This document shows positions 1 to 59,259 of a stretch of 59,259 nucleotides of DNA, one piece after another. This DNA comes from a virus. Its lineage: Duplodnaviria; Caudoviricetes. Where the stretch lies: IMG/VR virus record IMGVR_UViG_3300048599_000301, positions 1 through 59,259 of that record; one strand, 5' to 3'. Position 1 is the first letter of the stretch; each line of letters starts with the position of its first letter. The notes below the pieces were generated by a model. The model was not told where the DNA came from, did no database searches, and was given only the letters and a program-made list of their open reading frames with translations. A program made the translations under genes and the position numbers.

Positions 1-54
1 TCAAGACGCGGACTTTTCGCGTCGAGTAGAATACGTATCTAGTGGTCTACCCAC

Positions 55-125
55 TGGGGAATAGTGTAACGGTAGCACGACTGACTCTGGATCAGTTAGT
101 CAAGGTTCAAATCCTTGTTCCCCAG
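55..125 (+). tRNA. tRNA-Gln (anticodon CTG), integration target
   Basis: Acceptor stem TGGGGAA/TTCCCCA, anticodon arm CTGA-CTCTGGA-TCAG (CTG at 87-89), T-arm CAAGG-TTCAAAT-CCTTG; CCA not encoded. Confidence 0.96.
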
Positions 126-167
126 CTCCTGAAAGCCTTTCCTGACAACGAGTTAGGAAAGGCTTTT
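85..167 (+). repeat. attL core: 83-bp direct repeat (tRNA 3' half plus terminator)
   Basis: Identical to 48055-48137; identity starts in the anticodon loop. Confidence 0.95.
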
Positions 168-169
168 TT
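132..169 (+). terminator. Intrinsic terminator after the tRNA
   Basis: AAAGCCTTTCCT...AGGAAAGGCTTT stem followed by a T run. Confidence 0.85.
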
Positions 170-183
170 CGTTTGGCTGGGCA

Positions 184-203
184 AGTGGGACCAAAAGTGG
201 GAC
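184..203 (+). promoter_or_regulatory. Putative integrase arm-type site (AGTGGGAC-N4-AGTGGGAC), left
   Basis: 19/20 match to 47926-47945 at the other prophage end. Confidence 0.7.
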
Positions 204-559
204 TAGGGCCGAGGAGTAACGGTACAAGGCGAGCGACGTGCCCGGAATTCTGGCCTTCGTTGAAGTAGCCGATCACAGCTTCGCAAAAGGGCCTGTCCGC
301 ACACGGGACAAGCACTGAATGCACGATTTCCCCCGCCATAATCACCACGGCGCAACGCTCAAACCTGTCCATCTTTGCCTTTCCCGCTTGGGACTCTACC
401 CCGACGGCAGCCCCGCGCCCCGCCGGCAAATCTCACTCAATCACCATAATCGCCATATCTGAACTATCAATGGTCCATGCTGGGGGTGTCGGTACGCGAT
501 ACATACCGGGTTGCAACGCGAGACAAACCCGGCAATCAGGCGGTGCCGATACAGGTTGC

Positions 560-826
560 ATGTCGCAACGCCGTGTGGGGCCACAAACTGCCGATAGCCT
601 GGACCAGATCGGGGACGATCTTGAGACGCACCTCAAGAAGATCCGAGAGGCGGCCCGCTTGCTCCGCACGGTCCCTGACAGTGTGGTCGACGTGACGGGC
701 TCGCGTGGAGTCTACGGAACCCCAGACCATCCCGGCGCAATCCCGATGGTTCGGACGTTCGCGGAAGATGCCCAAAAGAAGGCAGAAGCGCTGGCGAGAG
801 AGTACCAACGAAGACGGCGTAGGTGA
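560..826 (+). CDS. Small helical hypothetical protein, paralogue of 46442-46702
   Basis: Shared pattern TxDxL(D/E)Q...LE...K..R(E/D)AA...R...FA..A..KA; start could be upstream (470). Confidence 0.6.
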   Translation: MSQRRVGPQTADSLDQIGDDLETHLKKIREAARLLRTVPDSVVDVTGSRGVYGTPDHPGAIPMVRTFAEDAQKKAEALAREYQRRRRR

Positions 827-827
827 G

Positions 828-1032
828 CATCTTGATCGCTCCTCCCACGACGGCGAGGGTCCGGCCCTCGCACCGGCGGGCTTCGGCCCGAGCCACTGAC
901 GTGATTTGCTAGCCAGTGTACACCCGAACAGTATCACGTCAAGCCCTCGCATGCGGATTTGCCACCCCTGCGAGACCATTCATTTGTACGGCGAACGATG
1001 GCAGGCGGTTCGTAAGATCGCCCCGCAAGATG
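828..1032 (+). ncRNA. Candidate multi-hairpin structured RNA or 3' UTR
   Basis: Closing stem CATCTTG/CAAGATG; inner stems 853-871, 877-890 (C-TTCG-G tetraloop), 897-941, 946-974. Confidence 0.35.
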
Positions 1033-1033
1033 G

Positions 1034-1062
1034 TTGCAAACAGCACGCCGCGGGGGTATCGT
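1034..1062 (+). promoter_or_regulatory. Sigma70-like promoter of the 1131 gene
   Basis: TTGCAA-17 bp-TATCGT. Confidence 0.55.
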
Positions 1063-1130
1063 GGTGGACATGGGGCAGATTCTTCGAAGGCAGGAAAGGT
1101 GCAGATTCTTCAATCGGGGAGGGCAGCTAG

Positions 1131-2036
1131 ATGGGGTTTGCGAAGGCTTTTGGCGGTGCTGTCGGCGTGGTGTTGGGGCTGGCTGCGGGATTCGTTCTCC
1201 TCTGCTTGGGATGTGGCGGATGCGTGATGATCCTGTCGTCTGCTGGAGACTCAGCCCGGCAGGCGGCCCGCGAGTCGCAGGCGAGGCAAGAAGCACGTGA
1301 AAGAGTCGCGGCAGAAGTCAGGGCCCAATCCTCGGCTCCGTCGCAACCCCTAGCCAGGGAACCGTCGCCGTCGACGGACTCGGCCGTGCAAGAGTCCGCC
1401 CAGCCAACACCGCAGGCAGAATCGTCACCGAATACGCCGATCGCAATGAACGATTCCACTTCCTCCCAAAGACCATTGAAGGTTGTCGCAGAGAAGGCCT
1501 CCGCAGATGAGCCGGAGGATTCCGCAAAACGGCGGACCTGGACCGATTCCACCGGAAAGCACACGATCGAGGCGGAGTTCAAGGGAGTCGCGGCCGGCAA
1601 GGTGAAGCTCTTGAAGGCGGATGGGGAAACGATCACGATCGCCTTGGACAAGTTGAGCGACGAGGATCAAGCGTGGATCAAGGACCGGCCGCGGGCCGAG
1701 GAATCGCGACGCTCGGCCGCCGCCATCGAACGGAAGCGGGTCGCGGAAGAACGGCAACGAGAGGCTCGCCTGCAGGCGGCTGCCGAAGAGCGTCGACGGG
1801 AAGCCGCCTCGAAAAACCTCGGCATCACGAAGGCGGCCTATGACCGGATTCAGACGGGCATGACCTACCGCCAGGTCGTCGAGATCATCGGCCAGCAGGG
1901 CGAAGAGCTTTCCCGCAATAGCATCGGCGGCGAGGAAACGGTGATGTGCCAATGGACGACCAGGACCGGCCCGAACATGAATGCGATCTTCCAGGGCGGA
2001 AGACTTGTGCAAAAGGCTCAATTCGGGCTCGAATGA
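1131..2036 (+). CDS. Membrane-anchored SHD1-domain protein with C-terminal DUF3862/BLIP-like domain (moron)
   Basis: N-terminal hydrophobic helix with CLGCGGC; RTWTDSTGKHTIEAEF...LSDEDQAWI (SHD1); ITKAAYDRIQTGMTYRQVVEIIG...KAQFGL; RBS GGAGG. Confidence 0.8.
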   Translation: MGFAKAFGGAVGVVLGLAAGFVLLCLGCGGCVMILSSAGDSARQAARESQARQEARERVAAEVRAQSSAPSQPLAREPSPSTDSAVQESAQPTPQAESSPNTPIAMNDSTSSQRPLKVVAEKASADEPEDSAKRRTWTDSTGKHTIEAEFKGVAAGKVKLLKADGETITIALDKLSDEDQAWIKDRPRAEESRRSAAAIERKRVAEERQREARLQAAAEERRREAASKNLGITKAAYDRIQTGMTYRQVVEIIGQQGEELSRNSIGGEETVMCQWTTRTGPNMNAIFQGGRLVQKAQFGLE

Positions 2037-2052
2037 CCAGCACCAATTCTCT

Positions 2053-2125
2053 TGCTGCCTCGCCTCGCAAAGCCCGAGGCAGCGCGGCCGCTCTGGACTG
2101 CCTCCGGCGGCCGTTTTTTATGCGC
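2053..2125 (+). ncRNA. Two-hairpin antisense sRNA, copy 1 (predicted target: start region of gene 1131)
   Basis: Stem TGCTGCCTCG/CGAGGCAGCG, stem CGGCCGC/GCGGCCG, T6-ATGCGC tail; scaffold shared with three copies at 51765-52112. Confidence 0.75.
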
Positions 2126-2439
2126 GGGCGGTCTGGCGAGCATGAAAAAGCCCTTGTTGCCGGGGCAGGGAGCAACAAGGGCTGAAGAGGTGAGGATTGC
2201 TCCTCACATGTCACTAGTTTAGCGAGCCGAAGAGGAGGCTTGCAAGGGTGGTGCGGTAGTCGAATTCTTCACGAATGGCCTCGACTATCGCCCACCCATT
2301 TAGGGTGGATTAATGAACAGTGTGGATGTGCGAGGGATTGAGCAGGAGGCATCCAGCCACTTATCAGTTGCAATTGCTCGCTGTCTGTGCAATCATAACC
2401 CCCGTCTTGGCCACTTTACTCAAGCTCTGGGGGCCTGCC

Positions 2440-3765
2440 ATGGCAGACGTTCGTTCGATCACGCCTTCAAACCTTCTGGTCGATGCGGAGAATCCGCGAC
2501 TATTGCAGCCGAACGAGGGGCAGCGAGAAGCCATGAGGGCGCTTGCCAAGGTCATGCCACGCAAGATACTCTCGCTTGCGAAGGACATCGTTGCAAATGG
2601 CCTGAATCCGGCCGACCTGCCGATAGTGATGCCCGCGAATGACAGCGAGAATCGGTACGTCGTGCTTGAGGGAAACCGGCGGCTAGTCGCATTAAAGGCG
2701 CTGGAGAATCCGGATTCTTTCGTCGGCGCCCTTGATGGCGGCTCGCTTTCGAGCATGCGAACGCTTGCAAGAGAGTACCAAGAGACGCCCATCGACTTGG
2801 TTCAGTGCTTGGTGGTGAAAGACCGTCCAGATGCGGAGCACTGGATCAAGCTACGGCATACTGGAGAAAACGAGGGGGCCGGAATCGTTCCATGGGGTGG
2901 TGACGAAACAAATCGGTTTCGCGCCCGAGGAGGCCGAAAGGATCTTAGCACTCAAGCTCTAGACTATCTTGAACGACATAACGTCTTGACGCCAGAGGAT
3001 CGCAGTAAGGTGCCGGCGACAAGCCTAAAGAGATTGTTGGGAACACCAGAGGTTCGCGACAAGCTTGGGCTTGACCTTCAAGATGGTGAGCTGATAGTAC
3101 GTGCTGACGACAAGAAAGTCACGAAGGCCCTCAAGTATGTGACGAATGATCTCGCCGCGGAGAACGGCACGAAAGTAAAAGACATCTACACCAAAGACCA
3201 ACGCAAGGCCTATGCAGCAGGACTTCCGCAAAACATTGTCGTGAAGCCGCAAGAGGGAAATGGTCGCAGCATCGGAGACAGCGTCGCAAAGCCACTGCCG
3301 AAGACGAAAGGCGTCAAGAAACCCAAACCAGCCAGAACTCGCGATACTCTTATTCCACGCGACTGCGTACTGGCCATAACGCATCCGAGAATTCGTGCCA
3401 TTGAGGGCGAATTGCGATCGTTGAGTCTCGAAAGCCATACCAACGCGGTAAGTGTGCTATTTCGTGTTTTCGTTGAGTTGAGCGTTGATGAGTACATCGA
3501 CACGCATGCCTTGACGTGTGGGCCCCACGACAAACTGCGGCAGAAGCTGGAAGCAGTTCTGAACGATCTTCTGTCACACAAGAAGTTGACGACACAGCAG
3601 GCAAAGCCCGTCAGGAAGGCGACGATGAAGGATTCGTATCTCGCTCCATCGATCGACCTGATGCATGATTACATCCACAATCAGCACGTCTTCCCCGCCC
3701 CGGGCGACCTGCGTGCACACTGGGACTGTCTGCAGCCGTTCTTGATCGGTATGTGGTCGTCTTGA
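2440..3765 (+). CDS. ParB/Srx-like N-terminal domain protein with HEPN-like C-terminus (candidate defence effector)
   Basis: LLVDAENPRL, YVVLEGNRRLVALK (ParB-like); VLFRVFVELS and MHDYIHN (HEPN-like); lower GC than the phage core. Confidence 0.7.
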   Translation: MADVRSITPSNLLVDAENPRLLQPNEGQREAMRALAKVMPRKILSLAKDIVANGLNPADLPIVMPANDSENRYVVLEGNRRLVALKALENPDSFVGALDGGSLSSMRTLAREYQETPIDLVQCLVVKDRPDAEHWIKLRHTGENEGAGIVPWGGDETNRFRARGGRKDLSTQALDYLERHNVLTPEDRSKVPATSLKRLLGTPEVRDKLGLDLQDGELIVRADDKKVTKALKYVTNDLAAENGTKVKDIYTKDQRKAYAAGLPQNIVVKPQEGNGRSIGDSVAKPLPKTKGVKKPKPARTRDTLIPRDCVLAITHPRIRAIEGELRSLSLESHTNAVSVLFRVFVELSVDEYIDTHALTCGPHDKLRQKLEAVLNDLLSHKKLTTQQAKPVRKATMKDSYLAPSIDLMHDYIHNQHVFPAPGDLRAHWDCLQPFLIGMWSS

Positions 3766-3808
3766 TTCTCCTATGGCCATCTTGAGAGAAGTTGCCTAGA
3801 ATCGTGGC

Positions 3809-4708
3809 ATGAAGCCCTACACTCCATTGCGATACCCAGGGGGAAAGCGTCGCCTAGCAGACGTGGTCACTCGCCTTCTGGAACAGAACGATCTACGTGA
3901 TATCCAATACGTCGAACCCTATGCCGGTGGCGCTGCGGTCGCGCTCGGCTTGCTTTTCGAGGAATACGCATCGACCATCCACCTGAACGACTTGGCTCGG
4001 CCAGTATACTCGCTGTGGCACACGATTCTGAATGATACGACGTGGCTGTGCAAAAGAATCCGAGCCGTCAATGTAACGATGCGGGAGTGGAAGCGACAAA
4101 GGGCGGTCTACGACAGGCGAGAAGACGCCAACCTTGACGATCTGGGGTTTGCCACGCTGTTTTTGAATCGAACGAATCGATCTGGTATTATCCAGGGCGG
4201 CGTAATCGGCGGAAAGGACCAGGCAGGCGAATGGACCCTTGACGTTCGGTTTGGCAAGGACTCGTTGATTGATCGCATCAAGAAGATCGGTCGATACCGA
4301 GACCGGATCAAGCTATACCAGATGGATGGCCGAGAGTTTACTCAGAAGGTCGTCGCGAAAATGGGCCGCGATGCGTTCGTCTTTGTCGATCCACCGTATA
4401 TTGAACGCAGCTACCAACTCTACATGAACACGTATACAATCGGCGACCACCGAAAGCTGGCCAGCAGCGTAACCAAGCTTCGGCAACCGTGGATTGTGAC
4501 GTACGACAAGGCAGCGATTTTTCACCGCCTCTATCCCTCGTTCCGCCGAATCGTGTACGGACTTCACTATACCGCCCACGAGAAATACGAGGGACAGGAA
4601 GTCATGTTTCTATCGGATGGGCTTCAACTGCCGAGAATCTCAGACCTGTTGGGGCCGAGAATGCAGTTCTGCCGTTCGGGGTCGCGGCTTTGGCAAGGCA
4701 AGAGCTGA
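3809..4708 (+). CDS. D12-class (Dam-like) N6-adenine DNA methyltransferase
   Basis: [28 protein letters not shown]; TAGAAT 6 nt before ATG suggests a leaderless transcript. Confidence 0.9.
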
Positions 4709-4713
4709 AGCAT

Positions 4714-7545
4714 CTATGCCTGGGCCGTCTGATTAGGCGGGCTGGCCGGCGGAGTCGTGCTCCAGGGCAAGTAGAGTTCCGCGGACGTGCCCTTGGTGCC
4801 ATCCGCGGCGATCGCGGCCAGGGCGACATACTCGGGGGCCTGCTGGCTGCGCGTGGCTTGGTAGGCCAACTGCGTGGGCATGGCGGCAACACGCTGGGCC
4901 GGCGGGCCGGAGGTGTCGACCGGGGAGGCCGGGGCGAACCAGAGGCCCCAACGGATGTCCCAGACGGTAACGGCGTGGCTGGCGGTCCAGGTCAGAGTGG
5001 TCTGGCCGCGGGAGACGGAGGCGGCCAGGTCGAGGGCCGTGGGCAGCGGGTCGAGAACCGGCGGGAGGTCGTCGGCGATCGTGACGACTTGGACGGTTGG
5101 CTTCCTCGCGGCCTTCCAGTAGAGGCCTTCACGTACGGACCAGACTTCATAGGTTCCCGGGGCCAGGGGAACGTCGACGAGCTGCAAGGGCGAGGCGTCG
5201 GCGTCGACCGCTCCAAGCTCGGTGACCACGCCCGTGGCCAGGTTGCGGGCGTAGATATGGTGGCGATCGGGATAGAGAATCCGGTACCGCCAAACGAAAT
5301 CGGCGACGGTTGGCACGCGGGCTTCTATCGAGGCCCACCGCGCGGCCAGGTCGGCCGACGTCGGGATCCGCACGTCGACCACGGATGACCAACGCGCGGC
5401 GAAGTCAGCACTGGTCGGCACGCGTGTTTCGACGATCGAGCCCCAGCGAGCAGCCAGGTCCGCGGACGTCGGCGTGCGAACGTCCTCCCGTGCGGACCAT
5501 CGGGCGGCAAGATCGGCACTGGTTGGCGTGCGAACATCTTCCTGAGACGACCAGCGGACGGCCAAGTCGGCAGACGTCGGCGTGCGCACGTCGAGGGTCT
5601 GCATCGGCAGGAAGGTCAACTCGTGATCGGCCTCGGTGGCGTTGTAGTACTCGAACTCGGCGAAGGCCTGCGGAAGGACCGTGCCCGTGAGGATACGGAC
5701 GTCATCGATCCAGCCATAATGCGGATCGGGTTCGCCGGAATCCATCCGGCCGCCGATCTGCACGGGATCGGTTCCCGAGGCCAGAGCCACCGGACCGGCC
5801 GCGTACCATGGTTGCGACGTGTTCCAAAACCCGGAGCAGAGGACGCCGTTGACGTAGACCTTTGGATTGCTCGTGCCGTTGTACGTGACGACGATGAAAT
5901 ACCAGGTGTCGGCCTGGAGGTTGGCGTTGGTCGTATGCCAGAGCCGCCAATAGCCCGCCGCGTGGAAAGAGAACGTGAGATTGTTCGTGCTGCCGCCGTA
6001 GGAGTTGCTCGACTTGGCCAGCGCCCAATTGCAGCCGCTGTCGCGTTTGGTGGCGATCACGGGCGTGGCGTCCTGGATCGCGTCCCACTTGACCCAGGCC
6101 GAGAGCGTGATGCTGGTCGAGGTCGCGCCGATGTTTCCCGCGTTGATGTAGTTGCCGGCAGTTCCGTTGAAATACTGGCATCCTGCGATAACGCCGGTCG
6201 CCGCGTTTGGCAAGCTCCCAACATAGGTGCCGTGATTGCTGCCGATCAAGTTGGTGGCGGTCGCGCCGGATGTCTCGTCCAGAGGGAAGACGCCGGCGTG
6301 TCCGGTCCAGACGGCCGATGGATTCGAGGAGGTCGGCGAGGTCGCGCCGCAATAGGCGTAGATCGTCACATCCTCGGCCGCGAGGATGGAGGCGACGGTC
6401 AATCGCCAGATCCCCAACGCCTTTCCGGAAGTAACTGAGAATGCAATCAATTGGCGCGAGAGAACGGTTGTCCCGTCAGGCCCTGCGAAGAAAACGTCGC
6501 TGCCATCGGCGGCGCACCAGGACCCCAGATCCGTGCCTCTTGCCTCGTCGTCGATTACCACCAACAGCCGATGCGAAGTCAGGTCGGCGCTGATGTGGTC
6601 GCGCTGGACGGTGAACGGCAAGCGGTGTGTCTGGCCGGTGATCCACGGCGAGGTGCCCGGGTCGGGGGTAGTGACGGTGACCGTGACGCTGTAGGTACGG
6701 CTAACGCAGTCCGACCCGACAGTCAATGTGTAGGTGGTCGATGTCAGTGGCCAGACGGTCACCGTGCCGCTTTCCGGGCCGTCGATGACGCCGGAGAACA
6801 CAGGGCCCACGCCGTTGTCGATCTCAGCATCGACCCCCACCAGCTCTCCGGTTGGACAAGTGACGCTCCACGTCAGCGTCACCGGCTCGCCCGGCTCGAC
6901 GGTCGTGGGGGAGGCGGCAATCGAGCCGCTGGCGGTCACTGGCGTGAGCGCGAACGTGGTCGAGGTGGTGCCGTTGGCGTTGGTCGCCTCGATGGTGATG
7001 GTATCGGTCAGGCTTCCCGTCAGCGTGACGGTCTGACCGCTAAAACTGCACGCACCGTCGGCAACGGCGAGCGTCCCGGAATCCACGCTCTGAGAAGACG
7101 CGACGTACCGCCACGATTCGGCGCGCGTGAGTGCCACACGCACGACGACCTGCCACGGGTCACAGTTGAGCGACTCGACCTCAGCGCTGATCGCCGGCTT
7201 GGCCGTGTCCACCAACACCTCGACGCTGCTCGTCCCGATCTCGTCGCCTCCCGAGCAGTGCTGGGCGGTCCAGCTCACGACGCCTGTGGCCGAGTAGGGG
7301 CTCGCGTAGATCGGGACCTCGACTTCAGACGGGAAGGAGGTCACCGCGGGGAGGTCGGTCATCGACTCCCAAGCGGGACAGGTGAGGTAGCCTCGAAACT
7401 CGGGCCTGTTTTCCGAATCGTAGCAATCCAGGCACGGGCCGTTGATGCGGACGCGGACCGTCCCCTCCGTGCGCATGCCGGCCGACGGCTTGTAGACCGA
7501 AGTGCCGCAGCGGTAGGTAACCGACAGAACTTCAACGAGTGGCAT
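4714..7545 (-). CDS. Tail adhesin / receptor-binding-like protein (Ig/PKD-like, DUF2341-like, LamG, 18-aa repeats)
   Basis: Last gene of the tail operon; GEPVTLTWS...IDNGVGPV; DGSDVFF...TIYAYCG; ITLSAWVK...WYFIVVTY...VYVNG...GWIDDVRI. Confidence 0.75.
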   Translation of the reverse strand: MPLVEVLSVTYRCGTSVYKPSAGMRTEGTVRVRINGPCLDCYDSENRPEFRGYLTCPAWESMTDLPAVTSFPSEVEVPIYASPYSATGVVSWTAQHCSGGDEIGTSSVEVLVDTAKPAISAEVESLNCDPWQVVVRVALTRAESWRYVASSQSVDSGTLAVADGACSFSGQTVTLTGSLTDTITIEATNANGTTSTTFALTPVTASGSIAASPTTVEPGEPVTLTWSVTCPTGELVGVDAEIDNGVGPVFSGVIDGPESGTVTVWPLTSTTYTLTVGSDCVSRTYSVTVTVTTPDPGTSPWITGQTHRLPFTVQRDHISADLTSHRLLVVIDDEARGTDLGSWCAADGSDVFFAGPDGTTVLSRQLIAFSVTSGKALGIWRLTVASILAAEDVTIYAYCGATSPTSSNPSAVWTGHAGVFPLDETSGATATNLIGSNHGTYVGSLPNAATGVIAGCQYFNGTAGNYINAGNIGATSTSITLSAWVKWDAIQDATPVIATKRDSGCNWALAKSSNSYGGSTNNLTFSFHAAGYWRLWHTTNANLQADTWYFIVVTYNGTSNPKVYVNGVLCSGFWNTSQPWYAAGPVALASGTDPVQIGGRMDSGEPDPHYGWIDDVRILTGTVLPQAFAEFEYYNATEADHELTFLPMQTLDVRTPTSADLAVRWSSQEDVRTPTSADLAARWSAREDVRTPTSADLAARWGSIVETRVPTSADFAARWSSVVDVRIPTSADLAARWASIEARVPTVADFVWRYRILYPDRHHIYARNLATGVVTELGAVDADASPLQLVDVPLAPGTYEVWSVREGLYWKAARKPTVQVVTIADDLPPVLDPLPTALDLAASVSRGQTTLTWTASHAVTVWDIRWGLWFAPASPVDTSGPPAQRVAAMPTQLAYQATRSQQAPEYVALAAIAADGTKGTSAELYLPWSTTPPASPPNQTAQA
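5284..5592 (-). repeat. Six tandem ~54-bp coding repeats (DVRTPTSADLAARWSxxx)
   Basis: Visible in both translation and DNA. Confidence 0.9.
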
Positions 7546-7573
7546 GTTCAGGCTCCGTACTCCTAACTCCTGA

Positions 7574-8980
7574 TCAGGTCCACGAAAACCGCATGCGCTC
7601 CAGGTGGTTCCCGGCCGGTTCGCCGTCGCGGATCGTTTCCACCTGCCAGAGGATCGCCACCCCGCCGGCCCCAAGGTTTCCGATGGCGAGTTTTGCGGAT
7701 TCGGTGGGACAACTGAACGTCAGCGGAGGAAGCTGCGTCTCGCTGGTGATGACCTCGGTCGGGGCGGGGTCGATTGTCAGGTCGACCGGAGCCATTGGCC
7801 GGATCGTGTCGCCGGCTTCCCAGGCGACGGCGGTCTTTCCACGGAAACCGACCGCAACGGCCGAGAGCGTGCCAAGGGCCCCGGCCGTCTCGCCAACCTG
7901 GAATGTCCCGGTCAGGCTCTTGCAGATCGCGTAGCCGGCCCGGGAGGCGACTACTACGGCCGTCGCTCCGCTGGTTGCTCCGGTGATCGTCGCGCCGTAT
8001 GCCGCGGCCGTCGATCCGTTGCCGGTCAGGACCACCCAGTTGGCCGCGGGGCAGGTGAACGTGTTGCCGCTGAGCGTGTAGGGCCGCAAATCGCCCTTGG
8101 TGCTGTTGTAGACCCAGCCGGCGGCCTCCCAGTCGCTGGCGTCTGTTCCGTCGAACGTGCCGGCGGTCAGCCCCAGGGAGCTGCCGGTGGCGATCGTGGT
8201 AGCCGTGCCGGCCGGCGGAATGAGGTGAACCGCCAATGAGGCCATGACCCCGCTTGCGTTGCCGTTGACGGCGGCGATCCCGCGGACGCGGACCTTGCCG
8301 CCGCTGATCTCGGAGGTTTCGTCGCCCTCGTAGTCGGGCACGAACTTGCCGACCGGGAAGGCCAGCGTCCAGGGCTCCGTCTGGTCGGTGGCGGGGAGGC
8401 TGGCCAGGACCGCCGTTACCTCGATAAAGCCGTTCTTGGCCGCGTTGTAGACCGGCTTGGCCTCGCTGGTGGCGGTCGAAAGGGCCACGGCCTCGCCGTA
8501 TTCCTCAGTGCCCATCTTGATCTTGACGGTTTGCCCGCTAGCCGTGAAGGCGACCGTCAGCGTGCCCTCGCCCAGGCCGGCCGCTGCGCGATGGATCGAC
8601 AGGCCGGTGATCGTGCTGCCGGCCACGGCGGCAATTTCGGGCTGTTCGCCGCCGACGGTCTGCCCCAGGATCTGCGTTGTGGAGCGATTGGACCCCACGG
8701 CGCAGAAGACGAATTGATCGCCGGCAGACGGGGCAGATGAAAGGGCCTTGGACAGCGGGTAGGCGCCGCCGCTGGCCGGCCCCATGACATGGAACGGCTC
8801 GCCAGCCAGGGCTCCGGTAATGAACCAGCCGACGCCGCCGGCCGGAGCGGTGAGGGCCGTGGTCGGCACCAGGCTGGTCGTCGTGCTGCCCGTTCCGATG
8901 GTGTGCGTCGGCAGGGGTTGACTGGCCGTGGCTCCGGTGAGGTAGTACAGTTTGAGGTCGGCCGCGGTGGGTGTCGGCAT
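7574..8980 (-). CDS. Putative tail structural protein (Thr/Gly/Ala-rich)
   Basis: Position in tail operon, beta-rich composition, RBS GGAG before MPTPTAA. Confidence 0.6.
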   Translation of the reverse strand: MPTPTAADLKLYYLTGATASQPLPTHTIGTGSTTTSLVPTTALTAPAGGVGWFITGALAGEPFHVMGPASGGAYPLSKALSSAPSAGDQFVFCAVGSNRSTTQILGQTVGGEQPEIAAVAGSTITGLSIHRAAAGLGEGTLTVAFTASGQTVKIKMGTEEYGEAVALSTATSEAKPVYNAAKNGFIEVTAVLASLPATDQTEPWTLAFPVGKFVPDYEGDETSEISGGKVRVRGIAAVNGNASGVMASLAVHLIPPAGTATTIATGSSLGLTAGTFDGTDASDWEAAGWVYNSTKGDLRPYTLSGNTFTCPAANWVVLTGNGSTAAAYGATITGATSGATAVVVASRAGYAICKSLTGTFQVGETAGALGTLSAVAVGFRGKTAVAWEAGDTIRPMAPVDLTIDPAPTEVITSETQLPPLTFSCPTESAKLAIGNLGAGGVAILWQVETIRDGEPAGNHLERMRFSWT

Positions 8981-8985
8981 GGGGG

Positions 8986-9579
8986 CTACTCCGTGATTTG
9001 CAGGGTATACAAGCCGGTGGCTGATCCGGCGGAAATGGCGATCGTGGGCGGGTCGGCTGGTTGCATGGCCAGGTAGACCCAGGAGTATCGCGTGGACTGG
9101 TGGCCGAACTGGTCGACGGCTTCCACGCGGAAAAACTGCCACTTGCCGCCGCGGCCGTCGAGGGTGATCGGACAGACGAGGCGGCAAATGCCGAATTCGT
9201 CGGGGGCGACATGGCCGTCGAAAAGGAGCGTGTCGGGGCCGGCCGGGTCAGTGCGGTGGTAGATCCGATAGCGCTCGGCCGTGGCCAGGGCGTTCCAGGA
9301 GATTTGGGGCTGTGTGCTGGGCTCGATCGTGATCGGCGAGGGGACCAGGTCGATGGTGGGCAGTTCGTGGATTTCGAGCTGGCGGGTCTCGGTCGACGGC
9401 CAGCGAAGGAGGAAAGACCGCTCGGGCTGCGCGGCGTCGCCCTCGATCGGGCCAGCGGCGAAACGGCCGTCGACGTACAGCCAGGCGGGCCAGTCGGGAT
9501 GGGCAGAGGTCCACGCGACCAGAACGCGGCCGGGGGCGTCGGGCGTGAGGCGGATGGTGGCGGGGTCAATCAGAGGCAT
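8986..9579 (-). CDS. Putative tail protein (FN3-like)
   Basis: ISWNA...YRIY...FRVEAVD pattern; operon position. Confidence 0.55.
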   Translation of the reverse strand: MPLIDPATIRLTPDAPGRVLVAWTSAHPDWPAWLYVDGRFAAGPIEGDAAQPERSFLLRWPSTETRQLEIHELPTIDLVPSPITIEPSTQPQISWNALATAERYRIYHRTDPAGPDTLLFDGHVAPDEFGICRLVCPITLDGRGGKWQFFRVEAVDQFGHQSTRYSWVYLAMQPADPPTIAISAGSATGLYTLQITE

Positions 9580-9952
9580 TGGGCACCTCCGGCCACTTGC
9601 CGAGCGGGCATTTCCAGACGCGGCCCATTACCTTCGCCTTGAGAAAACATCCGCAACTGGAGTGCGTGCACCGCCACTGGTCTCGCAAGAGTAGTTCGCA
9701 ACCGTCGCAGATCCTGAGCCGCTCCTCGTACTGCTCGCGGGTCACGGTTCGGCAGCCGTCGGCCACGAATTCAAGCAGGGCTTTGGCGAGGTTCCAGGCC
9801 ATGCGGAGCGCGCTGGGGAGTCGCAAGTCGACGGCCGCGTCTTGCGGTTCCGAGCAGGCGCGAAATGGTGGAATGCCGGGATTCCTCACGGTGAATCCGC
9901 ACCGCTTACACCGGATGTTCTCGCCGATCGTTTCGAAGTCACAGGATGTCAT
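9566..9952 (-). CDS. Cys-rich small protein (DUF6171-like)
   Basis: RLRICDGC...CGCFLKAK...CPLGKW. Confidence 0.65.
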   Translation of the reverse strand: MTSCDFETIGENIRCKRCGFTVRNPGIPPFRACSEPQDAAVDLRLPSALRMAWNLAKALLEFVADGCRTVTREQYEERLRICDGCELLLRDQWRCTHSSCGCFLKAKVMGRVWKCPLGKWPEVPNASD

Positions 9953-11055
9953 AAAAGCGATCGTAGGTGAACGGTCTCAGGGAACGCGCAGTCGGTGTAC
10001 GGCTGCATCTCTGGCGGCAATGCTGCCTGCGACAGGTCGTCGTCAAATCCCGTACAGTACGGCGGTGAATCAAATGCCTTTTCCCACGCCACGTACTTGG
10101 CGGGGTACCACGGCGGATACTGATAGGTGAAAGTAAGCAGAAATTGAATGCGGTAGAGCGATTCGCTGTCAGAGATCAGGTGGAGACTGCTAGCGCAGAT
10201 CACGTCGCCGCATCTTGGGAAGGCATACCCAAAGTACGCGCACGAGTTTGGATACCACGGCGGCATGTACATGTTGCCAAAGTAGTAGGCCCCGTTAAAC
10301 GGGACGCAGTCGCATGCGCCTAGCTGGCGTGTAATGCCATTGACGAGCACCTCGTATCCGTTGCGCGGCTCACGGCTGTTGGCGCAGTAGATGCATCCAG
10401 GCACGCCCTGTTCGCATTCGCGGCACCCGGCCCTCACCTCCTCGAACGGTTCTTGGGTCGCAACGCGATAGGTCGCCGAATAGCCGTAGTTGCCTCCAGT
10501 TTGTGGCGGGTTAAGCTTCGCTGTGGTCGAAATCCTGGGGATGAAATCCGGAGCCGAGAAGACGTAAGAACTTCTTCCGCTTATGCCAGCCTGCTCATAG
10601 CCAGTCGTCCCGGAGATGGTCGTGCCGTTGTAGCAGATCTCGATATAAGCGGTCACGGGGCCTGTTCCGCCTAGAAGACCAGCCCGCATAAGAATCCAGC
10701 GATCGAGGGCAACTTCGCCGTTGATGATAAGTTGCAGCCGCCCGCCAATCTCGCCTTCTGGCGTGAACCCGTAGCAGCCCTTCAGCAGGAAGTAGACGCT
10801 ATCGTCGTCACTCACGGATATTCTTAGTTCAGCCGGCCACCAGTCCGCCGTACGCGCAATGCCGCCGCAGTCGATGGTTGCCTGGAGGTAGGCGTAGAAC
10901 TTGTTCGGCAAGGAGAGGTCGTATGGCTGAGATTCTTCAATGGCTTCCGTTACACCGGCGGCGACAGTCAATGAATAGTCACCGATGACGCATCCAAACG
11001 TATTTGTGCACGCCTTCCAGCACCCGCAACAGTAGCAACGTCTTCGGTGGCTCAT
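9949..11055 (-). CDS. Cys/Tyr-rich putative tail-tip or host-range protein
   Basis: N-terminal CYCCGC; lower GC than neighbours; coupled to flanking genes. Confidence 0.55.
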   Translation of the reverse strand: MSHRRRCYCCGCWKACTNTFGCVIGDYSLTVAAGVTEAIEESQPYDLSLPNKFYAYLQATIDCGGIARTADWWPAELRISVSDDDSVYFLLKGCYGFTPEGEIGGRLQLIINGEVALDRWILMRAGLLGGTGPVTAYIEICYNGTTISGTTGYEQAGISGRSSYVFSAPDFIPRISTTAKLNPPQTGGNYGYSATYRVATQEPFEEVRAGCRECEQGVPGCIYCANSREPRNGYEVLVNGITRQLGACDCVPFNGAYYFGNMYMPPWYPNSCAYFGYAFPRCGDVICASSLHLISDSESLYRIQFLLTFTYQYPPWYPAKYVAWEKAFDSPPYCTGFDDDLSQAALPPEMQPYTDCAFPETVHLRSLL

Positions 11056-11828
11056 GACGTCGTGCTCGCCTCGCAATCCATGTCGTCAATGACCCAGCAT
11101 CCGGCCTCCACATCCCAATACGCGTGCCCCTTCGTGCCGGTCTCGGCATCAGGCCACCAGTCAAATGAGTCGGTCGCGGCGAAGTCATTTCCGCTGTCGA
11201 CTGTCGCCTTCTTGGTCGTCGGGTCGACCTGCCACCAGCGGACGGAAACAGTGCCGCCCTTGCTGAAGGAGGTCGTCAGCTTGAAGAATCGCGGCGGTGG
11301 CAACTGGCCGAGCTGCACATAGGCCCACACGCTGCCCGTCCCCGATTCTTTCTTGATGATCCTCGCTGTACCACCGGAACCAGCCTTGAGGCCCGTGGCG
11401 TCGCCGGGGATCACCTCGGCGTACGTCGCGTTCTCGTCTTCGACGACGATCTTGACCGGACAGCCGCCGGCGATGCAGCCGCGGCCGATCTTCCCAGCCC
11501 GGATCGGCTCGAGAAGGACCGCGAACTTCCCGCGGTGGGCGGCGGCCGGGGTGACGCCGTGAATGATCTTCTCGCCGAACTTGAAGGCGCTCGTGTCACC
11601 AGGCTCTGGCCAAACGTCGGAGATTCCCAAGACTTCACCAGTAAAACGATCCTCGGAAGAATCGTTTTGGACTTCGACCGAGCCGGCGGCAGGGCCACCG
11701 GACAAAGAAAAATCCCCTGTCCGATTGCGAAGCTCGCGGATGAAAAGCAGCGCGTCGAGCATCTCGCTATAGACGGATGCCGGGATGCTCAGTCGCTGGC
11801 CTGGGAATGGCTTCTCAAAGTCGGTCAT
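11052..11828 (-). CDS. Putative tail protein
   Basis: Operon position; FAVLLEPIRAGKIGR motif. Confidence 0.55.
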   Translation of the reverse strand: MTDFEKPFPGQRLSIPASVYSEMLDALLFIRELRNRTGDFSLSGGPAAGSVEVQNDSSEDRFTGEVLGISDVWPEPGDTSAFKFGEKIIHGVTPAAAHRGKFAVLLEPIRAGKIGRGCIAGGCPVKIVVEDENATYAEVIPGDATGLKAGSGGTARIIKKESGTGSVWAYVQLGQLPPPRFFKLTTSFSKGGTVSVRWWQVDPTTKKATVDSGNDFAATDSFDWWPDAETGTKGHAYWDVEAGCWVIDDMDCEASTTS

Positions 11829-12640
11829 CGGCCGACCCCCAACAGGTTGAAATTCGCGGAGTCGTAGACCCGTTCAACGTGGGCCGCGACCGGCTGTTTG
11901 GCCTTGCGCACGGCCGTCTTGTCTTCGACCGTCTCATATTCGTACCAGAGGTACTGCCACCCCTTCTTGTCGATGTCCTTGATGTCGCCGGCCGTGACCC
12001 CCTCGACGTCGTCGGATTGGGTGAAGTGATAGGTGACCTCCAATTTGCCGGGATCTTTACTGGACTGGCCACCCTGGGCACCGTCAAAACGGACCTGGCC
12101 AGCGGGGAACCCGCGGAACGATGCGTAGTTCACATGCGCGGTAATCGCCTTGAGGATCTGGCTGTAGCTCCACCCGACACGCTTGGCATTGAGCGTGTGC
12201 GTCTCCGTCCACTTGAAGGCCGGAATGACGATCTCGACGCCCTCGACTTCTCCCTTCTCCTTGACCCCGATCGCGCCCTTGTGATTGGGTGGCGTCTTGT
12301 CTGATGGTGCGTAGCTCTTGACGTGCTGCTTGGCCTGGGTAATCTTGGCCGTTCCGCCCGTCGTGTCGAAGTTCCAACGGTATTCCCCGCTGTCCGGGTC
12401 CGACTGCTGGATCGGCCCATAGGGCACATCAACCCACCAGATCTTGAATCCTTTGGAAATCAACTTGACGTCCTGACGCCACAGCCCGGCGACCATCGGC
12501 GCCGTATTCAGCACCGCGTAGGCTATCGCCACCGACCGTTCGAAGATCCCGGCGAGAACGTACTTCAGCGTGATCGCACGGGGATTTGCCGACGTTTCGC
12601 CGCTGTCAGGCCGTTCTCCCCAGGTAATGACGTCAGACAT
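11825..12640 (-). CDS. Putative distal tail protein
   Basis: Immediately follows the tape measure gene; VNYASFRGFPAGQVRFDG, KKGWQYLW. Confidence 0.6.
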   Translation of the reverse strand: MSDVITWGERPDSGETSANPRAITLKYVLAGIFERSVAIAYAVLNTAPMVAGLWRQDVKLISKGFKIWWVDVPYGPIQQSDPDSGEYRWNFDTTGGTAKITQAKQHVKSYAPSDKTPPNHKGAIGVKEKGEVEGVEIVIPAFKWTETHTLNAKRVGWSYSQILKAITAHVNYASFRGFPAGQVRFDGAQGGQSSKDPGKLEVTYHFTQSDDVEGVTAGDIKDIDKKGWQYLWYEYETVEDKTAVRKAKQPVAAHVERVYDSANFNLLGVGR

Positions 12641-12647
12641 GGTTGGC

Positions 12648-15600
12648 TCAGGTGAAGTAGGGGCCTACAAGCTTGAGGAGCTGAATGGCTTGCTGCTGCA
12701 AGGTATTCATGAGGTTCACGGCCTCGGCGGTCCGCTCGGTGGCTTTGGCGGTGCGCTCTTCGGCCGATCCGGTTCCCATCATGCCAGCGGCGTAGCCGGA
12801 GAACGTGCCGGCAACGCTGATCTTGTCGCTGATCCCGGCGTAGTCGATCTTGGGCAACCCGCCCGGCATCGCGGCCGAACCTCCGCCGAGGGCTGCGTCT
12901 GCTTTGCGGCGGCTCGCAGAGGCACGCTTTCGGGCGTCGTCAAGTTCCTTCTGCGCGGCGGCGAGGTCTTTTTGGGCCTTGTCGATCGCCCCTTGGCGGC
13001 CACTGGCGGCCGTGCCGGCCCCGGCTCCGAGCCGATCCTCTTCGCGTTTGCGTTCGGCCTCGATCTCGTCCGCCCGGCGTTTGGTGTCCGCGTCGATGTT
13101 TGCCGTTTCATTGGGCAGGTTCTTGCGGCCACGTTCCATGTCCTCCTTCAGCGTCTGCCGGACCTGGTCGACGGGAACACCCTGCATCTTGGCGAAGATC
13201 GGAGCTAACCAGTCGGCCAAGGTTTCGGTGAATCCGGAGGTCTTGAAGCCAGCCCACGCCTTGCGCAGCCAGCCGATCGCCTCGCCCCAGATCGTCTTGA
13301 ACTTCGCGGTGAAGTTGTTGAGGATCAGGAGGGAACCGGTCCACAGTTCGTTCCAGAACGATTTGAATTCCCACCATCGCTCCTGGACGTAATTGACGGT
13401 CCGTTGCCATTCGAGCTTGACGAAGGCCGAAGCCACGCCCATGGCGGCCTGGATGTCGCCGGCGGCGATCGCGTCGGAGATTCCCGCGTAGGCGGCCTGG
13501 GCATCGGCCGAGACGTTGGCCCACCCGGTCTTGAGGTCCGACCAGAGAACAGAAGCCCCCGCAGAGACGCCCTGCCAGACCGTGGCGAAATTTCGGCCGA
13601 CCGTTCCGGCGAGATTGGCCAGGAGGGAACCGGCCTGGCTGGCAAACGATGCGATACTCGAGACTCCCGACGCCACACCCTTACTGATCGAGTCGGCAAC
13701 CGCGCTGGCCATGTTCTTGAGACTGGGGAGGAAGGCAGCCAACAGAGCCCGACCGGCATAGACGGCAGCCACAGCCACGCCAGCGACGATGACGCCCGTC
13801 AGGATGGCTGGCAAGGCTGCGGAGAGCCCGGCCAGGGCCGTGGTGAACCCGCTCATGAGAAGCGACGGCAGAGCCGACCAGGCCGTGAAGGCCAAGCGTC
13901 CGGCGGTCGCAACCACAGAGTTGATCAGGGCCGGCAAGGTCTTGAGAGTCGACCAGGCCGCAACGATCATGCCCGGGGCGGCGGTCCAGGCCACAGTGAT
14001 GATCCGCACGGCCCCGGTCCAGATGGCGACCGTGGCGCCGGCCACTGCTTCCACTCCAGCAAACCAAAGGTTGATAGCAGGAATGATCGCCTGGGGGATG
14101 GCGAGTATCCCAGTCATCACGGCAACGATCCCGGAGCTGATGACGGGGATGGCCATGCTGACGCCGGAGTAGATCGCGCTGACGGCGGCCATCAAAGCAC
14201 TTCCGACCGGGCCCGCGGCCACAGCGGCGGCCCGTGCGGATCCGGCAATGGCCAGGAAGCCCGTGGCGGCAAGTCGACCGGCCGCAGCGGTTCCGAGGAT
14301 GGCCGTCCTGGCCAACCGCATGCCGGCGGCCAGGAGTCCCACCGACCCGTAGGCTGCGGACGTCGCCCCTCGCAATACGAACACCGACACGGCCGCTAGC
14401 CTCGTCGTGACGGCCCACGCCCCCGTCAATACCACGGCCGCCCGAACAAGGCCGATCGTACCCGCCAGGAGCGACGAGAACCCGCCGAGCGCAAAGGCTG
14501 CCAGTTTCAAAGAAGTTCCGACCGCGATAAACCCAACACTCACAGCGGATGCGGCGATCGCCCCCATTGCAATTTTCCCGACGATGTCGCGGTAGCGGCT
14601 GAGAAACTCAACCAGGACTGGCCCGACGGTCGTTACAACGCGGCCGATCCGCTCGAAAGGTTTGGCGATCGATTCGCCGATGGCGGAAAAGACCGCGGTG
14701 CCGACCTGCATGATCTTGGCCAAAAAGCTGTTGATGCCGCCGTTCATCTTCCGGAATGCGTTTTCCGTGGCTCCAGCCTTCCCGCCCATCAATCCAACGT
14801 CCTTGGCAAACCCTGCCATGTCGCCGCGCAGGGCAAGGATTCCACGAAGGCCGCGAACATCGGGGAACATCTGCGCGAGTTGTGCGGGGCTGGCCGTCGA
14901 CAGCTTCTGCATCGTTCCAAGCAGCCCCTCGGTCTGCAACTGGGCGACGCTCAACTGGACCCCAAACCGTTTCGCCGCTGCGGCCCCGTCATCAGTTGGC
15001 TTCAGGAACTCAGAGAGGATGTTTTGAAGGGCGGTGACAGCCAGGTCGGCTTTCATGCCGTTACGGGTCATGGTGGCGATCGAGGCGCCCATCTCGTCCA
15101 TGCTGATGCCCGCGGCATTGGATGTTGCAGTCACGGCGCCGATATACTCGGCCAGCTCGGGGAAGGTCACCACGCCCCGCTTGACTGTCATAAAGAGCAT
15201 GTCCGAGACTTCGGCGGCGCGTTCGGCCGGGATGTGGTAGGCGTTCAGGATGTTGACCAGGGCGGCCGTCGCCGTGGCCGTGTCCGTCATGCCGGCCTTG
15301 GCCATCTTGACGGTTTGGGTCAGGACGCCGAGGGCTTTTTCGGGCGGGACGCTCGCCGACAGCAGATCGTAGAGGCCTTTGGCCAGTGTCTCCGTCGATT
15401 CGCCGAACTGAATCGACAGGGCCCGCAGCCCGGACTTGTAGGCCCCCATGAACGATTCGGGATCGTCCAGCATCGTGGAGACCATCTTGAGTTGCTTCTC
15501 AAAGTCGCCGGCCGCCTTTAGCCCGAGGGCGAAGGGGACCAGTGAAAAGGCCGACCAGCGAAGCATGCTCTTTCCGAAGGTCGCCATCCCGTCGCCCCAA

Positions 15601-15707
15601 TCCCGCAGGCGACGCTTGGCTTCGGCAAGGCCCTTGAACAATGCCGAGTTCTTCACGTAGAGCTCGACAAATGCCCGTCCGGCTTGGATGTCTGATCGGC
15701 CTGCCAT
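12648..15707 (-). CDS. Tail tape measure protein (TP901-like core)
   Basis: 1019 aa Ala-rich helical; GLYDLLSA...GVVTFPELA; central hydrophobic segments. Confidence 0.9.
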   Translation of the reverse strand: MAGRSDIQAGRAFVELYVKNSALFKGLAEAKRRLRDWGDGMATFGKSMLRWSAFSLVPFALGLKAAGDFEKQLKMVSTMLDDPESFMGAYKSGLRALSIQFGESTETLAKGLYDLLSASVPPEKALGVLTQTVKMAKAGMTDTATATAALVNILNAYHIPAERAAEVSDMLFMTVKRGVVTFPELAEYIGAVTATSNAAGISMDEMGASIATMTRNGMKADLAVTALQNILSEFLKPTDDGAAAAKRFGVQLSVAQLQTEGLLGTMQKLSTASPAQLAQMFPDVRGLRGILALRGDMAGFAKDVGLMGGKAGATENAFRKMNGGINSFLAKIMQVGTAVFSAIGESIAKPFERIGRVVTTVGPVLVEFLSRYRDIVGKIAMGAIAASAVSVGFIAVGTSLKLAAFALGGFSSLLAGTIGLVRAAVVLTGAWAVTTRLAAVSVFVLRGATSAAYGSVGLLAAGMRLARTAILGTAAAGRLAATGFLAIAGSARAAAVAAGPVGSALMAAVSAIYSGVSMAIPVISSGIVAVMTGILAIPQAIIPAINLWFAGVEAVAGATVAIWTGAVRIITVAWTAAPGMIVAAWSTLKTLPALINSVVATAGRLAFTAWSALPSLLMSGFTTALAGLSAALPAILTGVIVAGVAVAAVYAGRALLAAFLPSLKNMASAVADSISKGVASGVSSIASFASQAGSLLANLAGTVGRNFATVWQGVSAGASVLWSDLKTGWANVSADAQAAYAGISDAIAAGDIQAAMGVASAFVKLEWQRTVNYVQERWWEFKSFWNELWTGSLLILNNFTAKFKTIWGEAIGWLRKAWAGFKTSGFTETLADWLAPIFAKMQGVPVDQVRQTLKEDMERGRKNLPNETANIDADTKRRADEIEAERKREEDRLGAGAGTAASGRQGAIDKAQKDLAAAQKELDDARKRASASRRKADAALGGGSAAMPGGLPKIDYAGISDKISVAGTFSGYAAGMMGTGSAEERTAKATERTAEAVNLMNTLQQQAIQLLKLVGPYFT

Positions 15708-15723
15708 ATCACCTCAACTCAGC

Positions 15724-15951
15724 TCAGTAAAACTTCCCGGTGGCGATTTGCTCCAACAGATCCTCGTTGTACGGGATCCAGTTGGCCGGCTTCTGGGGCT
15801 TTGGCTTCTTGGCCAGCGGATTGAATTCCGCGTCGACGTAGGGAACGGGATGCGACTCGGGATCTCTGTAGGGCTCGGCCAGGAGGCGAGCAAGGGTCGC
15901 CGTGTGATCCCATCGGGCCTCGGCCAGCCACCACAGTTCCCGCATCGTCAT
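15724..15951 (-). CDS. Tail assembly chaperone, T segment (-1 frame of the upstream gene)
   Basis: Between chaperone and tape measure; ATGA overlap with the 15948 stop; frame open to 16302. Confidence 0.55.
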   Translation of the reverse strand: MTMRELWWLAEARWDHTATLARLLAEPYRDPESHPVPYVDAEFNPLAKKPKPQKPANWIPYNEDLLEQIATGKFY

Positions 15952-16463
15952 GGGGTCGGGATTGACGACTCCGGCCCACCCGGCGAGCTGGTAGCAGAAC
16001 GCAATCGGTTCAGGGCGTCTTCCAGTTCCGCCGTTAGCCGCGTCTTCATCGCGTCGACAATCTGATCCTCCAGCCCCTGGTCCTCCAGCTGCGCCATCGC
16101 CAGAGCGTCCGCTTTCTTCCGAACATGCGCCGTCTTCTCCGCGATCCTCTTGAGGATCTCGCGGCGACGGCTCGGGAAAAAATCCACTTTGGCCTCCAGT
16201 AGCGCGGCTGTAGCGGCGTCGATCGGATCGCCGACCATGGACTGGCCAAAGTCGACGTCCGAAACGTTTCGCCCCTTGGCATCCTGTTCGATCAGGACCC
16301 AAAGCACATCGACCAAGAGGGCCGGATCCGCGTCGAGCTGCTCTTCGACCTTCCCGCTCAGGTCGGCCAGGTCAATGCCCAGGCGGCTGCGCACGGCCTT
16401 GATGGCGCCCACGTCGATCCGTAGCGTCCAGGGTCGGTTTTGGTTGTCGGTAAAAGTCTTCAC
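15948..16463 (-). CDS. Tail assembly chaperone (gpG-like)
   Basis: Position upstream of the tape measure; GTG start with AGAGG RBS. Confidence 0.7.
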   Translation of the reverse strand: MKTFTDNQNRPWTLRIDVGAIKAVRSRLGIDLADLSGKVEEQLDADPALLVDVLWVLIEQDAKGRNVSDVDFGQSMVGDPIDAATAALLEAKVDFFPSRRREILKRIAEKTAHVRKKADALAMAQLEDQGLEDQIVDAMKTRLTAELEDALNRLRSATSSPGGPESSIPTP

Positions 16464-16529
16464 AGGTCGTCTTTCCTCTTTTCAAACGATTGGACTGTGC
16501 CCGCCGATTGACTGTAGACCGGCCATCCG

Positions 16530-17150
16530 TCAGGGCGTGGCGTCTTCCAGACTGGCAATCGTGAGGGTAGCGACCCCCGTGGAATCGCCGTTGCTGGCCA
16601 TGGTCTTGGTGATTGGATTGCCTGCGAACGGGTTGGCGATCCCGCTGTCGGAATCCCACCCGTAGGGCGAATTCTCCTTCAGCTCGATCGGTTCAACCGA
16701 CGCGCCTCCCGCATCCTGGAGGTCGACGTGGGCCCGCTTCGTTGCGGCCATGCCGATCATCACCACGGCATCGCCGTCGATCGGCGTATTGACCTGGACT
16801 TGGTTGGCAATCGTGCAGGCGGTTGCGCTGGCAGGCAATGCGTCTCCGGCGCCGCCACTGATCGCGACCGAGTTGGCGGTGACGTCGACCGTGCAGCCAT
16901 AGCGGACGCCGCCGGCCCAAAAGAGGTCGGCCGTGCCGTCTTCCAGAGTGTGGCCTTCGGGCAGGGTTGCGGTTGCTGTGGCATCACCATTGTTAGTGAA
17001 GTTGGCGCCGGCGATCGCGTTGGCTGGGGGGAGGTTGATGGGCGCGGCCGAATCGCCAAAGACCTTGAGCCCATCGGCGTTCTTGGTGACGTTCCGCGTC
17101 AGCGAAACGGGGCCGATCTGGATAATCGTGCTGTTCGTGCCGGATGGCAT
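16530..17150 (-). CDS. Putative virion structural protein
   Basis: Beta-rich protein between tail tube and chaperone. Confidence 0.55.
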   Translation of the reverse strand: MPSGTNSTIIQIGPVSLTRNVTKNADGLKVFGDSAAPINLPPANAIAGANFTNNGDATATATLPEGHTLEDGTADLFWAGGVRYGCTVDVTANSVAISGGAGDALPASATACTIANQVQVNTPIDGDAVVMIGMAATKRAHVDLQDAGGASVEPIELKENSPYGWDSDSGIANPFAGNPITKTMASNGDSTGVATLTIASLEDATP

Positions 17151-17230
17151 GGAAAGTACTCCGTATAACCGAGTGGTCTCTTTTGGTGAAAACGCGACGA
17201 AGCAAACGAGCGGGAAGCAAACGAGCAGCG

Positions 17231-17665
17231 TCAGACGAGCAGCTTGGGAATGCGGCCCGCCTGGTCGGTCGGCTCGGCCGTGAATTGAATGGTCTGCTTG
17301 TCGCCTTGGGGCATGCCCTGCTTGGCGTCGAGAATCACGTCGCCATCATACCCCTTGCCGGTCTTGGACGATTTACTGCGAAACGCCACAGGGGCTCCGG
17401 TAGTCGCCGCCGCCTGCAGTGCCGCGAGCGTCGTGTCATCGTCCTTTTGCAGCATCGTCCATCCGATCGAAACGGTAAGCTTCACAACGCGGGCCGTGCC
17501 GATCGGCACGGATTCGCCATCGCCGGCGACCGTCGTATCGCCGGTTTCCTTGCCGATGTCGTAATTCTTGTCGGTGATGTTGACCAACTGGTTGGTTGCC
17601 ACGGCGCCGGCGGGCCCGTAGTAGAAGGCACCCTCGTACCCCATTTTGGTATTCTTCTCGGCCAT
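17231..17665 (-). CDS. Major tail (tube) protein
   Basis: 144 aa; KMGYEGAFYYG N-terminus; position after the tail terminator. Confidence 0.7.
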   Translation of the reverse strand: MAEKNTKMGYEGAFYYGPAGAVATNQLVNITDKNYDIGKETGDTTVAGDGESVPIGTARVVKLTVSIGWTMLQKDDDTTLAALQAAATTGAPVAFRSKSSKTGKGYDGDVILDAKQGMPQGDKQTIQFTAEPTDQAGRIPKLLV

Positions 17666-17702
17666 GGTTCATGTCCTTTCTGTGGAGTGGTTGGTGGTTG
17701 AA

Positions 17703-18092
17703 CTATTCGCCGATCGACCCTCTCCAGTCGTCGGCGAATCTGGTCGTGTTGGCTTCCATCGCCGGCCCCATCGTCGGCCGGTCGGGGTATTTCTGGCCCT
17801 TGTACTCTTTGCCGTGTTCGTGCGCGCTCATCGCCTCGCCGATCACGCTGGCTTGAAAACCGATCACGGCCGATTCCTTGTTCGCGTCGTACCGGACCGC
17901 CCGGCGGGCGAGACCCTTGCGCGTGTGAGGAGGATTCCCTACCTCGGCCGGATCTGGCGACGTCTCGATCGAGGCAACCGCCTCCTTGCGGATCGAGGCG
18001 GCGGCGTGACCGAGATTCCGATAGGCTGCCTTCTCGGCGGCTTTCTTCACCCGGTCGGTGCGATCTTCAGTCATGACGTTGATTCCGATCAT
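17703..18092 (-). CDS. Tail completion protein (HK97 gp10-like)
   Basis: HEHG...YPDRPTMGPA motif. Confidence 0.65.
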   Translation of the reverse strand: MIGINVMTEDRTDRVKKAAEKAAYRNLGHAAASIRKEAVASIETSPDPAEVGNPPHTRKGLARRAVRYDANKESAVIGFQASVIGEAMSAHEHGKEYKGQKYPDRPTMGPAMEANTTRFADDWRGSIGE

Positions 18093-18574
18093 CCCGCCAC
18101 CAGTTCTCTCTGTGTCGCGAACTCAACCCGAACAATCCCAGTAAACTGCCCCAACTCGCGGAGGTGACGTGGAACGTACCACACCCGGACCTCGGTCGAC
18201 TGCCACGCGGCATCGGGGTGTGCAGTCAGCCGCATTTCGATCAACGCCTCCGCGATCTGCTGGACCAACAGAATCAACTGGTCGATCTTGGCAATGTCGA
18301 TCGCACCGGATGCGTCTCGATCCGCCTGACCGAATTTCTTTCGCACGCCGATATCCACCGCAGAACGGTACTCGACCGATCCTTGCGTCTCCAAGCTGAT
18401 TGGAGCCTTCACGGGCACTACATCGACGTGGAGCGTGTCCAGGTCCTCAAGCTCGGTCTCGGTGTCGTAGCTGCGTACGGCGTCAAAAGGGAGCGTGAAC
18501 GTCTGGGGCTGTGCGTTCAGTTCCTCCTTGATCGCCTCGGCGACTGCGACCAGCTCGGCTTGCGGATCGGACAT
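18089..18574 (-). CDS. Putative tail terminator
   Basis: Position and size in the connector cluster. Confidence 0.55.
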   Translation of the reverse strand: MSDPQAELVAVAEAIKEELNAQPQTFTLPFDAVRSYDTETELEDLDTLHVDVVPVKAPISLETQGSVEYRSAVDIGVRKKFGQADRDASGAIDIAKIDQLILLVQQIAEALIEMRLTAHPDAAWQSTEVRVWYVPRHLRELGQFTGIVRVEFATQRELVAG

Positions 18575-18586
18575 GTTATACGGTTC

Positions 18587-18964
18587 CTATACGGTCCCTA
18601 CGTACTTCGTGTGGATCACCAGCCGGTTGCCTGCCGCGTCGGCCCATTCGACGACCGGTCGCTTGCCAAGCGGCACAACCTCGAACACATGGACCTGGCC
18701 AGCGACCGTGCGGCGGATCCGGTGGCCGGCCTTCGGCTCGACCTTCTGACCGGCGGCATTCTTCAGGGCCCCGGCGTCGACCAGGTAGTCGGTGGCCTGA
18801 ATGGTCGTCAAAAAGCCTTCCACGTCTTCGACCTGATAGTCCCGCTGGACCGCCTCGGCCGTGAGGCTGATTGCGCTGGCGCCGGCCAGGTAAACCGCAT
18901 CCTCGCCAAAGGCCTCGGCGAGCATGGAATCGGCAACAGCGAAATCAGCGTCGAAATTGGACAT
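18587..18964 (-). CDS. Head-tail joining protein
   Basis: FGEDAVY...PKAGHRI...IHTK; position. Confidence 0.6.
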   Translation of the reverse strand: MSNFDADFAVADSMLAEAFGEDAVYLAGASAISLTAEAVQRDYQVEDVEGFLTTIQATDYLVDAGALKNAAGQKVEPKAGHRIRRTVAGQVHVFEVVPLGKRPVVEWADAAGNRLVIHTKYVGTV

Positions 18965-19054
18965 GTAACCAAAAACTCCATCCACTCCAAAGGGCCCGGG
19001 CGGCCGGCAGCTCGGCGGGGACTGCCAGCCGCTCGCGGGCCGGAGGAACCAAAC

Positions 19055-20020
19055 TCATGCAGCCGCGGCCAAGTCGGTGCTGCGCACGGTGATCGACTCG
19101 ACGCGAACGTCCGCCGTGGTGTCGTCGGCCGTCTTCTCCATGTGGAAGAGGGCTTTGAGCGGGCCGGTAGCCGCTTCGAGCTTGAACGTGGATTCAGGCA
19201 AGACGTTCACGCCGTCGATGTAAAGCTGAACGTCGGCCGGGTTGCGGGCGTCGATCCACACCTCGAAGTAGGTGTCGTCGACCGCGTTGACCTCGGTGTC
19301 GGTCGCGGCGACTTCGTTGGTTCCGTCGTCGCTCTCGGCCTTGATGTCCAGGGCCGCGCCGTCGAGGTGGAAGAAGACGCTTTCGGCGATCTGGTCGGCG
19401 TCGCTGGCGTGGGTTTCCTTGGCCAGGCCGATGTTGATGTCGATCGCGGCGGCGTCGCCAATGTCGTAGACGGCCAGGCGGCCTTCCAGGATCGGGCCAT
19501 CGGCCGCGGCCACACTGGAGCGGCTCAAGGCGTCGAGCTTCTGGGCCTCGTTGGTCGCCGAGAAGGTGAAGGCGACGCCCGAGCCGGCCGGGTCGCGCGT
19601 GGCGGCCGGGGTGCCAGCGGTCTTGACGACCACGGTATCCCAGATGCCCTTGCCGAACTCGATCTGATAGACCGGCTGCTTGTTCAGCTCGACGACGACG
19701 GTTGTGTCGGCCGCGGCGGCGTCCAAGACGGCCGTGCCGATGTAGAAGCCACGGGCGGGACGGAGTGGGGTGGCGTAGTTGTTGGCCGTGTCCCACCAGA
19801 GCTTGCCGCCGGCCAAAACGCATTTGTTGGCGATCTTCGCCACGACGGCGGGACGCGTGACTTGGATCTCCGCCGGCTCCCCGGCGGGGATGGCCCGGAG
19901 GCCTTGGACGTAGCCGGCCCGGCCGTCGGCCAGTTGGATCACCTCGCCGCTGGCCAGGCCGCCGGTCGGCGCCAAGACGGTGACCGACTCGGCGTCTTTG
20001 TGAAGGGATGCTTCGGACAT
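19055..20020 (-). CDS. DUF2190-like capsid decoration protein with C-terminal extension
   Basis: LASGEVIQL...GKLWWD...IGTAVLDAAAADTTVVVELN; follows the capsid gene. Confidence 0.7.
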   Translation of the reverse strand: MSEASLHKDAESVTVLAPTGGLASGEVIQLADGRAGYVQGLRAIPAGEPAEIQVTRPAVVAKIANKCVLAGGKLWWDTANNYATPLRPARGFYIGTAVLDAAAADTTVVVELNKQPVYQIEFGKGIWDTVVVKTAGTPAATRDPAGSGVAFTFSATNEAQKLDALSRSSVAAADGPILEGRLAVYDIGDAAAIDINIGLAKETHASDADQIAESVFFHLDGAALDIKAESDDGTNEVAATDTEVNAVDDTYFEVWIDARNPADVQLYIDGVNVLPESTFKLEAATGPLKALFHMEKTADDTTADVRVESITVRSTDLAAAA

Positions 20021-20095
20021 GGTTCTCGTCTCTCGGTTTGGGTTGCTGTGGTTGGTCGGAATCTGCCCCGATCAGGCGTCTCGCTTGTCGGCCGC

Positions 20096-22297
20096 TTACT
20101 TGCCGTTGGCCTTGTACATGCCCGGGAAGTCCATGGCCTTGGCACCGATGTCGTGCTTGATGTCCCAGCCGATGCCCCACTGGCCCTTGTCGAGGGTGAA
20201 GCTGCGGAGCTGCGGTTGGCGGTTCGTGCCGCGGCGATAGACCACGCGGATCGTGCGCGGGCCGCCGGCGGAGAGGAACCAGTTCGTATCGCTGCCGGGC
20301 CGGATCTTCTCGGTGGTCGGATCGTACACGCCGGCCGTTCCGACCCGGTCGTCGATCACCAGCGTGATGTTCTCGCCGGCGAGGATGTTGATCGGCATAT
20401 ACTCGGTGACGGCGTTGGCCGTGCCAACCTTGGCCAGGGCCGTGCTGGTCAGGCATTCCTTGGCGGTGTCGGAAAGAGCCATCGGAACGATCAGGAAACG
20501 CGGCTTGATGTTCAAGACCACGTCGCCTTGGCGCTGAGACCCCATCGCCTTGACTGCCGCCTTCAGCGCGGCGGCCGAGAGGGCCGAATCGGCGCCCGTG
20601 GCGAGGTTCTTGTGGGTGGCGTGGAACAGGGCCACGGCGTCGGCGATCAGGGCCGGATTGGCCAGGAGGATCGAATAGACCAGGTCCGGGCGGAGTCGGG
20701 CAGCCGCCTGGCCCATTTCGTAGGGCATGCGCATGATTGCACCCAGCCGGTCGTCGAGGATGTCCTGTTCGTCGGCCGTGAACTTTCGGGTGAACCGGGC
20801 AATCTTATAGGTCTCGTGGCTGTCGCTCGCGGTGGCGTCGGTCGCGGTGCCTCCGCGGGGATGCCGCTTGAGCCGGGCCTCGGCCGACAGGGTGATGTCC
20901 TCCTGTTCGAGGAAGTTGGGCACGTCCTCGGAGTCGCACCAGCTCGTCGTGTCGGCGACTTCGTTCCAGCCCTCCATCAAGCGGGCATAGACGTTGGTCG
21001 AAAACACGTGATTGAGCGTTGCGCCGCTCATCGCCGACCGGATCGCTTCGTCGGGGTCCCAGTAGGTCCGGCCCGTGTCGAGATACGCGGCCATGCGGCA
21101 GAGGTCGACGGCCGACATGCCCCGGAACTGGTCGCCCCGATCGGCGTCCTGTTCGGTGATCTGCCCTTCGGCACGGCTTCGCAGGCCGTTGTACATGACG
21201 TGCCGGGTCGGATCGTTGATCCCATGGGCGACCATGAAGCCGGCGGCCAGGCTGCGGGCGTTCATGTTCTGCTCTTGACTGCGGCTGTGGATCGCCGGGC
21301 CGACCGGGGCCGCTCGGTTGGTCCGGACCGCGGTCAAGAACTCGCGGCTGGCCCGGGTCAGGTCCCAACCGTCGTCGATCGCCTGGCGGAGCGTCTCTTC
21401 GGGGATGTCCTCGCCGGCCAGCTCGCGGAGCTGGCGCACGCGGTTGCGTTCGGCGACGACGGCCTGGCGGGCGGCCTCTTCGGGGTCGGTTGGCGTAGTG
21501 CGGCCGTTCCCGTCGGCCGGCGGCGTTGGCGGTGGGTCGCTGCGCTGGCTACCCGCGGGCTGCGTCTGGCCGGCGGGCGGATTCGTCGGCTGTGTTCCGG
21601 CGGCCGCGGCGTCGGCCCGAGCCTTATCCGCCTGGTTCAACTTGGCGTAGAACTCTTGGGCTTCGGCTTCGGAAGCATCGGCACGGAGCCCCAAGGTCTC
21701 AAGAAACTTGCGAAGACGTTCGTTCATGGGTTTTGACTCCTGTTGAGAACGAATCTTGGCGCGGGGGTCCGCACCGATAGAGGTTAACGACCCCTCCCGG
21801 GGACGCCATCGCGTATTGATGTTCAACGCGCGATCGGCGGGGGCGGTGTACGTTCGCCCGTTTACGGTTGACGATCGCCCCGGGGGGATTACCGTAGTTT
21901 CAAGCGGTCGTTGTCCGACGGAAACGTCAGTGATGTGGCGTTCTTTGATCTTGGTCCAAACGCCTTCCTCCGACGCGGAGACGTGGAGAGTGCCAAGAAG
22001 CTGGCCATTCTCGACACGCAAGTTACGGATAGAACCGACCTGGGAACGAATCGAACTGCGGGAATGGTTGTCAAGGAGGGGGATCTGTTCCGGAATCTCC
22101 ACCCCGTCCATGCGGAGGATCTCGTAGACCGGCTCCCAGGTGCGAAGGTCGATCGAGGTTACCGCGTCCTCCGTTGCGACCACGGCGTCAACCGTCCTGG
22201 CCTCTTCATTGATCGTCGACGGGCGGAGCTGCAGCGTGCGAACGTGCATGGGTTCGTCGTCGCCGCTGCTGCGCACGTGGAGCCATTCATTTCGCAT
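20096..22297 (-). CDS. Prohead protease-major capsid protein fusion
   Basis: N-terminal VATE...PLLDNH...VSVG protease; Pro-rich scaffold-like linker; C-terminal LFHATHKNL...PRFLIVP...DIGAKAMDFPGMYK capsid. Confidence 0.85.
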   Translation of the reverse strand: MRNEWLHVRSSGDDEPMHVRTLQLRPSTINEEARTVDAVVATEDAVTSIDLRTWEPVYEILRMDGVEIPEQIPLLDNHSRSSIRSQVGSIRNLRVENGQLLGTLHVSASEEGVWTKIKERHITDVSVGQRPLETTVIPPGRSSTVNGRTYTAPADRALNINTRWRPREGSLTSIGADPRAKIRSQQESKPMNERLRKFLETLGLRADASEAEAQEFYAKLNQADKARADAAAAGTQPTNPPAGQTQPAGSQRSDPPPTPPADGNGRTTPTDPEEAARQAVVAERNRVRQLRELAGEDIPEETLRQAIDDGWDLTRASREFLTAVRTNRAAPVGPAIHSRSQEQNMNARSLAAGFMVAHGINDPTRHVMYNGLRSRAEGQITEQDADRGDQFRGMSAVDLCRMAAYLDTGRTYWDPDEAIRSAMSGATLNHVFSTNVYARLMEGWNEVADTTSWCDSEDVPNFLEQEDITLSAEARLKRHPRGGTATDATASDSHETYKIARFTRKFTADEQDILDDRLGAIMRMPYEMGQAAARLRPDLVYSILLANPALIADAVALFHATHKNLATGADSALSAAALKAAVKAMGSQRQGDVVLNIKPRFLIVPMALSDTAKECLTSTALAKVGTANAVTEYMPINILAGENITLVIDDRVGTAGVYDPTTEKIRPGSDTNWFLSAGGPRTIRVVYRRGTNRQPQLRSFTLDKGQWGIGWDIKHDIGAKAMDFPGMYKANGK

Positions 22298-23825
22298 TGG
22301 CGGGTTCCTTCTCGTCGTCCTTCTCGCCGGCGGCGGCCTGGGCCGCCGCGGTCGGGTTCGGTGTGCCGGGGTTGGTCATGTAGGCCGGCAGCGGCAACTC
22401 GGCGGCGGCAAGCGTTTTCCGTTCGCGCTGCATCGTGGCGACATGGCTTTCCAGCGTCTTCCCTTCGTCGGCCAGGGCGTCGGTGAGGGTGTCGGTCATG
22501 TTGCGCAAGCCAATCTCCTGGGCTCCCTTTTCCTGCTGCGGATTCACGTAGGGAATCTTGGGCCAGGTCCACTTGTACGAAACGCGGGGCGGCTTGCGAC
22601 GGAGGGCCGAATTCGAAAAACGGGCCTCGCGGGCGACTTCGTCCACCAGCCGGTTCAGGGTGCCGTAGGATCGTTCCGAGCCGCTAAGCCAGGTCTGGAT
22701 CCCGCGTAGGGCTAGGCTGAAGGGCTGAAGATCGACGCGGGCCGACGACCACGAATGCTTGGAGGAATCAAGCCGAATCAGCAAAAGAGGCATGCCGACC
22801 GGCCGACCAAACTCCCGTTGCCGTTCGGCTCTATAGTCGGGGTACTGGACCGGGGGCTGGGCCGCGTTATAGACGAACGGTCGCCAGCCAGGCGGGGCCA
22901 TCTTGATGGTGCGACGCTCCACGCTCGCCGTCTCGGGAACCAGCACGGGCTCCACGTTCGGGCCCTCGGCGTAGAGCATCATCGACTGATCGGCCATCTG
23001 CCGGGCGGCGTCCTGGACCTGGTCGTCGTAGTCGCGCAGATCTCCGGACGGCGTAAGACTGGTCGTCAACCATGGGACGCCCGCCCCCTGGTCCTCCTCT
23101 TCGAAGAGGTATTCGTGGATGATCAGATCGGCCGGGATCCGGCTGTAGCTAGGCAATCCCCAGCCGGTACCGATGCCCTGCTGGTCCTTGATGTGGTAGC
23201 GAACGGGACGGCCGAGTTGATCGTACTCAACCCCCATGAAGCAATTGGGATTCCCAGCAAGATCAGGCGGCGTCTCCAGCCGTCGGGTATGGATCGGCTT
23301 GACCCGCATCTGGATGGGGCCTTCGGCGGTCGGGTCGGTGACGAACTGGGCCAGGAACGCGCCGCTCTTCCACAAGCCGTGACTCCAAAGCCTCAAGAGG
23401 GCCGCGCCGCTGATATTGCGGCGAGGAGTCGGACAGTAGAACCAATCCTGCCAAGTCCGCTCTAAGGCCGTATTGTAAGGCTCATCGTCGCTGATCACCT
23501 GGAGCGTTGGCCCGTCGGGGCCGATCAGGTAGTCGGCGTAGGTGTGAAGCATCCCCAGAAGGATGCCGTTTTGCTTCGCCTCGTACGTCGACCGTGCCCG
23601 GAGCGTAGGCAATTGCTCGGACAGCCAGGCGTTGATCGACTCGTCTTGGGCGAATTGCCAATGGGCCTGGTTGAGCCGCGTGGTCTCGGCAGCCTCCCAG
23701 CGGCGGGCGTTCCAGGCCGGCTGGGTGACGTAGCGGGGAGCGGCTGAGGGCGGCGCAGGGGCCACCGCCGGAGCTGGGCTCCCGGTCGAAATGCCGACGA
23801 TTTCCTGGCTGACAAACGATCCCAT
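22287..23825 (-). CDS. Portal protein, lambda family
   Basis: LRARSTYEAKQN, GVEYDQLGRPVRYH, GVPWL, WSSAR. Confidence 0.9.
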   Translation of the reverse strand: MGSFVSQEIVGISTGSPAPAVAPAPPSAAPRYVTQPAWNARRWEAAETTRLNQAHWQFAQDESINAWLSEQLPTLRARSTYEAKQNGILLGMLHTYADYLIGPDGPTLQVISDDEPYNTALERTWQDWFYCPTPRRNISGAALLRLWSHGLWKSGAFLAQFVTDPTAEGPIQMRVKPIHTRRLETPPDLAGNPNCFMGVEYDQLGRPVRYHIKDQQGIGTGWGLPSYSRIPADLIIHEYLFEEEDQGAGVPWLTTSLTPSGDLRDYDDQVQDAARQMADQSMMLYAEGPNVEPVLVPETASVERRTIKMAPPGWRPFVYNAAQPPVQYPDYRAERQREFGRPVGMPLLLIRLDSSKHSWSSARVDLQPFSLALRGIQTWLSGSERSYGTLNRLVDEVAREARFSNSALRRKPPRVSYKWTWPKIPYVNPQQEKGAQEIGLRNMTDTLTDALADEGKTLESHVATMQRERKTLAAAELPLPAYMTNPGTPNPTAAAQAAAGEKDDEKEPANAK

Positions 23826-24124
23826 CAGAAATCACTCACGCTATCGGGGCGAACATAGGTCACCTTACACGATCGGAACGGGCCGGAACTGGCATGGGCG
23901 GCCGAGGTCTTGAGCTGCCGGCAATTGGCAATGAAGCTGTCGAGCTCGGCCGGGTTGAAGCTGAGGGCTTGACTGCCGCCTCCGGCCAGGGATCGCGTCA
24001 CGTTCGGCGTGGTCGCCAGTCGGACCTGAATGGCCATCGCGTTGGCAATCGCCCCGTCATAGTCGCGGGCGGCCAGCGCGGTAGCGGCTGCGGTGTAGAG
24101 CGTGTTCAACTCGGCGAGACTCAT
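23825..24124 (-). CDS. Head completion protein (gpW-like position)
   Basis: Small gene directly before the portal. Confidence 0.55.
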   Translation of the reverse strand: MSLAELNTLYTAAATALAARDYDGAIANAMAIQVRLATTPNVTRSLAGGGSQALSFNPAELDSFIANCRQLKTSAAHASSGPFRSCKVTYVRPDSVSDF

Positions 24125-24186
24125 GTAGCCGAGTGTAGGACGCTGAGGAGAAGGGCTAAAGAGGGCAGGTTACAGGATCTGTAACC
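24125..24186 (-). promoter_or_regulatory. Activator-dependent leaderless head-gene promoter
   Basis: -10 TACACT (24132-24137) 7 nt before ATG; no good -35; inverted repeat GGTTACAG-N3-CTGTAACC (24168-24186) centred near -53. Confidence 0.6.
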
Positions 24187-24240
24187 GACTCAAAGAAAGG
24201 GCTCGTTAGCCCAAGAAGCGATTGAAGGATAGTCAGATGC

Positions 24241-24269
24241 TTGACATGTCGCTTGTGAGGGGGTAACCT
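24241..24269 (+). promoter_or_regulatory. Sigma70-like moron promoter
   Basis: TTGACA-17 bp-TAACCT. Confidence 0.7.
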
Positions 24270-24337
24270 TGCCCCTAGCAAGAAGCAATCATGGCAGCTC
24301 GTTCCCGATTCTCATCACAAGAAAGGCAGGTGCGTCG

Positions 24338-24898
24338 ATGAGTAGTGAATCACCATCCCGGTACGAGGCTCTTGCCAAGTTGGCGATCGAGCATTCCAAG
24401 GACTTTTTCGCACGGAAGAAGCAGGCCTCGCGATTTGGGTACGAGCTTGTGAAGAGGTTCATCGCGTACCTTGGTTGCCCACCGGAAAAGGCAACCCACA
24501 TCTCGATCGCTGCTGGATCTCTCGATTTCTGCTCTGACGAAGACCGCAGACAGTTTCTCAGTTGTTTGCCTAAACTCACGTATCATGACGATGGTTTTTG
24601 GTATTTCGGTATCGCCATCGAATTCAGTTTGAGGTGCCAATCGTTGTATTGGGACACCCAATTCCTTCGGTTCGGCGTTCGGTCGAACCGGGATTCATTC
24701 ACGGTCCGTCTTGATAAAGACGTGTCGTTCGATGTCGATTTGCAGGATTCTCAATTGATACCTTTCTTTGATGTTCTGTTTAACGAACTGGTTGCTGAGT
24801 ACGAGACGGCTTTGCGGGAACATTCTGAATGCAAACGAATCGGTTTCACCCCTCCGGCGATCCACCACACAAGCGAGCCAAACGAAGAGGCCTTCTAG
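24338..24898 (+). CDS. Hypothetical moron protein
   Basis: Low-GC ORF opposite to the late genes, with its own promoter. Confidence 0.6.
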   Translation: MSSESPSRYEALAKLAIEHSKDFFARKKQASRFGYELVKRFIAYLGCPPEKATHISIAAGSLDFCSDEDRRQFLSCLPKLTYHDDGFWYFGIAIEFSLRCQSLYWDTQFLRFGVRSNRDSFTVRLDKDVSFDVDLQDSQLIPFFDVLFNELVAEYETALREHSECKRIGFTPPAIHHTSEPNEEAF

Positions 24899-25021
24899 TA
24901 GATGAATGGGCCTCCGACTCGGTTGAACGTAATGGCGAGCCTGTGGATAGCGGCTGGCCATCCTGGTCGTTGGGTGCGATCCCTGCAATCACATTTCGAG
25001 AATCAACCATCTGCTAAACCC

Positions 25022-25726
25022 ATGCCTCTCTCGCCATCCAAATCTCGAGCATTCGTGACGGTACTCGTTTTCTCGTCCTTGCTGTACTTCCTAATAGGGG
25101 GACTAACTGCCGCTTTAGGAAAGCTCGAAGTTCAGACTTACGCACTCATCGGTGGGATGGTTGGAAGCGTCGCGTCCATACTTGGTTTGGTCTCGCTGTC
25201 GCGGCCATCAATTACTCAGACCGACCTGCAACAAATCGAGTCGCAATGCCTGAAATCACTCGCCGAGACCACGGAGGATATTCGCCGTCTCGAAGAACAA
25301 CGCACTTCCACGCTGACGAGCCTTGAGGTGGCAAAGGTGCTCACGAGAGAGCAGATTGATGCTCTGAATCGTCAGAAGCAGGAAATGGAACTGTTGGTTC
25401 GCAAGGCGAGTCTCTGCCTCTTTCTTCAAGAACAGCAGCAACTGTACACACAGCGGATTCAACAGCGGTTGTCCAAAAGCCCTGGGCTTACCTCACTGCT
25501 TGACCACCTTCGGGCGGTGAATGAAAAGCTAGTGGCATTGGATGCTGAGATCAAGAGCGATCCCAATGTTGAGTTGCTGCTCTCTATCATCGAGGCGGCG
25601 AAGGGAGGACGTGACGAGCCGCTGTTTTCCGCCTTCGGTGTACGCGTAGCCACGAATGACTTATTACGCGTGGCTGAGGAGACTTTCCGGTCTCTGTGGA
25701 CGCTTTTTGGAGTCAGACGCACCTAA
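25022..25726 (+). CDS. Two-TM plus coiled-coil moron protein
   Basis: Two hydrophobic helices followed by a heptad-rich region. Confidence 0.65.
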   Translation: MPLSPSKSRAFVTVLVFSSLLYFLIGGLTAALGKLEVQTYALIGGMVGSVASILGLVSLSRPSITQTDLQQIESQCLKSLAETTEDIRRLEEQRTSTLTSLEVAKVLTREQIDALNRQKQEMELLVRKASLCLFLQEQQQLYTQRIQQRLSKSPGLTSLLDHLRAVNEKLVALDAEIKSDPNVELLLSIIEAAKGGRDEPLFSAFGVRVATNDLLRVAEETFRSLWTLFGVRRT

Positions 25727-25938
25727 GCACGGCGTTCGCCGCAGTCAGCCCTTGTGAAACGGGTAGAATCTCCGTGCCACCAAGCGGCGACTTGCGCTGC
25801 CGTGCCACGTTGGGGGCCTGGTGATTTTTGACGATCAAGATCGGTAACCAAGTAGGCGGTGCCGAGCCGCGACGGCCGCCACTACACTGCCACGGATCTG
25901 GCTGCCTTACCGGTTTTGTTCGTCATAACCCAATGGAC

Positions 25939-26268
25939 TCAGGTGCCGAGGATCTTGTCGAGATCGATTCCCCATTTCCTGGCAATGACCATACCGTCGC
26001 GCAAGTACTGGGCCAGGGGCGTCTTCTGGACCATTTGATTGACCGCAAGCGGGGGCGAAGGAAACGTGTCACTCATGCTGCTGTATACCCCAAGGAAGTC
26101 GCGTTCATTGTCGAAATCGCCTCGCCCCATATACATGACTGAGACAACCCCATAGATGATGGCGGGAGGCTGTGAGCACAGATAGTCGTACAACTGGCGC
26201 CGCAGAAAATCCTTTGAGTCGTATTCTGCCATTCCAATGACGGTTTCGATCACTTCAGTTGGCTTCAT
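25939..26268 (-). CDS. DUF3775-like protein
   Basis: VMYMGRGDFD...KTPLAQYLRDG. Confidence 0.55.
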   Translation of the reverse strand: MKPTEVIETVIGMAEYDSKDFLRRQLYDYLCSQPPAIIYGVVSVMYMGRGDFDNERDFLGVYSSMSDTFPSPPLAVNQMVQKTPLAQYLRDGMVIARKWGIDLDKILGT

Positions 26269-26360
26269 TGGCTGTACTCCGTCTTGGCCATTGCTGAAGG
26301 TCCCTTGTCCAAAGTGGTGGTTTCTTTCGTGACGAGAACACCGCGTGAGCTGTGTCCGAC

Positions 26361-27275
26361 TCAACTCGACCTCGATCGAGCCTTTAGCTCCGCTATCGCC
26401 TTGGATGCTTGAGCAATCTTCTTCTGCTGTTCCACCGCCGCCAGTTTCTCCTGCAAAATGAGTTCAATGCCTGCTTTGACGATCTCGAAGGATGCAAGAC
26501 ATTGCTGCTCGGACAACTCGTGCACGCCAAGACTCAGGATTGAATAGAGATCCTTGTTCTGAACAAGAAAACGGGGCAACTTGTCCGCCAACATCTCTAT
26601 CTTTTCGCGCACGCGTTGCTTGGCATATTCCTCCTCGTTCCAATTGGGTGAGGCGACCGCATCTTGATGGGCCTGCTCTATCAGATATTCGAAAACCCTA
26701 CGCAGATAAACAAATGAACCAATCCCCACACCATGGGCTGCCAAGCCAATCGCCTTGGTGAACTCCCGCTGTTTCTCGTCTACAAGAACTGGGCGGTATT
26801 CACGGAGTTGGGCGATTTCGAGGTCCGCCAGCGACGGGCTCTGCCCGATCTTCTGAAGTATCTTGTTCTCTACCTCAACGATGAACTTCAGGACATGCGT
26901 CTTGTCCCGCATGCAGTCGAATCTCGCTGTGAAAACTCTATCCTCCAGTGCACGTTCAGGCAGAAGGAAAGCTCTAGTGGCATGTCCGTTCCAGGTGGTC
27001 CACCCAAGACTATGGCTATGAATGCTTGCAACATCTTTCGCTTGGATAGAATCGCCTTGGGGTATCCGCTGTAGCATCAAGTTCGGCATCTCAGGTGCGA
27101 AGATGGTTTCGCGCCTGCATTTGACGCAAAAAGCGTCGAGGTTGCCAGGAAAGTACTCTATCAGCAGTGAATGACCGTAGTTGTCGTCCGTGAGCTGGAA
27201 CTGCTGGTAGAGCGGCGTCGTCAGAAAGAACTCTTCCGCAGGTGGGAAACCTGCCGTCACCTTTGCCATCATCAA
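26361..27275 (-). CDS. Hypothetical protein with DUF4145/HEPN-like C-terminal domain
   Basis: GIGSFVYLRRVFE...YSILSLGVH. Confidence 0.6.
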   Translation of the reverse strand: MMMAKVTAGFPPAEEFFLTTPLYQQFQLTDDNYGHSLLIEYFPGNLDAFCVKCRRETIFAPEMPNLMLQRIPQGDSIQAKDVASIHSHSLGWTTWNGHATRAFLLPERALEDRVFTARFDCMRDKTHVLKFIVEVENKILQKIGQSPSLADLEIAQLREYRPVLVDEKQREFTKAIGLAAHGVGIGSFVYLRRVFEYLIEQAHQDAVASPNWNEEEYAKQRVREKIEMLADKLPRFLVQNKDLYSILSLGVHELSEQQCLASFEIVKAGIELILQEKLAAVEQQKKIAQASKAIAELKARSRSS

Positions 27276-27353
27276 GCCCCTCCGCTAATTGGTGGTCTGG
27301 CCCCGATTCTAGCGAAAGTCCGCGACCACGGAAAGGGGGCAGCCCCATCCATC

Positions 27354-27722
27354 CTAGGAAGCTCTCTCCACACTCTTAAACGTCTTCCCGCACACGCGGC
27401 ACTTGTGCCAACGGATCGGCCGGCGAGAACTGGTAACAGGAACGTCCGTAGAGTGGCAATCCGGGCAGCGCACCGGAATGAACGGGACGCCCATGTCAGA
27501 CGGCCTGGACTCCTCGGGCGAGGAAGAACCCTCGACGAAATCGGCCGCCTCCGCTGGGATCTCCTTAAACGCAAACTCCCGGCGGCAGTGGTTGCACCGT
27601 GCCCTACCGCTGGCCCACCAAGTCGTGGACTCGGGATCAGGCCGCTTGAGGATCTCGGCATCCTGGCAGCCGCAACGGGGGCAGGCGGGGCCTGTGCAGC
27701 GTTCCAACCCGATCCAGGTCAT
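27354..27722 (-). CDS. Double zinc-finger protein; C-terminal finger Ogr/Delta-like (putative late activator)
   Basis: CPRCG...CNHC and CPDC...VTSSR...RWHKCRVCGKTFKSVE. Confidence 0.6.
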   Translation of the reverse strand: MTWIGLERCTGPACPRCGCQDAEILKRPDPESTTWWASGRARCNHCRREFAFKEIPAEAADFVEGSSSPEESRPSDMGVPFIPVRCPDCHSTDVPVTSSRRPIRWHKCRVCGKTFKSVERAS

Positions 27723-29863
27723 GCGGTCCTCCGGTTCTGCGATGCCATCCAGCCGCCCTGCCCTGCGGCCGGCTGCGAGGGGTGTTTGGCGGACTTCAAG
27801 AGGCTGATGCCTTTCATGTTGGCGGCCACGTTGGCCATGTAGCTGGCGTCGAGCCAGTGGTTGTTTTCGCTCTTGGCCTTCCACTTGCGCTGCAGAATGC
27901 CTTTGATGACTTCTTCGACCTCCACCTCGGCCGTAATGTGGCGGGCGAAGGAGTGGTGGGATTTTTCGTCAAAACTCATCCGCTCGGGGTTGTCGGAGGG
28001 CTCGCCAAAAACCATTGCCGTGCCGGGACGATCGGTGGGCGTCATCCAGCGGTCATGCTCCCAGGCCTTCCAGCGGTCGGTGTCCATGCAGACCAGCCAG
28101 ACGCCCTTGGGACGGCGGGACAAGAACCAGCCGTCGCCCGGTTTCCTGTCGTAGGTGGCCCGGTCTGGGGCGCTGAAATTGGCTTGGACCGTGCCGCTGG
28201 ATTTGCCGAACCCCATGGACGGCTTCCAGTCGAGGCCCAGCTCCTTGCAGGCCGCATAGACGGCTTCGGTCCGCCAACCGGCGTCGACCAGGGTCAGGCC
28301 GACCTTGAGCTCCTGGCCGTCGATCGTCTGATAGTGGAGCTTGGCCAGGTCGTCGGCCCGGGCAAGGATCGCCCGGCGCATAGCCAGGTCGAGGCCCTCG
28401 TCGGAACCGCGAACCGTGCCAAGCACCTCGTGGACCCCGTAGTCGATCACGAAGCACGTGGCATCCGGGCGCCATGCCTTGATAACCCAATGGAGGGCCA
28501 CCTTGCGGCAGTCGACGCCCTGGGTGAGCAAGATGCAGCCGGGCGGGATCACCTTGCGCGGGTAGCCGCTGAGCTGCTTCTGGATGCGATGGGCGGTGAT
28601 GCCCGATTCCTGGGGGCCGGTCTCTTCGGGCGGATCGTTTTGGTATTCCGTCAAGAAGGCGTCGAGGCCCTTGTCGGCGATGAAGTCGTAGCAGAATTGG
28701 AGGGTGGAAACCTGCTTTTGGGTGCCGTCGGGCAAGAGGTCGGGGACGAACCGCTCGGGATTGGAGACCACGGCCCCGCGGTCCATTTCCTCGCGATGGG
28801 CCAGATAAAAGGCGTGCGCCTTGCGTGCATGCTCGTCGCCCGACTGCATCCCCGCCTGGCGGAGCATGACGTATTCGTCCCAGAGGTCCTGGCGGTCGGG
28901 CCAAGTCTCGATGAGTCGGAATCGCTTGCCGTGCCAGCTCGGCTTGTGGCGGGGATCGGTGAACTTGGCCGAGACGCACGTGCAGTTTTGCAGGGTGGTG
29001 AGCATCACCCGGGCCAGGGTCTTGCGCTGGCCGGCCAGGCCGGCGATCGTGCGGTCGATCTTGCGCTCGAGCTTTTTGCCTTGCTCCTCGTTGGCGGCCG
29101 TATCCTCGGTGTCGGGGTCGTCGATCGCGGCCAGGTCGGGCCGCTTGATGCCGATGCGGATGCCGCGGACGGCCGAGTCGAGGCCACGGGTTGCGATGAT
29201 CGCCCCGGTGGCTCGAGAGTCGGGGCCGGGGATCGTGGGCAAGATGACCTGGCGGCCACACCAGCGCATTCGGGGGCGGACCTGCCGGAAGGCGTGGTCG
29301 CCGATCCGGCCGGTGATGAGCTGCCCGCCGGCCCGGTTGGGCATGCCGTCCAGCGCTCGGATCGGGATGCAGACTTCGGGATAGTTTTCCAACAGGCGGT
29401 CGTTGTCCTCGAATTGCTCCTTGATGTTCTGAAGGATCTGCTCGGCGTCGGTCCCCGTGGCCGAGAAGATCACGGGGAAGAGGAGGATGCCGGTCAGGAC
29501 GCAATACTGGATGACGCATTCGGTGAGGGTCGTCTTGCCCTCGCCACGCGGGGCGGCGATCGCCTGGTCGTTGCCGTGCTTGGCGGCGTTCAGGATTGCC
29601 AGGGCCATTTCTCGGCGTTGCTCCGTGAACTCGGACGAAAAGAGAACCGGGTAGTGGTAGGGGAGCCAAAGGAATAGGTCGCGCTCGAGCTCGCGCCGGC
29701 GCTCGAGGCATTCGGCCGAGACCTCCAAAAAGATCTCCCGGGCCTGGCTGCGGACCCGGCGCTTGCGGGCGGCGTCCCGCTCCCGTTCCGTCGGGGTTGG
29801 GCTTGGGGTCTTGCGTCGATCATGCTTCTTGCGGCCACCGGGGCGGCCTTTGAACAGGGTCAT
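27719..29863 (-). CDS. Terminase large subunit (GpA-like nuclease domain)
   Basis: Walker A APRGEGKT; AAIDD; EYQNDP; GVDC, DAGW, NHWLDA. Confidence 0.9.
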   Translation of the reverse strand: MTLFKGRPGGRKKHDRRKTPSPTPTERERDAARKRRVRSQAREIFLEVSAECLERRRELERDLFLWLPYHYPVLFSSEFTEQRREMALAILNAAKHGNDQAIAAPRGEGKTTLTECVIQYCVLTGILLFPVIFSATGTDAEQILQNIKEQFEDNDRLLENYPEVCIPIRALDGMPNRAGGQLITGRIGDHAFRQVRPRMRWCGRQVILPTIPGPDSRATGAIIATRGLDSAVRGIRIGIKRPDLAAIDDPDTEDTAANEEQGKKLERKIDRTIAGLAGQRKTLARVMLTTLQNCTCVSAKFTDPRHKPSWHGKRFRLIETWPDRQDLWDEYVMLRQAGMQSGDEHARKAHAFYLAHREEMDRGAVVSNPERFVPDLLPDGTQKQVSTLQFCYDFIADKGLDAFLTEYQNDPPEETGPQESGITAHRIQKQLSGYPRKVIPPGCILLTQGVDCRKVALHWVIKAWRPDATCFVIDYGVHEVLGTVRGSDEGLDLAMRRAILARADDLAKLHYQTIDGQELKVGLTLVDAGWRTEAVYAACKELGLDWKPSMGFGKSSGTVQANFSAPDRATYDRKPGDGWFLSRRPKGVWLVCMDTDRWKAWEHDRWMTPTDRPGTAMVFGEPSDNPERMSFDEKSHHSFARHITAEVEVEEVIKGILQRKWKAKSENNHWLDASYMANVAANMKGISLLKSAKHPSQPAAGQGGWMASQNRRTA

Positions 29864-30246
29864 GCTTCGGGATCGGGTTCGGGCTCCGGATCTGGCTCCG
29901 GCTTCCGCTTGGCCAGGTCGGCCATCAACTTCACCGCACGCAAGGCCCCCTGGAAGTCGCCAATCTCGATCATCCGGCGGTAGAGGTCGCGAGTGGCCTC
30001 GAAACACCAGCCGTAAACGGCCGACGGGTCAAAATCGCCGGCCTCGCGAATCAGCTTGCCCACGGCCAGGATCAGGGGCTTCGGGTCGGCGTCGGGCCAG
30101 GCCTGATGGATCGCCTCGGTGATGTGGTGCTCGCTCGCCCCGGTCAGGACCCACGCGAGGACCTGGTGGACCTTGGCCGGGTCGGGCGGGGGCTTTCTAC
30201 ATCTCCTCTTGGAAGAACTTGCAGATGTCGTAAGGTTTGGCATCAA
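29860..30246 (-). CDS. Putative terminase small subunit
   Basis: Small helical ORF coupled to the large terminase; start uncertain. Confidence 0.5.
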   Translation of the reverse strand: MMPNLTTSASSSKRRCRKPPPDPAKVHQVLAWVLTGASEHHITEAIHQAWPDADPKPLILAVGKLIREAGDFDPSAVYGWCFEATRDLYRRMIEIGDFQGALRAVKLMADLAKRKPEPDPEPEPDPEA

Positions 30247-30868
30247 TCATTTGCTTTGACTGCTTGGCCCAAATCTGGTCGAGGATCCCGTTGAGAAACG
30301 CGGCCAGCTCGGGGTCGTGGGCGATCTGGAAATCCTCGAAACGCGGGTTCATGTTGAGATTCATCGAGCTACGCAAGACCATCTTCCACTGGGCGTTTTG
30401 GAGGACGGCGAACTTGGCGTGATTCTGGGCGACGCGGACCGCGTCGCGGCCGAAAGTGTCGCGGAGCTGGCTGGTTGCCGCCGGGTCGCGGCGGGCCATC
30501 GAGAAGTCGATCAGCCAACGCGTGCCGGTGACGTCGCCCCGGCGGAGAATGTCGCCAAGAGCCTGGATCTCATGCGGGGCCGCCGTCCAAGTCGATACGC
30601 TCAGGTGGACAGGGCCGGTGAGCTCCAACGCGGCGCCGATCAGGTCCAGCAACGAGAATTGCCCCTTGGTGAATCCAAAGATCTCTGTCGCGTGGTCCAG
30701 CCCGGCGATCGCCTCGCGCGCGGTCTGCTTGTTGCGAAGGTCGCGGAGCTGACGCTTTTCGGTCTGGAGTTTGCGACGGTGAACGAGCTTCCCGGGGAGC
30801 GTTTCGAGCTTGACCTCGCCACCTCCCTGGGCGAACAGTGGGTTTTCGGTCGGTCTGAGGGGCTTCAT
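30197..30868 (-). CDS. Phospholipase-D-superfamily (HxK) protein, probable nuclease
   Basis: NHAKF...SSMNLN. Confidence 0.65.
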   Translation of the reverse strand: MKPLRPTENPLFAQGGGEVKLETLPGKLVHRRKLQTEKRQLRDLRNKQTAREAIAGLDHATEIFGFTKGQFSLLDLIGAALELTGPVHLSVSTWTAAPHEIQALGDILRRGDVTGTRWLIDFSMARRDPAATSQLRDTFGRDAVRVAQNHAKFAVLQNAQWKMVLRSSMNLNMNPRFEDFQIAHDPELAAFLNGILDQIWAKQSKQMIDAKPYDICKFFQEEM

Positions 30869-30899
30869 GCGTTTTTTCAGCCGGACGGACTGTGTGTTA

Positions 30900-30960
30900 G
30901 CTACGGATGCTGGGGGTGGGAAACCGTTCGGTAGCTCCGGGCCTGGAAGGACCCGAAGGG
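30900..30960 (-). other. Candidate cos/packaging site
   Basis: GGGTCCT (lambda cosQ heptamer) at 30948-30954 in the gap upstream of the packaging genes. Confidence 0.4.
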
Positions 30961-31207
30961 GGTGGGGCTAAGAATCGCACCTTACCCCACTCCCCCTCTG
31001 TTTGGTGGGTTTGCCAGTCGGGTGGTGTTGCACAATGGCGCACCACTCCGCTTGGTGGCATCGCAATGTCGTCACGCTCGCCGGTTCCATTGACCATGTG
31101 ATTGCTTGAACCTCTCACGCCTTGCCAATCGTCGATCAGTGTGGATCCAAGCAACGACGCAGACACTGGCCAGCAGCAGGCCTAGGGCAATTGATAACAG
31201 ATCCATG

Positions 31208-31492
31208 TCATGCTCCCTGGTCCCTGTTTCGTGACGCACACTGGGCGGTCATCGCTCGCAGCGTCTCATTGAGTCGCTCGCCGTCTGCGTGGACTCGATC
31301 GAAGAGACTGGCCATCGTCTCCTTGCGTTCGGTTCGCAACTCCCGTAGCTCCTGGAACTGCATCCAAGAGACCCAGGCCAGCACGCCAACGCCTCCCAGC
31401 GAGGAGAGCGAGGACAAGGGCCCCATATCCGGCAAGGCGTCTCCGACGCCCAAGAGCACCACCGCGGTCATCGTAGCTGCCGTGCGGAACAA
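31208..31492 (-). CDS. Small TM plus coiled-coil protein (holin-like)
   Basis: TTG start after GGAGG; LGGVGVLAWVSW hydrophobic segment. Confidence 0.5.
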   Translation of the reverse strand: MFRTAATMTAVVLLGVGDALPDMGPLSSLSSLGGVGVLAWVSWMQFQELRELRTERKETMASLFDRVHADGERLNETLRAMTAQCASRNRDQGA

Positions 31493-31494
31493 GA

Positions 31495-31824
31495 TTAGCC
31501 TCCTCTGCCGCGGCGAAAGATTCCCCAAGTCGGTTGCTGCCAAGCTGGCTGTTGAGTCGTGGGGCAATTGCCGCCAGGACAGTTGCCGCCAGCGCACGGG
31601 CTTATCGGTTGCTGAACATTCCCCGGCGACTCCACCGCAATCGGCGGTTTCGGTTGGTTTGCCTCTCGGGAGGCGGCCTTTGCCGGCAGCGGAGTCGCCG
31701 GGGGAATTTCGGCGGGTGACGTGGCCACGTCCACGCCAAGCGTGTCCCAGGTGGGACCAGGGCAAAGCGTGTCCCACGATGGGCCGGCCGCAAGCACTAC
31801 CAGGGCAATTACAGCGTAACCCAA
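31495..31824 (-). CDS. Small secreted Pro-rich protein with CxGGxCP motifs
   Basis: Signal-like N-terminus; CAGGNCPGGNCP. Confidence 0.55.
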   Translation of the reverse strand: MGYAVIALVVLAAGPSWDTLCPGPTWDTLGVDVATSPAEIPPATPLPAKAASREANQPKPPIAVESPGNVQQPISPCAGGNCPGGNCPTTQQPAWQQPTWGIFRRGRGG

Positions 31825-32771
31825 TTCAACTCCTCCTTGACAATTGGGAAGCCATCGTAGTCGCTGACGAGGTAGGCCTCGCCATTGCGGATCTGAGCTT
31901 CGAAGGTTTCAGGGGTGACAAGTGCCCGGCCGGCGCCGATCGGATACGGGCCTTCTGGCCCGGCAACCCAGCCTTTCCCCCACTGGTTGTTATCCTCGAC
32001 CAGGCCGCATATCTTCCCGTCGTCGATCGTCCCGCATACCGACCAGGAATGAGCCGTGGGGCCAGAGATTTCGAGGAAGCCGTTAGAATCTCGCACAGCA
32101 GGCAGGCGGCGGCCCCATAGCCCCTGTTTTGTGCCAAACCAGCAATAATAGCCGGCGGCGACGCCGTCGCGGGCCTCTTCGTAGCTGCGACACGGGGCGT
32201 ATCGGCGGAAGAGGAATTTGTGGGCGGTCGGCTCCAGGGCGTCGGGCATTCCATCGCGGCCCCACGCTGCGCACAGGTCGTCATCGTCAAAGCGGCCCGT
32301 CAGGTCGTAGAGCTTCCCGCCGACGTCGTACCGGCCTTCTTGGATGAGGCCAAAGGTAGTAGCCGACTCCACGGCATAGGCCACCACAGCGCCATCCCCG
32401 CGGATTCTGGCCCCGTGCTTGCCGATGCCGATCTCGACGCGGGCCGGCCCGTAGACCGAAGCGGCGATCGTATGGCCAGGCCATTTGATCTTTCCCGCAG
32501 CCGCCTTGATGGCGGCCAGCCCGTCGCCGATCATGCCCCCGGTTCGGCCCACGCAAGAGCCGATCCACTGGTTCCGGTAGGTCGGCTGATGGCCGAGGAC
32601 TCGATCGAAGGCCGACGGCAGCAAGACGACTTTGCCCTTCCCAAAACCCTTTAGGTCCGGGTTGGCGTCATAGATCGATGAGACCACGGTGGCCGATGCG
32701 GCCATGACGCGGTCGATCACTTCGGGGTGGAATTCCCAGCCCCCTAGTTCGTTCAGGATGTCGAAATTCAA
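31809..32771 (-). CDS. Papain-like (C1-type) cysteine peptidase, putative lysis enzyme
   Basis: QWIGSCVG (Cys), AHSW (His), NNQWG (Asn); TTG start after GGAGG. Confidence 0.7.
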   Translation of the reverse strand: MNFDILNELGGWEFHPEVIDRVMAASATVVSSIYDANPDLKGFGKGKVVLLPSAFDRVLGHQPTYRNQWIGSCVGRTGGMIGDGLAAIKAAAGKIKWPGHTIAASVYGPARVEIGIGKHGARIRGDGAVVAYAVESATTFGLIQEGRYDVGGKLYDLTGRFDDDDLCAAWGRDGMPDALEPTAHKFLFRRYAPCRSYEEARDGVAAGYYCWFGTKQGLWGRRLPAVRDSNGFLEISGPTAHSWSVCGTIDDGKICGLVEDNNQWGKGWVAGPEGPYPIGAGRALVTPETFEAQIRNGEAYLVSDYDGFPIVKEELNWVTL

Positions 32772-33406
32772 GGCGAGGCCTCCAGTCCTTGGGCAATCTG
32801 TAGAGACGTCGGCCCCATGGCTTGGGGATCGGTGATGGCTTGCGATTGAAGATACTCGGCCAGTCGCAAGATGAGCGGATACCATCGGCTCTTCTTGCCG
32901 GCCTCTGGATCATTGGCGGGCAGGCCGAGGGCTGCCCGGTTTTCGGTGGTCTGGGCGGTTTGCACCTCAATGACCGTCTTGAACTCGCCTGCCGTGGCTC
33001 GGTCGGCGACGCGTCGATACCCGGCGGCCAGGCGTTTCGCCTCGGCAGCTCGGCCATCGGCCGGCGTCACAAGCTCGACGGTCCAGTCGCGTACATCCTT
33101 GGCCAGTCCTGTCAACTGGGGCGACGGCGGCGGGGTCGGCGTGCCGATCGGCGAGACCCCAAAGAACTGGAGGCCTTGGGCGGTGCGAAGGACAAGCACG
33201 GTCTGGCCGGTTTGCAGGCCGGGCGTGAAGGCGATCCCCTGGCCATCGGGAAAGACGGCCTCGGTAAACAGGGGCAACGGCGAGGCGTCGGCCTTTTGGA
33301 CTTGGACCTGGACAGGCGGCGGGTTAGCCGGCGTAGCGGCAACCGCGGGAAGGATCAGCAGGCCAATGATGGCGAGCGTGGCGAAGAGGAAGGTGTGGGG
33401 CTTCAT
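32768..33406 (-). CDS. Secreted hypothetical protein
   Basis: Sec-type signal peptide ending AVA-A; Pro linker. Confidence 0.6.
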   Translation of the reverse strand: MKPHTFLFATLAIIGLLILPAVAATPANPPPVQVQVQKADASPLPLFTEAVFPDGQGIAFTPGLQTGQTVLVLRTAQGLQFFGVSPIGTPTPPPSPQLTGLAKDVRDWTVELVTPADGRAAEAKRLAAGYRRVADRATAGEFKTVIEVQTAQTTENRAALGLPANDPEAGKKSRWYPLILRLAEYLQSQAITDPQAMGPTSLQIAQGLEASP

Positions 33407-33492
33407 GTGCAGCAGTGCATGTACAGGCGTTGATGGTACAAACGTGCCCCCGGGGCCGATCCCCGGGGGCGTTCATGGATGAAAGCGGGCGA

Positions 33493-33966
33493 TCAGATGG
33501 CCGGTTGTGGCTCGGCTTCCTTCTTCCTCCGGTTCTTGATCCACTCGATTACCAGAGGGGCAAACTGCTGGATGAGTTGGAGGATCACCGCGATAGTCGC
33601 CGGATCAACGCCCGCCTTCATGGCGACGTTCTCCACATCGACTTGGTCGGAAGCCGTCAAGACGGGGCCGTCCCACTCGGAGGTCCCCATTGCTTCGGCG
33701 ACCTCTTTCTCGCGGGTGAACATCCGTTTGACCAGCGAATAGAAGGCCTCCCACGCCTCGGCCGACTCGACGATCTTGGCGAGCGTCGCGACTGCGGTGT
33801 CGTCGATCGCGGTCGTGGTCTTGGTTGCCAGGCTGGTCAGAGCGGAAACAACCTTCTTGGCCCACTCACGCACGGAGGCCGAATCCTCCCAGGTCGGCAG
33901 CGGTAGCAGGTCGCGAGCGTACTTCGCGAAAAGGATCAAGAGACTCAGAATCGGCAAGCGGTCCAC
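33493..33966 (-). CDS. Hypothetical membrane-associated protein, first late gene
   Basis: GTG start after AAGGAG; GVDPATIAVILQLIQQFAPLVI C-terminal helix. Confidence 0.55.
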   Translation of the reverse strand: MDRLPILSLLILFAKYARDLLPLPTWEDSASVREWAKKVVSALTSLATKTTTAIDDTAVATLAKIVESAEAWEAFYSLVKRMFTREKEVAEAMGTSEWDGPVLTASDQVDVENVAMKAGVDPATIAVILQLIQQFAPLVIEWIKNRRKKEAEPQPAI

Positions 33967-34316
33967 GGCAAGGCTCCTTGTTGGAGAAAGTGGAAACAGG
34001 GAAACGCGGTTAGCGGAGCGTGGCCAGGCGGCCACGTCAGAAGGCAGGCACGACGGCCGGCGACGTGGACAGGGGGCGGGACGTCGTCGGCCGTCGATCG
34101 AGGGAAACACGGGGGACGCGGCCGGGGATTCTTCGGCGGCGCCGTCACAAGGAAGATGGCCAGCGTGGCCGAGAAGGCGGGGAGAGGTGGGCGCAATAGG
34201 CAACCCCTCGGGGTATTGCCCGTCTTTCGTTGGGCAGTATCCCAAGGGGTCTCGGTTGCGTTCGATTGTCGCCCATGCGGGGATCAAATCAGGCTCCCCG
34301 CCCCGTCACGGTTGGA

Positions 34317-34346
34317 AGTGTAGGAGTTAGTCGGTTCGTTTGTCAA
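34317..34346 (-). promoter_or_regulatory. Late (lysis/packaging) operon promoter
   Basis: TTGACA-18 bp-TACACT on the minus strand. Confidence 0.7.
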
Positions 34347-34360
34347 GCGACCCTCTCGCG

Positions 34361-34452
34361 CGTGAATATTCAAATCGGGGGTATGAATATGCACGCATCC
34401 TGCGTGAATACTGACACTTAGGGTGTGAATATTCCGGTGGGAGCGTGAATAA
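34361..34452. repeat. Five phased (G)TGAATA direct repeats
   Basis: TGAATA at 34363, 34384, 34405, 34426, 34446. Confidence 0.85.
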
Positions 34453-34517
34453 GCCCGCGCGGGCCGGCGGCTTCAGTGACGGGGCGGTTACTGGCCGCCA
34501 GGCCCGGCCGCGGGTGG

Positions 34518-34769
34518 TTACTTGGTGGAGTAGTGGAGGCTTTGGAGTTCGGCGGCCAGCGTGTTGCGATAGGTCTTGATCGCGTCGAGGAATCCGGCGC
34601 GGAGCTTGTTTTTGATGCAGCCGGTTAGAGGCCTGAGAATGTCCTCGATCGGCTTGGAGGGATTCTTGGCGGCATCATCCAGCACGTCATCGAGTCCATC
34701 AATCGCGTTGGCGAGGGACTCGGCACCTCGGAGGATGCTTCGAAGGTCGTCAATCTGGTCGGGTTTCAT
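34518..34769 (-). CDS. Hypothetical protein
   Basis: Coupled ORF with AAAGGA RBS. Confidence 0.55.
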   Translation of the reverse strand: MKPDQIDDLRSILRGAESLANAIDGLDDVLDDAAKNPSKPIEDILRPLTGCIKNKLRAGFLDAIKTYRNTLAAELQSLHYSTK

Positions 34770-34987
34770 GGGGTCCTTTCGATGGTTTCTGCTGGTGGTT
34801 TGCTCTTTCGCACGGCGTAGCGGCTGGTGATCACCTTGGCACCGTCCGCGAATTCAACCAGGGCGCTATTGAGTGCCCCGCGGGCCAGGACGCGGCACGG
34901 CTGGCCCTTACGATCGGGGAGGCGGGCACGCCAGTACCAGACGTGGGTAAACGGCGTCACTTCGACCACTTTGGCATTTCCTCCCAT
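34766..34987 (-). CDS. Small hypothetical phage protein
   Basis: RKGQPCRVLARGALNSALVEFADG; start uncertain. Confidence 0.55.
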   Translation of the reverse strand: MGGNAKVVEVTPFTHVWYWRARLPDRKGQPCRVLARGALNSALVEFADGAKVITSRYAVRKSKPPAETIERTP

Positions 34988-35937
34988 GTCCGGCCGTCGA
35001 GGAATCGGCCGGCGGCCTTCTTGCCGACGCGGAACATACTGGTAGGCAGGTCAGGCTTAGAACTGTCTGGATGATCCGTGCCGTCGAGATATAGAAAACG
35101 ATGGTCGTATCGGTCCTGATCTGCCCCATGAACGAACGGAGAATACTCATCCATGGGAATCCACTCGCCCCATTGCTTGAAGAAAAACGGCACGGCGGCG
35201 GCTTGGCACTGGTCGCGCAGCGATCGGAACCAGTCGGGATGGGCGGGGCGGGCGTTGCGGCCACTTTCACCCCCGGCGATGATCCAATGAAGCATGGGCT
35301 TGGGATCGGTGACCACAAAGCGGCCCGATACGTCGTACGTGGCCTTGGAGAATTTCGCTGCAAGCCAGAGGCTAGGAGCGATGGGGCCAAGCAACGGCTC
35401 AAAACTCACCAGGCGGACCGCCAAGGGGATTCTGACCAGCTCGGCGATCCGGTTGACGGTGTCGGGTCCGGTGACTGTCACGCCACCCCAGATGTTTCGC
35501 GGCCACGCGCGGCCGAGGGCATGACGCCATAGGTCGATGAAGGCGGCCATGCGGCCGGGCTGTTTGGTCAACAGGATCCAGACGTGGGGACTGTCGGCCA
35601 TTCGCCTAACGGCCTCGTTGAACCAGGCGAAGTAGTCCGGCGATGGAAACCCGAACGAGTCGGACAGGTCATTGAGGAAAACCAGCCGTGGCAGGCCGTT
35701 GAGCCAGGGCTTCTGGGGTCGCTCCCGGCCGGTCAGGTCAGGCCAGCCGAGGGCCTCGTCGAGGCGGTAAGGGTAGGCCGTCGGCTTGGCGAAGGCCTCC
35801 GGCCATCCCTTTTGGCCGGCGTGGCGGGTGACAAGATCCTCGGCGTAGCAGTGGCCTCCGGACAATTCGCAGCCCGTGCAGCCGATCAGGACATTACAGG
35901 TGCTGTCGCACCACTCGATATTCGTTTTGATTCCCAT
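34957..35937 (-). CDS. DUF5131 (phage Gp37/Gp68) family protein
   Basis: TNIEWCD...GCTGC...HCYAE; SFEPLLG; WIIAGGESG; FFFKQWG. Confidence 0.9.
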   Translation of the reverse strand: MGIKTNIEWCDSTCNVLIGCTGCELSGGHCYAEDLVTRHAGQKGWPEAFAKPTAYPYRLDEALGWPDLTGRERPQKPWLNGLPRLVFLNDLSDSFGFPSPDYFAWFNEAVRRMADSPHVWILLTKQPGRMAAFIDLWRHALGRAWPRNIWGGVTVTGPDTVNRIAELVRIPLAVRLVSFEPLLGPIAPSLWLAAKFSKATYDVSGRFVVTDPKPMLHWIIAGGESGRNARPAHPDWFRSLRDQCQAAAVPFFFKQWGEWIPMDEYSPFVHGADQDRYDHRFLYLDGTDHPDSSKPDLPTSMFRVGKKAAGRFLDGRTWEEMPKWSK

Positions 35938-35939
35938 GG

Positions 35940-36131
35940 TCAAAGGTTTCCGAAGAGTTTTCCAAAAAGCGAGTTATCGGGCGATTGGCGGCGGCCCTCT
36001 TCCGCGCCGCGTTCGTACGCTTGGGCAAGGGCGTCGCGGAAGTTTGCGGCCGTGATGGTCACGGTGGCTTTTGGCTTGGCTAGGCTGGGGTTGCGGCGGA
36101 CCAACGTGGCCCAAAGGTCGTTGAAAGTCAT
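35940..36131 (-). CDS. Hypothetical protein
   Basis: Small coupled ORF. Confidence 0.5.
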   Translation of the reverse strand: MTFNDLWATLVRRNPSLAKPKATVTITAANFRDALAQAYERGAEEGRRQSPDNSLFGKLFGNL

Positions 36132-36191
36132 GTGGCTAGCTCCGGCGGATGGCCCGGCCGCGGGTGAGGCGGCCGGGCGTGGCTGGTGTGG

Positions 36192-37367
36192 CTACTTGGC
36201 GCCGCGGCGGCTCTTGGCCTTCTTCCCCTTGGCGGTCCGTTTGCGGACCGGCTTGGGGAGCGGGATGCAGTCGGCCTGATCGTCTTCCTCCTCCTCGGGT
36301 TCGGCGTCGAACACGCCGACGGCCTCCCCGGCTTCGAGCTGGGCGAGTTCGTCACCCTCGGGAGGCTCTTGGGCAGTCGGCCCCGCATCGTTGTTGGCGT
36401 CGGCCTCTTCGTACTCCGTCGGCTCGAGCCAAACCTCATCCAACTTGTCGCCGAGGTAGCGGACGGCGAACACCTCGCCGAACTCGTCCACGTAGGCGGT
36501 GATGATCTCCCCTTCGTGCCACGTCACGCCTTCAGGGAGCTTAATGTCTTCCAAGAGGCGGATTCGCTTACGCTCGACGGCGTTGGGCGGCATCGCCTCG
36601 CCCTCCTGGCTGGCCGGCTGGGGATCGCTGGGCGTCTCGGTGGCTTCCGGGGCCGGCGTGGGCTGGTCGACGGGGTGCGTCTTGAAGAACTCGAAGAAGA
36701 GGTCGGAGGTCCGGCCGCGGAATTCTTCCGAATAGCCGGGCATGGCGTCGGTCCAGCGGGTGCCCAAGCGGTCGATGCGCGTCTGCAGGTCGCCGATCGT
36801 GAACACGTCGACCTGGCCGAGGGCCTCGACTTCCTTTTCGGTGAACCCGAGTTCTTTGACCAGCAAGCTCTTGTAGGCGGGGGCCGGCGCCGCGTCCGCG
36901 GGCTTGACGGCCGGCGGGACGTCGAAGAGCGGATAGCATTCTTCGTCGAGCTGCGCCCCGCGTTCGCGGAGTGCGGCCAGGTCTCGCACCTTCTCCTTGT
37001 AGTCCTTCTTGAGGTTCGTAAGCTCCGCCTGGTGCTCGGCCATCTGGACGGCCAGGTCGGCGATTTCTCCCTTGAGCGCGTCCATCTGTTCGTCATAAAT
37101 CCGCTGGGCGATCTGCTCGCGGGTTTCTTGGAGTGGGAGTGGGACCGGGGGCTCTTTCGGCGTTTCGTCGGCCTGGGGCTTCGTCTCCTCGCCCGCGGCC
37201 GGCGTTTCCTCCGCGGCGGGTTTCGTTTCCTCGGTCGTGGCTTGCGTCTCTTCGGCCGGCTCTGCGGCGGCCTCGGGTGCCTGGCCGGCAGGATTGGCCT
37301 GGTCGGTCTGGTCCTGGGCCTCGGGGGTGACGGGGATAATGGTCGGTTCGAGTTCAGCGGTCGACAC
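36192..37367 (-). CDS. Acidic protein with coiled coil and an RNA-polymerase alpha-CTD-like segment
   Basis: LLVKELGFTEKEVEALGQVDVFTIGDL; GTG start after AAGGAG. Confidence 0.55.
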   Translation of the reverse strand: MSTAELEPTIIPVTPEAQDQTDQANPAGQAPEAAAEPAEETQATTEETKPAAEETPAAGEETKPQADETPKEPPVPLPLQETREQIAQRIYDEQMDALKGEIADLAVQMAEHQAELTNLKKDYKEKVRDLAALRERGAQLDEECYPLFDVPPAVKPADAAPAPAYKSLLVKELGFTEKEVEALGQVDVFTIGDLQTRIDRLGTRWTDAMPGYSEEFRGRTSDLFFEFFKTHPVDQPTPAPEATETPSDPQPASQEGEAMPPNAVERKRIRLLEDIKLPEGVTWHEGEIITAYVDEFGEVFAVRYLGDKLDEVWLEPTEYEEADANNDAGPTAQEPPEGDELAQLEAGEAVGVFDAEPEEEEDDQADCIPLPKPVRKRTAKGKKAKSRRGAK

Positions 37368-37399
37368 GGCAAAGGCTCCTTTTGTGGGAATATGAGGGT

Positions 37400-38332
37400 T
37401 CAAGCAGTCGTTTCCAGAGTGGCGTAGCTTGGTCCGTTGATCAAAAGCACCTCGGGGGCCTCGCACTTGCCGACCCCGCGGCGGTTCTGAACGTGAAGAT
37501 TCTTTTGACGGTACATCCTGCGGACCGTCCAGCCGGGATAGAGCGATTCCAGCCGCGGGTGGTCGTAGTAGCTGACCACCACGCGGGCCTCTTTGAACCG
37601 GGTCAACTCGGCGGCCAGCCGCGCGTGGTCGTCTTGACGATCGAAGAGGCCTCCCGCGTCGGCTTCATTGCATTCAGTGAAGTCGTGAAGGTAGCGGCTG
37701 CCTCCACCGCTTCCCCGGGTGCACTGCAGGTAAGGAGGATCGGCGTAGACGGCGATACCTGGCATGTCCGGGATTTTGGGCAGATGGTTAAAGGCGTCCC
37801 CCTTGAGGATCACCACGCGGCGCAGCCGTTCATGCCACCAGGGAATCGACTCCACGGCCGTGCGGAAGCGTGTGGAACTCGAACCGCCACCGGGCGTGTA
37901 TCGGATCGACGGTTGCCAGTTGGTGCGGACGCAACCCGATGTCCCGTTGCGGCCCATCCAAGAGACCACGAAGTAGTGATAGGCGGCCTCTTGGTCGTAT
38001 CCATCGCTTCCCTGGAGGCCAGGCCAGTTGTCGAGCCAGGCCGCCGACTGGTCGTAAAGGTCGGTCGAATAAAGCGTACGCGAGGCGCGGGCGTAGAGTC
38101 GGGCGGCGGATCCGGCGGAACGAAGCGTGCGGGCCAGGTTGACCAGGCCGTCGTGCATGTCGATGACCGTCTCTTGGCTGGCCGGCTCTTTCGCAAACAG
38201 GACGGCCATCGAGCCGCAAAACGGCTCCCAGTAGGCACGGTGGTTGCCCAGCTCGGCGACGATCTCCTCGGCCATGGTGCGTTTGCCACCGAACCACGGG
38301 GCAATGGCGGTCATTGTGTGGGGCTCGGTCAT
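37400..38332 (-). CDS. Dam-like N6-adenine DNA methyltransferase
   Basis: PWFGGK, EPFCGS, YADPPY. Confidence 0.9.
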   Translation of the reverse strand: MTEPHTMTAIAPWFGGKRTMAEEIVAELGNHRAYWEPFCGSMAVLFAKEPASQETVIDMHDGLVNLARTLRSAGSAARLYARASRTLYSTDLYDQSAAWLDNWPGLQGSDGYDQEAAYHYFVVSWMGRNGTSGCVRTNWQPSIRYTPGGGSSSTRFRTAVESIPWWHERLRRVVILKGDAFNHLPKIPDMPGIAVYADPPYLQCTRGSGGGSRYLHDFTECNEADAGGLFDRQDDHARLAAELTRFKEARVVVSYYDHPRLESLYPGWTVRRMYRQKNLHVQNRRGVGKCEAPEVLLINGPSYATLETTA

Positions 38333-38850
38333 TTCGCGTTGGTCTCCTTAGAGCATTCGTGTTCGTCCTTGATCACCATTCGTGTGAGCGCCCGGGCCGC
38401 GTATCCCAGGCCTTTGAGACGTGCTTTGGCGTTGATCAGGCGGCGTTCTTGGGTGGCGGTCTGGAGCGTTTTTTGGCACCGGGTCATTTCGCTCACCAGG
38501 TCGCTGCGGACCTCGCGGCAGTGGGCGAGGATCTCGGCGGCCGGGTCCCGTTGGTGCGATTTCGGTGGCTTGGGCTCATGCCAGGCGACGACTTCGAATT
38601 CATCGGGCTTGACGCCCAACGAGTCGTAGGGCCCGACGATCACGGCCACGGCCCCGTGGCTGTTGACCCAGCAGTCGTATTCCTTGCCGGCGGTCGCAAC
38701 CAATGGCCGCGGCAAGGGGATGTCCGACCTGGCGGTCTTGGTCATCAGGACCCGCCGGGGCACCTTGCCGCCCCAGCGTTTCGGGTAGTGTGGCGATTGG
38801 TGCTTCAGTGCCGGGCTATCGTCGGGGGATTCGGGTTTTGCGCGGGTCAT
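38329..38850 (-). CDS. Hypothetical protein
   Basis: Coupled ORF with GAGG RBS. Confidence 0.55.
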   Translation of the reverse strand: MTRAKPESPDDSPALKHQSPHYPKRWGGKVPRRVLMTKTARSDIPLPRPLVATAGKEYDCWVNSHGAVAVIVGPYDSLGVKPDEFEVVAWHEPKPPKSHQRDPAAEILAHCREVRSDLVSEMTRCQKTLQTATQERRLINAKARLKGLGYAARALTRMVIKDEHECSKETNAK

Positions 38851-38873
38851 GGGTTTTCCTCGGTTGATTGGTT

Positions 38874-40460
38874 TCAAGCTGCTTGCTCGCCAAGAGTGCG
38901 GCAAAGGGCCTCGGCGACCGGGGGCGAGACGCTGTTGCCGACCTGCTTGACCTGCTCGGCCTTCGTTCCGTGGAGCACGTAGCCCTCAGGGAACCCCTGG
39001 GCCCGGGCCAGTTCGTCAACGTCGAGCATGCGGAAGCCGATGTCGACGACGCCTAGTTCTTGCATGGTCTTGATCAGGGAGACCATGGCCAGGCCGAAGC
39101 GGTCCTTGGTCGTGATCGTGTCGACTGGCTCTGTCACGGCCTGGACGCTGCCAGTGCCGTAATACTTCGTGAGGAACGGCAGCACGATGCTGTGGCCGGT
39201 CTTGGTTGTCAGCGTGGCCAAGGGCTCTTGGGGCGAGTGGGAGCGGTCATCTTCGCCGCCGTGGTTGACGGCCAGGAGGTAGGGGACCACAATCGCATGG
39301 TTCTCCCGGGCGGCCACGATCGTCGGAATCGGCGTGTCGATCGACTTCGTGGCCCCCGGGTTCCGGCCCATCGCCTTGAACTGAAACGGAACCACGATGC
39401 CGTAGCGGTTCTGGGTGTCCAGCGTGCGGAGTGGCTCTGCCGGGCTGTAGTTCCGTTGCTCGCCTCCGTCGCCGTTGTGATACTGCGTAATGAACGGCAT
39501 CACCACGCCGGCGGGAACGTGGCTGGCCGTGATCGTGGGAATCGGCTCGTCAATCCCCTTCGCGGGCTTGTCCTTCCGGCAGTCGTAAAACCCTTGGCGC
39601 GGGAGCATGAACGGCATGGCAAGGCCGTGGTGCGCTCCACTGGTCGTGATGGTGCTTAGAGGTCCATGGAGTGAATCGGCATTGCAGTTGTTGCGCAGCT
39701 TGACGATGAACGGCTCGGCCGCGGCGCCCACGAATTTTCGAAGGCCGATCTCAATCCTCCGGATCGTCTTCTCGGCCAACGGTCGCTTGCGGGCGAAGAT
39801 GCTCGGGCAAGGCTTTGACCAGTCGATGACCGACCAAGCCGGTTTCCATTGGGCTTGTGGGTGGGTGATCTCCGGCCAAGGAATGTCACGCTTGGAGTTG
39901 CCACGCCTCGCGACGATGAACAACCGCACACGCTTAGTGGCCGCTCCGAAGTCGGCGGCGTTCAGGAGCTGATGGTCGACCTGATAGCCGACCGCCTCCA
40001 GGCTCTTGATCCACTGGCGGAAGATTTCTCCTTTGCGCGACTTGATCGGCCGGCCGTGCTCGTCGATTGGCCCCCAGTCGCGGAACTCCCGCACGTTTTC
40101 GACCACCACCCATTGCGGTCGCTTGGCCTCGGCCCAGATGATCACATGCCACGGCGTCGCCCGTTTCTGGTCGTCGATCGGCCGGCCCCCTCTCGCAATC
40201 GAATGATGTGTACACTCGGGAGACGCCAAGAGAAGATCCAGCTCGGGGAGCGTCGTATCGTGTCGCGGGTCCACGTCGTCGATTCTCGCGCAGATGTGCC
40301 GCGTTCCGGGGTGATTAGTTCGGTGGGTGAAAATAGCCGGCTGCCAGTGGTTCACGGCCAGGGCGATCTTGACGTGTCCGCTGGCCTCGGCGCCGGTGGT
40401 GAATCCGCCGGCTCCGCAAAACAGGTCCGCTCCGATCATGGGTCCTTTTCGTCGTTTCAT
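38874..40460 (-). CDS. C5-cytosine DNA methyltransferase
   Basis: DLFCGAGG, ASPEC, ENV, RVRLF, QVGNSV. Confidence 0.92.
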   Translation of the reverse strand: MKRRKGPMIGADLFCGAGGFTTGAEASGHVKIALAVNHWQPAIFTHRTNHPGTRHICARIDDVDPRHDTTLPELDLLLASPECTHHSIARGGRPIDDQKRATPWHVIIWAEAKRPQWVVVENVREFRDWGPIDEHGRPIKSRKGEIFRQWIKSLEAVGYQVDHQLLNAADFGAATKRVRLFIVARRGNSKRDIPWPEITHPQAQWKPAWSVIDWSKPCPSIFARKRPLAEKTIRRIEIGLRKFVGAAAEPFIVKLRNNCNADSLHGPLSTITTSGAHHGLAMPFMLPRQGFYDCRKDKPAKGIDEPIPTITASHVPAGVVMPFITQYHNGDGGEQRNYSPAEPLRTLDTQNRYGIVVPFQFKAMGRNPGATKSIDTPIPTIVAARENHAIVVPYLLAVNHGGEDDRSHSPQEPLATLTTKTGHSIVLPFLTKYYGTGSVQAVTEPVDTITTKDRFGLAMVSLIKTMQELGVVDIGFRMLDVDELARAQGFPEGYVLHGTKAEQVKQVGNSVSPPVAEALCRTLGEQAA

Positions 40461-40843
40461 AACGTCCAGCACTCCTCGGTTTTGATCCGCATGCGGTTGG
40501 CCCTGGCCTTGGCTTTGACGTTCACCTCAAAGGCCTTGCCGGCGATCCAGAGGAGCTTGGCCAGGTTGCGGCGGTTGGGTTCGGGGATGTCGGCCGGCAG
40601 TCGCTGGGCGATGATCCACTCTTCGGCCGTGCGGTGGAGGGCGGCGTCGAATTCATCGCCCTTGGCCTTCAGGCAGGCTTGAACCGTCGTATACGCTCCA
40701 GCGTGAGCCGCTGCGAAGTGGTTCGCGCCGGCGATCGCCGGCGAATGCGGCTTGGTTTGGACGACTGCGACGATTGCGGCCGGGATACCCAGCTTCTTGG
40801 AAACCTCGGCTATCAGGTGCTTGACGTAGTCGGCGTAGCTCAT
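40457..40843 (-). CDS. Hypothetical protein
   Basis: Coupled ORF. Confidence 0.55.
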   Translation of the reverse strand: MSYADYVKHLIAEVSKKLGIPAAIVAVVQTKPHSPAIAGANHFAAAHAGAYTTVQACLKAKGDEFDAALHRTAEEWIIAQRLPADIPEPNRRNLAKLLWIAGKAFEVNVKAKARANRMRIKTEECWTL

Positions 40844-41445
40844 TCCGGTCCGCCTTTCTCGCTGATCGTCACGGCGAGCGACCCGGCGCGGTCGGTCGGG
40901 CCGCGGGTGATGGTGAGTTGGTCGATTTGGGCATCGTTGAGGTAGACTCCCGCGGTCTGCATGGCGTCCAGCGGCGCTTTGAACAGGTTGTCGAGGTCGT
41001 GGTCGCGGTGGTCCGGCGGCTGATGGGTCTCGATCGCCACGGCCAGCCGGCCCGTCAGCGGCTTGCGGCGGCCGTTGGTTTCGACGAACCAGACCACGCC
41101 GACCGCCTCGCGGTACTGGCGGCCTGGCTTGCTGATCAGCGGCTTTCCTCCGACGAAACGCCAGTACCGGTTGACCGACGGCGGCCAGGGGAGCTTGAGG
41201 GTCAGAGCCTGGGGGCTGGATGGTGTTTCACGCTCCTTGGCCAGGCGGCGTGTCACCTCCTCGGCGGATTCCCAGACGTCGACGGTCGTGCCGTTGGCAA
41301 GGCGAAGGCGGGCACCGTCGACCGAGCCACCAAACGCGATCCGGGTACGGAATTGGGACACGGAGAGGACGGCGGACGGGTCAAGAATGAACACCGTCGG
41401 TTGGTGGCTCTCGTCAAAATGGTCGAATTGGGTTAGCTCGATCAT
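40840..41445 (-). CDS. rusA: RusA-family Holliday junction resolvase with extra N-terminal domain
   Basis: LPWPPSVNRYWR, DLDNLFKAPLDA, NDAQI. Confidence 0.85.
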   Translation of the reverse strand: MIELTQFDHFDESHQPTVFILDPSAVLSVSQFRTRIAFGGSVDGARLRLANGTTVDVWESAEEVTRRLAKERETPSSPQALTLKLPWPPSVNRYWRFVGGKPLISKPGRQYREAVGVVWFVETNGRRKPLTGRLAVAIETHQPPDHRDHDLDNLFKAPLDAMQTAGVYLNDAQIDQLTITRGPTDRAGSLAVTISEKGGPE

Positions 41446-41459
41446 CGGGGCGGTTCCAG

Positions 41460-42341
41460 CTATGGGTGTGGGGTGGCGAGGTTTTCGGGGATCTCCAGGG
41501 GTGCTAGGGCGGCGTCGAGGTTGACGCCTGCGCTAGAGGCCTGGTTGGACATGCAGCGGTAGAAGTAGGCCCAGGGCTTTTGGTGGCCTCCTCCGGCGGT
41601 GGCCTCGACGGCCTCGGCCAGCCACTTCCGTGGGAAGTCTCCGCGGACTGTCAGGGCACAGACGCCGAGGACCAGGGAGCGGTCCTGGCGAGTGGTGGCC
41701 TGGAGACGGAGGCGGCGACACACGGCGCTGGCCTCGCGGGCAGCGGCCGGCCAGTCGACCGGCTCTGCCGGGTGGCTTGCAGGGACGGCCGGAACGGACG
41801 GATTTTCTTTGGACGGGACGGGATGGGACGGGTTCGGATTGGCTTCCGGTTCGGTTCGGTTCGGTTCGGATAGGATGGGGGGTAAAACGTCGCGACACTG
41901 GCTAGCCGTTGTCTCGACGCCGTCGCGACATGGTCGCGATGGCGTTGCGTCGTCGAGCGGTGGAATGGCCTTCTTCGTCTTGCTGTTGGCTAGACGTTTG
42001 CTGCCATAGCACTCCAGGAAGTCGAGACCCATCCGTTGGAGCTTCTTGACGACCCACTCTTCGCAGTGGTCGGCCCAGTCGTGGACGATCAGCCGGCACG
42101 CGTCGTTCTTGTCGAGCCATCGGGCATCGACCAGGACCCCAACAAACTGGGCTGGGTCGCCTCGCCAGTCGCAGGCCTGCGCAATGACGCCGTCCGACCA
42201 TTTCCCCAGGTCTCCGCGTGGGGCTACCTCGCCCGTGTAGTCCCAGAGGAGTTGGAGGATTCCCAGGGCCGCGGGCCGGTCGATGCCAAGCCGTGCGGCC
42301 AGGTCGTAGGTTTTTGGATGTCGGAGCGTCTCGCGTTTCAC
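41460..42341 (-). CDS. Putative replication initiator
   Basis: HPKT..LA...G.L..LW, IVHDWADH; internal 5-bp repeats at about 41810-41870. Confidence 0.65.
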   Translation of the reverse strand: MKRETLRHPKTYDLAARLGIDRPAALGILQLLWDYTGEVAPRGDLGKWSDGVIAQACDWRGDPAQFVGVLVDARWLDKNDACRLIVHDWADHCEEWVVKKLQRMGLDFLECYGSKRLANSKTKKAIPPLDDATPSRPCRDGVETTASQCRDVLPPILSEPNRTEPEANPNPSHPVPSKENPSVPAVPASHPAEPVDWPAAAREASAVCRRLRLQATTRQDRSLVLGVCALTVRGDFPRKWLAEAVEATAGGGHQKPWAYFYRCMSNQASSAGVNLDAALAPLEIPENLATPHP

Positions 42342-42356
42342 GGATCGGGCCTCGGC

Positions 42357-42878
42357 CTAGCGTGCGGTCAGTTGCGCCCAGCGGTCCAAGAACATCCGCT
42401 CTGCGACCTCGGGCGGCTGGGGATCAATCCTGAAGCTGAGCGGCTGATAGTGCTTGTCAACTTCCCATTCGCGAGGCGGCGGGACCATCAGGTCGCGGTG
42501 TTCGGTGCGGAGTAGAAGGAGGTCGGCCTCGTGGACCTCCGGGGGAACCGGAAACGATAAGCCTGCCCAGACGGCAATTACGCCAAGCACCCGGCCCTCG
42601 ATCGCTTGAAAGCCGGTCAGGCGTGGCTTGATCGGGGCGGCAACGTCGGGCAAATAGGCCTCGGCCGCGTCGTGCATCAGCCCCCACAGGGCAGCGGTCG
42701 GCACAATCTCACTGACATGGACCGCGTGTTGGGCCACGGAGTAGAACTGCGTACAGTGGCCCGTATAGCGGCACTTCAGGGCCAGGGCGTGGGCGATGTC
42801 CTCAATGCAAACGGAATCCGCGGACGGATTGAGCGGCCAGAACATCCGGCCGGTATAAGTCTGAATCCAAGGGCTCAT
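42357..42878 (-). CDS. HD-domain phosphohydrolase (YfdR/YfbR-like)
   Basis: EDIAHAL...RYTGH...YSVAQH...LMHDAAEAY. Confidence 0.88.
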   Translation of the reverse strand: MSPWIQTYTGRMFWPLNPSADSVCIEDIAHALALKCRYTGHCTQFYSVAQHAVHVSEIVPTAALWGLMHDAAEAYLPDVAAPIKPRLTGFQAIEGRVLGVIAVWAGLSFPVPPEVHEADLLLLRTEHRDLMVPPPREWEVDKHYQPLSFRIDPQPPEVAERMFLDRWAQLTAR

Positions 42879-42972
42879 TGGTTGTGATTCCTTTGTCTCA
42901 TCAAAATGCCCCGGGGCCTGGGCTCACACGGCCCGACCACGGCCCCGGGACTATCCTTGATCCGTCGCGGCG

Positions 42973-43401
42973 CTAGCCGACGATCGGCGTTTTGATCCAG
43001 TTCGCGCCGGCCAGCAGATCGTCGGGCACGTCGAACAGGCCGAGGTATCCGCGGTAGGGGATCGGCTTGGCCAGCCGGCAGACGTTTCGGAGGACCAGGC
43101 AGCGCGGGCCCTCGGTGTGCTTGTGGGTCGCAAGCCAAGCCAATTCCGGCGGCAACGGTACGGCGCGGATTCGCTCGATCGACATCACGGTGACCAGCTC
43201 GGCAATGCCGACGATCGCCCCCATGGCCATGTCGGGATACTTCCGTTCGTCCGCGGGCATCAGTCGCCGCTTGGACTTGGCCGCGTGGATCAACAGCGGG
43301 CCGCGGTGGGGGTAATTCCACTGGTTGCGGTTCTCGACCCGCTTTTCGCCCACGGCAACGATCAGGTGGGCAAAGGGCTGTTGGATGCTGATGGCTTTCA
43401 T
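42973..43401 (-). CDS. ASCH-domain protein
   Basis: MKAISIQQPFA...KRVENR...RGPLLIHA. Confidence 0.88.
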   Translation of the reverse strand: MKAISIQQPFAHLIVAVGEKRVENRNQWNYPHRGPLLIHAAKSKRRLMPADERKYPDMAMGAIVGIAELVTVMSIERIRAVPLPPELAWLATHKHTEGPRCLVLRNVCRLAKPIPYRGYLGLFDVPDDLLAGANWIKTPIVG

Positions 43402-43961
43402 GGGGCGGTCTTCGGCCTCTGGCACGGGCAGTGGCGATGATGCTTGGAAATCAGGACGATCGTTTCGCCCTGGTCGGCGTCTTCCGGCGTGCTCGCTTGG
43501 TCGGCCTCGGCGTTCTCCATGGCGGTCCGGGCGTCGGCAACGCGTTGCTGGGCCGCTTTCATCGTCTCGGCTGAAACCTCGTCGATCCGCTCGGGCGCCG
43601 TGATGATCTCATTGAGACGGACAAGCTCGCGATGGACTTCGGACGCGGCGGCCAGGCTGGCGGCTGCGTCGACGTATCGCTCTTTCGCCCTGGCCTCCTC
43701 GACCTCGGCCCGCTCCAAGGCAATCCGTCGCTCGGCCGTTTCTCGGACACGGGTTTTCCATGCCGTCTCCGCATCGGCTTGGACGGCATAGGCCTCGGTG
43801 ACGGTCGGGCCAACGTAGGACCGTTCAAGCTTGAAACGCTTGGCAATAGCCGGCGTGGCGCGTTCCATGGCCTCCGTGTGGGCGTTGCGTTGGGCGCTCA
43901 GTTGGGCCAGCCGGCCTTCGGCCTCCATCAGGTCGTCTTTGAGTTGTTGAAGCGTCGACAT
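43398..43961 (-). CDS. Coiled-coil hypothetical protein
   Basis: Ala/Glu/Arg heptads. Confidence 0.55.
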   Translation of the reverse strand: MSTLQQLKDDLMEAEGRLAQLSAQRNAHTEAMERATPAIAKRFKLERSYVGPTVTEAYAVQADAETAWKTRVRETAERRIALERAEVEEARAKERYVDAAASLAAASEVHRELVRLNEIITAPERIDEVSAETMKAAQQRVADARTAMENAEADQASTPEDADQGETIVLISKHHRHCPCQRPKTAP

Positions 43962-44003
43962 GGCAGTGTTTTCCCTTCGTTGTGGGTTGGAGTGGAGGGT
44001 GGA

Positions 44004-44414
44004 CTAGTCGCGGTCGGACGGCTTGACGGGCTCGAACTCGTCGAAGTCTTCGTCGTCTTCTTCGTCGGCCTTCGCCTGAGCCGCGGGGAGGGCCAAGAAA
44101 GAAGGCAGGTCCGGGTATTCCTTGCGCAGCGTGTCGAGCTTGTCTTGGGCGGCGGCAATCTGGCGGCCGAGTTCGGCCGCTCGCTGCTGGGCCTCGCTCA
44201 TCCGGTGCAGTTCGTGCACCGAGGTGAGCAGGGCATTCTTGTGATCCTCGACCAAGGTCTCGGCCTGCTGCTGGAGCTGCTTGGTAGCGTTGGCCGGGTC
44301 CTCGCCCGGTGCCAGTGTGGCCTTGAGACTCACGGCCGGCTTGAAGTTGGCGTAGGCCTCATAGGGATGGTTGAAAGTCCGGGCCGCGCTGACGGTGATC
44401 TCGGTTACGTGCAT
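44004..44414 (-). CDS. Hypothetical protein
   Basis: AGGAG RBS; acidic tail. Confidence 0.6.
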   Translation of the reverse strand: MHVTEITVSAARTFNHPYEAYANFKPAVSLKATLAPGEDPANATKQLQQQAETLVEDHKNALLTSVHELHRMSEAQQRAAELGRQIAAAQDKLDTLRKEYPDLPSFLALPAAQAKADEEDDEDFDEFEPVKPSDRD

Positions 44415-44468
44415 AGCGGTAGCTCCTGGTCTGGTGACGTGGAAAGTTGGAGACGGTTCGCCGGCGTG

Positions 44469-44702
44469 TCACCTGGCCGGCCGGCGGCCGTGTGGTTTTG
44501 TCGGTTGGCTCCGCTCCATGCGCTGGAGTCGCTTGGTCGGATCGTCGAAGAAGTCGCCGCCCTCGTTGGGGTCGGCGTCGAAGTACATGTCGCACCTATG
44601 GCAGTAGTACTGACCATTGGCGGCCGTGGTCGCGTGCCGAGCGGTCCGGCACTGCGGGCACGGCGGACATTTTGGAGTGTTGTTAGCGGCTGGCTTGCCC
44701 AT
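44469..44702 (-). CDS. Small zinc-ribbon protein
   Basis: CPQC...CHRC; GGAGG RBS. Confidence 0.6.
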   Translation of the reverse strand: MGKPAANNTPKCPPCPQCRTARHATTAANGQYYCHRCDMYFDADPNEGGDFFDDPTKRLQRMERSQPTKPHGRRPAR

Positions 44703-44871
44703 TGGAATTGCCTCCCTGCTTCGGTTCGAGCTCGTCGCGGAGAATGCACACCTTCCGTGGCGCGGAGACGGCGATCGTCGCTTTGCCCCCCACAACCTTC
44801 GTGATCTTGATGTGGACGTTGTCCCCGATCCAAATCCCCTGGCCCGCTTTCCTAGAGAGCGTAAGCGCCAT
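44683..44871 (-). CDS. csrA: Carbon storage regulator CsrA-like RNA-binding protein
   Basis: MALTLSRKAGQGIWIGDNVHI...IAVSAPRKVCILRDEL; GAGGAGG RBS. Confidence 0.85.
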   Translation of the reverse strand: MALTLSRKAGQGIWIGDNVHIKITKVVGGKATIAVSAPRKVCILRDELEPKQGGNSNGQASR

Positions 44872-45058
44872 CGAAGATCCCTCCTCGCCTGCGGGCCGGC
44901 TTGGCCTCATGCGGCCGGCCCTAGTCCTGTCCGTTGGGCATCGCTGCCCATCCCTCGCGCCCGGCTCCGTGCCGGGCGGTCCGTACGTCTCAATGATGTT
45001 CGTCAAAAACCCCCGGGGCCGGGGCCAACACGGCCCCGGACAACCCCGGGGGAAAGAT

Positions 45059-45586
45059 CTACGTCCCTCGTGATTCCTTTGCCTGCCTGTGGGCCAATCC
45101 CAATGCGGCGTGGACCATGTCCATCGGCGGATCCGACACATCAGGCCCGCCGCTGCGATACCACTCGGAAACCGCTTCCAGGGCGATCCGCATGGCCGGG
45201 GCCGCGGCCAAGGTCTGGCCGAAGCTCTCGCATTCGGCCGTGACTGAGGCAACCACCAGGCGGTGGCCGGCGTGCGTGTCGAGGATCGTGCCGGCGCTGA
45301 GACTTCCGGGAACGGTGGTAGGGTGAAACTCCAACATGACGCGGGCCATGTCTTCCATGCCCTTGGTGCTGGCTTCCGATCTGACGATGGTGATCCCCCT
45401 GGCAATCCCCGGCTCGATCCTGATGAACCCCTTGCGCTCCAGGGACTTCAGGTGCGACACGACGCCGTTGGGCGAGCGGATCCCGGCGTGGTCGCCGATC
45501 TCGCGAATGGTCGGCGCTCGGCCGGACTGGGCGACCTGCAGGCGGATGTACCCGAATATGGCGGCCTGTTTCGTTGTCAGTTCCAC
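45059..45586 (-). CDS. LexA DNA-binding domain fused to an unrelated C-terminus (no S24 peptidase)
   Basis: LTTKQAAIFGYI...PTIREIG...SPNGVVSHLKSLERKGFI...ARGI. Confidence 0.8.
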   Translation of the reverse strand: MELTTKQAAIFGYIRLQVAQSGRAPTIREIGDHAGIRSPNGVVSHLKSLERKGFIRIEPGIARGITIVRSEASTKGMEDMARVMLEFHPTTVPGSLSAGTILDTHAGHRLVVASVTAECESFGQTLAAAPAMRIALEAVSEWYRSGGPDVSDPPMDMVHAALGLAHRQAKESRGT

Positions 45587-45596
45587 GGTTCCCTCC

Positions 45597-45797
45597 TCAT
45601 TTCATCAGCAATTGATGCCGGTCATCCGCGAACAGGTTGGCCAGCACGATCTCCACGTCGCACGGCTCGATTTCCGTGGCCTCCGCGTCGGCCGCGAATC
45701 TTGGGACCTGCTCATTGAGCAGCCCGCGGAGTCGCTCGACCACTCGATCCCGCAAGGCCTCGGCGGCCTGCGTCCAGGGAGGCGTGTTGGTTTGCAT
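45597..45797 (-). CDS. Hypothetical protein
   Basis: Small ORF in the early operon. Confidence 0.5.
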   Translation of the reverse strand: MQTNTPPWTQAAEALRDRVVERLRGLLNEQVPRFAADAEATEIEPCDVEIVLANLFADDRHQLLMK

Positions 45798-45812
45798 GGC
45801 TGGGTCTCGCCT

Positions 45813-46142
45813 TCACGCGTCAGAAGGGGCGTTGAGGTCCTGATCCTCTGCTTGTTGCTGGACGTAGGCGATGATGTCGCGGCCGAGGTAGAACTTGTTG
45901 CGGCCGATCTTGGCGGCTCGAAGCCCCTTGGCTTGTGCCTCCCTCAGTGCGGCGTCCTTCAGGCCCATTCGAAGCTTTACCTCCTTACGGGTGTAAAGCT
46001 CATGCTCCGAAATGACCCCAAGCCTTCCTGGCTGGTCTGGCCTGCCATCTCCAGGCCGGCGACGCGGCGGCCGTTTCGACTGATGCGATTCATGCAAAGT
46101 CTTTTGCGTATTGGCCTTGCACACGTCCGTACGTGACTCCAT
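45813..46142 (-). CDS. Excisionase-like HTH DNA-binding protein, first early gene
   Basis: LYTRKEVKLRMGL...GLRAAKIGRNKFYLGRDI. Confidence 0.6.
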   Translation of the reverse strand: MESRTDVCKANTQKTLHESHQSKRPPRRRPGDGRPDQPGRLGVISEHELYTRKEVKLRMGLKDAALREAQAKGLRAAKIGRNKFYLGRDIIAYVQQQAEDQDLNAPSDA

Positions 46143-46216
46143 GGCTCACCCCGTTGTTGCTCGAACGTGACATAAACGTGACGCGTTTACGCTAAAACGA
46201 TACTTAACATGCGGTG

Positions 46217-46245
46217 AATGTATTGCAATCGCGTCAGACTGTCAA
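46217..46245 (-). promoter_or_regulatory. Leftward early (lytic) promoter
   Basis: TTGACA-17 bp-TACATT on the minus strand. Confidence 0.7.
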
Positions 46246-46344
46246 CGTAGCTGAACATGTTTGAAGCACAATTGAGTCATAACAGCAATCGCCAGAAGCG
46301 GTTGCTGCCCGAAGAAAATCGCGCAGGCTGGCGATTTTTGTGAT

Positions 46345-46373
46345 TTGACTGCGGTCGGAATGTTGACCAGAAT
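46345..46373 (+). promoter_or_regulatory. Rightward promoter (lysogeny/integrase operon)
   Basis: TTGACT-17 bp-CAGAAT. Confidence 0.55.
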
Positions 46374-46441
46374 GGCGTGTTTGCAGTACACTTAGGTGGT
46401 AATTAGGTTACAAACACGTCGCAATTGAGGTTTTGTGGCCC

Positions 46442-46702
46442 ATGGCTTGGACTAAGTACACCCCCGACGATCTTGAGCAACTCGCCTCTGAGCTTGAGTT
46501 GCGAGCCAAGAGCCTGCGGGACGCGGCGGCGATCGTCCGGCAACGATCAGAGAATGGCGGTGGCGCCTTTGTCGAAATGAATCAGTCGCTTTCGAAGAGT
46601 TCTCCACTGACCAAGGGATTCGCCGCGATAATGGACTTCGCTGCGCAGGCCACGGCGAAGGCGGGAATGGCCCAAGTTCGTTGCATTGGGAAATCGGAGT
46701 AG
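46442..46702 (+). CDS. Small helical protein in the repressor position, paralogue of 560-826
   Basis: Divergent from the early operon, directly upstream of the integrase. Confidence 0.6.
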   Translation: MAWTKYTPDDLEQLASELELRAKSLRDAAAIVRQRSENGGGAFVEMNQSLSKSSPLTKGFAAIMDFAAQATAKAGMAQVRCIGKSE

Positions 46703-46707
46703 CCTCG

Positions 46708-47979
46708 ATGCAAGAGGGCAGAATCAGGGTCTACGTCTACGAGGAATCTGGGCGGCGGTACTATCGGATGAAGTACCAAGATCCAGTTTCCGGGGAGTGG
46801 AGCCGGAGGTCGACGGAGGTACCGGTAAACGAGGGACGCAGAAAGGACGCCGATCGTGCTGGAGCGGTCTGGGAGGCGGAACTGAATGCGGGGCTATACA
46901 CACCGCCGTCCCAGGTTTCGTGGGAAGAATTCCGCGACCGGTATGAGGCGGAGGTCTTGCCAGGCGTCGAGCCGAAGACGCGAACGTGTTACCGTACGGC
47001 ATTGAACGCGTTCGAACGCGTGATCGGGAAGCCGCCACGACTGGCCGTTGTGAACGGCAGTGTTATGAGTCGGTTTTGCTCGGAGTTGAGAAAACCGCGG
47101 CCAGCCAAGCCGCCGGAGGAGAAGCAGAAAGGCAGAGGCCGGCGACCGAAAGAGCAGGTGACCGAAGCGACCATCGCCAGTTATCTCCGCGGTCTCCGCG
47201 CGGCATTTCGTTGGGCTTCAGATACGGGTTTGATGCCGAAAATGCCGAAGTTCCCCCGGCTTCGTGCCAGCCGGTCTGGTGCAGCGCGAATGAAGGGGCG
47301 TCCGCTGACTCGGGAAGAGTTCGAGCGAATGCTCAAAGTAGTCTCGAAGGTTGTAGGGAAAGAGGCCGCCCCGTTGTGGCGGACGTTCTTGCGTGGGCTG
47401 TGGTGGTCCGGGCTGCGTCTCGACGAGGCCTTGCATCTGTATTGGGCTCCCACGCCATCCGACGAAAAGGCCATCGCGATTTGCAGTGACGGCGCGTATC
47501 CTATGCTCTGGATTCCTCCGAAGGGTCAGAAGAACCGCCAAGAGCAGTTACTTCCGGTTGCTCCGGAGTTCTGGAGGTTCCTTGAAAAACGATGGCCTGA
47601 AGATCAGCGGGAAGGTCGCGTTTTTCGCCTGACAAGCAAAATGGGCAACTCGGTTCGTGATTTGCGGGTCGTCTCAAAAACGATCTCACAGATCGGAGAA
47701 CGAGCAAGCGTTGTCGTTGATGCCCATAAGGGGAAATTCGCCAGCGCTCACGATCTGAGACGTTCCTTCGGGCTGCGCTGGGCGACGCGTGTCCTTCCCC
47801 AGGTTCTTCAGGGGATGATGCGACACAAGGACATTGCCACTACAATGACGTACTACGTTGGGAGTCTGGCCGAGACTACAGCGGCTGGTATCTGGTCTGC
47901 ATGGAAGCGAGAAAGGCGGAAAAGCAGTGGGACCAGAAGTGGGACAAAGGCGGGCTCTGAAACGGAAAAACACGAATGA
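46708..47979 (+). CDS. int: Tyrosine recombinase (phage integrase)
   Basis: GLRLDE (R), HDLRRSF (HxxR), MRH, TTMTYY; adjacent to attR. Confidence 0.93.
   Translation: MQEGRIRVYVYEESGRRYYRMKYQDPVSGEWSRRSTEVPVNEGRRKDADRAGAVWEAELNAGLYTPPSQVSWEEFRDRYEAEVLPGVEPKTRTCYRTALNAFERVIGKPPRLAVVNGSVMSRFCSELRKPRPAKPPEEKQKGRGRRPKEQVTEATIASYLRGLRAAFRWASDTGLMPKMPKFPRLRASRSGAARMKGRPLTREEFERMLKVVSKVVGKEAAPLWRTFLRGLWWSGLRLDEALHLYWAPTPSDEKAIAICSDGAYPMLWIPPKGQKNRQEQLLPVAPEFWRFLEKRWPEDQREGRVFRLTSKMGNSVRDLRVVSKTISQIGERASVVVDAHKGKFASAHDLRRSFGLRWATRVLPQVLQGMMRHKDIATTMTYYVGSLAETTAAGIWSAWKRERRKSSGTRSGTKAGSETEKHE
47926..47945 (+). promoter_or_regulatory. Putative integrase arm-type site, right
   Basis: AGTGGGACCAGAAGTGGGAC matches 184-203. 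Confidence 0.7.
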
Positions 47980-48054
47980 GACGCGTTTGAGATATGTCTT
48001 GCTAAGATGTGTGTTAGGAATGGTAACTTAGCTGAATAGGATTGTTTGAAAGGT

Positions 48055-48137
48055 CTCTGGATCAGTTAGTCAAGGTTCAAATCCTTGTTCCCCAGCTCCT
48101 GAAAGCCTTTCCTGACAACGAGTTAGGAAAGGCTTTT
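48055..48137 (+). repeat. attR core (duplicated tRNA-Gln 3' half and terminator)
   Basis: 83-bp identity to 85-167. Confidence 0.95.
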
Positions 48138-48567
48138 CTTATGCCCTGATGGTAGGGGGGGTGCTCAGCGCTATGCCGGCGCTAGGGCTGGCTAGCGACA
48201 GTGCCCCCTAGTGTCCTTCTGCAACATTGCGTCACCAGTGAAAAGAGGACCACCCGCAATCCTCCGTACCCTGGTGGGGTGTCCAGTGAGAACCCCACCG
48301 GTCGCTGGGCGTCAGTAGTCCGCATAAGCGTTTGCGGCTGCGTTACTTATGGATGGCTTAGCCTAGTGGCTACTTCCGTCTATTGACGGACGCAGGGATA
48401 TTCCTTATCAATGCAGTTGGCGAATCGCGAACCAGGCGGTTTCATTTCGATTCCCCTGGTAGTAGACTGGATTTAGGTGGGACGCAAGTCTCGCGTGGGC
48501 CGATAAGTGATGATGGTTTCGCCACGGATATCGGGTGAGATCGCGTCTTAAGAAAAGGGTTTGGGAT

Positions 48568-49038
48568 ATGTGTAACCTCCTCGAACTGGCGCAGAGCAAA
48601 GCCCGCGTTTACCGCGATGAGGTTGAGCTGTGGAAGACCGATCACGAACAGGCCATGCTGTTTTTTGCCTTCGAAGACGTAGTTGCGGACGGCATTCGAG
48701 TCTTTGAGCTGGTCAACCGGCTTGACGAAACCATTCGCACTCGCCTATATCAGAACGATCGCGAGTGTGGCGCGGAATCGCTTGCCGCGATCGACACGAT
48801 CTATGATTTGTTGCGCAGGGCCTGCGGCGCGATTGAAGACGTGCTGCCGAGTGTTGAAGCTGACTTTGGGGCCGTTCGGAACGCCGAGAAATTCCGCAGT
48901 GTCTGCCACGAGTTGCGATGCATGCAAATTCCCGATGAAGAGTTCTTTGCCGACGATGCCCTAGTGCAACTTCGCGATGAAGCGATAGACCAGTACCGAG
49001 GGGGCGAAACTCGTGAGCTCTGCGGGAACGACGGGTAA
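48568..49038 (+). CDS. Putative antitoxin
   Basis: Acidic ORF overlapping the downstream toxin; ends DEAIDQYRGGETREL. Confidence 0.6.
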   Translation: MCNLLELAQSKARVYRDEVELWKTDHEQAMLFFAFEDVVADGIRVFELVNRLDETIRTRLYQNDRECGAESLAAIDTIYDLLRRACGAIEDVLPSVEADFGAVRNAEKFRSVCHELRCMQIPDEEFFADDALVQLRDEAIDQYRGGETRELCGNDG

Positions 49039-49324
49039 CAGTAATCGCCGCGCCCCTGGCTTCAATGCCATGTTCGACAAGCTGCCGGAGCCTGTGCAGA
49101 CGGCCGCCAAGGCCGCTTTCGATCTATTCTGTCGAGATCCAAGCAACCCAGCACTGGAGCGGCACTTCCTGAAGGACACCAAGAAGGGGCGGCATAAGAT
49201 TGGAAGCGTTGCGGTTTCTGTGACCCGTCGTTACCGCGCAATCTACGTAGAGGACGGCGGGGTTAACATTTGGTACTGGATCGGCTCGCACGAAGCCTAC
49301 AACAACTACACAGGCAAGATCTGA
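49013..49324 (+). CDS. RelE/ParE-superfamily toxin
   Basis: FDKLPEPVQ...DPSNPAL...YRAIY...WYWIGSHEAYN. Confidence 0.82.
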   Translation: MSSAGTTGNSNRRAPGFNAMFDKLPEPVQTAAKAAFDLFCRDPSNPALERHFLKDTKKGRHKIGSVAVSVTRRYRAIYVEDGGVNIWYWIGSHEAYNNYTGKI

Positions 49325-49380
49325 TTTGCCTACGCCTCCCTGCCAGTGTCTAGTGAGAAGCCGCTCGCCTAAATGCGGTC

Positions 49381-49623
49381 TTACCTCGCCTCCCTCCGCC
49401 TCATCGCCCGATGGCTTCTCCCTGTCGCCTCCCGCATTCTGATGGGGCCGACCCTGAAGGTCTTCCTCGCCCACCGTCGAATCGTCGTCTCTTCCGTGGC
49501 CGGACCATGTAGCATCTCCTCGCCATACCAGTCCACCAAGATTCGGACTACGGTTCTGTCGAACTCCGTAACTTCGTCCGTATCCGCCGTTGGCTGCTGC
49601 TCTTGAGGTTCAGGCTTGGTCAT
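49381..49623 (-). CDS. Hypothetical protein
   Basis: Short ORF with a plausible RBS. Confidence 0.45.
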   Translation of the reverse strand: MTKPEPQEQQPTADTDEVTEFDRTVVRILVDWYGEEMLHGPATEETTIRRWARKTFRVGPIRMREATGRSHRAMRRREAR

Positions 49624-49742
49624 GGAACGCCTTCAAATAATAAACCCCGCCCACTCGCCGCTGCATGCGGCGTGCCGCCCATGAACGAAAAGCCCCGCCC
49701 CAGCATCGCCCGGGGCGGGGCCACTGTCAACCGTTTGCCTTC

Positions 49743-50228
49743 CTACGGCAGCCGAACGGCCGCCGCCTCGTCTGGGGTTGCGTAGGTCATCTGAATCATC
49801 GACCTAGCGACCAGCAGCAGCCGCTCGCTGTGCTCCTGCCCATACGGGGCTTGCTGTTGGCATAGTTCCATGAGCATGTCGTAGGTCTCGTGGTCGATGC
49901 CGCCGGCTGACCGCAGCTTCTTCGTATAAGCCTCGGTACTGAGTGTGGCCGGGTCTTGCCTGCCGGTGATGATCTGAAAGTGGATTCGAAGGACCATCTC
50001 CAAGACCGACATGAGCAGGATGCGCACATCCTGATACCGGCCCGCGCGATGGAGGTTTGCCGCTGTGCCAACGAGTGCAGCGTAGCAGGTCCGGACGTCC
50101 CGGTCCGTCAGAAGTGCCTCGACCTGCTGGCGGATGCGATTCTTGCGGGCCTCCTTCTGAACGGTCGTCATCTTCGGTTGCCGGTTGCTTGTGACGACGT
50201 TGTTCTCGACGTATGCGGTGGTGATCAT
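49743..50228 (-). CDS. Hypothetical protein
   Basis: GGAGGT RBS; coupled to the upstream ORF. Confidence 0.6.
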   Translation of the reverse strand: MITTAYVENNVVTSNRQPKMTTVQKEARKNRIRQQVEALLTDRDVRTCYAALVGTAANLHRAGRYQDVRILLMSVLEMVLRIHFQIITGRQDPATLSTEAYTKKLRSAGGIDHETYDMLMELCQQQAPYGQEHSERLLLVARSMIQMTYATPDEAAAVRLP

Positions 50229-51295
50229 GCGACACCTCCCACCACGGCCGTGGGTTCGTCGGCTTCTTCCTCTTCCTCAACCTCCGTGTCTTCGTCCGGC
50301 TCCTCGTCGTCACCGGGCCGCGCCAAGCCGTTGGCCGCCGCCTTGCGGAACTTGCGGGCAGTCTCCTCCAGGTCGGTTGCCAGGGCCAGCAGGATGCCTT
50401 CCAGGTCAATCCGGTCGTCGATCGCGGGCACGTACCACGGGCCGGCCACGTCAAACTCCAGATCGAACGTCTGGGTTCGCTCGTCCATTTCGCCGCCCAC
50501 GAACTTGTCGAAGCCGTTGGCCCGAAGGATCTGGGTCAGCGTCTGCCGCTTGGCGGGCCGCTTCGGGTCACAGTGACCCGCGGCGTGTCCGTTGGTCCGT
50601 TCAATTGGCTCACAGTGATCCGATTTTCGAGCCACCGGGCCGCTCTCCTCGTCGTCGTTCTCCGCGGGCTCGCTGGGCGGGTTTTGTTGCCCACGGGCAA
50701 CATTCTCCGCCGCCTCCTGCGCTCGATAGTCGACCAGATGGGCCAGCCCGTCGCGGACCTCATCGGCGGTCGGTAAGACTAGCACCATAGGCAACTGCTG
50801 GCATCGCTCGATGATGCCCCGGTCGCCCTCGAAAACGAACGTGTCGGTCGATTCCTCCGGGATCGGATCGCCGCTTTGAGTGACAACCCACCAAACGCGA
50901 TCCTCGGCCCACGAAAGCAAGCTGTTGGTCTGGTCGTTCAGCTCAACCATCCGGCGGAACGCGCTCTGCCGGGAATCGTGGCTACGGCGGTCGGTCTGCC
51001 ATGAGCCGAGCCAGCCGAACATGGGCACGCTCAACTCATGCTGGGGTTCCCAGCCTTCGGGCACCCTAAGCGGGATGGTGTGGAACTTGTGCTCCGGGTT
51101 GTCGGGATCGACCGTTCCGAGCACTTCGGTCCCCTGGGTGTCGATCGTCGCCGCCGCAACGAGCGTTGCCGGGTCGACGGTCGGGTCGTCGGGTTCGTAG
51201 CCGTCGAAGGCATCCCGGATGGCTTGGCGAATTGCGGCCTGACGGGAGACGTAGAGCGAACCGTTAGAACGAAACAGAGAGACTTGGGTAGCCAT
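50225..51295 (-). CDS. Acidic hypothetical protein
   Basis: AAGGAG RBS before MATQVSLF. Confidence 0.6.
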   Translation of the reverse strand: MATQVSLFRSNGSLYVSRQAAIRQAIRDAFDGYEPDDPTVDPATLVAAATIDTQGTEVLGTVDPDNPEHKFHTIPLRVPEGWEPQHELSVPMFGWLGSWQTDRRSHDSRQSAFRRMVELNDQTNSLLSWAEDRVWWVVTQSGDPIPEESTDTFVFEGDRGIIERCQQLPMVLVLPTADEVRDGLAHLVDYRAQEAAENVARGQQNPPSEPAENDDEESGPVARKSDHCEPIERTNGHAAGHCDPKRPAKRQTLTQILRANGFDKFVGGEMDERTQTFDLEFDVAGPWYVPAIDDRIDLEGILLALATDLEETARKFRKAAANGLARPGDDEEPDEDTEVEEEEEADEPTAVVGGVA

Positions 51296-51764
51296 GACTG
51301 GCTCCTTTCGCTGGCAGATTGCCAGCAAAGAAGACAGTGAGCCCACGTGCTCGGTTGATAAGCGGATCGACCGCCGACCGTGCGTTGCTCCCCCGCCGCT
51401 GCGGGTTCATCGCTTCAACACGGCCCCAAGTACGTGGGCTCACTGTCTGACGCATGGGTGTCCTTTCGATCGGGTTATCAAGCCCGGATGGCGGTTGCCA
51501 TCGCCCGTGATTATCGCTGATGCCTCCGGGAAAGTCAACTACCTCTGTTGGAGGGGTGGAATGATGATCTGGGCTGTGATGTCAGTGATGGACCGGCCGA
51601 TGGCCCAAAAATGACCTCCTGGCTTGCGTTTCCTCGTCACCGGATGAAGTTTTCGAAGGACGGGCCGGAAGACGAACCGAGCCGCCAGCGGGGCTCCTGG
51701 GCGATTCTAGAGGGTGTCGGGAAAAATCTTATCCAGCTTGCCAATTGTGATGTATGTTTGTCTA

Positions 51765-51836
51765 GCTGCCCAGGTCTTCAACCTTCCTGAGGCAGCACGG
51801 CCGCTGATTCCCTCTCAGCGGCCGTTTTTTATGCGC
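51765..51836 (+). ncRNA. Two-hairpin antisense sRNA, copy 2
   Basis: GCTGCC...GGCAGC stem, ACGGCCGCTGA/TCAGCGGCCGT stem, T6-ATGCGC tail; -10-like TATGTT at 51753-51758. Confidence 0.72.
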
Positions 51837-51906
51837 TGCATCGTCGGCGATCAAGTGGCCAAAATGACCACTTGAAAACAGCGTCGCCCCGGTGGTATCC
51901 TGATCG

Positions 51907-51979
51907 TGCTGCCTCACCCGCAAAGCTGAGGTAGCGCGGCCGCGTCGGGCTGCCCTCCGGCGCGGCCGATTTTGTGCGC
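51907..51979 (+). ncRNA. Two-hairpin antisense sRNA, copy 3 (complementary to start region of prophage gene 1131)
   Basis: Same scaffold; promoter TTGAAA-18-TATCCT (51872-51901); 51943-51958 pairs 15/16 with 1118-1133. Confidence 0.78.
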
Positions 51980-52031
51980 CCCCATGGCGCCGCCCCTTGC
52001 TTCCAGCCCGCCCCGGCGCTATGCTGGTGAG

Positions 52032-52112
52032 CGCTGTCTCGACCCATACAGACAAGCTGAGGCAGCGCGGCCGCGATGGAACCCCACCCTCCACGCGGCC
52101 GATTCTTTGCGC
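52032..52112 (+). ncRNA. Two-hairpin antisense sRNA, copy 4
   Basis: Same scaffold; promoter TTGCTT-17-TATGCT (51997-52025). Confidence 0.75.
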
Positions 52113-52203
52113 TGGCCGTCGGGCAGCCCACCTATTGCTCCGCGCCCACGCCGGCTTTAGACTGGCGGGCATCGATGGTGTGCTAACGAAAGGGGTGGTG
52201 ATC

Positions 52204-52548
52204 ATGGGCATGGTGGTTCTGTGGTGTGCGCTGTCCGCGATCGGTGGCCTGATTGCGCTGGTGGTCAACGGTCGCGTGCTGGCCGGGCTCGTGCTTGGGT
52301 TACTGCTCGGGCCGATCGGCTGGCTACTGGTCTTCTTTCTGTCCGACCTCCGCCAGCGTTGCCCGTCATGCAAGGGCGTGGTGGCGTCCGATGCGACCGC
52401 CTGCATGCACTGTGGAGCGAGCCTTATCACGCGACCGCTTCCTCAGTCCAGCGAGACGTTCTGTCAGAAATGCGGCGTCGATGGCATGTCGACGATGGAA
52501 TTCGGCCGGCGCGTGATGCGTTGCCCGAAGTGTGGAGCCAAGCTGTAG
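52204..52548 (+). CDS. Membrane protein with double zinc ribbons
   Basis: GLVLGLLLGPIGWLLV TM; CPSC..CMHC and CQKC..CPKC; promoter TTGCTC-17-TAGACT upstream. Confidence 0.75.
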   Translation: MGMVVLWCALSAIGGLIALVVNGRVLAGLVLGLLLGPIGWLLVFFLSDLRQRCPSCKGVVASDATACMHCGASLITRPLPQSSETFCQKCGVDGMSTMEFGRRVMRCPKCGAKL

Positions 52549-52611
52549 TCTCTTGGCGCGTTTCGTTGTTGTGGTGGTAATGCCGGGGATGGCAAGGAAA
52601 GGGGTAGATGG

Positions 52612-53388
52612 ATGGGGACCAGGCATCCAGTTCGTCTGCCAAGCAATTGGCGATTCTCCGCAAAGACCGGGCTGCTAGTGGGGATCGTCTTTGCTCCTGT
52701 ACTGGTCGCTATCGTGGCTATGGTCCGATACGAGATGTCTCGAGACACATGGATTCTCGATAATTGGGGTGAAATCACGGCTAGGCTCGAAGAAGCCGAT
52801 CGTATCGCGGAGTCGAATGAAGAGCAAGCATGCGCAGTCATTGAGGTGATTCTTGAGGATGCGTCTCGCCATCCTTCCGATTTCGAGCCGGCCAAAACAA
52901 GGCTGGAGGAATCGCGGAAGAAACTTCGCAAACTGCAATCCATCATTCGACGGAAGGAAGCTGATCGCGAACGGGAGTATCTCGCGGCGTTAGAACGAAA
53001 GCGTGCTCGCGATGAGGCTGATTGGAAACGCCAGCAGGAAGAGTCGCGGCGACTTGCCGCCACGAGGCGAGCAGAGGACGAGAAACGCGAAGCAGCGGAG
53101 GCCAGCAAGGTGCTGTCTTATCCGCTGGCAGTTGGGGAACGCGGCCGGCTCGAACGCCCCGTTCGAATCATCCAAGTCTTGCGGCACAATCAGGCGCTCG
53201 CGGAGATAATGTGGAACAGTTCATCTTCAACAACCGTGCTCTTGTATGACATACCGACTACGAACTGGGTCGATGGTGACGAGTACACCCTGGCGGGCCG
53301 GTGGTGTGTCGGCCCGCCATCGCAATACATAACGGTGCTGGGGGCGAAACGTACAGTCACGTCGTTTTTCCTGATGTCAAGCCAGTAG
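52612..53388 (+). CDS. Single-TM coiled-coil protein
   Basis: GLLVGIVFAPVLVAIVAMV; charged coiled coil; C-terminal beta domain (YITVLGAKRTV). Confidence 0.65.
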   Translation: MGTRHPVRLPSNWRFSAKTGLLVGIVFAPVLVAIVAMVRYEMSRDTWILDNWGEITARLEEADRIAESNEEQACAVIEVILEDASRHPSDFEPAKTRLEESRKKLRKLQSIIRRKEADREREYLAALERKRARDEADWKRQQEESRRLAATRRAEDEKREAAEASKVLSYPLAVGERGRLERPVRIIQVLRHNQALAEIMWNSSSSTTVLLYDIPTTNWVDGDEYTLAGRWCVGPPSQYITVLGAKRTVTSFFLMSSQ

Positions 53389-53393
53389 CCCGC

Positions 53394-55265
53394 CTACCCC
53401 GCCGTCTGGTTGACGGGGCTCCCCGGAGCGACGCCCCAGGGCAACGCCAACTCCGCCACGGGCCCCAGCGATCCGTCGGCACCGATCAAGGCCACGGCCA
53501 CATACTCCGCTGCCGTCTGCTTATGGAACGTCTCAAACGAGGTCCGCACCTTGGATGCCGTGACCAGCTCCGTCGGAGTCGTGAACGTCGCCACCGGTGA
53601 TGTGGCCGAATACCAGACGCCAAAGGAAAGACCCCAGACCGAAATCGGATGCGCGATGCCCCAGGTGATCGTAGCGACGCCCCGCTTGATCGTCGAAGCC
53701 AGGTTGACGACGCCGGGAAGCGGGTCGGCGATCGGCGGCCCATCGTCGCGGAACGTGTAGATTCTAGTCGCACTACGTCGGGCCCCGGCGAACAGTGTGC
53801 TGTCGTGCGTGGTCCACATCTCGTAGGTGCCCGGGGCGATGGCAACGCCGGTCAACGTCTTCTGGGCCGCATCTCCCTCGATCGTCCCTAGGACGGTCAC
53901 GGCGCCGGTCTCGACATTCCGCGCGTAAATCGTCGTCCGGTCGGCATAGATGGCAATGGTGCGGCACAGCGAGACCTTGGAGTGGTTGGCTCGTGCGTCG
54001 AATCTCGCCAGGGATATCTTGCGTTTCTGTGCCCGCGCGTCAACGCGGCTCAGCGAAACTTTCCTGTGCGTCGTCCGCACCTCTTCGACGGCATCCACGC
54101 GACACAGCGATATCTTGCTATGTGGCCGGCGGTCCAGATCCTGGGCCATGAGCCGCATTTGAGCGGACGCCGGCAGTTGGGCGGTCTTTGCTGACGCAAT
54201 GCCTGTCTGTGCGATGAGCCGCATGGAGGCCGACGGCAGACGCGGCACGCCCTGCACATACACCTCAACCGAGTCAGTGGCGTCCTCACACTCGCCGGGA
54301 GCGGTAATCGTGTAGGTAGTCGTCTCGGTGGGGCTGACGGTGGTGGAGCCGCTAGGTGGGACTGCGCCGACACCGTTGTCGATGGAGGCGGATGCCGCGT
54401 CGCTCCAAGACCAGGTGAGCGTGACGCTGCCGCCCTCGAGGATGCCCATAGGCTCGGCGGAAATGGAGGCGTGAGGCTCAAGCGGCGGAGGCAGCGTAAA
54501 CGCCTGCGTCGTGCTTCCGTTGGTGTTCGTGGCCGTGAATTCGATCTGCTCGGCCCCGGTGATGCCGGTTACCGTGGCCGTGAATGAACATGCCGTCGTG
54601 TCGGGGCTATTCGGAGTGCCGCCGCTGATCGGGTTGCCTTCGCTGTCCAGGAGCCGATAGGACCACGAGTCTGCGCGACTGATGCCGACACTGGCGCTAT
54701 GGGTGAGCGGAGTGCAGCCAGTGACGCTAAGGGTGGGCGTACCGAACCACGGCGGACTGGATTCCACCAGCACCTGGACACTGCTTGTCCCAGACTCATA
54801 GGTTCCTCCACCGCAATACTCGGCGGTCCAACTCACATACCCCGTCGTAGCGCTCGAGCCAGCGTAGATAGGGACATCGACCTCCGACGGGAATGAGGTC
54901 AGCGCCGGAATGAGGGTCATTGATTCCCATGCTGGACACGTCACGTACCCATTGAAATACGGATGACCGTAGCCGTCATAGCAGTCCGGGCACGGGCCGT
55001 TAACTCGGACGCGAACCGACCCCTCGACGCGCACGCCCTCGGGCGGACGAAACACCTTGTCGCCGCAACGGTAGGTAACGGAGAGAACTTCAACGAGTGG
55101 CATGTTAGGATTCCTTTCCTGTTTGGTTTGCGCGGCCGCCTTGAGCCTGTCCAATCCGCTCCGGCCGCTGGCCATTGGCCTCTGAAGCACGACCGACAGC
55201 AGGACCGCCGCCAGTGCGGTGATCGCGATGAACAGCGACACCACCCACAGAACTGCGCGCCCCAT
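53394..55265 (-). CDS. Homologue of prophage tail adhesin 4714-7545 with an in-frame N-terminal TM extension (second start at 55103)
   Basis: MPLVEVLSVTYRCG...TCPAWESMT...TSFPSEV and IYARN...APGTYE...AEL.LPW...SP.NQTA shared; DUF2341/LamG block absent. Confidence 0.85.
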   Translation of the reverse strand: MGRAVLWVVSLFIAITALAAVLLSVVLQRPMASGRSGLDRLKAAAQTKQERNPNMPLVEVLSVTYRCGDKVFRPPEGVRVEGSVRVRVNGPCPDCYDGYGHPYFNGYVTCPAWESMTLIPALTSFPSEVDVPIYAGSSATTGYVSWTAEYCGGGTYESGTSSVQVLVESSPPWFGTPTLSVTGCTPLTHSASVGISRADSWSYRLLDSEGNPISGGTPNSPDTTACSFTATVTGITGAEQIEFTATNTNGSTTQAFTLPPPLEPHASISAEPMGILEGGSVTLTWSWSDAASASIDNGVGAVPPSGSTTVSPTETTTYTITAPGECEDATDSVEVYVQGVPRLPSASMRLIAQTGIASAKTAQLPASAQMRLMAQDLDRRPHSKISLCRVDAVEEVRTTHRKVSLSRVDARAQKRKISLARFDARANHSKVSLCRTIAIYADRTTIYARNVETGAVTVLGTIEGDAAQKTLTGVAIAPGTYEMWTTHDSTLFAGARRSATRIYTFRDDGPPIADPLPGVVNLASTIKRGVATITWGIAHPISVWGLSFGVWYSATSPVATFTTPTELVTASKVRTSFETFHKQTAAEYVAVALIGADGSLGPVAELALPWGVAPGSPVNQTAG

Positions 55266-55376
55266 GATTCCGCCCTCCAGGAATGCGAGTGTTTACCCTA
55301 ACCACCTGCATCCTAAGCCTCTCAAATGAGCGCGCAATACCTCTAGCGGGTGGCGCGATAAGATGACTGGTTGTGG

Positions 55377-55712
55377 TCATTTGCTCTTCTCCTGCATCGC
55401 CGGATGGCAGGCGAACACGCGGAACGGGAGGTATCGCGCGAGTGCGTCCATATCGGGCTTGGTCGCATCGACAACGATCGACGCTGCCCCCAGGCTCAGC
55501 GCGTCGCGTAGCACGCTTTCCACGGCCAGCGCCGTCGGGAGGATCAGGGGAGCCAACTTCCTGCCAGCCCGCTCGATGAACTCGCGGACGCCTGCCTCAT
55601 CGGTCCAGATAGCCAGGTGCCATTTGCCATCGCCATCGGTGAAACCGACAAGACCGTCGGTCGTCAGGTCCAGCGCCGCGAAGAGCGGGAAGTCCCATGC
55701 AAAGTCACTCAT
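55377..55712 (-). CDS. Hypothetical protein
   Basis: GGAG RBS before MSDFAWD. Confidence 0.55.
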   Translation of the reverse strand: MSDFAWDFPLFAALDLTTDGLVGFTDGDGKWHLAIWTDEAGVREFIERAGRKLAPLILPTALAVESVLRDALSLGAASIVVDATKPDMDALARYLPFRVFACHPAMQEKSK

Positions 55713-55859
55713 TGCTGTCTCCGCCTGCCATGGTCTCGATCCTTCAAGAGTTGTTGTGTTGGGAAATGGGGCCCGGCCGGCATGGCTCAACACCGACCGG
55801 GCCCGCGCCGGCCGCATGGTTTGGAGTCCGGAAACCATGCGGCACGGCGCACCGCGGGT

Positions 55860-56609
55860 TTACGCTTCCAGCCGCTTGGCTTGGATCGTTTGCAACTGAG
55901 TCTCAAGCTCGCGTTTGCGGGGCTCAAGCTCTTTAATCTTGGCGTCGGCCCGCTCGGCCGCCTGCTGGTAGTGACGGGCCACGTCGGCTTGGTCGCCGCC
56001 CTTCAAAATGTCGTGCATGGGAGGGAGCCCCAGCACAGGGTGAACGTCGTCATACTGCCAAGCCTTGGGCCGCTTGGTCGGGTCGGTATGATACCGCTCG
56101 CGTTCCCGGCACGCTTCTGCGTAACGACGCAGTTGGTTCAAGATCGTGCTGACGGATTGCAGCCCCCGGCCTAGCTCGCGCTCCTGGTCCTTCAGGTATT
56201 GCGGCGCGGAGTCGATCAGCTCGCGGGCGGCGAACGCGCATTCCGCCGACTTGTCCTCAAGCTGGAGTAGCTCGGCCTCCATCGGCGCCATGACGTCGTT
56301 GTAGTGGGCTTCGGCCTTTGCATCCCAGTCCGCCTTTTCGCGCTGAAGGCGTTCTGCCAATTCGGCCTTCCGCTTGGTGATCGCTGGCCCCTTGGCTGCC
56401 ATCTCGGCCAGTTGACGCCGCCGGAGAATGGCCTTCACGTCTGCTTGGAGGTCTTCGGCCTTCTTGCCGGCCGCGTGCAAGACCGACTCGGTTTGCACAA
56501 CGTCGATGGGCTTGCCGTCGGCGTAGGCTCGGACTAGTGCGGGGTAATCCGCAGCTTTGGTTTTCTGGCGACTGACAAGCGCCGCCAATGCATCGAGGAC
56601 AGTACTCAT
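55860..56609 (-). CDS. Coiled-coil hypothetical protein
   Basis: AAGGAG RBS; heptads. Confidence 0.6.
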   Translation of the reverse strand: MSTVLDALAALVSRQKTKAADYPALVRAYADGKPIDVVQTESVLHAAGKKAEDLQADVKAILRRRQLAEMAAKGPAITKRKAELAERLQREKADWDAKAEAHYNDVMAPMEAELLQLEDKSAECAFAARELIDSAPQYLKDQERELGRGLQSVSTILNQLRRYAEACRERERYHTDPTKRPKAWQYDDVHPVLGLPPMHDILKGGDQADVARHYQQAAERADAKIKELEPRKRELETQLQTIQAKRLEA

Positions 56610-57406
56610 TACTCGGACTCCTTCGGAAAAATGGAAAGCGCGGCCGTTGCCGCTGCTAACTGAAGATCATTCGGGTTGGTGATGCGCGACGCCCAATTCA
56701 GCACGTCGACACGCCACAAAGCCGTGAAGCCTTTGGGCGGGGGCGTCGCCTTAATGGTGGCGAAGGTCTCGCCGCCCATCGCCTCAGCTTCGTCGCGGAG
56801 CGCGGCGAAGTATTCACGGCCGGGTGACAGCTCGTAACGCGAGCCGGCCGCCACGTCACCAAGCCACACGTCGACGCCCAGCCGATTGGCGCGGCAGACG
56901 AGATGGGCGGCCGCGCGGATAAAGCGCGCATCGTGCTCCAAGAGGGTAAGTAGGTTGATGGCGGACACCTCGGACTCATCCAATTCACGCAACGCCGCAG
57001 AAACGGCCTTGCGTCGCGATCTGGGCGTCAAGTTTTTTCGCGGCTCTCCGTAGGGTGCCGGCGCGGCCACGATGTGCGCCAGCTCATGCGTAAACGTCGC
57101 TACAGCATGTCTGCGGAAGTGCCGCTCTTGCGCCGGTCTGAACCAACGCTCTAGTCGAGTTACTTCACGCATGGCTCGCAGATCCAGCGCGATGCACGCG
57201 CCACGCCCCCGCCATCCCGCGATGCGGTCCTGATAGGTCATGTCTAACAGGCGGTCGACCAGGCCAAAGCAGCCGGGCAGCCGCGTGTCGACCGCATAGA
57301 CCGGCATGCTCGCCCACTCGGGCACCAGGGCATGGGCGAAGGGCTCAAACCAGGCGAGCAAGTCGGGCACAGCGATCGGATCAAAGGGGTTGGCGAGGGT
57401 GGGCAT
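56609..57406 (-). CDS. HExxH zinc metallopeptidase-like protein (SprT-like pattern)
   Basis: TFTHELAHIV and downstream HDARF. Confidence 0.6.
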   Translation of the reverse strand: MPTLANPFDPIAVPDLLAWFEPFAHALVPEWASMPVYAVDTRLPGCFGLVDRLLDMTYQDRIAGWRGRGACIALDLRAMREVTRLERWFRPAQERHFRRHAVATFTHELAHIVAAPAPYGEPRKNLTPRSRRKAVSAALRELDESEVSAINLLTLLEHDARFIRAAAHLVCRANRLGVDVWLGDVAAGSRYELSPGREYFAALRDEAEAMGGETFATIKATPPPKGFTALWRVDVLNWASRITNPNDLQLAAATAALSIFPKESE

Positions 57407-57421
57407 CGTGGAGGCTCCTGG

Positions 57422-57712
57422 TCAGTCAAAGGCGAGGATGTCGGGAACGGCGTTGACGGTGTTCGCGCCCGCCGCGTCGACGTCAGGCTCGGCGTCCCCA
57501 CGCAACACAAGGTTGGTGATCCGGCGTCTGGCGACGTTGAAAGCTTCCTCGGTCACCATGGCGGGATTGCCGCTCGTGCAGGCCAGCCGGTCGGCTTCGT
57601 ACAGCAATGAGGTCAGTAGGTCGCTCCGGCCTTTACGGTTGGCCTCAAGGGCCTTCTCGGCGGTGACGGTGAGGTCGGGACAGACGGCGGTCAGTTCTTC
57701 CCATGTGGTCAT
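57422..57712 (-). CDS. Hypothetical protein
   Basis: AAGGAG RBS before MTTWEEL. Confidence 0.55.
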   Translation of the reverse strand: MTTWEELTAVCPDLTVTAEKALEANRKGRSDLLTSLLYEADRLACTSGNPAMVTEEAFNVARRRITNLVLRGDAEPDVDAAGANTVNAVPDILAFD

Positions 57713-57725
57713 TGATTGGACTCCT

Positions 57726-58493
57726 TTAGGTGGTAGTGGTTTGGGGCTTGTAGTTCCACGGCGTGACAGCCATGCTGCCGGGGGAGCACGAAAACGGAAC
57801 GAATCCGATCTCACTCGGATTGTGCGGCTTCTCGGTCCGCAGTTGGTCGCGCGCCGCCGCCTCGGCCTCGTCATACAGTCGCTTGGCTTCGTCGTCGGGC
57901 CCAGGTAGGTCGTCGGGCGGGGTGGGTTCAGGCTGCTGGGCCGCCATCAGGCCATCAAGGGTGACCGCATAGTAGACGCGGCCGTGAACGTCGGACGTGG
58001 CTTCGATCCAGCCGGCCACGATCGCCGGGACCGCAAAGTCCGCGACCCTCGCCAGTTGACGCCGGGCCCCTTTGGCGCGGTAGCCTTCCAGGCCGGCAAC
58101 CAGCAGCTCGGAGACCCACACGCCTGTAACTCCTCCCGCGTACTCCAGGACTGACAGCACGCTCGACCAGCCGTCGCTGTCGTCGGGCATGCGGGCTAGG
58201 GCCGTGGCCAGCCATCGGCCGCGGTGAGTGAGCCGGCAGTGGCTTCGGCGCGGTTGGCCGAACGCTTCAATCAGCCCCTGCTCGACCAAGCCGCTCAGGA
58301 ACCGCTCCGAGGTCTTCCGCTCGGCGTCAGCGCCGCCAGCGGTCCAGCGGACGCCCTTGTCGCGGAACTCTCGGCGATGTTCATAGATCACGGTCGGGGC
58401 GGTGGCCGTGGTCCAGTCCTCGGACCGGAGCGGATGCCAGAGGGCGCGTTCCGACGCCAACAGATGCACAAGGGTTTTTTCGGTGTGGTTCAT
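57726..58493 (-). CDS. Hypothetical protein with two winged-helix-like segments
   Basis: LVEQGLIE...CRLTHRG and IVAGWIE...YAVTLDG. Confidence 0.5.
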   Translation of the reverse strand: MNHTEKTLVHLLASERALWHPLRSEDWTTATAPTVIYEHRREFRDKGVRWTAGGADAERKTSERFLSGLVEQGLIEAFGQPRRSHCRLTHRGRWLATALARMPDDSDGWSSVLSVLEYAGGVTGVWVSELLVAGLEGYRAKGARRQLARVADFAVPAIVAGWIEATSDVHGRVYYAVTLDGLMAAQQPEPTPPDDLPGPDDEAKRLYDEAEAAARDQLRTEKPHNPSEIGFVPFSCSPGSMAVTPWNYKPQTTTT

Positions 58494-58571
58494 TATGTTA
58501 TGTCATGTCCTGATGTCACAAATGAGGTCAGTCCCATATCCGAGCTGGTCCGCCCGCACGACAAAAAGCGC

Positions 58572-59084
58572 CTACCCGGCGTAGGACCCCGAATAGGGGG
58601 TATACCCCTCTGCCTGGGTCCTAGCTTGGTTTGGCGTCTGCGACAGGCCGCCCGAGACCAGACCGGAAACGGGTAGTCCTTCCTTCCTGCCATGCCCCCT
58701 CGGGCTGGTGCTCGCCTCGCTAACTAACTGTGTCGCCAATTGCTGCGGTTCCGGGCAACCGAACGCGGTGATTCGTGCCGGGAGGACCCGACCACCCGTG
58801 CAGGTGGAGGCCGCGTCATCGGCTTCCCACCCGTCGGTCGGCGGCCTCCACTCGCCGCTGCCGGTCAGGCAGGTTCGTTGCAAGTGCCCTCGCGCCACTC
58901 GGTAGGCCTCACGGGTCCGCAGCCGGCCACTCGACAACGGGCCGACCATCATGGTCAATCGCCCAACGATCTGCATCCACGCCTCGGGCTCGCTGTGGTA
59001 GTAGGCGTGCCGGGCATCCTCGGCCAGTTGGATCAGGCCGCGCTCAATGCGGGCCATTGCGTGCCATGTCATTTGCTTGCTCAT
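58572..59084 (-). CDS. Hypothetical protein
   Basis: AAAGGA RBS before MSKQMTW; 3' end uncertain. Confidence 0.45.
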   Translation of the reverse strand: MSKQMTWHAMARIERGLIQLAEDARHAYYHSEPEAWMQIVGRLTMMVGPLSSGRLRTREAYRVARGHLQRTCLTGSGEWRPPTDGWEADDAASTCTGGRVLPARITAFGCPEPQQLATQLVSEASTSPRGHGRKEGLPVSGLVSGGLSQTPNQARTQAEGYTPYSGSYAG

Positions 59085-59165
59085 GAGAATCCTTTCTTCG
59101 TGGTTGTGACGGTGACCGCGAGCACCGGGACAATTCTTCTTGAGGTTTGCACCGGGACCCGCCGG

Positions 59166-59221
59166 ACCAGCAGTGGGACAGGACAGGGGCCTATATATAG
59201 GCCCCCTGTCCCACTGCTGGT
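59166..59221. repeat. Origin-like nested palindrome
   Basis: 17-bp perfect arms ACCAGCAGTGGGACAGG/CCTGTCCCACTGCTGGT around GGGGCCTATATATAGGCCCC. Confidence 0.8.
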
Positions 59222-59259
59222 GGTCACCGGTGGGACAGCCCTGTTCCACTGCTTTTGTC

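What the first reader, a model, noticed from the sequence alone, without database searches (positions are those of the whole stretch)
1118..2125. Prophage membrane-protein gene followed by its own cognate two-loop silencer RNA
Seen: sRNA copy 1 starts 17 nt after the stop of gene 1131. Loop 2 (2092-2105, UCUGGACUGCCUCC) pairs with 1118-1131 (GGAGGGCAGCUAGA) with two single-nt bulges and one G-U. Loop 1 (2062-2075, GCCUCGCAAAGCCC) pairs with 1133-1147 (GGGGUUUGCGAAGGC) with one mismatch and one bulge. The order is correctly antiparallel and brackets the AUG. Established: type I toxin-antitoxin systems silence membrane proteins by RBS occlusion, sometimes through 3'-end fold-back (hok). Inference: the SHD1/DUF3862-like protein is a tightly repressed toxin, exclusion or abortive-infection factor. 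No clear promoter precedes copy 1, so it may act in cis or after processing.
Basis: partly seen in the sequence, partly recalled or inferred. Interest (0 to 1): 0.85.

Follow-up and report, generated by a model that had tools for sequence, protein, structure and literature searches.

The report
Prophage gene's terminator RNA matches start
A prophage accessory gene for a membrane-anchored protein ends in a two-hairpin terminator RNA whose loops are complementary to the gene's own ribosome-binding site and first codons, which suggests self-silencing of translation, but the case rests on sequence statistics from a single contig.

Summary
Element 2053-2125 starts 17 nt after the stop codon of gene 1131-2036. 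It folds into two hairpins, and the second is an intrinsic terminator.

The joint two-site match is the best in the contig on either strand. It is reached by 2 of 2000 loop shuffles and 0 of 2000 target shuffles. Loop 1 is the specific part. Loop 2 is a generic C-rich anti-Shine-Dalgarno loop.

The element is one of four paralogues. The other three lie at 51764-52112, and two of them have their own promoters. All four have complementarity to the same start region. The promoter of gene 1131 is paralogous to those small-RNA promoters.

The gene is a prophage moron (tRNA-Gln att repeats, integrase, structural genes) encoding a 301-aa TM + SHD1 + DUF3862/BLIP-like protein. It is not a type I toxin.

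Best reading (about 45%): translation is repressed by the mRNA's own 3' end, in cis or after processing, as in icaR or OppZ/CarZ. Main rival: an ordinary terminator plus a chance match.

No homologous DNA and no RNA data could be obtained, so covariation remains untested.

The parts
55..126 (+). tRNA-Gln (CTG), the integration target
   Evidence: ARAGORN; Rfam tRNA 67.5 bits
85..167 (+). Left att repeat: the 3' part of the tRNA plus its terminator hairpin. It is 100% identical to 48055-48137.
   Evidence: the repeat finder family D3
48055..48137 (+). Right att repeat. The integrase gene 46681-47979 lies just inside it.
   Evidence: Pfam Phage_integrase
1034..1062 (+). Predicted promoter of gene 1131: TTGCAA, 17-nt spacer, TATCGT. 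It would give a 5'UTR of about 62 nt. It is paralogous to the promoters of small RNAs B and C.
   Evidence: Read from the sequence. It matches 8 of 12 consensus positions, which is below the scan tool's threshold. Its best ungapped match in the whole contig is the C promoter at 51997 (25 of 36; next best 21; background mean 9.6, sd 2.6). Function is inferred.
1118..1131 (+). Shine-Dalgarno region (GGAGG at 1118-1122) through the A of the AUG. This is the loop 2 target. It contains GAGGGCAGC, a motif otherwise almost confined to the small-RNA family.
1133..1147 (+). The G of the AUG plus codons 2-6. This is the loop 1 target.
   Evidence: it is the third-best loop 1 site in 118 kb
1131..2036 (+). 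Moron gene. The 301-aa protein has an N-terminal hydrophobic anchor, a low-complexity linker, an SHD1 domain, a charged helix and a DUF3862/BLIP-like domain.
   Evidence: Pfam; PHROGs 37750/6148; PDB 2hbp SHD1 E 1e-9; hydropathy. The start is supported by the 301-aa homologue P0001, which shares 61 of the first 66 residues.
2053..2125 (+). Two-hairpin element, copy 1. Hairpin 1 spans 2054-2083 and terminator hairpin 2 spans 2084-2114, followed by a U-tract. It forms the 3'UTR and terminator of gene 1131.
   Evidence: 93 bits
51764..51836 (+). Paralogue A. It has no convincing promoter. Its 5' end, 51758-51771, is complementary to 1121-1134.
   Evidence: CM 92 bits; terminator scan; duplex -24.8 kcal/mol
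51907..51979 (+). Paralogue B, with its own promoter at 51872-51901. Loop 2 (GGCUGCCCUCC) forms 11 contiguous pairs with 1118-1128.
   Evidence: CM 41 bits; promoter scan 9 of 12 with TG; duplex -24.0 kcal/mol
52032..52112 (+). Paralogue C, with a promoter at 51997-52025 read by eye. Loop 2 pairs with both the SD and AUGGGGUU of gene 1131.
   Evidence: CM 36 bits
52135..52163 (+). Fourth promoter of the same family, upstream of the membrane zinc-ribbon gene 52204-52548.
   Evidence: 25 of 36 match to the C promoter; Pfam zinc-ribbon

Best explanation
Gene 1131-2036 is a prophage moron, an independent accessory transcription unit. It lies between the left att site and the tail genes.

It is transcribed from its own promoter (about 1034-1062) and ends at 2053-2125, a ~70-nt module of two adjacent hairpins whose second hairpin is the intrinsic terminator. 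This part is near certain.

The module belongs to a four-member family of small-RNA-like units in this contig. The family has conserved stems and variable, C-rich, anti-Shine-Dalgarno loops.

In the linked copy, the two loops can clamp a continuous 30-nt stretch of the same mRNA. Loop 2 pairs with the SD and the A of the AUG, and loop 1 pairs with the G of the AUG and codons 2-6. This would block 30S binding.

The most likely working is negative control of translation of the membrane protein by its own 3' end. It could act as a fold-back in the finished transcript, which would limit translation to the co-transcriptional burst. It could also act after cleavage in the 17-nt A/U-rich spacer, as a 3'UTR-derived small RNA giving feedback.

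The free-standing paralogues (B and C, perhaps A) could repress the same start region in trans.

Shown here: the anatomy, the complementarity and its statistics, the family and the promoter paralogy. Inferred: transcription, RNA ends, pairing in vivo and repression.
For: Anatomy and pairing are confirmed.

Statistics of the match:
- The joint two-loop score is the best of 118,350 windows on both strands.
- Shuffles reach it in 2 of 2000 and 0 of 2000 trials.
- Among 59 crudely called gene starts plus 5 added by hand, the 1131 start region ranks first for copy 1 loop 1 (-22.2 against -17.1 for the next), copy 1 loop 2, B loop 2 (-24.0 against -18.5) and C loop 2 (-23.2 against -21.5).
- In the reverse scan of the start region against 39,478 sampled 45-nt windows, small RNA B is the best non-self partner and copy 1 is about 11th.

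Energetics. The net energy after opening costs is about -17 kcal/mol. The 5'UTR is less structured than all 200 shuffles.

Family. Four copies score 36-93 bits. 93.8% of stem cells are paired, against 28-56% when the partner columns are slid. The loops vary.

Promoters. The promoters of gene 1131, B, C and gene 52204 are paralogous. The mRNA therefore carries a family promoter at its 5' end and a family RNA body at its 3' end.

Precedent. 3'UTR-SD pairing in icaR (PMC3868564, abstract read). Autoregulatory 3'UTR small RNAs OppZ and CarZ (PMC7398697, abstract read). Two-site loop binding by OxyS on fhlA (PMC2946933, passages read).
Against: - There is no comparative support. No family member was found outside this contig in the viral, genome or metagenome collections or in 4 distant relatives of the phage. 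The DNA of the one close homologue (P0001) could not be fetched.
- There are no RNA data.
- Loop 2 alone is weak evidence (122 of 2000 and 81 of 2000 shuffles), because any CCUCC loop fits a strong SD.
- The loop 1 core CGCAAAG is shared with paralogue B, so it was not shaped for this target alone.
- Loop 2 of B fits the SD better than that of the linked copy.
- Paralogues A-C show no comparable two-loop match to their own neighbouring genes, so 'each copy silences its neighbour' is not a family rule.
- The margin over the next best site in the contig is only 1-2 kcal/mol.
- Full pairing of 12-13-nt loops needs some stem melting and is a pseudoknot, which the energy model does not cost.
- The MFE of the whole mRNA pairs the start region with 1418-1494 instead, although that duplex is ordinary (4,911 of 39,478 windows are as good).
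- With only 4 sequences there are no double compensatory changes in the stems.
- The finding was picked because of the match, so the true base rate of such regulation matters.
Confidence: 0.45

Rival explanations
1. The element is an ordinary compound intrinsic terminator. It is a repeated promoter/terminator 'moron skeleton' that has been copied around the element. The loop-to-start complementarity has no function. Loop 2 fits because it is C-rich and the SD is long and G-rich. Loop 1 fits by chance or as a relic of sequence duplication.
For: - Hairpin 2 plus U6 is a canonical terminator sitting exactly at the gene's end.
- Conservation runs past the U-tract (UGCGC in all four copies). That points to DNA-level duplication rather than selection on the RNA.
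- Loop 2 alone is not significant.
- The margin over the next best site is small.
- The motif GAGG(G)CAGC in the SD region also forms the 3' half of stem 1, so shared ancestry could produce complementarity.
- There is no comparative or expression support.
Against: - The joint match is reached in 2 of 2000 and 0 of 2000 shuffles and is the best in 118 kb.
- Similarity to the antisense of the element is confined to the two loops. The stems are absent from the start region, and the covariance model finds no antisense copy there. An inverted duplication would not leave that pattern.
- Three further paralogues also fit the same start region best among 64 starts.
- B and C are promoter-hairpin-terminator units with no ORF, so they look like RNA genes rather than gene terminators.
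Confidence: 0.3
2. The family are trans-acting anti-SD small RNAs whose real targets are host or other phage mRNAs. They would work like the C-rich-loop RNAs of other bacteria. Copy 1 is released from the 3'UTR of gene 1131 as one more such RNA. The fit to its parent start region is incidental, or is only one minor target.
For: - All four terminator loops carry CCUCC/CCCUC.
- B and C have their own promoters.
- The start of the tail-fibre-like gene at 55265(-) is a recurring second-best target: rank 1 for A loop 2, and rank 2 for B and C loop 2.
- A gives a weak hit to the alpha-proteobacterial anti-SD small RNA family mmgR/suhB (18.6 bits, E 0.34).
Against: - The host genome is not available, so no host target can be shown.
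- Loop 1 of copy 1 fits the linked gene far better than any other start (5 kcal/mol margin).
- The Rfam hit is far below the gathering score (41 bits).
Confidence: 0.17
3. The locus is a type I toxin-antitoxin-like pair in which a toxic membrane protein is held silent by its cognate RNA.
For: The protein has a membrane anchor. The RNA can occlude the RBS. The gene sits beside a defence system in a prophage accessory region.
Against: - The protein is 301 aa with SHD1 and BLIP-like domains, not a short hydrophobic peptide.
- The RNA is on the same strand, without a promoter, and is the gene's own terminator.
- Gene 1131 has no PADLOC match.
- A 72%-identical full-length homologue exists on another contig, but that says nothing about toxicity.
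Confidence: 0.03

Closest known systems
icaR mRNA 5'-3'UTR pairing in Staphylococcus aureus (PMC3868564; abstract read)
   Same: A C-rich anti-SD motif in the 3'UTR of an mRNA pairs with the SD region of the same mRNA and blocks initiation.
   Different: In icaR the 3'UTR is long and a single UCCCCUG motif does the pairing. Here two loops of a compact terminator module pair on both sides of the AUG, the module has free-standing paralogues, and nothing has been tested (RNase III cleavage, toeprints).
Autoregulatory 3'UTR-derived small RNAs OppZ and CarZ of Vibrio cholerae (PMC7398697; abstract read)
   Same: A small RNA shares the terminator of its parent mRNA and base-pairs with its own transcript to inhibit translation, giving negative feedback.
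   Different: OppZ and CarZ are released by RNase E and depend on Hfq. Here processing, the chaperone and even the host are unknown. The target is the first cistron's own start, bound at two sites.
OxyS-fhlA two-site kissing complex (Argaman and Altuvia 2000, seen only as cited in PMC2946933; passages read)
   Same: Two hairpin loops of one small RNA bind two sites of the target, one at the SD or leader and one inside the coding region.
   Different: OxyS is a trans-encoded stress RNA and its two sites lie apart. Here the two sites are contiguous (1 nt between them) and the RNA is linked in cis.
hok/Sok fold-back inhibition
   Same: The 3' end of a full-length mRNA pairs with its 5' end and keeps it translationally inert.
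   Different: hok encodes a ~50-aa toxin and has a separate antisense antitoxin with its own promoter plus a leader ORF. None of these features is present here.
C-rich-loop small RNAs such as LhrC, RsaE/RoxS, 6C and AbcR/mmgR (recalled; only the weak Rfam hit to RF00519 comes from a call)
   Same: These are multicopy or tandem small RNAs of two hairpins. Their loops, including the terminator loop, carry C-rich anti-SD motifs that bind G-rich ribosome-binding sites.
   Different: No sequence or covariance-model membership was found (no gathering hit; 18.6 bits against 41). This family is phage-borne and known from one contig only.

Membership tests
Type I toxin-antitoxin (hok/Sok-like) | The toxin is a small hydrophobic peptide (roughly under 60 aa). 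| tested here: not met
   The protein is 301 aa, with one N-terminal hydrophobic segment plus SHD1 and DUF3862 domains. The size criterion is recalled.
Type I toxin-antitoxin (hok/Sok-like) | The antitoxin RNA is transcribed from its own promoter, antisense to or divergent from the toxin gene. | tested here: not met
   The element is on the same strand, 17 nt after the stop codon, and no promoter-like site was found.
Type I toxin-antitoxin (hok/Sok-like) | The toxin arrests growth when it is not repressed. | not testable with these tools
   This needs an expression experiment.
Rho-independent (intrinsic) terminator | A G+C-rich stem immediately followed by a U-tract at the end of a transcription unit. 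| tested here: met
   A 9-bp stem (2084-2092 with 2106-2114) is followed by T6. The scan tool reports an inner 5-bp version.
Prophage moron | An independent transcription unit (own promoter and terminator) inside a prophage, not needed for the phage cycle. | tested here: inconclusive
   The prophage is shown and the terminator is shown. The promoter is only predicted (8 of 12 consensus positions, plus paralogy to the B and C promoters). The definition comes from the abstract of PMC3594210 in the listing.
3'UTR-derived autoregulatory small RNA (OppZ/CarZ type) | The small RNA lies in the 3'UTR and shares the mRNA's terminator. | tested here: met
3'UTR-derived autoregulatory small RNA (OppZ/CarZ type) | The small RNA base-pairs with its own transcript and inhibits translation. 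| tested here: inconclusive
   Complementarity is significant in silico. Repression was not tested.
3'UTR-derived autoregulatory small RNA (OppZ/CarZ type) | The small RNA is released by endonuclease processing and accumulates as a stable RNA. | not testable with these tools
   No RNA run was listed.
icaR-type 5'-3'UTR interaction | An anti-SD motif in the 3'UTR is complementary to the SD of the same mRNA. | tested here: met
   Loop 2 CUGCCUCC pairs with GGAGGGCAG.
Rfam RF00519 (mmgR/suhB) and all other Rfam 15 families | The score reaches the family's gathering threshold. | tested here: not met
   There is no gathering hit except the tRNA. The best hit for A is 18.6 bits against 41, E 0.34. 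Nothing relevant was found for copy 1.

The most novel reading that the evidence does not exclude
The four two-hairpin units may be 'hollowed-out morons': promoter-plus-terminator skeletons that lost their ORF and became trans-acting RNAs. B and C, which lie beyond the right att site in a neighbouring phage-derived element, would be expressed from promoters paralogous to that of gene 1131. They would silence the membrane-protein moron of the adjacent prophage by binding its SD and AUG. That would be RNA-level conflict or cross-immunity between co-resident mobile elements, with the cis-linked copy as the ancestral self-limiting form.
Probability: 0.12. Interest if true: 0.8.

Novelty: new variant of a known kind. 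Interest (0 to 1): 0.5.

Why it matters
Few bacterial mRNAs are known to be controlled by their own 3' ends. Examples are icaR, hbs, hok, OppZ and CarZ. None that I know of is in a phage moron, and none uses two adjacent terminator-module loops to clamp both sides of the start codon.

If the pairing is real, this locus shows how a moron can carry its own expression limiter. That would be useful for a membrane protein that is costly to the lysogen. The locus also offers, in one contig, the linked form and the free-standing paralogues with matching promoters. That is a possible snapshot of how small-RNA genes are born from mRNA ends.

If the match is chance, the locus is an ordinary moron with a repeated terminator, and only the neighbouring PD-Lambda-5 system is of note.

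Tried and rejected
Family outside the contig:
- An exact pattern across the stem 1/stem 2 junction gave 61 hits in viral contigs. I read the flanks of all 61, and 0 had the second stem plus a T-run.
- A gapped junction-plus-terminator pattern gave 5 loci in genome contigs. The best covariance-model score was 26.3 bits, in a Pseudarthrobacter chromosome. Its second hairpin is a different, long stem with no U-tract, so I rejected it.
- The same gapped pattern gave 9 loci in metagenome contigs. The best score was 18.9 bits, and I rejected all 9.
- A terminator-tail pattern gave 15 loci in viral contigs. All were generic terminators scoring 22.8 bits or less.

Relatives of the phage or the gene:
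- The gene 1131 protein and the tail-fibre-like protein found no relative in viral contigs.
- The capsid-protease protein found 4 distant relatives at 47-52% identity. 0 of those 4 records matched the RNA model.
- No DNA match was found in the 'phages' collection. Capsid relatives there are under 28% identical among the rows shown, and all 110 are under 60%.
- The ESM Atlas gave no usable hit.

Sequencing runs. No RNA holder was listed. One DNA run held a 0.10 share of the words. Its contigs covered only parts of the coding region at low depth, not the start region or the element, so nothing can be drawn from it.

Type III toxin-antitoxin, HK022 put-like antitermination RNA and CRISPR-repeat mimic. 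I considered all three from memory and dropped them. The units differ in their loops, end in terminators and have 12-nt or longer loops.

Terminator/antiterminator switch. Loop 2 could pair with the 3' half of stem 1. This is possible in copy 1 (7 bp) and in B, but not in A or C by reading, so it is not a family feature.

Internal pairing of the start region with 1418-1494 in the whole-mRNA MFE. The duplex is ordinary.

Promoter for copy 1 inside the ORF end. Only a weak resemblance exists, and that stretch encodes the conserved KAQFGL motif.

I did not ask for paper supplements.
Full report
Setting. The window is a 59,259-bp virus record, and the 'whole genome' held for it is the same contig. 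A tRNA-Gln gene lies at 55-126. Its 3' part plus the following terminator hairpin (85-167) is repeated exactly at 48055-48137. A tyrosine integrase gene lies at 46681-47979. Between the repeats, on the minus strand, are genes for the portal, a capsid-protease fusion, the large terminase and the tape-measure protein. So 168-48054 is a prophage integrated in tRNA-Gln. Gene 1131-2036 sits in its left arm between att and the tail-fibre-like gene 4714-7674. Immediately downstream lies a complete two-gene PD-Lambda-5 defence system (2440-3765, E 8e-126; 3809-4708, E 8e-112). This is an accessory (moron) region.

The gene. The ORF encodes 301 aa. It has one strongly hydrophobic N-terminal segment (Kyte-Doolittle 19-residue maximum 2.49; all 21 windows above 1.6 start within residues 1-22). 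Next come a low-complexity linker and an SHD1 domain (Pfam E 6e-16; yeast Sla1 SHD1 structure 2hbp, E 1e-9). A charged stretch and a DUF3862/BLIP-like domain follow (Pfam E 5e-7; PHROG 6148, 'moron' category, E 2e-12). A gene caller had started this protein at residue 116 (P0002, 186 aa). However, a 301-aa homologue from another metagenome contig (P0001, 72% identity, 100% coverage) shares 61 of the first 66 residues. GGAGG also lies 8 nt before the ATG at 1131. The start at 1131 is therefore well supported. Gene 1131 has no PADLOC hit. It looks like a membrane-anchored extracytoplasmic protein, not a small pore-forming toxin.

The element. Region 2053-2125 begins 17 nt after the stop codon. 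It folds into hairpin 1 (9-bp stem, 12-nt loop) directly abutting hairpin 2 (9-bp G+C-rich stem, 13-nt loop, then U6). No promoter-like site precedes it. It is the terminator of gene 1131.

A covariance model built from two copies finds exactly four copies in the window, all on the + strand:
- 2053-2125 (93 bits)
- 51764-51836, 'A' (92 bits)
- 51907-51979, 'B' (41 bits)
- 52032-52112, 'C' (36 bits)

The next hit scores 14.5 bits. The stems are conserved: 93.8% of cells are paired, against 28-56% when partner columns are slid. One-sided G-C to G-U changes occur, but with four sequences there are no double compensations. The loops differ. Every terminator loop is C-rich with an anti-SD core: CUGCCUCC, UUCCCUCU, CUGCCCUCC and CCCCACCCUCC.

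B has a sigma-70-like promoter by the scan tool (TTGAAA-18-TATCCT with TG, 9 of 12). C has TTGCTT-17-TATGCT, read by eye. Both place the start a few bases before stem 1, with no ORF between promoter and terminator. They therefore look like small-RNA genes. A has only a degraded version of the promoter. No Rfam family reaches its gathering score. A gives 18.6 bits against a threshold of 41 to mmgR/suhB, an anti-SD small RNA of alpha-proteobacteria. Copy 1 gives nothing relevant.

Promoter paralogy. Upstream of gene 1131 lies TTGCAA-17-TATCGT (1034-1062). Over 36 nt, its best ungapped match anywhere in the contig on either strand is the C promoter (25 of 36; next best 21; background mean 9.6, sd 2.6). 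The C promoter in turn also matches 52135, upstream of the membrane zinc-ribbon gene 52204-52548 (25 of 36). B aligns with a 1-nt indel. The 1131 transcript thus appears to carry a family promoter at its 5' end and a family RNA body at its 3' end, with the ORF between them. This supports co-transcription of copy 1 with the gene. It also suggests that the free-standing units and the moron share ancestry.

The pairing. Four statistical tests were run.
1. A scan of all 118,350 20-nt windows on both strands (self-antisense masked). The joint score with the correct order and spacing is reached only at 1129-1133. The runners-up score -38.5 and -39.2. Loop 1 alone has 3 distinct sites as good or better. 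Loop 2 alone has 269 windows as good or better.
2. Shuffled loops against the real start region. The joint score is reached in 2 of 2000 trials, loop 1 alone in 2 of 2000 and loop 2 alone in 122 of 2000.
3. Dinucleotide-shuffled start regions. The joint score is reached in 0 of 2000 trials, loop 1 alone in 43 and loop 2 alone in 81.
4. A crude set of 59 gene starts plus 5 added by hand. The crude set was selected by GC3; it contains some false starts and had missed several real ones. The 1131 start ranks first for both loops of copy 1, with a 5 kcal/mol margin for loop 1.

Opening costs are 8.4 kcal/mol for both loops and 14.7 for 1118-1147. That leaves roughly -17 kcal/mol, without any cost for the pseudoknot topology. 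The 5'UTR and start region fold less stably than all 200 shuffles (z +2.1), so the region is likely open. I put the chance probability for a pre-specified start region at about 1e-3, and at about 1e-2 after allowing for four copies and a few neighbouring genes each.

The paralogues also fit the same start region.
- B: loop 2 forms 11 contiguous pairs (10 Watson-Crick plus 1 G-U) with 1118-1128, -24.0 kcal/mol.
- C: loop 2 pairs with GGAGGG and with AUGGGGUU across an internal loop, -23.2 kcal/mol.
- A: the 5' end pairs with 1121-1134 (11 Watson-Crick plus 3 G-U, -24.8 kcal/mol), although half of that stretch is in A's own stem.

Among the 64 starts, the 1131 start ranks first for B loop 2 and C loop 2 and fourth for A loop 2. 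Scanning the start region against the contig, B is the best non-self partner. Copy 1 is about 11th of the distinct sites among 39,478 sampled windows. These linear duplexes ignore the RNAs' own stems. The motif GAGG(G)CAGC occurs 9 times on both strands. Seven of those occurrences are in the family or in the 1131 SD region.

This evidence cuts two ways. It ties the family to this start region. It also shows that loop 2 is not 'cognate' to the linked copy, and that the SD region resembles the 3' half of stem 1, so shared ancestry is possible. Against a simple inverted-duplication relic, the similarity of the start region to the antisense element is confined to the two loops and skips the 16 nt of stem between them. 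The model also finds no antisense copy there.

What speaks against a general rule. A, B and C show no comparable two-loop match to their own neighbours (gene starts at 52204, 52612 and 51295). Their recurring second target is the start of the tail-fibre-like gene at 55265(-). The whole-mRNA MFE pairs the start region with 1418-1494, but that duplex is ordinary.

Comparative and expression evidence. None could be obtained. Pattern scans of the three collections and model searches of the loci they returned found no convincing member outside this contig. Four distant phage relatives lack the element. No close phage exists in the annotated collection. The only sequencing run that held words of the region did not cover the start region or the element. 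Exact patterns can miss diverged members, and the tools state that records near the window's own may be left out. Absence is therefore weak evidence.

Verdict. The element is certainly the terminator and 3'UTR of a prophage moron, and it is one of a small family of RNA-gene-like modules. That its loops repress the gene's own translation is the best single reading (about 0.45). It works like icaR 5'-3'UTR pairing or the OppZ/CarZ feedback RNAs, with OxyS-like two-loop binding. It is not a type I toxin-antitoxin pair. The main rival is an ordinary repeated terminator with a generic anti-SD loop and a lucky loop 1 (about 0.3). Next is a trans-acting anti-SD RNA family aimed elsewhere (about 0.17). 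The host is unknown. My impression that SHD1 proteins are typical of Planctomycetota is recalled, not tested.

Noticed in passing
window 2440-4708 (+): A complete two-gene PD-Lambda-5 anti-phage defence system lies directly downstream of gene 1131 in the prophage accessory arm. Gene A (2440-3765) scores E 8e-126. Gene B (3809-4708), a D12 N6-adenine methyltransferase, scores E 8e-112.
   Followed up: partly
window 51764-52163 (+): There is a tandem array of three two-hairpin RNA units (A, B, C), spaced 143 and 125 nt start to start. B and C each have their own promoter. A fourth paralogous promoter (52135-52163) follows, in front of a membrane zinc-ribbon gene (52204-52548) and a 258-aa gene (52612-53388).
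   Followed up: partly
window 85-167 and 48055-48137: An exact 83-nt direct repeat, covering the 3' part of tRNA-Gln and its terminator hairpin, marks the prophage ends. DNA beyond the right repeat (48138-59259) is still called viral. It shares only a tail-fibre-like gene with the prophage (53394-55265 against 4714-7674; 48% identity at the N-terminus and 37% at the C-terminus). It may be a second, different element in tandem.
   Followed up: partly
window 2146-2207: A 12-bp hairpin (2148-2159 with 2171-2182) is preceded by an A-run, so it reads as an intrinsic terminator on the minus strand. A second small hairpin lies at about 2190-2207. No minus-strand gene could be assigned between 2183 and 2440. 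Only a short frame without a start codon is there, possibly a gene remnant.
   Followed up: no
window 1075-1085 and 1101-1111: The 11-nt direct repeat GCAGATTCTTC occurs twice in the predicted 5'UTR of gene 1131. The 5'UTR also holds several GGCAG motifs that are complementary to the CUGCC of the RNA loops.
   Followed up: no
window 1131 vs 1476: The protein on record for this contig (P0002, 186 aa) starts at residue 116 of the ORF. The 301-aa homologue P0001 and the strong SD at 1118-1122 indicate that the true start is 1131, so the record's gene call is probably too short.
   Followed up: yes
window 5335-5592 (-) within gene 4714-7674: 54-nt tandem repeats encode the repeated peptide DVRTPTSADLAARW in the tail-fibre-like protein.
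   Followed up: no
window 51332-51448: A 23-nt inverted repeat (91% complementary, 71 nt apart) lies just upstream of the minus-strand gene 50225-51295, near a strong minus-strand promoter-like site (51538-51510, 10 of 12).
   Followed up: no

What the first reader, a model, noticed from the sequence alone, without database searches (positions are those of the whole stretch)
51753..52112. Array of re-programmable two-loop antisense RNAs: constant scaffold, variable guides that read as RBS-AUG-first codons
Seen: three tandem ~75-nt units (51765, 51907, 52032) plus a fourth in the prophage (2053) share the scaffold GCTGYC(TC)-[loop 1]-GAGGYAGCR-CGGCCGC-[loop 2]-GCGGCCG-T-rich-TGCGC. The stems carry compensatory or G-U changes while the loops vary. 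Copies 3 and 4 start 5-6 nt after clear -35/-10 promoters; copy 2 has only a -10-like box. Joining the reverse complement of loop 2 to that of loop 1 gives a translation start each time: copy 1 GGAGGCAGTCCAG-A(T)G-GGCTTTGCGAGG (MGFAR); copy 2 GAGAGGGAATC-A(TG)-AAGGTTGAAGACCTG (MKVEDL); copy 3 GGAGGGCAGCCCG-A(C/T)G-nGCTTTGCGGG (MxFAG); copy 4 GGAGGGTGGGGTTCC-AT(G)-AGCTTGTCTGTATGGGTC (MSLSVWV). Bracketed bases are filled in by me. Inference: a modular bipartite-guide translational silencing system, with guides collected into an array by a mobile element. It resembles P1 c4 two-loop antisense RNA in concept, but I do not recognise this family.
Basis: partly seen in the sequence, partly recalled or inferred. 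Interest (0 to 1): 0.95.

Follow-up and report, generated by a model that had tools for sequence, protein, structure and literature searches.

The report
Phage two-hairpin antisense RNA family
Four copies of a small two-hairpin RNA gene sit in two neighbouring prophage regions, and the two loops of one copy match the ribosome-binding site and first codons of the gene beside it, which points to a new family of phage-borne translation silencers whose expression has not yet been shown.

Summary
The four units are real: A 51765-51836, B 51908-51979, C 52033-52112 and D 2054-2125, all on the + strand. Each has a 9-bp hairpin followed directly by a CGGCCG-stem terminator. The scaffold is 77-89% identical between copies and the loops 23-35%. 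Loop 2 always carries an anti-Shine-Dalgarno motif.

No Rfam family matches. I found no other copy in the viral, genome or metagenome collections or in five related viral records.

The main new result is a target inside the window. D's two loops can pair with 26 of 30 bases (1118-1147) covering the SD, AUG and codons 2-5 of gene 1131-2036, which ends 18 nt upstream of D. This is the best of 71 start regions; 4 of 1000 loop shuffles do as well.

B matches only the SD half. A and C have no target here.

Stem covariation is not significant with four copies, and no expression data could be obtained.

D lies in a tRNA-Gln prophage. The array lies in a second phage-like region beside it.

Verdict: probably a new family of TIR-blocking antisense RNAs that works like P1 c4. 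The claim of a "re-programmable array" is unproven.

The parts
2054..2125 (+). Unit D: two-hairpin RNA. It starts 18 nt after the stop codon of gene 1131-2036 and has no promoter-like site of its own. Hairpin 2 is a terminator followed by UUUUUU.
   Evidence: (86.4 bits)
51765..51836 (+). Unit A: two-hairpin RNA with a -10-like TATGTT (51753-51758) 6 nt upstream. Loop 2 carries CCCUCU.
   Evidence: terminator-like; 72.3 bits
51908..51979 (+). Unit B: two-hairpin RNA and the closest paralogue of D. The two share CGCAAAGC in loop 1 and CUGCC(C)UCCGG in loop 2.
   Evidence: 72.8 bits
52033..52112 (+). Unit C: two-hairpin RNA with the longest loops. Its U-tract is interrupted (AUUCUUU).
   Evidence: 76.6 bits
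1118..1147 (+). Predicted target site of D in the translation start region of gene 1131. Bases 1118-1131 (SD GGAGG up to the A of AUG) pair with loop 2. Bases 1133-1147 (G of AUG to codon 5) pair with loop 1. Only U1132 lies between the two sites.
1131..2036 (+). Target gene: a 301-aa protein with an N-terminal hydrophobic anchor, an SHD1 domain and a C-terminal DUF3862/BLIP-like domain. It is a prophage moron.
   Evidence: An orthologue (72% identical, same length, same first 22 residues) appears
51872..51901 (+). Promoter-like site for B (TTGAAA-18-TATCCT with TG before the -10)
51997..52025 (+). Weaker promoter-like site for C (TTGCTT-17-TATGCT), read by eye and below the scan's threshold
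   Evidence: sequence; not listed
85..167 (+). Context: attL of prophage 1, made of the 3' part of tRNA-Gln (55-126) plus flank. It is an 83-nt perfect direct repeat of 48055-48137.
48055..48137 (+). Context: attR of prophage 1, with the integrase at 46681-47979 beside it. The A-C array lies 3.6 kb to its right, in a second phage-like region.
52204..52548 (+). Context: first + strand gene after the array, a 114-aa membrane and zinc-ribbon protein

Best explanation
The units are genes for small (~65-75 nt) base-pairing RNAs carried in the accessory ('moron') ends of two adjacent phage elements. Each RNA is a fixed scaffold of two abutting hairpins, and the second hairpin is also the intrinsic terminator. 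Specificity lies in the two loops. Loop 2 always contains an anti-Shine-Dalgarno motif and reads the SD region up to the start codon. Loop 1 reads the first codons. Binding of both loops would bury the ribosome-binding site and the AUG and so block translation initiation.

D is cognate to gene 1131-2036, a membrane-anchored SHD1/BLIP-like moron protein. D has no promoter of its own, so it is probably made as the 3' end of that gene's mRNA and gives feedback repression. B is a diverged paralogue in the neighbouring element and could still cover the SD of gene 1131. A and C would have targets outside this record, in the host, in the missing part of the second element, or in other phages.

Shown: the four units, their fold, the scaffold/loop conservation contrast, and the D-to-start-region complementarity with its statistics. 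Inferred: transcription, 5' ends, pairing in vivo and repression.
For: (1) Loops are near random identity while the scaffold is conserved (23-35% against 77-89%). Anti-SD CCUCC/CCCUCC/CCCUCU in loop 2 is the one motif all four loops keep.

(2) A, B and C have no + strand gene upstream; the neighbouring genes 49743-51455 run the other way. Each has a TAT(G/C)(C/T)T box ending 6-7 nt before the unit. They therefore look like stand-alone transcription units.

(3) D against the gene 1131 start: loop 2 -19.7 and loop 1 -23.7 kcal/mol, about 26 bp over 1118-1147 with the AUG at the junction. It is the best of 71 start regions, -43.4 against -31.3 for the next. Loop shuffles reach it in 0 of 150 and 4 of 1000; in 2 of 1000 with the anti-SD kept; and in 0 of 1000 at that start region itself. 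The alignment score is 26 against a null of 18.1 +/- 2.2, reached by 8 of 1000 shuffles.

(4) The target is the gene directly upstream of D.

(5) The 10-mer GGAGGGCAGC occurs twice in both strands of the window: at 1118 and as the complement of B's loop 2.

(6) The start at 1131 is supported by an orthologue of equal length with an identical N-terminus.

(7) The units keep their fold within the whole 461-nt array (z -5.5).
Against: No homologue anywhere, so there is no phylogenetic support. Stem covariation among the 4 copies is not significant.

A and C have no target among 71 start regions (61 of 150 and 77 of 150 shuffles as good; 617 and 940 of 1000). Exact seeds of their predicted targets gave only chance-like hits in viral contigs.

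B's best start region is 55265, not 1131 (5 of 150). That G-rich start scores high for every unit, so it looks sticky. B's alignment score is not significant (231 of 1000).

Over all 118,402 positions, energy alone does not single out the 1131 site. It ranks 3rd among non-self clusters with narrow loops and 12th with wide guides. One minus-strand site (3601-3616) scores 27 in the alignment scan, though only across the artificial loop junction.

D sits exactly where an ordinary terminator of gene 1131 would sit. Forming 13 bp within a 12-15 nt hairpin loop needs some stem opening, which was not modelled.
Confidence: 0.5

Rival explanations
1. The units are only a phage-specific double-hairpin terminator or structured repeat that has been duplicated. 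The loops drift freely because they do nothing, and the match of D to the gene 1131 start is chance.
For: D starts 18 nt after a stop codon, and hairpin 2 plus its U-run is a terminator. Stems are mostly invariant with no significant covariation. No homologues or transcripts are known. Two other window positions score as well as the 1131 site by energy alone. A and C have no target.
Against: A, B and C have no + strand gene upstream to terminate, and three terminators in a row each carry a -10-like box at a fixed distance. An anti-SD motif is kept in every loop 2 while the rest of the loops are near random identity. The D-to-start-region match is bipartite, in the right order, centred on the AUG of the adjacent gene, and is reached by 4 of 1000 shuffles.
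Confidence: 0.2
2. D acts only in cis. As the 3' UTR of the 1131 mRNA, its loops fold back on that mRNA's own start region (5'-3' end pairing) to limit translation or stabilise the message. No free small RNA and no trans targets are involved, and A-C are decayed relics of such 3' ends.
For: D has no promoter-like site and directly follows the gene. The complementarity is to the same transcript. A and C lack targets.
Against: A-C have no remnant of an upstream gene; tblastn with the 1131 protein finds nothing else in the window (best E 0.53). They carry -10-like boxes, and B has a 9 of 12 promoter. Their scaffolds are as well kept as D's.
Confidence: 0.15
3. The A-C array is a cis-acting leader of the downstream zinc-ribbon gene (52204-52548). 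Tandem promoter-proximal terminators would be read through only under antitermination, as with phage late-operon leaders or put-like two-hairpin RNAs.
For: The array lies directly upstream of that gene on the same strand, with 91 nt between C and the ATG. The two-hairpin, single-junction architecture recalls HK022 put RNA (recalled, not tested).
Against: D has the same scaffold but sits after a gene, followed by an opposite-strand terminator-like hairpin (read). Loop variability, the anti-SD motif and the D-to-start-region match are left unexplained. No antiterminator gene was recognised nearby.
Confidence: 0.08
4. The units are RNA antitoxins: type I (blocking a small membrane toxin such as the 114-aa zinc-ribbon protein) or a type III repeat array.
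For: This is a tandem RNA array upstream of a small membrane protein gene in a prophage accessory region.
Against: Among 71 start regions, that of 52204 is only 5th for C (-23.6 kcal/mol) and is not in the listed top five of A, B or D; neither A's nor C's best start region beats loop shuffles (61 and 77 of 150 as good). Units differ strongly in their loops and each has its own terminator, unlike type III arrays (recalled). None of the 20 proteins scanned matches a PADLOC toxin-antitoxin model.
Confidence: 0.04

Closest known systems
C4 antisense RNA of phages P1/P7 (Rfam C4; Citron & Schuster 1990, as cited in PMC5320573 and PMC8198154, of which I saw passages)
   Same: A phage-borne RNA of about 77 nt. 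Two loops (a', b') pair with two nearby sites of a target mRNA from the same phage, and one loop occludes the ribosome-binding site. The variable loops set specificity on a constant scaffold. Many copies with different loops can occur in one genome (A. baumannii, PMC5320573).
   Different: No match to the Rfam model even at E<=10. C4 has three stem-loops and is cut out by RNase P from a transcript upstream of its target. Here there are two hairpins, the terminator loop itself is a guide, D lies downstream of its target, and A-C appear to have their own promoters. Here the second site is the first codons rather than upstream sequence.
LhrC1-5 multicopy sRNAs of Listeria monocytogenes (PMC4132741, passages seen)
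   Same: Several homologous sRNA genes, partly in tandem. A stem-loop precedes a terminator, and the CU-rich terminator loop takes part in binding the SD region of the target to block translation.
   Different: LhrC copies carry the same redundant UCCC motif at three sites and share targets. Here loop 1 is unique to each copy, and the two loops read adjacent, different halves of one start region. There is no sequence relation (no Rfam hit), and the genes are phage-borne.
mmgR/suhB (Rfam RF00519), alphaproteobacterial sRNA
   Same: A small hairpin, a C-rich CUCCC-type stretch and a GC-rich terminator. It is the best Rfam hit to unit A.
   Different: 18.6 bits against a gathering score of 41, E 0.28, and only for unit A. 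It is not a member.
3'-UTR-derived sRNAs such as CpxQ or s-SodF (recalled, not checked here)
   Same: The sRNA shares the terminator of an upstream protein gene, as D does.
   Different: Known examples usually act on other mRNAs. D is complementary to the start region of its own parent gene. A-C are not 3' UTRs.
OxyS-fhlA two-site kissing interaction (recalled, not checked here)
   Same: Two hairpin loops of one sRNA bind two sites of one mRNA, one of which overlaps the ribosome-binding site.
   Different: In that case, as I recall it, the two sites are short and lie well apart. Here they abut, 1 nt apart, with about 13 bp each.

Membership tests
C4 antisense RNA (Rfam C4) | Scores with the Rfam covariance model | tested here: not met
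   No C4 match in the gathering scan of the whole window, nor at E<=10 in 51600-52250 or 1000-2350
C4 antisense RNA (Rfam C4) | Three stem-loops (P1-P3), about 77 nt (PMC5320573 passage) | tested here: not met
   Two hairpins only in all four units
C4 antisense RNA (Rfam C4) | Two loops pair with the target mRNA, one covering the ribosome-binding site | tested here: met
   In silico only, and for D only: loop 2 pairs with the SD up to the A of AUG, loop 1 with the G of AUG to codon 5
C4 antisense RNA (Rfam C4) | Processed by RNase P from a transcript upstream of its target in the same operon | not testable with these tools
   Position differs: D is downstream of its target, and A-C have -10-like boxes. 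Processing needs RNA data.
mmgR/suhB (RF00519) | Reaches the Rfam gathering score (41 bits) | tested here: not met
   18.6 bits, E 0.28, unit A only
LhrC-type multicopy sRNAs | Same CU-rich UCCC motif repeated in loop A, the linker and the terminator loop (PMC4132741) | tested here: not met
   A CCUC-type motif is present in loop 2 of all four units, but not shared in loop 1, and there is no linker (0-1 nt between hairpins)
Intrinsic (Rho-independent) terminator | GC-rich hairpin followed by a U-run | tested here: met
   The consensus scan lists the full second hairpins of A and B; for D it lists only a 5-bp inner part of hairpin 2 followed by the T-run. C's hairpin is followed by AUUCUUU and is not listed. 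So the feature is met as one part of each unit, not as the whole of it.
Type III toxin-antitoxin RNA array | Near-identical short tandem repeats followed by a toxin endoribonuclease gene (recalled definition) | tested here: not met
   Loops are 23-35% identical. The downstream protein is a zinc-ribbon membrane protein with no PADLOC hit.
Trans-acting base-pairing sRNA (general kind) | Discrete transcript with its own promoter and terminator | not testable with these tools
   Promoter-like and terminator-like sites only.

The most novel reading that the evidence does not exclude
The scaffold is a general-purpose phage 'start-codon clamp'. Any start region can be addressed by writing its SD-proximal half into the terminator loop and its first codons into loop 1. 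The three-unit array in the second element would then be a small library of such silencers aimed at genes of rival or co-resident phages: B at the SHD1/BLIP-like moron of the neighbouring prophage, A and C at genes not in this record. That would be RNA-based inter-prophage warfare or immunity, with loops exchanged between copies rather than evolving by point mutation.
Probability: 0.12. Interest if true: 0.85.

Novelty: new variant of a known kind. Interest (0 to 1): 0.5.

Why it matters
If D and its paralogues are expressed and act as predicted, they define a new phage sRNA family from a poorly studied, high-GC host lineage. Its design is unusually legible: a constant two-hairpin scaffold whose terminator loop and first loop read the two halves of a translation start, with the start codon at the junction.

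Targets could then be predicted from sequence alone, and the scaffold would be a natural candidate for designed translational silencers.

It would also add a second, unrelated example to the P1 c4 principle, and a case of a moron gene carrying its own antisense brake in its 3' end. That gene lies next to a PD-Lambda-5 defence system.

As it stands, this is one locus with one statistically supported target and no RNA data.

Tried and rejected
Rfam: gathering scan of the window, and E<=10 scans around both loci. Only tRNA-Gln passed; the best sub-threshold hit was suhB/mmgR.

Scaffold pattern scans. Viral contigs gave 0 hits. Genome contigs gave 16 hits, all inside coding-like GC-rich sequence and none with the 5' arm or a U-tail. 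Metagenome contigs gave 18 hits, none with the unit architecture. The window's own record may have been left out of these scans.

Relatives by protein. The 373-aa and 623-aa neighbours found none in viral contigs. The capsid-protease fusion gave 4 records at 47-52% identity. The covariance model found nothing convincing in them: best E 0.028, and the two full-length weak hits were inspected and rejected. The alignment of gene 1131 relatives gave one SHD1-only locus with no model hit in its record. Cultured phages gave no DNA match to the array (3 chance-level hits, E 0.1) and only 23-28% identical capsid relatives.

Targets of A and C. None in the window by mismatch search. None among 71 start regions. 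Exact seeds in viral contigs gave 3 and 4 hits, none in a start-region context.

SHD1 was absent from the 14 control genomes. The protein atlas gave no usable hit. The planctomycete host guess therefore rests only on my recollection that bacterial SHD1 domains are typical of that phylum.

Considered and rejected: integration-site (att) repeats, because the real att repeat is the 83-nt tRNA-Gln repeat; inverted terminal repeats of a cassette, because the complementarity is split exactly into the two loops; type III TA, bridge or omega-type guide RNAs, because no matching protein genes were found.

Literature. Two searches (planctomycetes / small RNA / prophage; prophage-encoded / sRNA / anti-Shine-Dalgarno / two loops) listed no description of such a family. 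I saw only listings and the passages cited. Supplementary files were not consulted.
Full report
WHAT IS THERE. The window is a complete IMG/VR virus record of 59,259 bp, 62% G+C, rated 70% complete. Four paralogous units lie on the + strand: A 51765-51836, B 51908-51979, C 52033-52112 and D 2054-2125. Each consists of hairpin 1 (5' arm GCUGYCUC., 3' arm .GAGGYAGC) followed after 0-1 nt by hairpin 2. The base of hairpin 2 is the self-complementary CGGCCG and it is followed by a U-rich run and UGCGC. Single-sequence folds give exactly this: -39.4, -42.9, -34.9 and -37.0 kcal/mol. Shuffle z-scores are -6.9 for A and -2.6 for D; B and C, folded 1 nt out of register, gave -2.4 and -2.9. The units keep this fold inside the 461-nt array (z -5.5). 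A covariance model built from the four (R1) recovers only these four in the window at E<=1e-5, at 72-86 bits.

CONSERVATION PATTERN. Between copies the scaffold columns are 77-89% identical and the loop columns 23-35% (all six pairs, Fisher p between 1.8e-4 and 6.5e-7). The only element kept in the loops is an anti-Shine-Dalgarno motif in loop 2: CCUCC in D, CCCUCC in B and C, CCCUCU in A. B and D are the closest pair; they share CGCAAAGC in loop 1 and CUGCC(C)UCCGG in loop 2. Of 17 pairs, 11 never vary, two show G-U changes and one changes on both sides, and 122-170 of 500 shuffles do as well. Four copies are too few to test this.

TRANSCRIPTION SIGNALS. The consensus scan finds one promoter-like site on the + strand: TTGAAA-18-TATCCT with an upstream TG, ending 6 nt before B. 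It also finds terminator-like sites at the second hairpins of A and B. By eye, C has TTGCTT-17-TATGCT ending 7 nt before the unit (7 of 12, below the scan's cut-off). A has TATGTT ending 6 nt before the unit and no good -35. So A, B and C share a TAT(G/C)(C/T)T box at a fixed distance. D has nothing of the kind and begins 18 nt after the stop codon of gene 1131-2036. A, B and C have no + strand gene upstream, since the neighbouring genes 49743-51455 are on the other strand.

GENOMIC SETTING. An 83-nt perfect direct repeat (85-167 and 48055-48137) contains the 3' part of tRNA-Gln (55-126). A tyrosine integrase lies at 46681-47979. Between the repeats are tape measure, capsid-protease fusion, portal and terminase genes, a LexA-like repressor and methyltransferases. 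This is prophage 1, and D lies in its left accessory end.

That left end reads: orf 536-952 (-), gene 1131-2036 (+), D, a PD-Lambda-5 A+B defence pair at 2440-4708 (E 8e-126 and 8e-112), then a tail-fibre-like gene at 4714-7674 (-).

The array lies 3.6 kb to the right of attR. It sits between unknown minus-strand genes on one side and, on the other, a zinc-ribbon membrane protein gene (52204-52548), an unknown gene, and a second tail-fibre-like gene (53394-55265, -). That last gene is 48% and 37% identical to the prophage 1 fibre gene in two segments. It is the only gene of those right of attR that matches anything in prophage 1. So the array occupies the equivalent accessory position of a second, different phage-like element that runs off the contig.

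THE TARGET. Its start region is complementary to both loops of D:
- SD GGAGG (1118-1122), CAG (1124-1126) and CUAGA (1127-1131, ending in the A of AUG) pair with loop 2 (-19.7 kcal/mol).
- GGG (1133-1135, starting with the G of AUG), UUUGCGA (1137-1143) and GGC (1145-1147) pair with loop 1 (-23.7 kcal/mol).
That makes about 26 pairs over 30 nt, in the order loop 2 then loop 1, with only U1132 between the two sites.

STATISTICS FOR D. Among 71 predicted start regions this is D's best by 12 kcal/mol (-43.4 against -31.3). Shuffled loops reach it in 0 of 150 trials and 4 of 1000. With the anti-SD held fixed they reach it in 2 of 1000, and at this particular start region in 0 of 1000. A gapped-alignment score gives 26 against a null best-of-71 of 18.1 +/- 2.2, reached by 8 of 1000 shuffles. 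The start at 1131 is supported by a 301-aa orthologue, 72% identical, whose first 22 residues are the same. The gene call on record for this contig starts later and gives 186 aa (P0002).

RESULTS THAT CUT THE OTHER WAY.
- Scored over all 118,402 positions of both strands, the 1131 site is not unique by energy. It is the third non-self cluster with narrow loops and the twelfth with wider guides. The better sites lie on the non-coding strand of genes.
- One minus-strand site (3601-3616) scores 27 in the alignment scan. It spans the artificial junction of the two loop complements, which are not contiguous in the RNA.
- B matches the SD half of the same start region very well: GGAGGGCAGC, a 10-mer that occurs only there and in B, at -27.8 kcal/mol. 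Its loop 1 matches poorly (-11.4). B's best start region is that of 55265 (-42.4; 5 of 150 shuffles), a G-rich start that ranks among the top four for every unit and so looks unspecific. B's alignment score is not significant (231 of 1000).
- A and C have no candidate in the window (61 and 77 of 150; 617 and 940 of 1000). Exact seeds of their predicted targets in viral contigs gave only 3 and 4 chance-like hits outside any start-region context.

DISTRIBUTION. No Rfam family matches; the best is suhB/mmgR at 18.6 bits against a gathering score of 41, for A only, and there is no C4 hit. Strict scaffold patterns found nothing in viral contigs and only chance matches in genome contigs (16) and metagenome contigs (18). 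The model found nothing in four related viral records (capsid 47-52% identical) or in a provirus carrying an SHD1 protein. Cultured phages hold no relative of the array. The family is so far known from this record alone. Expression could not be examined.

INTERPRETATION. The most economical reading is a family of phage-encoded base-pairing RNAs with a fixed two-hairpin scaffold. The terminator loop carries an anti-SD plus target-specific bases, and the first loop reads the first codons. Together they clamp a translation start.

D is cognate to the gene it follows, a membrane-anchored SHD1 plus DUF3862/BLIP-like moron protein. It is probably made as that mRNA's 3' end, which would give feedback or cis repression. 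A-C look like stand-alone genes. This works like P1/P7 c4 RNA: two loops, one over the ribosome-binding site, specificity in the loops, multicopy variants (passages of PMC5320573 and PMC8198154). It also works like LhrC in its use of a terminator loop against an SD (passages of PMC4132741). It is a member of neither family.

The rivals are: plain terminators with a chance match; cis-only 5'-3' pairing; a leader of the zinc-ribbon gene; and antitoxin RNAs. They are weighed in their own sections.

VERDICT. It has no comparative or transcript support. I rate it a new variant of a known kind, with interest about 0.5.

Noticed in passing
window 85-167 and 48055-48137; 46681-47979: An 83-nt perfect direct repeat containing the 3' part of tRNA-Gln bounds a ~48-kb prophage, with its integrase next to the right repeat. 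A second phage-like region starts right after it, so this looks like tandem integration at one tRNA gene.
   Followed up: partly
window 2440-3765 (+) and 3809-4708 (+): A complete PD-Lambda-5 anti-phage defence pair (A: E 8e-126; B, a D12-class adenine methyltransferase: E 8e-112) lies in the prophage's accessory end, directly downstream of unit D.
   Followed up: partly
window 51852-51874 and 51602-51616: A 7-bp inverted repeat with a 9-nt spacer (CAAGTGG..CCACTTG) overlaps the -35 of B's promoter-like site. Its core GGCCAAAATGACC recurs as GGCCCAAAAATGACC 250 nt upstream. It could be an operator.
   Followed up: no
window 2146-2185: Directly after D there is a hairpin preceded by AAAAA on the + strand, which reads as a terminator for the minus strand. 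A second small hairpin follows (about 2191-2212).
   Followed up: no
window 1131-2036: The gene call on record for this contig starts at residue 116 (186 aa, P0002). A 72% identical orthologue is called at the full 301 aa with the same N-terminus, so the recorded call is probably too short.
   Followed up: yes
window 20096-22297 (-): A 733-aa fusion of head-maturation protease and major capsid protein (PHROG 4523, E 3e-89). Its nearest cultured-phage relatives are only 23-28% identical.
   Followed up: partly
window 5335-5592: Four copies of a 42-nt repeat at 54- or 108-nt spacing inside the 986-aa tail-fibre-like gene, suggesting an 18-residue protein repeat.
   Followed up: no
window 24000-27300: A low-GC island (53-55% against 62-68% around it) with genes on both strands and no PADLOC hits, lying between the head and terminase modules.
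   Followed up: partly
window 51510-51538 (-) and 51264-51455 (-): The best promoter-like site of the region (TTGACT-17-GATAAT, 10 of 12) points away from the array, towards a 63-aa ORF with no family match and the 356-aa and 161-aa genes behind it.
   Followed up: no

Follow-up and report, generated by a model that had tools for sequence, protein, structure and literature searches.

Predicted RNA units in two adjoining phage-derived elements, with complementarity of one unit to the start of a neighbouring prophage gene

Two phage-derived elements at a tRNA-Gln gene

The window analysed here, i.e. the whole stretch of viral DNA with its length of 59,259 nucleotides, carries two copies of an att repeat, two related tail-fibre-like genes and a zinc-ribbon gene at the following positions.

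85-167, + strand: attL, an exact 83-bp direct repeat that spans the 3' part of tRNA-Gln (55-126) together with its downstream hairpin
4714-7674, - strand: the prophage's tail-fibre-like protein, which has an additional Laminin_G_3 insert (Pfam, alignment)
48055-48137, + strand: attR, the second 83-bp copy, beside the integrase gene (46681-47979); it separates the prophage from the second element
52204-52548, + strand: gene 52204, 114 aa, with a hydrophobic N-terminal part and a double zinc ribbon (Pfam Zn_ribbon_3/DZR; translation)
53394-55265, - strand: tail-fibre-like paralogue of the second element, 623 aa (tblastx/blastn, alignment)

A second element beside the prophage had been proposed in the first-pass annotation of this DNA, and the proposal is borne out by the attR boundary as well as by the tail-fibre-like paralogue, which is 45% identical to its prophage counterpart over the alignment and is placed like it, in order as well as orientation, with respect to the att repeat and the RNA units described below. 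The sequence supports the view that the DNA past attR is a second, phage-derived element related to the prophage. That this element has no copy of gene 1131, the proposed target, likewise holds, as tblastx found no homologue of it in 48138-59259. The designation of the element as a satellite is not supported, since searches with Pfam, PHROGs, NCBIfam and PADLOC revealed no integrase, replication or capsid-redirecting gene in these visible 11 kb, the element itself running past the window. In the overall explanation to which we tentatively lean, two related phage-derived elements would lie head to tail at tRNA-Gln and carry the RNA units in their accessory ('moron') ends.

Four RNA units of one design

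The units, together with the substructures of the one under study, are as follows.

2053-2125, + strand: c1, R1 86.3 bits; two-hairpin fold
51764-51836, + strand: c2, R1 79.6 bits; fold z -6.72, terminator-like site; first unit of the tandem array
51907-51979, + strand: c3, predicted 73-base small RNA, third of the four copies; coordinates are exactly those of the R1 match, 73.9 bits
51908-51916/51927-51935, + strand: 5' hairpin of c3 with its loop at 51917-51926 (fold)
51937-51949/51956-51968, + strand: terminator hairpin of c3, 13 pairs, loop CUGCCC at 51950-51955 (fold, terminator-like site)
52032-52112, + strand: c4, R1 76.7 bits; fold; third unit of the array
52117-52132, + strand: remnant like the terminator apex of c3, 14/16 identical; direct repeat D5, in the leader of gene 52204

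With the covariance model R1 four paralogous units are found in the window at 73.9-86.3 bits, the next-best match scoring 16.5 bits; this match, at 45725-45797, was considered as a fifth copy and rejected, as it lies inside a minus-strand ORF. While c1 is located inside the tRNA-Gln prophage, c2 to c4 follow each other in tandem past attR with a start-to-start spacing of 125-143 nt, and c4 ends 92 nt upstream of gene 52204.

In the predicted folds, a 5' hairpin is followed in all four units by a GC-rich intrinsic terminator, the apex of which is C-rich and anti-SD; terminator-like sites are listed for c2 and c3. The fold energy of c3 is -44.4 kcal/mol (z -3.29) for 51905-51979 and -42.7 kcal/mol for 51907-51979. 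In the folds, the terminator loops read CUGCC in c1, AUUCCCU in c2, CUGCCC in c3 and ACCCCACCC in c4 (apex ACCCCACCCUCC), and CCUCC is partly buried in the stem in c1, c3 and c4. The tail of c2 (UUUUUUAUGCGC) is identical in c1, and both have the U-tract UUUUUU, which is interrupted in the tails of c3 and c4 (AUUUUGUG, AUUCUUUG); the full tail of c3 is AUUUUGUGCGC. Between the copies, the stem segments are identical at 15-16 of 17 and 7 of 7 positions and the 5' arm of H1 at 6-8 of 9, and the loops at only 3-8 of 12-20 positions. No compensatory change was found in any of 16 pairs. Loop 1 of c1 and that of c3 have CGCAAAGC in common, and their apices CUGCC..UCC.

Search for relatives

The core pattern of c1-c4 had no match in viral contigs. 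In genome contigs it matched 82 loci, all of which were scored: the best reached 31.7 and 26.7 bits, none was convincing on inspection, and the three from Planctomycetota did not exceed 15 bits. A stricter two-hairpin pattern matched two loci in metagenome contigs (23.2 and 19.7 bits), the R1 model had no match over 151 Planctomycetota genomes, and the promoter pattern matched two loci in viral contigs, both without a c1-c4-like unit. A blastn comparison of the array with the INPHARED phages gave no match, and in viral contigs no relatives were found of protein 1131, of the protein encoded at 50225-51346, of PD-Lambda-5 A or of the fibre alignment. Among 401 Planctomycetota genomes, protein 1131 had only two partial domain matches and the second-element DNA a single 29-nt match, and the fibre-like protein was matched in eight; the eight loci beside these fibre-domain homologues contain no RNA unit (at most 15.7 bits). 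The only relatives of the phage lineage detected are in Planctomycetota genomes. A full-text literature search on small RNAs in Planctomycetes returned nothing comparable.

These data bear on whether the units act as RNA at all. The stems are kept as nucleotides and not merely as pairs, and the palindrome CGGCCG is present in every terminator arm, as might be expected of DNA-level repeats such as REP-like palindromes or protein-binding sites on CGGCCG/GCGGCCGC that have no RNA function. However, all four units have one orientation relative to the flanking genes, with a terminator-like T-tract on a single strand, and the 59 kb contain no more than four copies, each within an accessory region. 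Moreover, every one of the 82 genome loci has a single match to the core pattern, which is therefore no high-copy repeat in any represented genome. We regard an origin of the units as mere DNA repeats as highly improbable.

Promoter-like sites and cassette structure

1034-1062, + strand: promoter-like site of gene 1131, TTGCAA-17-TATCGT (by eye, alignment, pattern matches, window-wide scan)
1131-2036, + strand: gene 1131, 301 aa, with an N-terminal membrane anchor, SHD1 and a DUF3862/BLIP-like C-terminal domain (Pfam, PHROGs)
51872-51901, + strand: promoter-like site of c3, TTGAAA-18-TATCCT with TG, sigma-70-like (consensus scan, 9/12)
51997-52025, + strand: promoter-like site of c4, TTGCTT-17-TATGCT (read by eye, alignment, pattern match)

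The C-terminal domain of gene 1131 has matches to phage lipoproteins, and its ATG at 1131 is confirmed by a homologue of likewise 301 aa (P0001, 72% identical) encoded on a 2743-bp metagenome contig. The unit c1 starts 17 nt past the stop codon of this gene, the promoter scan found no promoter-like site for it on the + strand, and the 1131-2036 transcript likely ends with this unit.

With respect to promoters of their own, the consensus scan lists the site of c3 alone. That of c4 is absent from the list and was recognised by eye and by pattern, and that of gene 1131 is not listed because it agrees with the consensus at fewer than 9 of 12 positions. The spacer of the gene 1131 site is common to the promoters of c3 and c4. 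Window-wide, the best local match of the c3 promoter is the gene 1131 promoter and vice versa, with a score of 29 against 23-24 for the next and a background of 11.4 +/- 2.5. For c2 a weak promoter candidate was seen by eye only. A palindrome at 51851-51875 overlaps the -35 hexamer of c3; it was also considered as a recurring operator-like site and discarded, as there is no second copy in the window.

Given the shared promoter and the c1-like loops, c3 looks like the gene 1131 cassette stripped of its leader and coding sequence. As part of the tentative overall explanation, c3 would be a free-standing small-RNA gene, whose transcription we infer from its predicted promoter and terminator. The leader of gene 1131 itself contains two copies of CAGATTCTTC that resemble the tail of c4 (42/1000 shuffles). 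A homology of the leader to the c1-c4 units was rejected, the alignments not being significant (609, 157, 848 and 42 of 1000 shuffles reaching the score).

The arrangement also admits that c1-c4 are cis boundary elements of accessory-gene cassettes, composed of a common promoter type and a hairpin-terminator module, and not regulators in trans. In that case c1 would terminate and stabilise the 1131 mRNA, and c2-c4 would be cassettes that are empty or have decayed, their leaky terminators making up an attenuator-type leader of gene 52204. One promoter type indeed serves both a protein gene and c3/c4, c1 is the terminator of gene 1131 without a promoter of its own, and the promoter scan found no promoter-like site between c4 and the ATG at 52204. 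The interrupted U-tracts of c3 and c4, the unit remnant D5 in the 52204 leader, the likeness of the two CAGATTCTTC copies to the c4 tail and the invariance of the stems without covariation point the same way, as does the c4 apex, which can pair with the SD of gene 52204 (hybrid -13.0, net -7.5; rank 4 of 76 start regions with accessibility). However, a plain terminator needs neither a conserved upstream hairpin nor hypervariable C-rich loops, and three tandem units, at least two of them with promoter-like sites, would yield mainly short RNAs. A role confined to cassette boundaries would also leave unexplained the match of two c1 loops to the start of its own gene, described in the next section, and on balance we consider it rather unlikely.

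Complementarity to the start of gene 1131

1118-1133, + strand: proposed target of c3, from the SD GGAGGG (1118-1123) to the AUG (1131-1133) (duplex energy, ranking, shuffles)
1132-1148, + strand: codons 1-6 of gene 1131, to which loop 1 of c1 is complementary (rank 1/76; net -12.3 kcal/mol with a hybrid energy of -22.2)
51943-51958, + strand: extended anti-SD segment of c3 (pairing with the start of gene 1131), its anti-SD sequence GCUGCCCUCC lying in the upper stem and loop of the terminator

The start region of gene 1131 has a strong SD, GGGGAGGG, and the stretches lying opposite the apex or loop 1 are GGAGGGCAGC and UUUGCGAAGG. The first-pass annotation had paired c3 with this region at 15 of 16 positions over the SD and the AUG, and this is confirmed: between 51943-51958 (CGUCGGGCUGCCCUCC) and 1118-1133 (GGAGGGCAGCUAGAUG) there are 13 Watson-Crick pairs, two G-U pairs and one mismatch. 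In order, these are ten contiguous Watson-Crick pairs (GGAGGGCAGC), which extend four bases past the SD hexamer, followed by G-U, an A/G mismatch, G-C, A-U, G-U and G-C. As an isolated 16-mer the duplex has an energy of -27.4 kcal/mol and covers both SD and AUG. Of the 16 bases of c3, ten lie in the terminator stem and only CUGCCC (51950-51955) in the loop; the best accessibility-corrected pairing uses 51947-51958 and amounts to -11.6 kcal/mol (hybrid -24.0, opening 7.5 + 4.9), compared with a median of -1.8 (sd 2.64).

For the loop 1 of c3 (CCCGCAAAGC) an additional contact had been suggested. The sharing of CGCAAAGC with c1 and the sequence UUUGCG at 1137-1142 are as described, but the contact itself is at chance level (rank 16/76; 133/500 shuffles as good). 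In c1, loop 1 ranks first among the 76 start regions with 1132-1148, only 1/500 shuffles being as good at this site, and the c1 apex is equalled at gene 1131 by 16/500 shuffles. Along the mRNA, in the 5' to 3' direction, the apex site comes first and the loop-1 site second, an order colinear with antiparallel pairing. For c1, a two-site scan put the 1117 site first among 1618 scored sites; for c3 (-42.2) this site came after one near 18995-19000 (-43.1). The gain on cofolding is -6.4 for c3, -6.6 for c2 and -5.1 for c4, and c1 alone stands out with -13.3. An intramolecular pairing of c1 with the start is absent from the minimum-energy fold of 1071-2125, in which the start region pairs with 1430-1497 instead; as long-range fold predictions are unreliable, this is weak evidence against its formation.

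Specificity of the match

Potential targets within the window were ranked over 76 candidate start regions taken from our own, rough gene models (55 automatic and 21 manual alternatives). The terminator apex of c3 has gene 1131 as rank 1 with -30.3, followed by -25.6, and the longest exact complement of any pair of c3 and a start region is the 10 nt at gene 1131, the next being 8. The best predicted in-window target of c3, an RNA with predicted promoter and terminator, is the start region of gene 1131, as the annotation had it. In addition, the link is stronger than was known at that time, since the two promoters are reciprocal best matches and gene 1131 is the best of the 76 start regions for c1 as well as for c3.

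It has to be considered, however, that c1-c4 might be real sRNAs with generic anti-SD apices, directed at other mRNAs, of the host or the second element, or at none, with gene 1131 not being a selected target of c3. The complementarity would then be a relic of ancestry combined with the tendency of C-rich loops in general to bind a strong SD. Three of the four apices, those of c1, c3 and c4, have the start region of gene 1131 in first place, and part of the signal therefore reflects the strength of its SD. In a 174-kb set made up of the window and Planctomycetota loci, with a mean of -20.4 (sd 3.8), the site is within the top 1% but ranks only 5th among 562 GGAGG sites, so that a whole host genome would hold several equally good ones. 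Two sites in the window that are not start regions outscore gene 1131 for c3 (-31.2 and -31.0), pairing of the c3 apex with the start of the fibre-like gene 55265, which belongs to its own element, reaches -24.0, and for c1 there is an exact complement of 12 nt in a further SD region (11065-11076, - strand). If any start region is allowed, apex shuffles of c3 are as good in 51/1000 cases with CCCTCC kept and in 34/500, i.e. 5-7%, and loop-1 shuffles of c1 in 41/500. The chance-level contact of c3 loop 1 and a cofold gain of c3 that equals that of c2 point in the same direction, and c1 keeps the loop-1 half and c3 the apex half of the match, as drift from a common ancestor would give.

Set against this, the test specified beforehand for gene 1131 is strong, with the observed value being reached by 0/500 mononucleotide shuffles of c3 and by 2/2000 with CCCTCC kept; the ten contiguous pairs reach beyond the SD hexamer, and the promoter in common suggests that c3 is co-expressed with gene 1131. 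Support for the match of c3 and gene 1131 is thus moderate, and generic apices without a selected target in gene 1131 appear to us somewhat unlikely. The idea that copies 2 and 4 would address genes of other helpers found no support. The c2 apex has its best in-window start region at the fibre-like gene 55265, and the c4 apex, by duplex energy alone, at gene 1131.

A possible RNA-mediated control of gene 1131

The explanation that we tentatively prefer, although we hold it to be short of an even chance in its entirety, takes c3 and c1 as negative regulators of gene 1131. The sequence itself shows the repeats and their folds, the complementarity, the likeness of the promoters and the borders of the elements, with the statistics given above; transcription, pairing in the cell, repression and benefit are all parts of the explanation that we infer. 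The 1131 mRNA would be under RNA-mediated negative control at its ribosome-binding site. Loop 1 of c1 would pair with positions +2 to +18 of gene 1131, either intramolecularly or as a 3'-derived RNA, and the terminator apex of c3 would pair in trans with the SD up to two bases short of the AUG. The outcome would be a lower translation of the membrane-anchored SHD1/BLIP-like protein.

To judge from the sequence, a shared origin of the c3 unit and the 1131-c1 cassette probably explains the complementarity more simply than the acquisition of a regulator by a satellite, and the reach of c3 across elements would follow from the common descent of both cassettes. It is a doubtful further step to assume that prophages lying side by side communicate by RNA, in that loss of the coding sequence made c3 from a self-regulating cassette and c3 now silences gene 1131 of its neighbour. 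If true, this would be an unusually legible birth of a trans sRNA from an mRNA 3' regulatory module, with promoter and hairpins kept and the coding sequence lost, and the units would be a first candidate family of sRNAs in phages whose host group has been little studied. If not, the locus would still show clearly how accessory-gene cassettes are assembled from promoter and terminator parts that can be reused, and would illustrate that in GC-rich genomes complementarity directed at an SD is by itself weak evidence.

Comparison with known systems

In a search of the whole window against Rfam 15 only the tRNA reaches the gathering score. The best Rfam match in 51500-52300 is that of RF00519 (suhB/MmgR, an alpha-proteobacterial sRNA) to c2, with 18.6 bits against a gathering score of 41 and an E value of 0.34; although the alignment covers the full-length model, membership was rejected for being far under the gathering score. 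Integron attC sites, put/nut-like antitermination RNAs and retron RNAs were ruled out on architecture.

The toxin or exclusion gene with a borrowed antitoxin that the annotation had envisaged is not supported. With its 301 aa, its SHD1 and DUF3862/BLIP-like domains and its membrane anchor, the product of gene 1131 is no small hydrophobic toxin of ~60 aa or less as in type I toxin-antitoxin systems; c3 is complementary to its start region, yet there is no antisense overlap and the specificity is moderate. A type III (ToxIN-like) system was likewise dismissed, the units being 125-143 nt apart with promoter-like sites and terminators instead of forming ~35-45-nt repeats, and the gene downstream of the array encoding a zinc-ribbon protein and not a ToxN/AbiQ-type endoribonuclease.

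The c4 antisense RNA of phages P1/P7 and the CI RNA of P4 are ~70-80 nt long and pair through their loops with two short sites around a phage RBS, and in these RNAs loop differences set the specificity between related phages. Unlike them, the units described here lie 3' of, or away from, the putative target and not upstream in the operon; Rfam has no C4 match in the window, and we know of no link of the c1-c4 units to immunity.

Copies of the LhrC RNA lie in tandem. In Listeria monocytogenes, LhrC1-5 constitute a multicopy sRNA of which C-rich motifs of loop A and the terminator loop bind the SD region of a target mRNA (PMC4132741). The units c1-c4 resemble LhrC in being paralogous copies of a short RNA of a 5' hairpin and a terminator hairpin with C-rich loop motifs facing the SD; each copy ends in an intrinsic terminator and exposes a C-rich motif in loops including the terminator loop. 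They differ in having no sequence kinship (no Rfam family reaches the gathering score in the array), in being phage-borne copies in a high-GC genome, in the strong divergence of the loops between copies and in an anti-SD that is partly in the stem.

In the icaR mRNA of Staphylococcus aureus, a C-rich anti-SD in the 3'-UTR pairs with the SD of its own mRNA and blocks initiation (PMC3868564). In comparison, c1 is similar in that it lies at the 3' end of the gene 1131 mRNA and carries a motif complementary to its own start region (1117-1148). It differs in being itself a terminator module 17 nt past the stop codon without a long 3'-UTR, in having its strongest contact with codons 1-6 and not with the SD, in the existence of the free-standing paralogue c3, and in that the 5'-3' pairing is not formed in the predicted minimum-energy fold of the 1131 transcript.

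Finally, SviR, an sRNA of the Vibrio cholerae satellite PLE, lowers the translation of targets in phage ICP1 (bioRxiv 10.1101/2022.04.08.487710). It shares with the predicted activity of c3 the action of an sRNA of one mobile element on a co-resident viral element. SviR is experimentally established, in a satellite acting against a lytic helper, unlike the predicted c3; the second element described here shows no satellite hallmark and bears a fibre paralogue, and regulator and target apparently share ancestry. Should c3 indeed repress gene 1131, it would be a second example after SviR of RNA regulation between co-resident viral elements, in this case between two related prophages.

The prophage and its accessory genes

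The 59,259-bp virus record, with a G + C content of 62%, contains a prophage of about 48 kb bounded by two copies (attL and attR) of an exact 83-bp direct repeat, which spans the 3' part of a tRNA-Gln gene and the hairpin downstream of it.

Features of the first prophage
55-126, tRNA-Gln gene
85-167 and 48055-48137, 83-bp repeat
2320-3765, + strand, PD-Lambda-5 A (E = 1e-125)
3809-4708, + strand, PD-Lambda-5 B, a D12-class adenine methyltransferase (E = 8e-112)
4714-7674, - strand, tail-fibre-like protein
12648-15707, - strand, tail tape-measure-like protein
20096-22297, - strand, capsid
22287-23825, - strand, portal
27719-30007, - strand, terminase
45059-45586, - strand, LexA-type repressor
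46681-47979, + strand, integrase

The stretch from attL to the fibre gene carries the accessory genes, every one of them on the + strand: gene 1131 (1131-2036) and the PD-Lambda-5 anti-phage defence pair (2320-4708), the latter directly following c1, one of the four RNA units described below. Between c1 and this pair lies a strong hairpin (2138-2180, AGCCCTTGTTGC...GCAACAAGGGCT), which may be a second, bidirectional terminator.

Gene 1131 encodes 301 aa. A hydrophobic anchor at the N terminus is accompanied by an SHD1 domain (E = 6e-16), and the C-terminal domain, of DUF3862/BLIP-like type, has matches among lipoproteins from phages of Bacillus and Paenibacillus. The gene call in the record gives 186 aa starting far downstream, but a homologue of equal length (P0001, 72% identical, with 55 of the first 60 residues identical) supports the 301-aa form from the ATG at 1131 and hence a truncated call. 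Nothing in this architecture points to the toxin that the first-pass annotation had suspected, and on a plain reading of its domains the protein would be an envelope-associated accessory protein.

The second element beyond attR

Family searches of the stretch beyond attR (48138-59259) found no integrase, capsid or replication families.

Features of the second element
49013-49324, + strand, ParE-like ORF
52204-52548, zinc-ribbon protein, N-terminal part hydrophobic
53394-55265, - strand, 623-aa tail-fibre-like protein

The 623-aa protein is a clear paralogue of the prophage fibre-like protein, the alignment giving 45% identity overall and covering some 330 N-terminal and some 200 C-terminal residues, while the prophage copy has in addition a Laminin_G_3 insert and extra repeats; at the DNA level, one stretch of 347 nt is 72% identical. 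Moreover, both elements run from an att site through + strand accessory genes with RNA units to a minus-strand fibre gene. The paralogue and the common gene order thus make the neighbour a related phage-derived element, either a prophage or a remnant, integrated head to tail with the first and continuing past the end of the window. It is not recognisable as the satellite proposed earlier, given the fibre paralogue and the lack of integrase and replication families in the part of the element that lies within the window. Just inside it, the ParE-like toxin-domain ORF overlaps the end of a preceding ORF of 156-167 aa (region 48535-49324), the two possibly forming a type II toxin-antitoxin pair. 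Homologues of the fibre C-terminal domain occur in 8 of 401 genomes of the Planctomycetota, the only phylum searched, which loosely suggests a host in this group.

A family of four predicted RNA units

A core motif occurs four times in the window against 0.48 expected, a count reached in none of 100 shuffles. The four copies were used to build a covariance model, which was scored across the window; apart from the copies themselves, the best match (16.5 bits) lies inside an ORF.

The RNA units and their covariance scores
2053-2125, c1, 86.3 bits
51764-51836, c2, 79.6 bits
51907-51979, c3, 73.9 bits
52032-52112, c4, 76.7 bits

In every copy the predicted fold consists of a 5' hairpin (hairpin 1), a second, GC-rich hairpin and, after it, a T-rich tail (-30 to -44 kcal/mol; z -2.2 to -6.7). 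Stem segments are near-invariant (15-16 of 17 and 7 of 7 positions; 6-8 of 9 in the 5' arm of hairpin 1) and loops agree at 3-8 of 12-20 positions; comparison of the four copies revealed no compensatory change at any stem pair. The apices of the terminator hairpin are all C-rich, namely CUGCC/UCC, AUUCCCU, CUGCCC/UCC and ACCCCACCC/UCC in c1 to c4, respectively. The copies are mosaic, with one tail common to c1 and c2, another to c3 and c4, and loop motifs common to c1 and c3; at 52117-52132 there is a remnant resembling the c3 apex. That the units are simply repeats at the DNA level is highly improbable.

Inspection by eye shows the sequence of the 5' arm of hairpin 1 (CUGCCUC) again in the apex of c1 (2098-2104 versus 2076-2082) and of c3 (51949-51957 versus 51928-51935), and not in that of c2 or c4. 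In c1 and c3, pairing of the apex with the 3' arm of hairpin 1 would thus be a further option, giving an alternative or pseudoknotted fold.

Promoter-like sites and the link to gene 1131

Promoter-like sites precede c3 (TTGAAA-18-TATCCT plus an upstream TG, its end lying 5 nt short of the RNA) and c4 (TTGCTT-17-TATGCT, read from the sequence). A promoter scan found none for c1, which starts 17 nt past the stop of gene 1131 and is probably the 3' end of its mRNA. Gene 1131 itself has such a site (TTGCAA-17-TATCGT, 1034-1062), whose spacer is common to c3 and c4. When the entire window was scanned without bias, the promoter region of 1131 and that of c3 proved to be each other's best match (score 29; next 23-24; background 11.4 +/- 2.5), a likeness absent from the first-pass annotation. 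Having the 1131 promoter and c1-like hairpins, c3 looks like the 1131 cassette without leader and coding sequence; equally, gene 1131 could represent coding sequence inserted into a c3-like unit. Alternatively, the units may act in cis as the boundaries of cassettes or as the leader of gene 52204, a reading we consider unlikely.

A 25-bp palindrome (51851-51875; 11-nt arms, 3-nt centre), of which the window holds no second copy, overlaps the -35 hexamer of c3 and looks like an operator. In the leader of gene 1131, a direct repeat of 10 nt (CAGATTCTTC; 1076-1085 and 1102-1111) resembles the c4 tail, with a score reached by 42 of 1000 shuffles; these repeats may be decayed unit remnants.

Predicted pairing with the start region of gene 1131

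The pairing claimed between c3 and 1118-1133 is indeed present (13 Watson-Crick pairs, 2 G-U pairs and 1 mismatch, -27.4 kcal/mol). In the predicted fold the terminator stem holds 51943-51949 and 51956-51958, and only CUGCCC of the seed lies in the loop; with opening costs, the best interaction joins 51947-51958 to 1117-1129 at a net -11.6 kcal/mol (hybrid -24.0; opening the sRNA costs 7.5 and opening the mRNA 4.9). The ranking covered 76 candidate start regions, 55 predicted by a rough gene finder based on codon usage and 21 added by hand as alternatives; among them, 1131 ranks first for c3 by duplex energy (-30.3; next -25.6) and by net energy (next -9.2; median -1.8). It also ranks first for c1, chiefly through loop 1, the loop of hairpin 1, with 1132-1148 (net -12.3 and -10.3).

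Shuffles pairing as well at 1131; at any start region
c3 apex, mononucleotide shuffle: 0/500; 34/500
c3 apex, CCCTCC kept: 2/2000; 51/1000
c1 loop 1: 1/500; 41/500
c1 apex: 16/500; 257/500
c4 apex: 5/500; 112/500
c3 loop 1 (rank 16/76): 133/500; 41/500

Loop 1 of c1 and the apex of c3 are complementary to adjoining parts of the start region in colinear order. A colinear two-site scan placed the 1131 site at the top of the 1618 sites scored for c1; for c3 (-42.2) a site near 18995-19000 scored better (-43.1). When cofolded with a fragment of 61 nt from the start region, the units gained 13.3 (c1), 6.4 (c3), 6.6 (c2) and 5.1 (c4) kcal/mol; the predicted fold of full-length 1071-2125 does not contain the pairing with c1. 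The signal is inflated by the general affinity of C-rich apices for the strong Shine-Dalgarno sequence GGGGAGGG. Over all window positions two non-start sites are slightly better for c3, and measured against GGAGG sites, as the first-pass annotation had suggested, the 1118 site stands near the top without leading, at 5th of 562 in 174 kb. The units might be anti-SD sRNAs acting on other targets, the 1131 match being a relic, a reading that seems somewhat unlikely.

Two further matches were seen. A 12-nt segment of c1 (2059-2070, +) is an exact complement of the SD-containing 11065-11076 (-), 10-21 nt upstream of the ATG at 11055. The gene with this ATG lies in the tail module of the prophage, overlaps the preceding gene by ATGA and is a candidate second target of c1. 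For the c2 apex (51805-51817, +) the best start region is that of the fibre-like gene of its own element (~55266-55280, -; GGAGGGCGGAAUCAUGGGG), which resembles that of gene 1131 (-17.2 kcal/mol; 43 of 500 shuffles as good on some start region).

Taken together, three independent links connect the family to gene 1131, i.e., the adjacency of c1, the promoter likeness of c3 and the start-region complementarity, a combination that makes pure coincidence unlikely; they reflect either selection for regulation or shared ancestry alone. Under selection, c1 would lower translation of 1131 by RNA pairing, acting in cis or as an RNA derived from the 3' end, and c3 would do so in trans. We favour such putative repression tentatively, as a possibility short of a probable one. 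Of the cross-element regulation originally proposed, the RNA-mRNA match across elements and the common promoter and ancestry hold, its function being a prediction; the satellite and toxin-antitoxin framing is unsupported.

Comparison with known systems

In Rfam searches of the window and the c2-c4 array, no family reached its threshold at the RNA units, and the locus gives no firm support for membership in type I or type III toxin-antitoxin systems or in a satellite class. No relatives of the RNA, the cassette DNA or the phage were retrieved from viral, genome and metagenome contigs, Planctomycetota genomes and INPHARED phages. One analogue of the units is the c4 RNA of the P1/P7 phages. Nearest in working principle are the LhrC-type multicopy C-rich sRNAs, of which LhrC binds an SD region through loop A and the terminator loop (PMC4132741). 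Next nearest is the pairing of the icaR 3'-UTR with the SD (PMC3868564), while for the cross-element aspect the nearest system is SviR of the PLE satellite (bioRxiv 10.1101/2022.04.08.487710).
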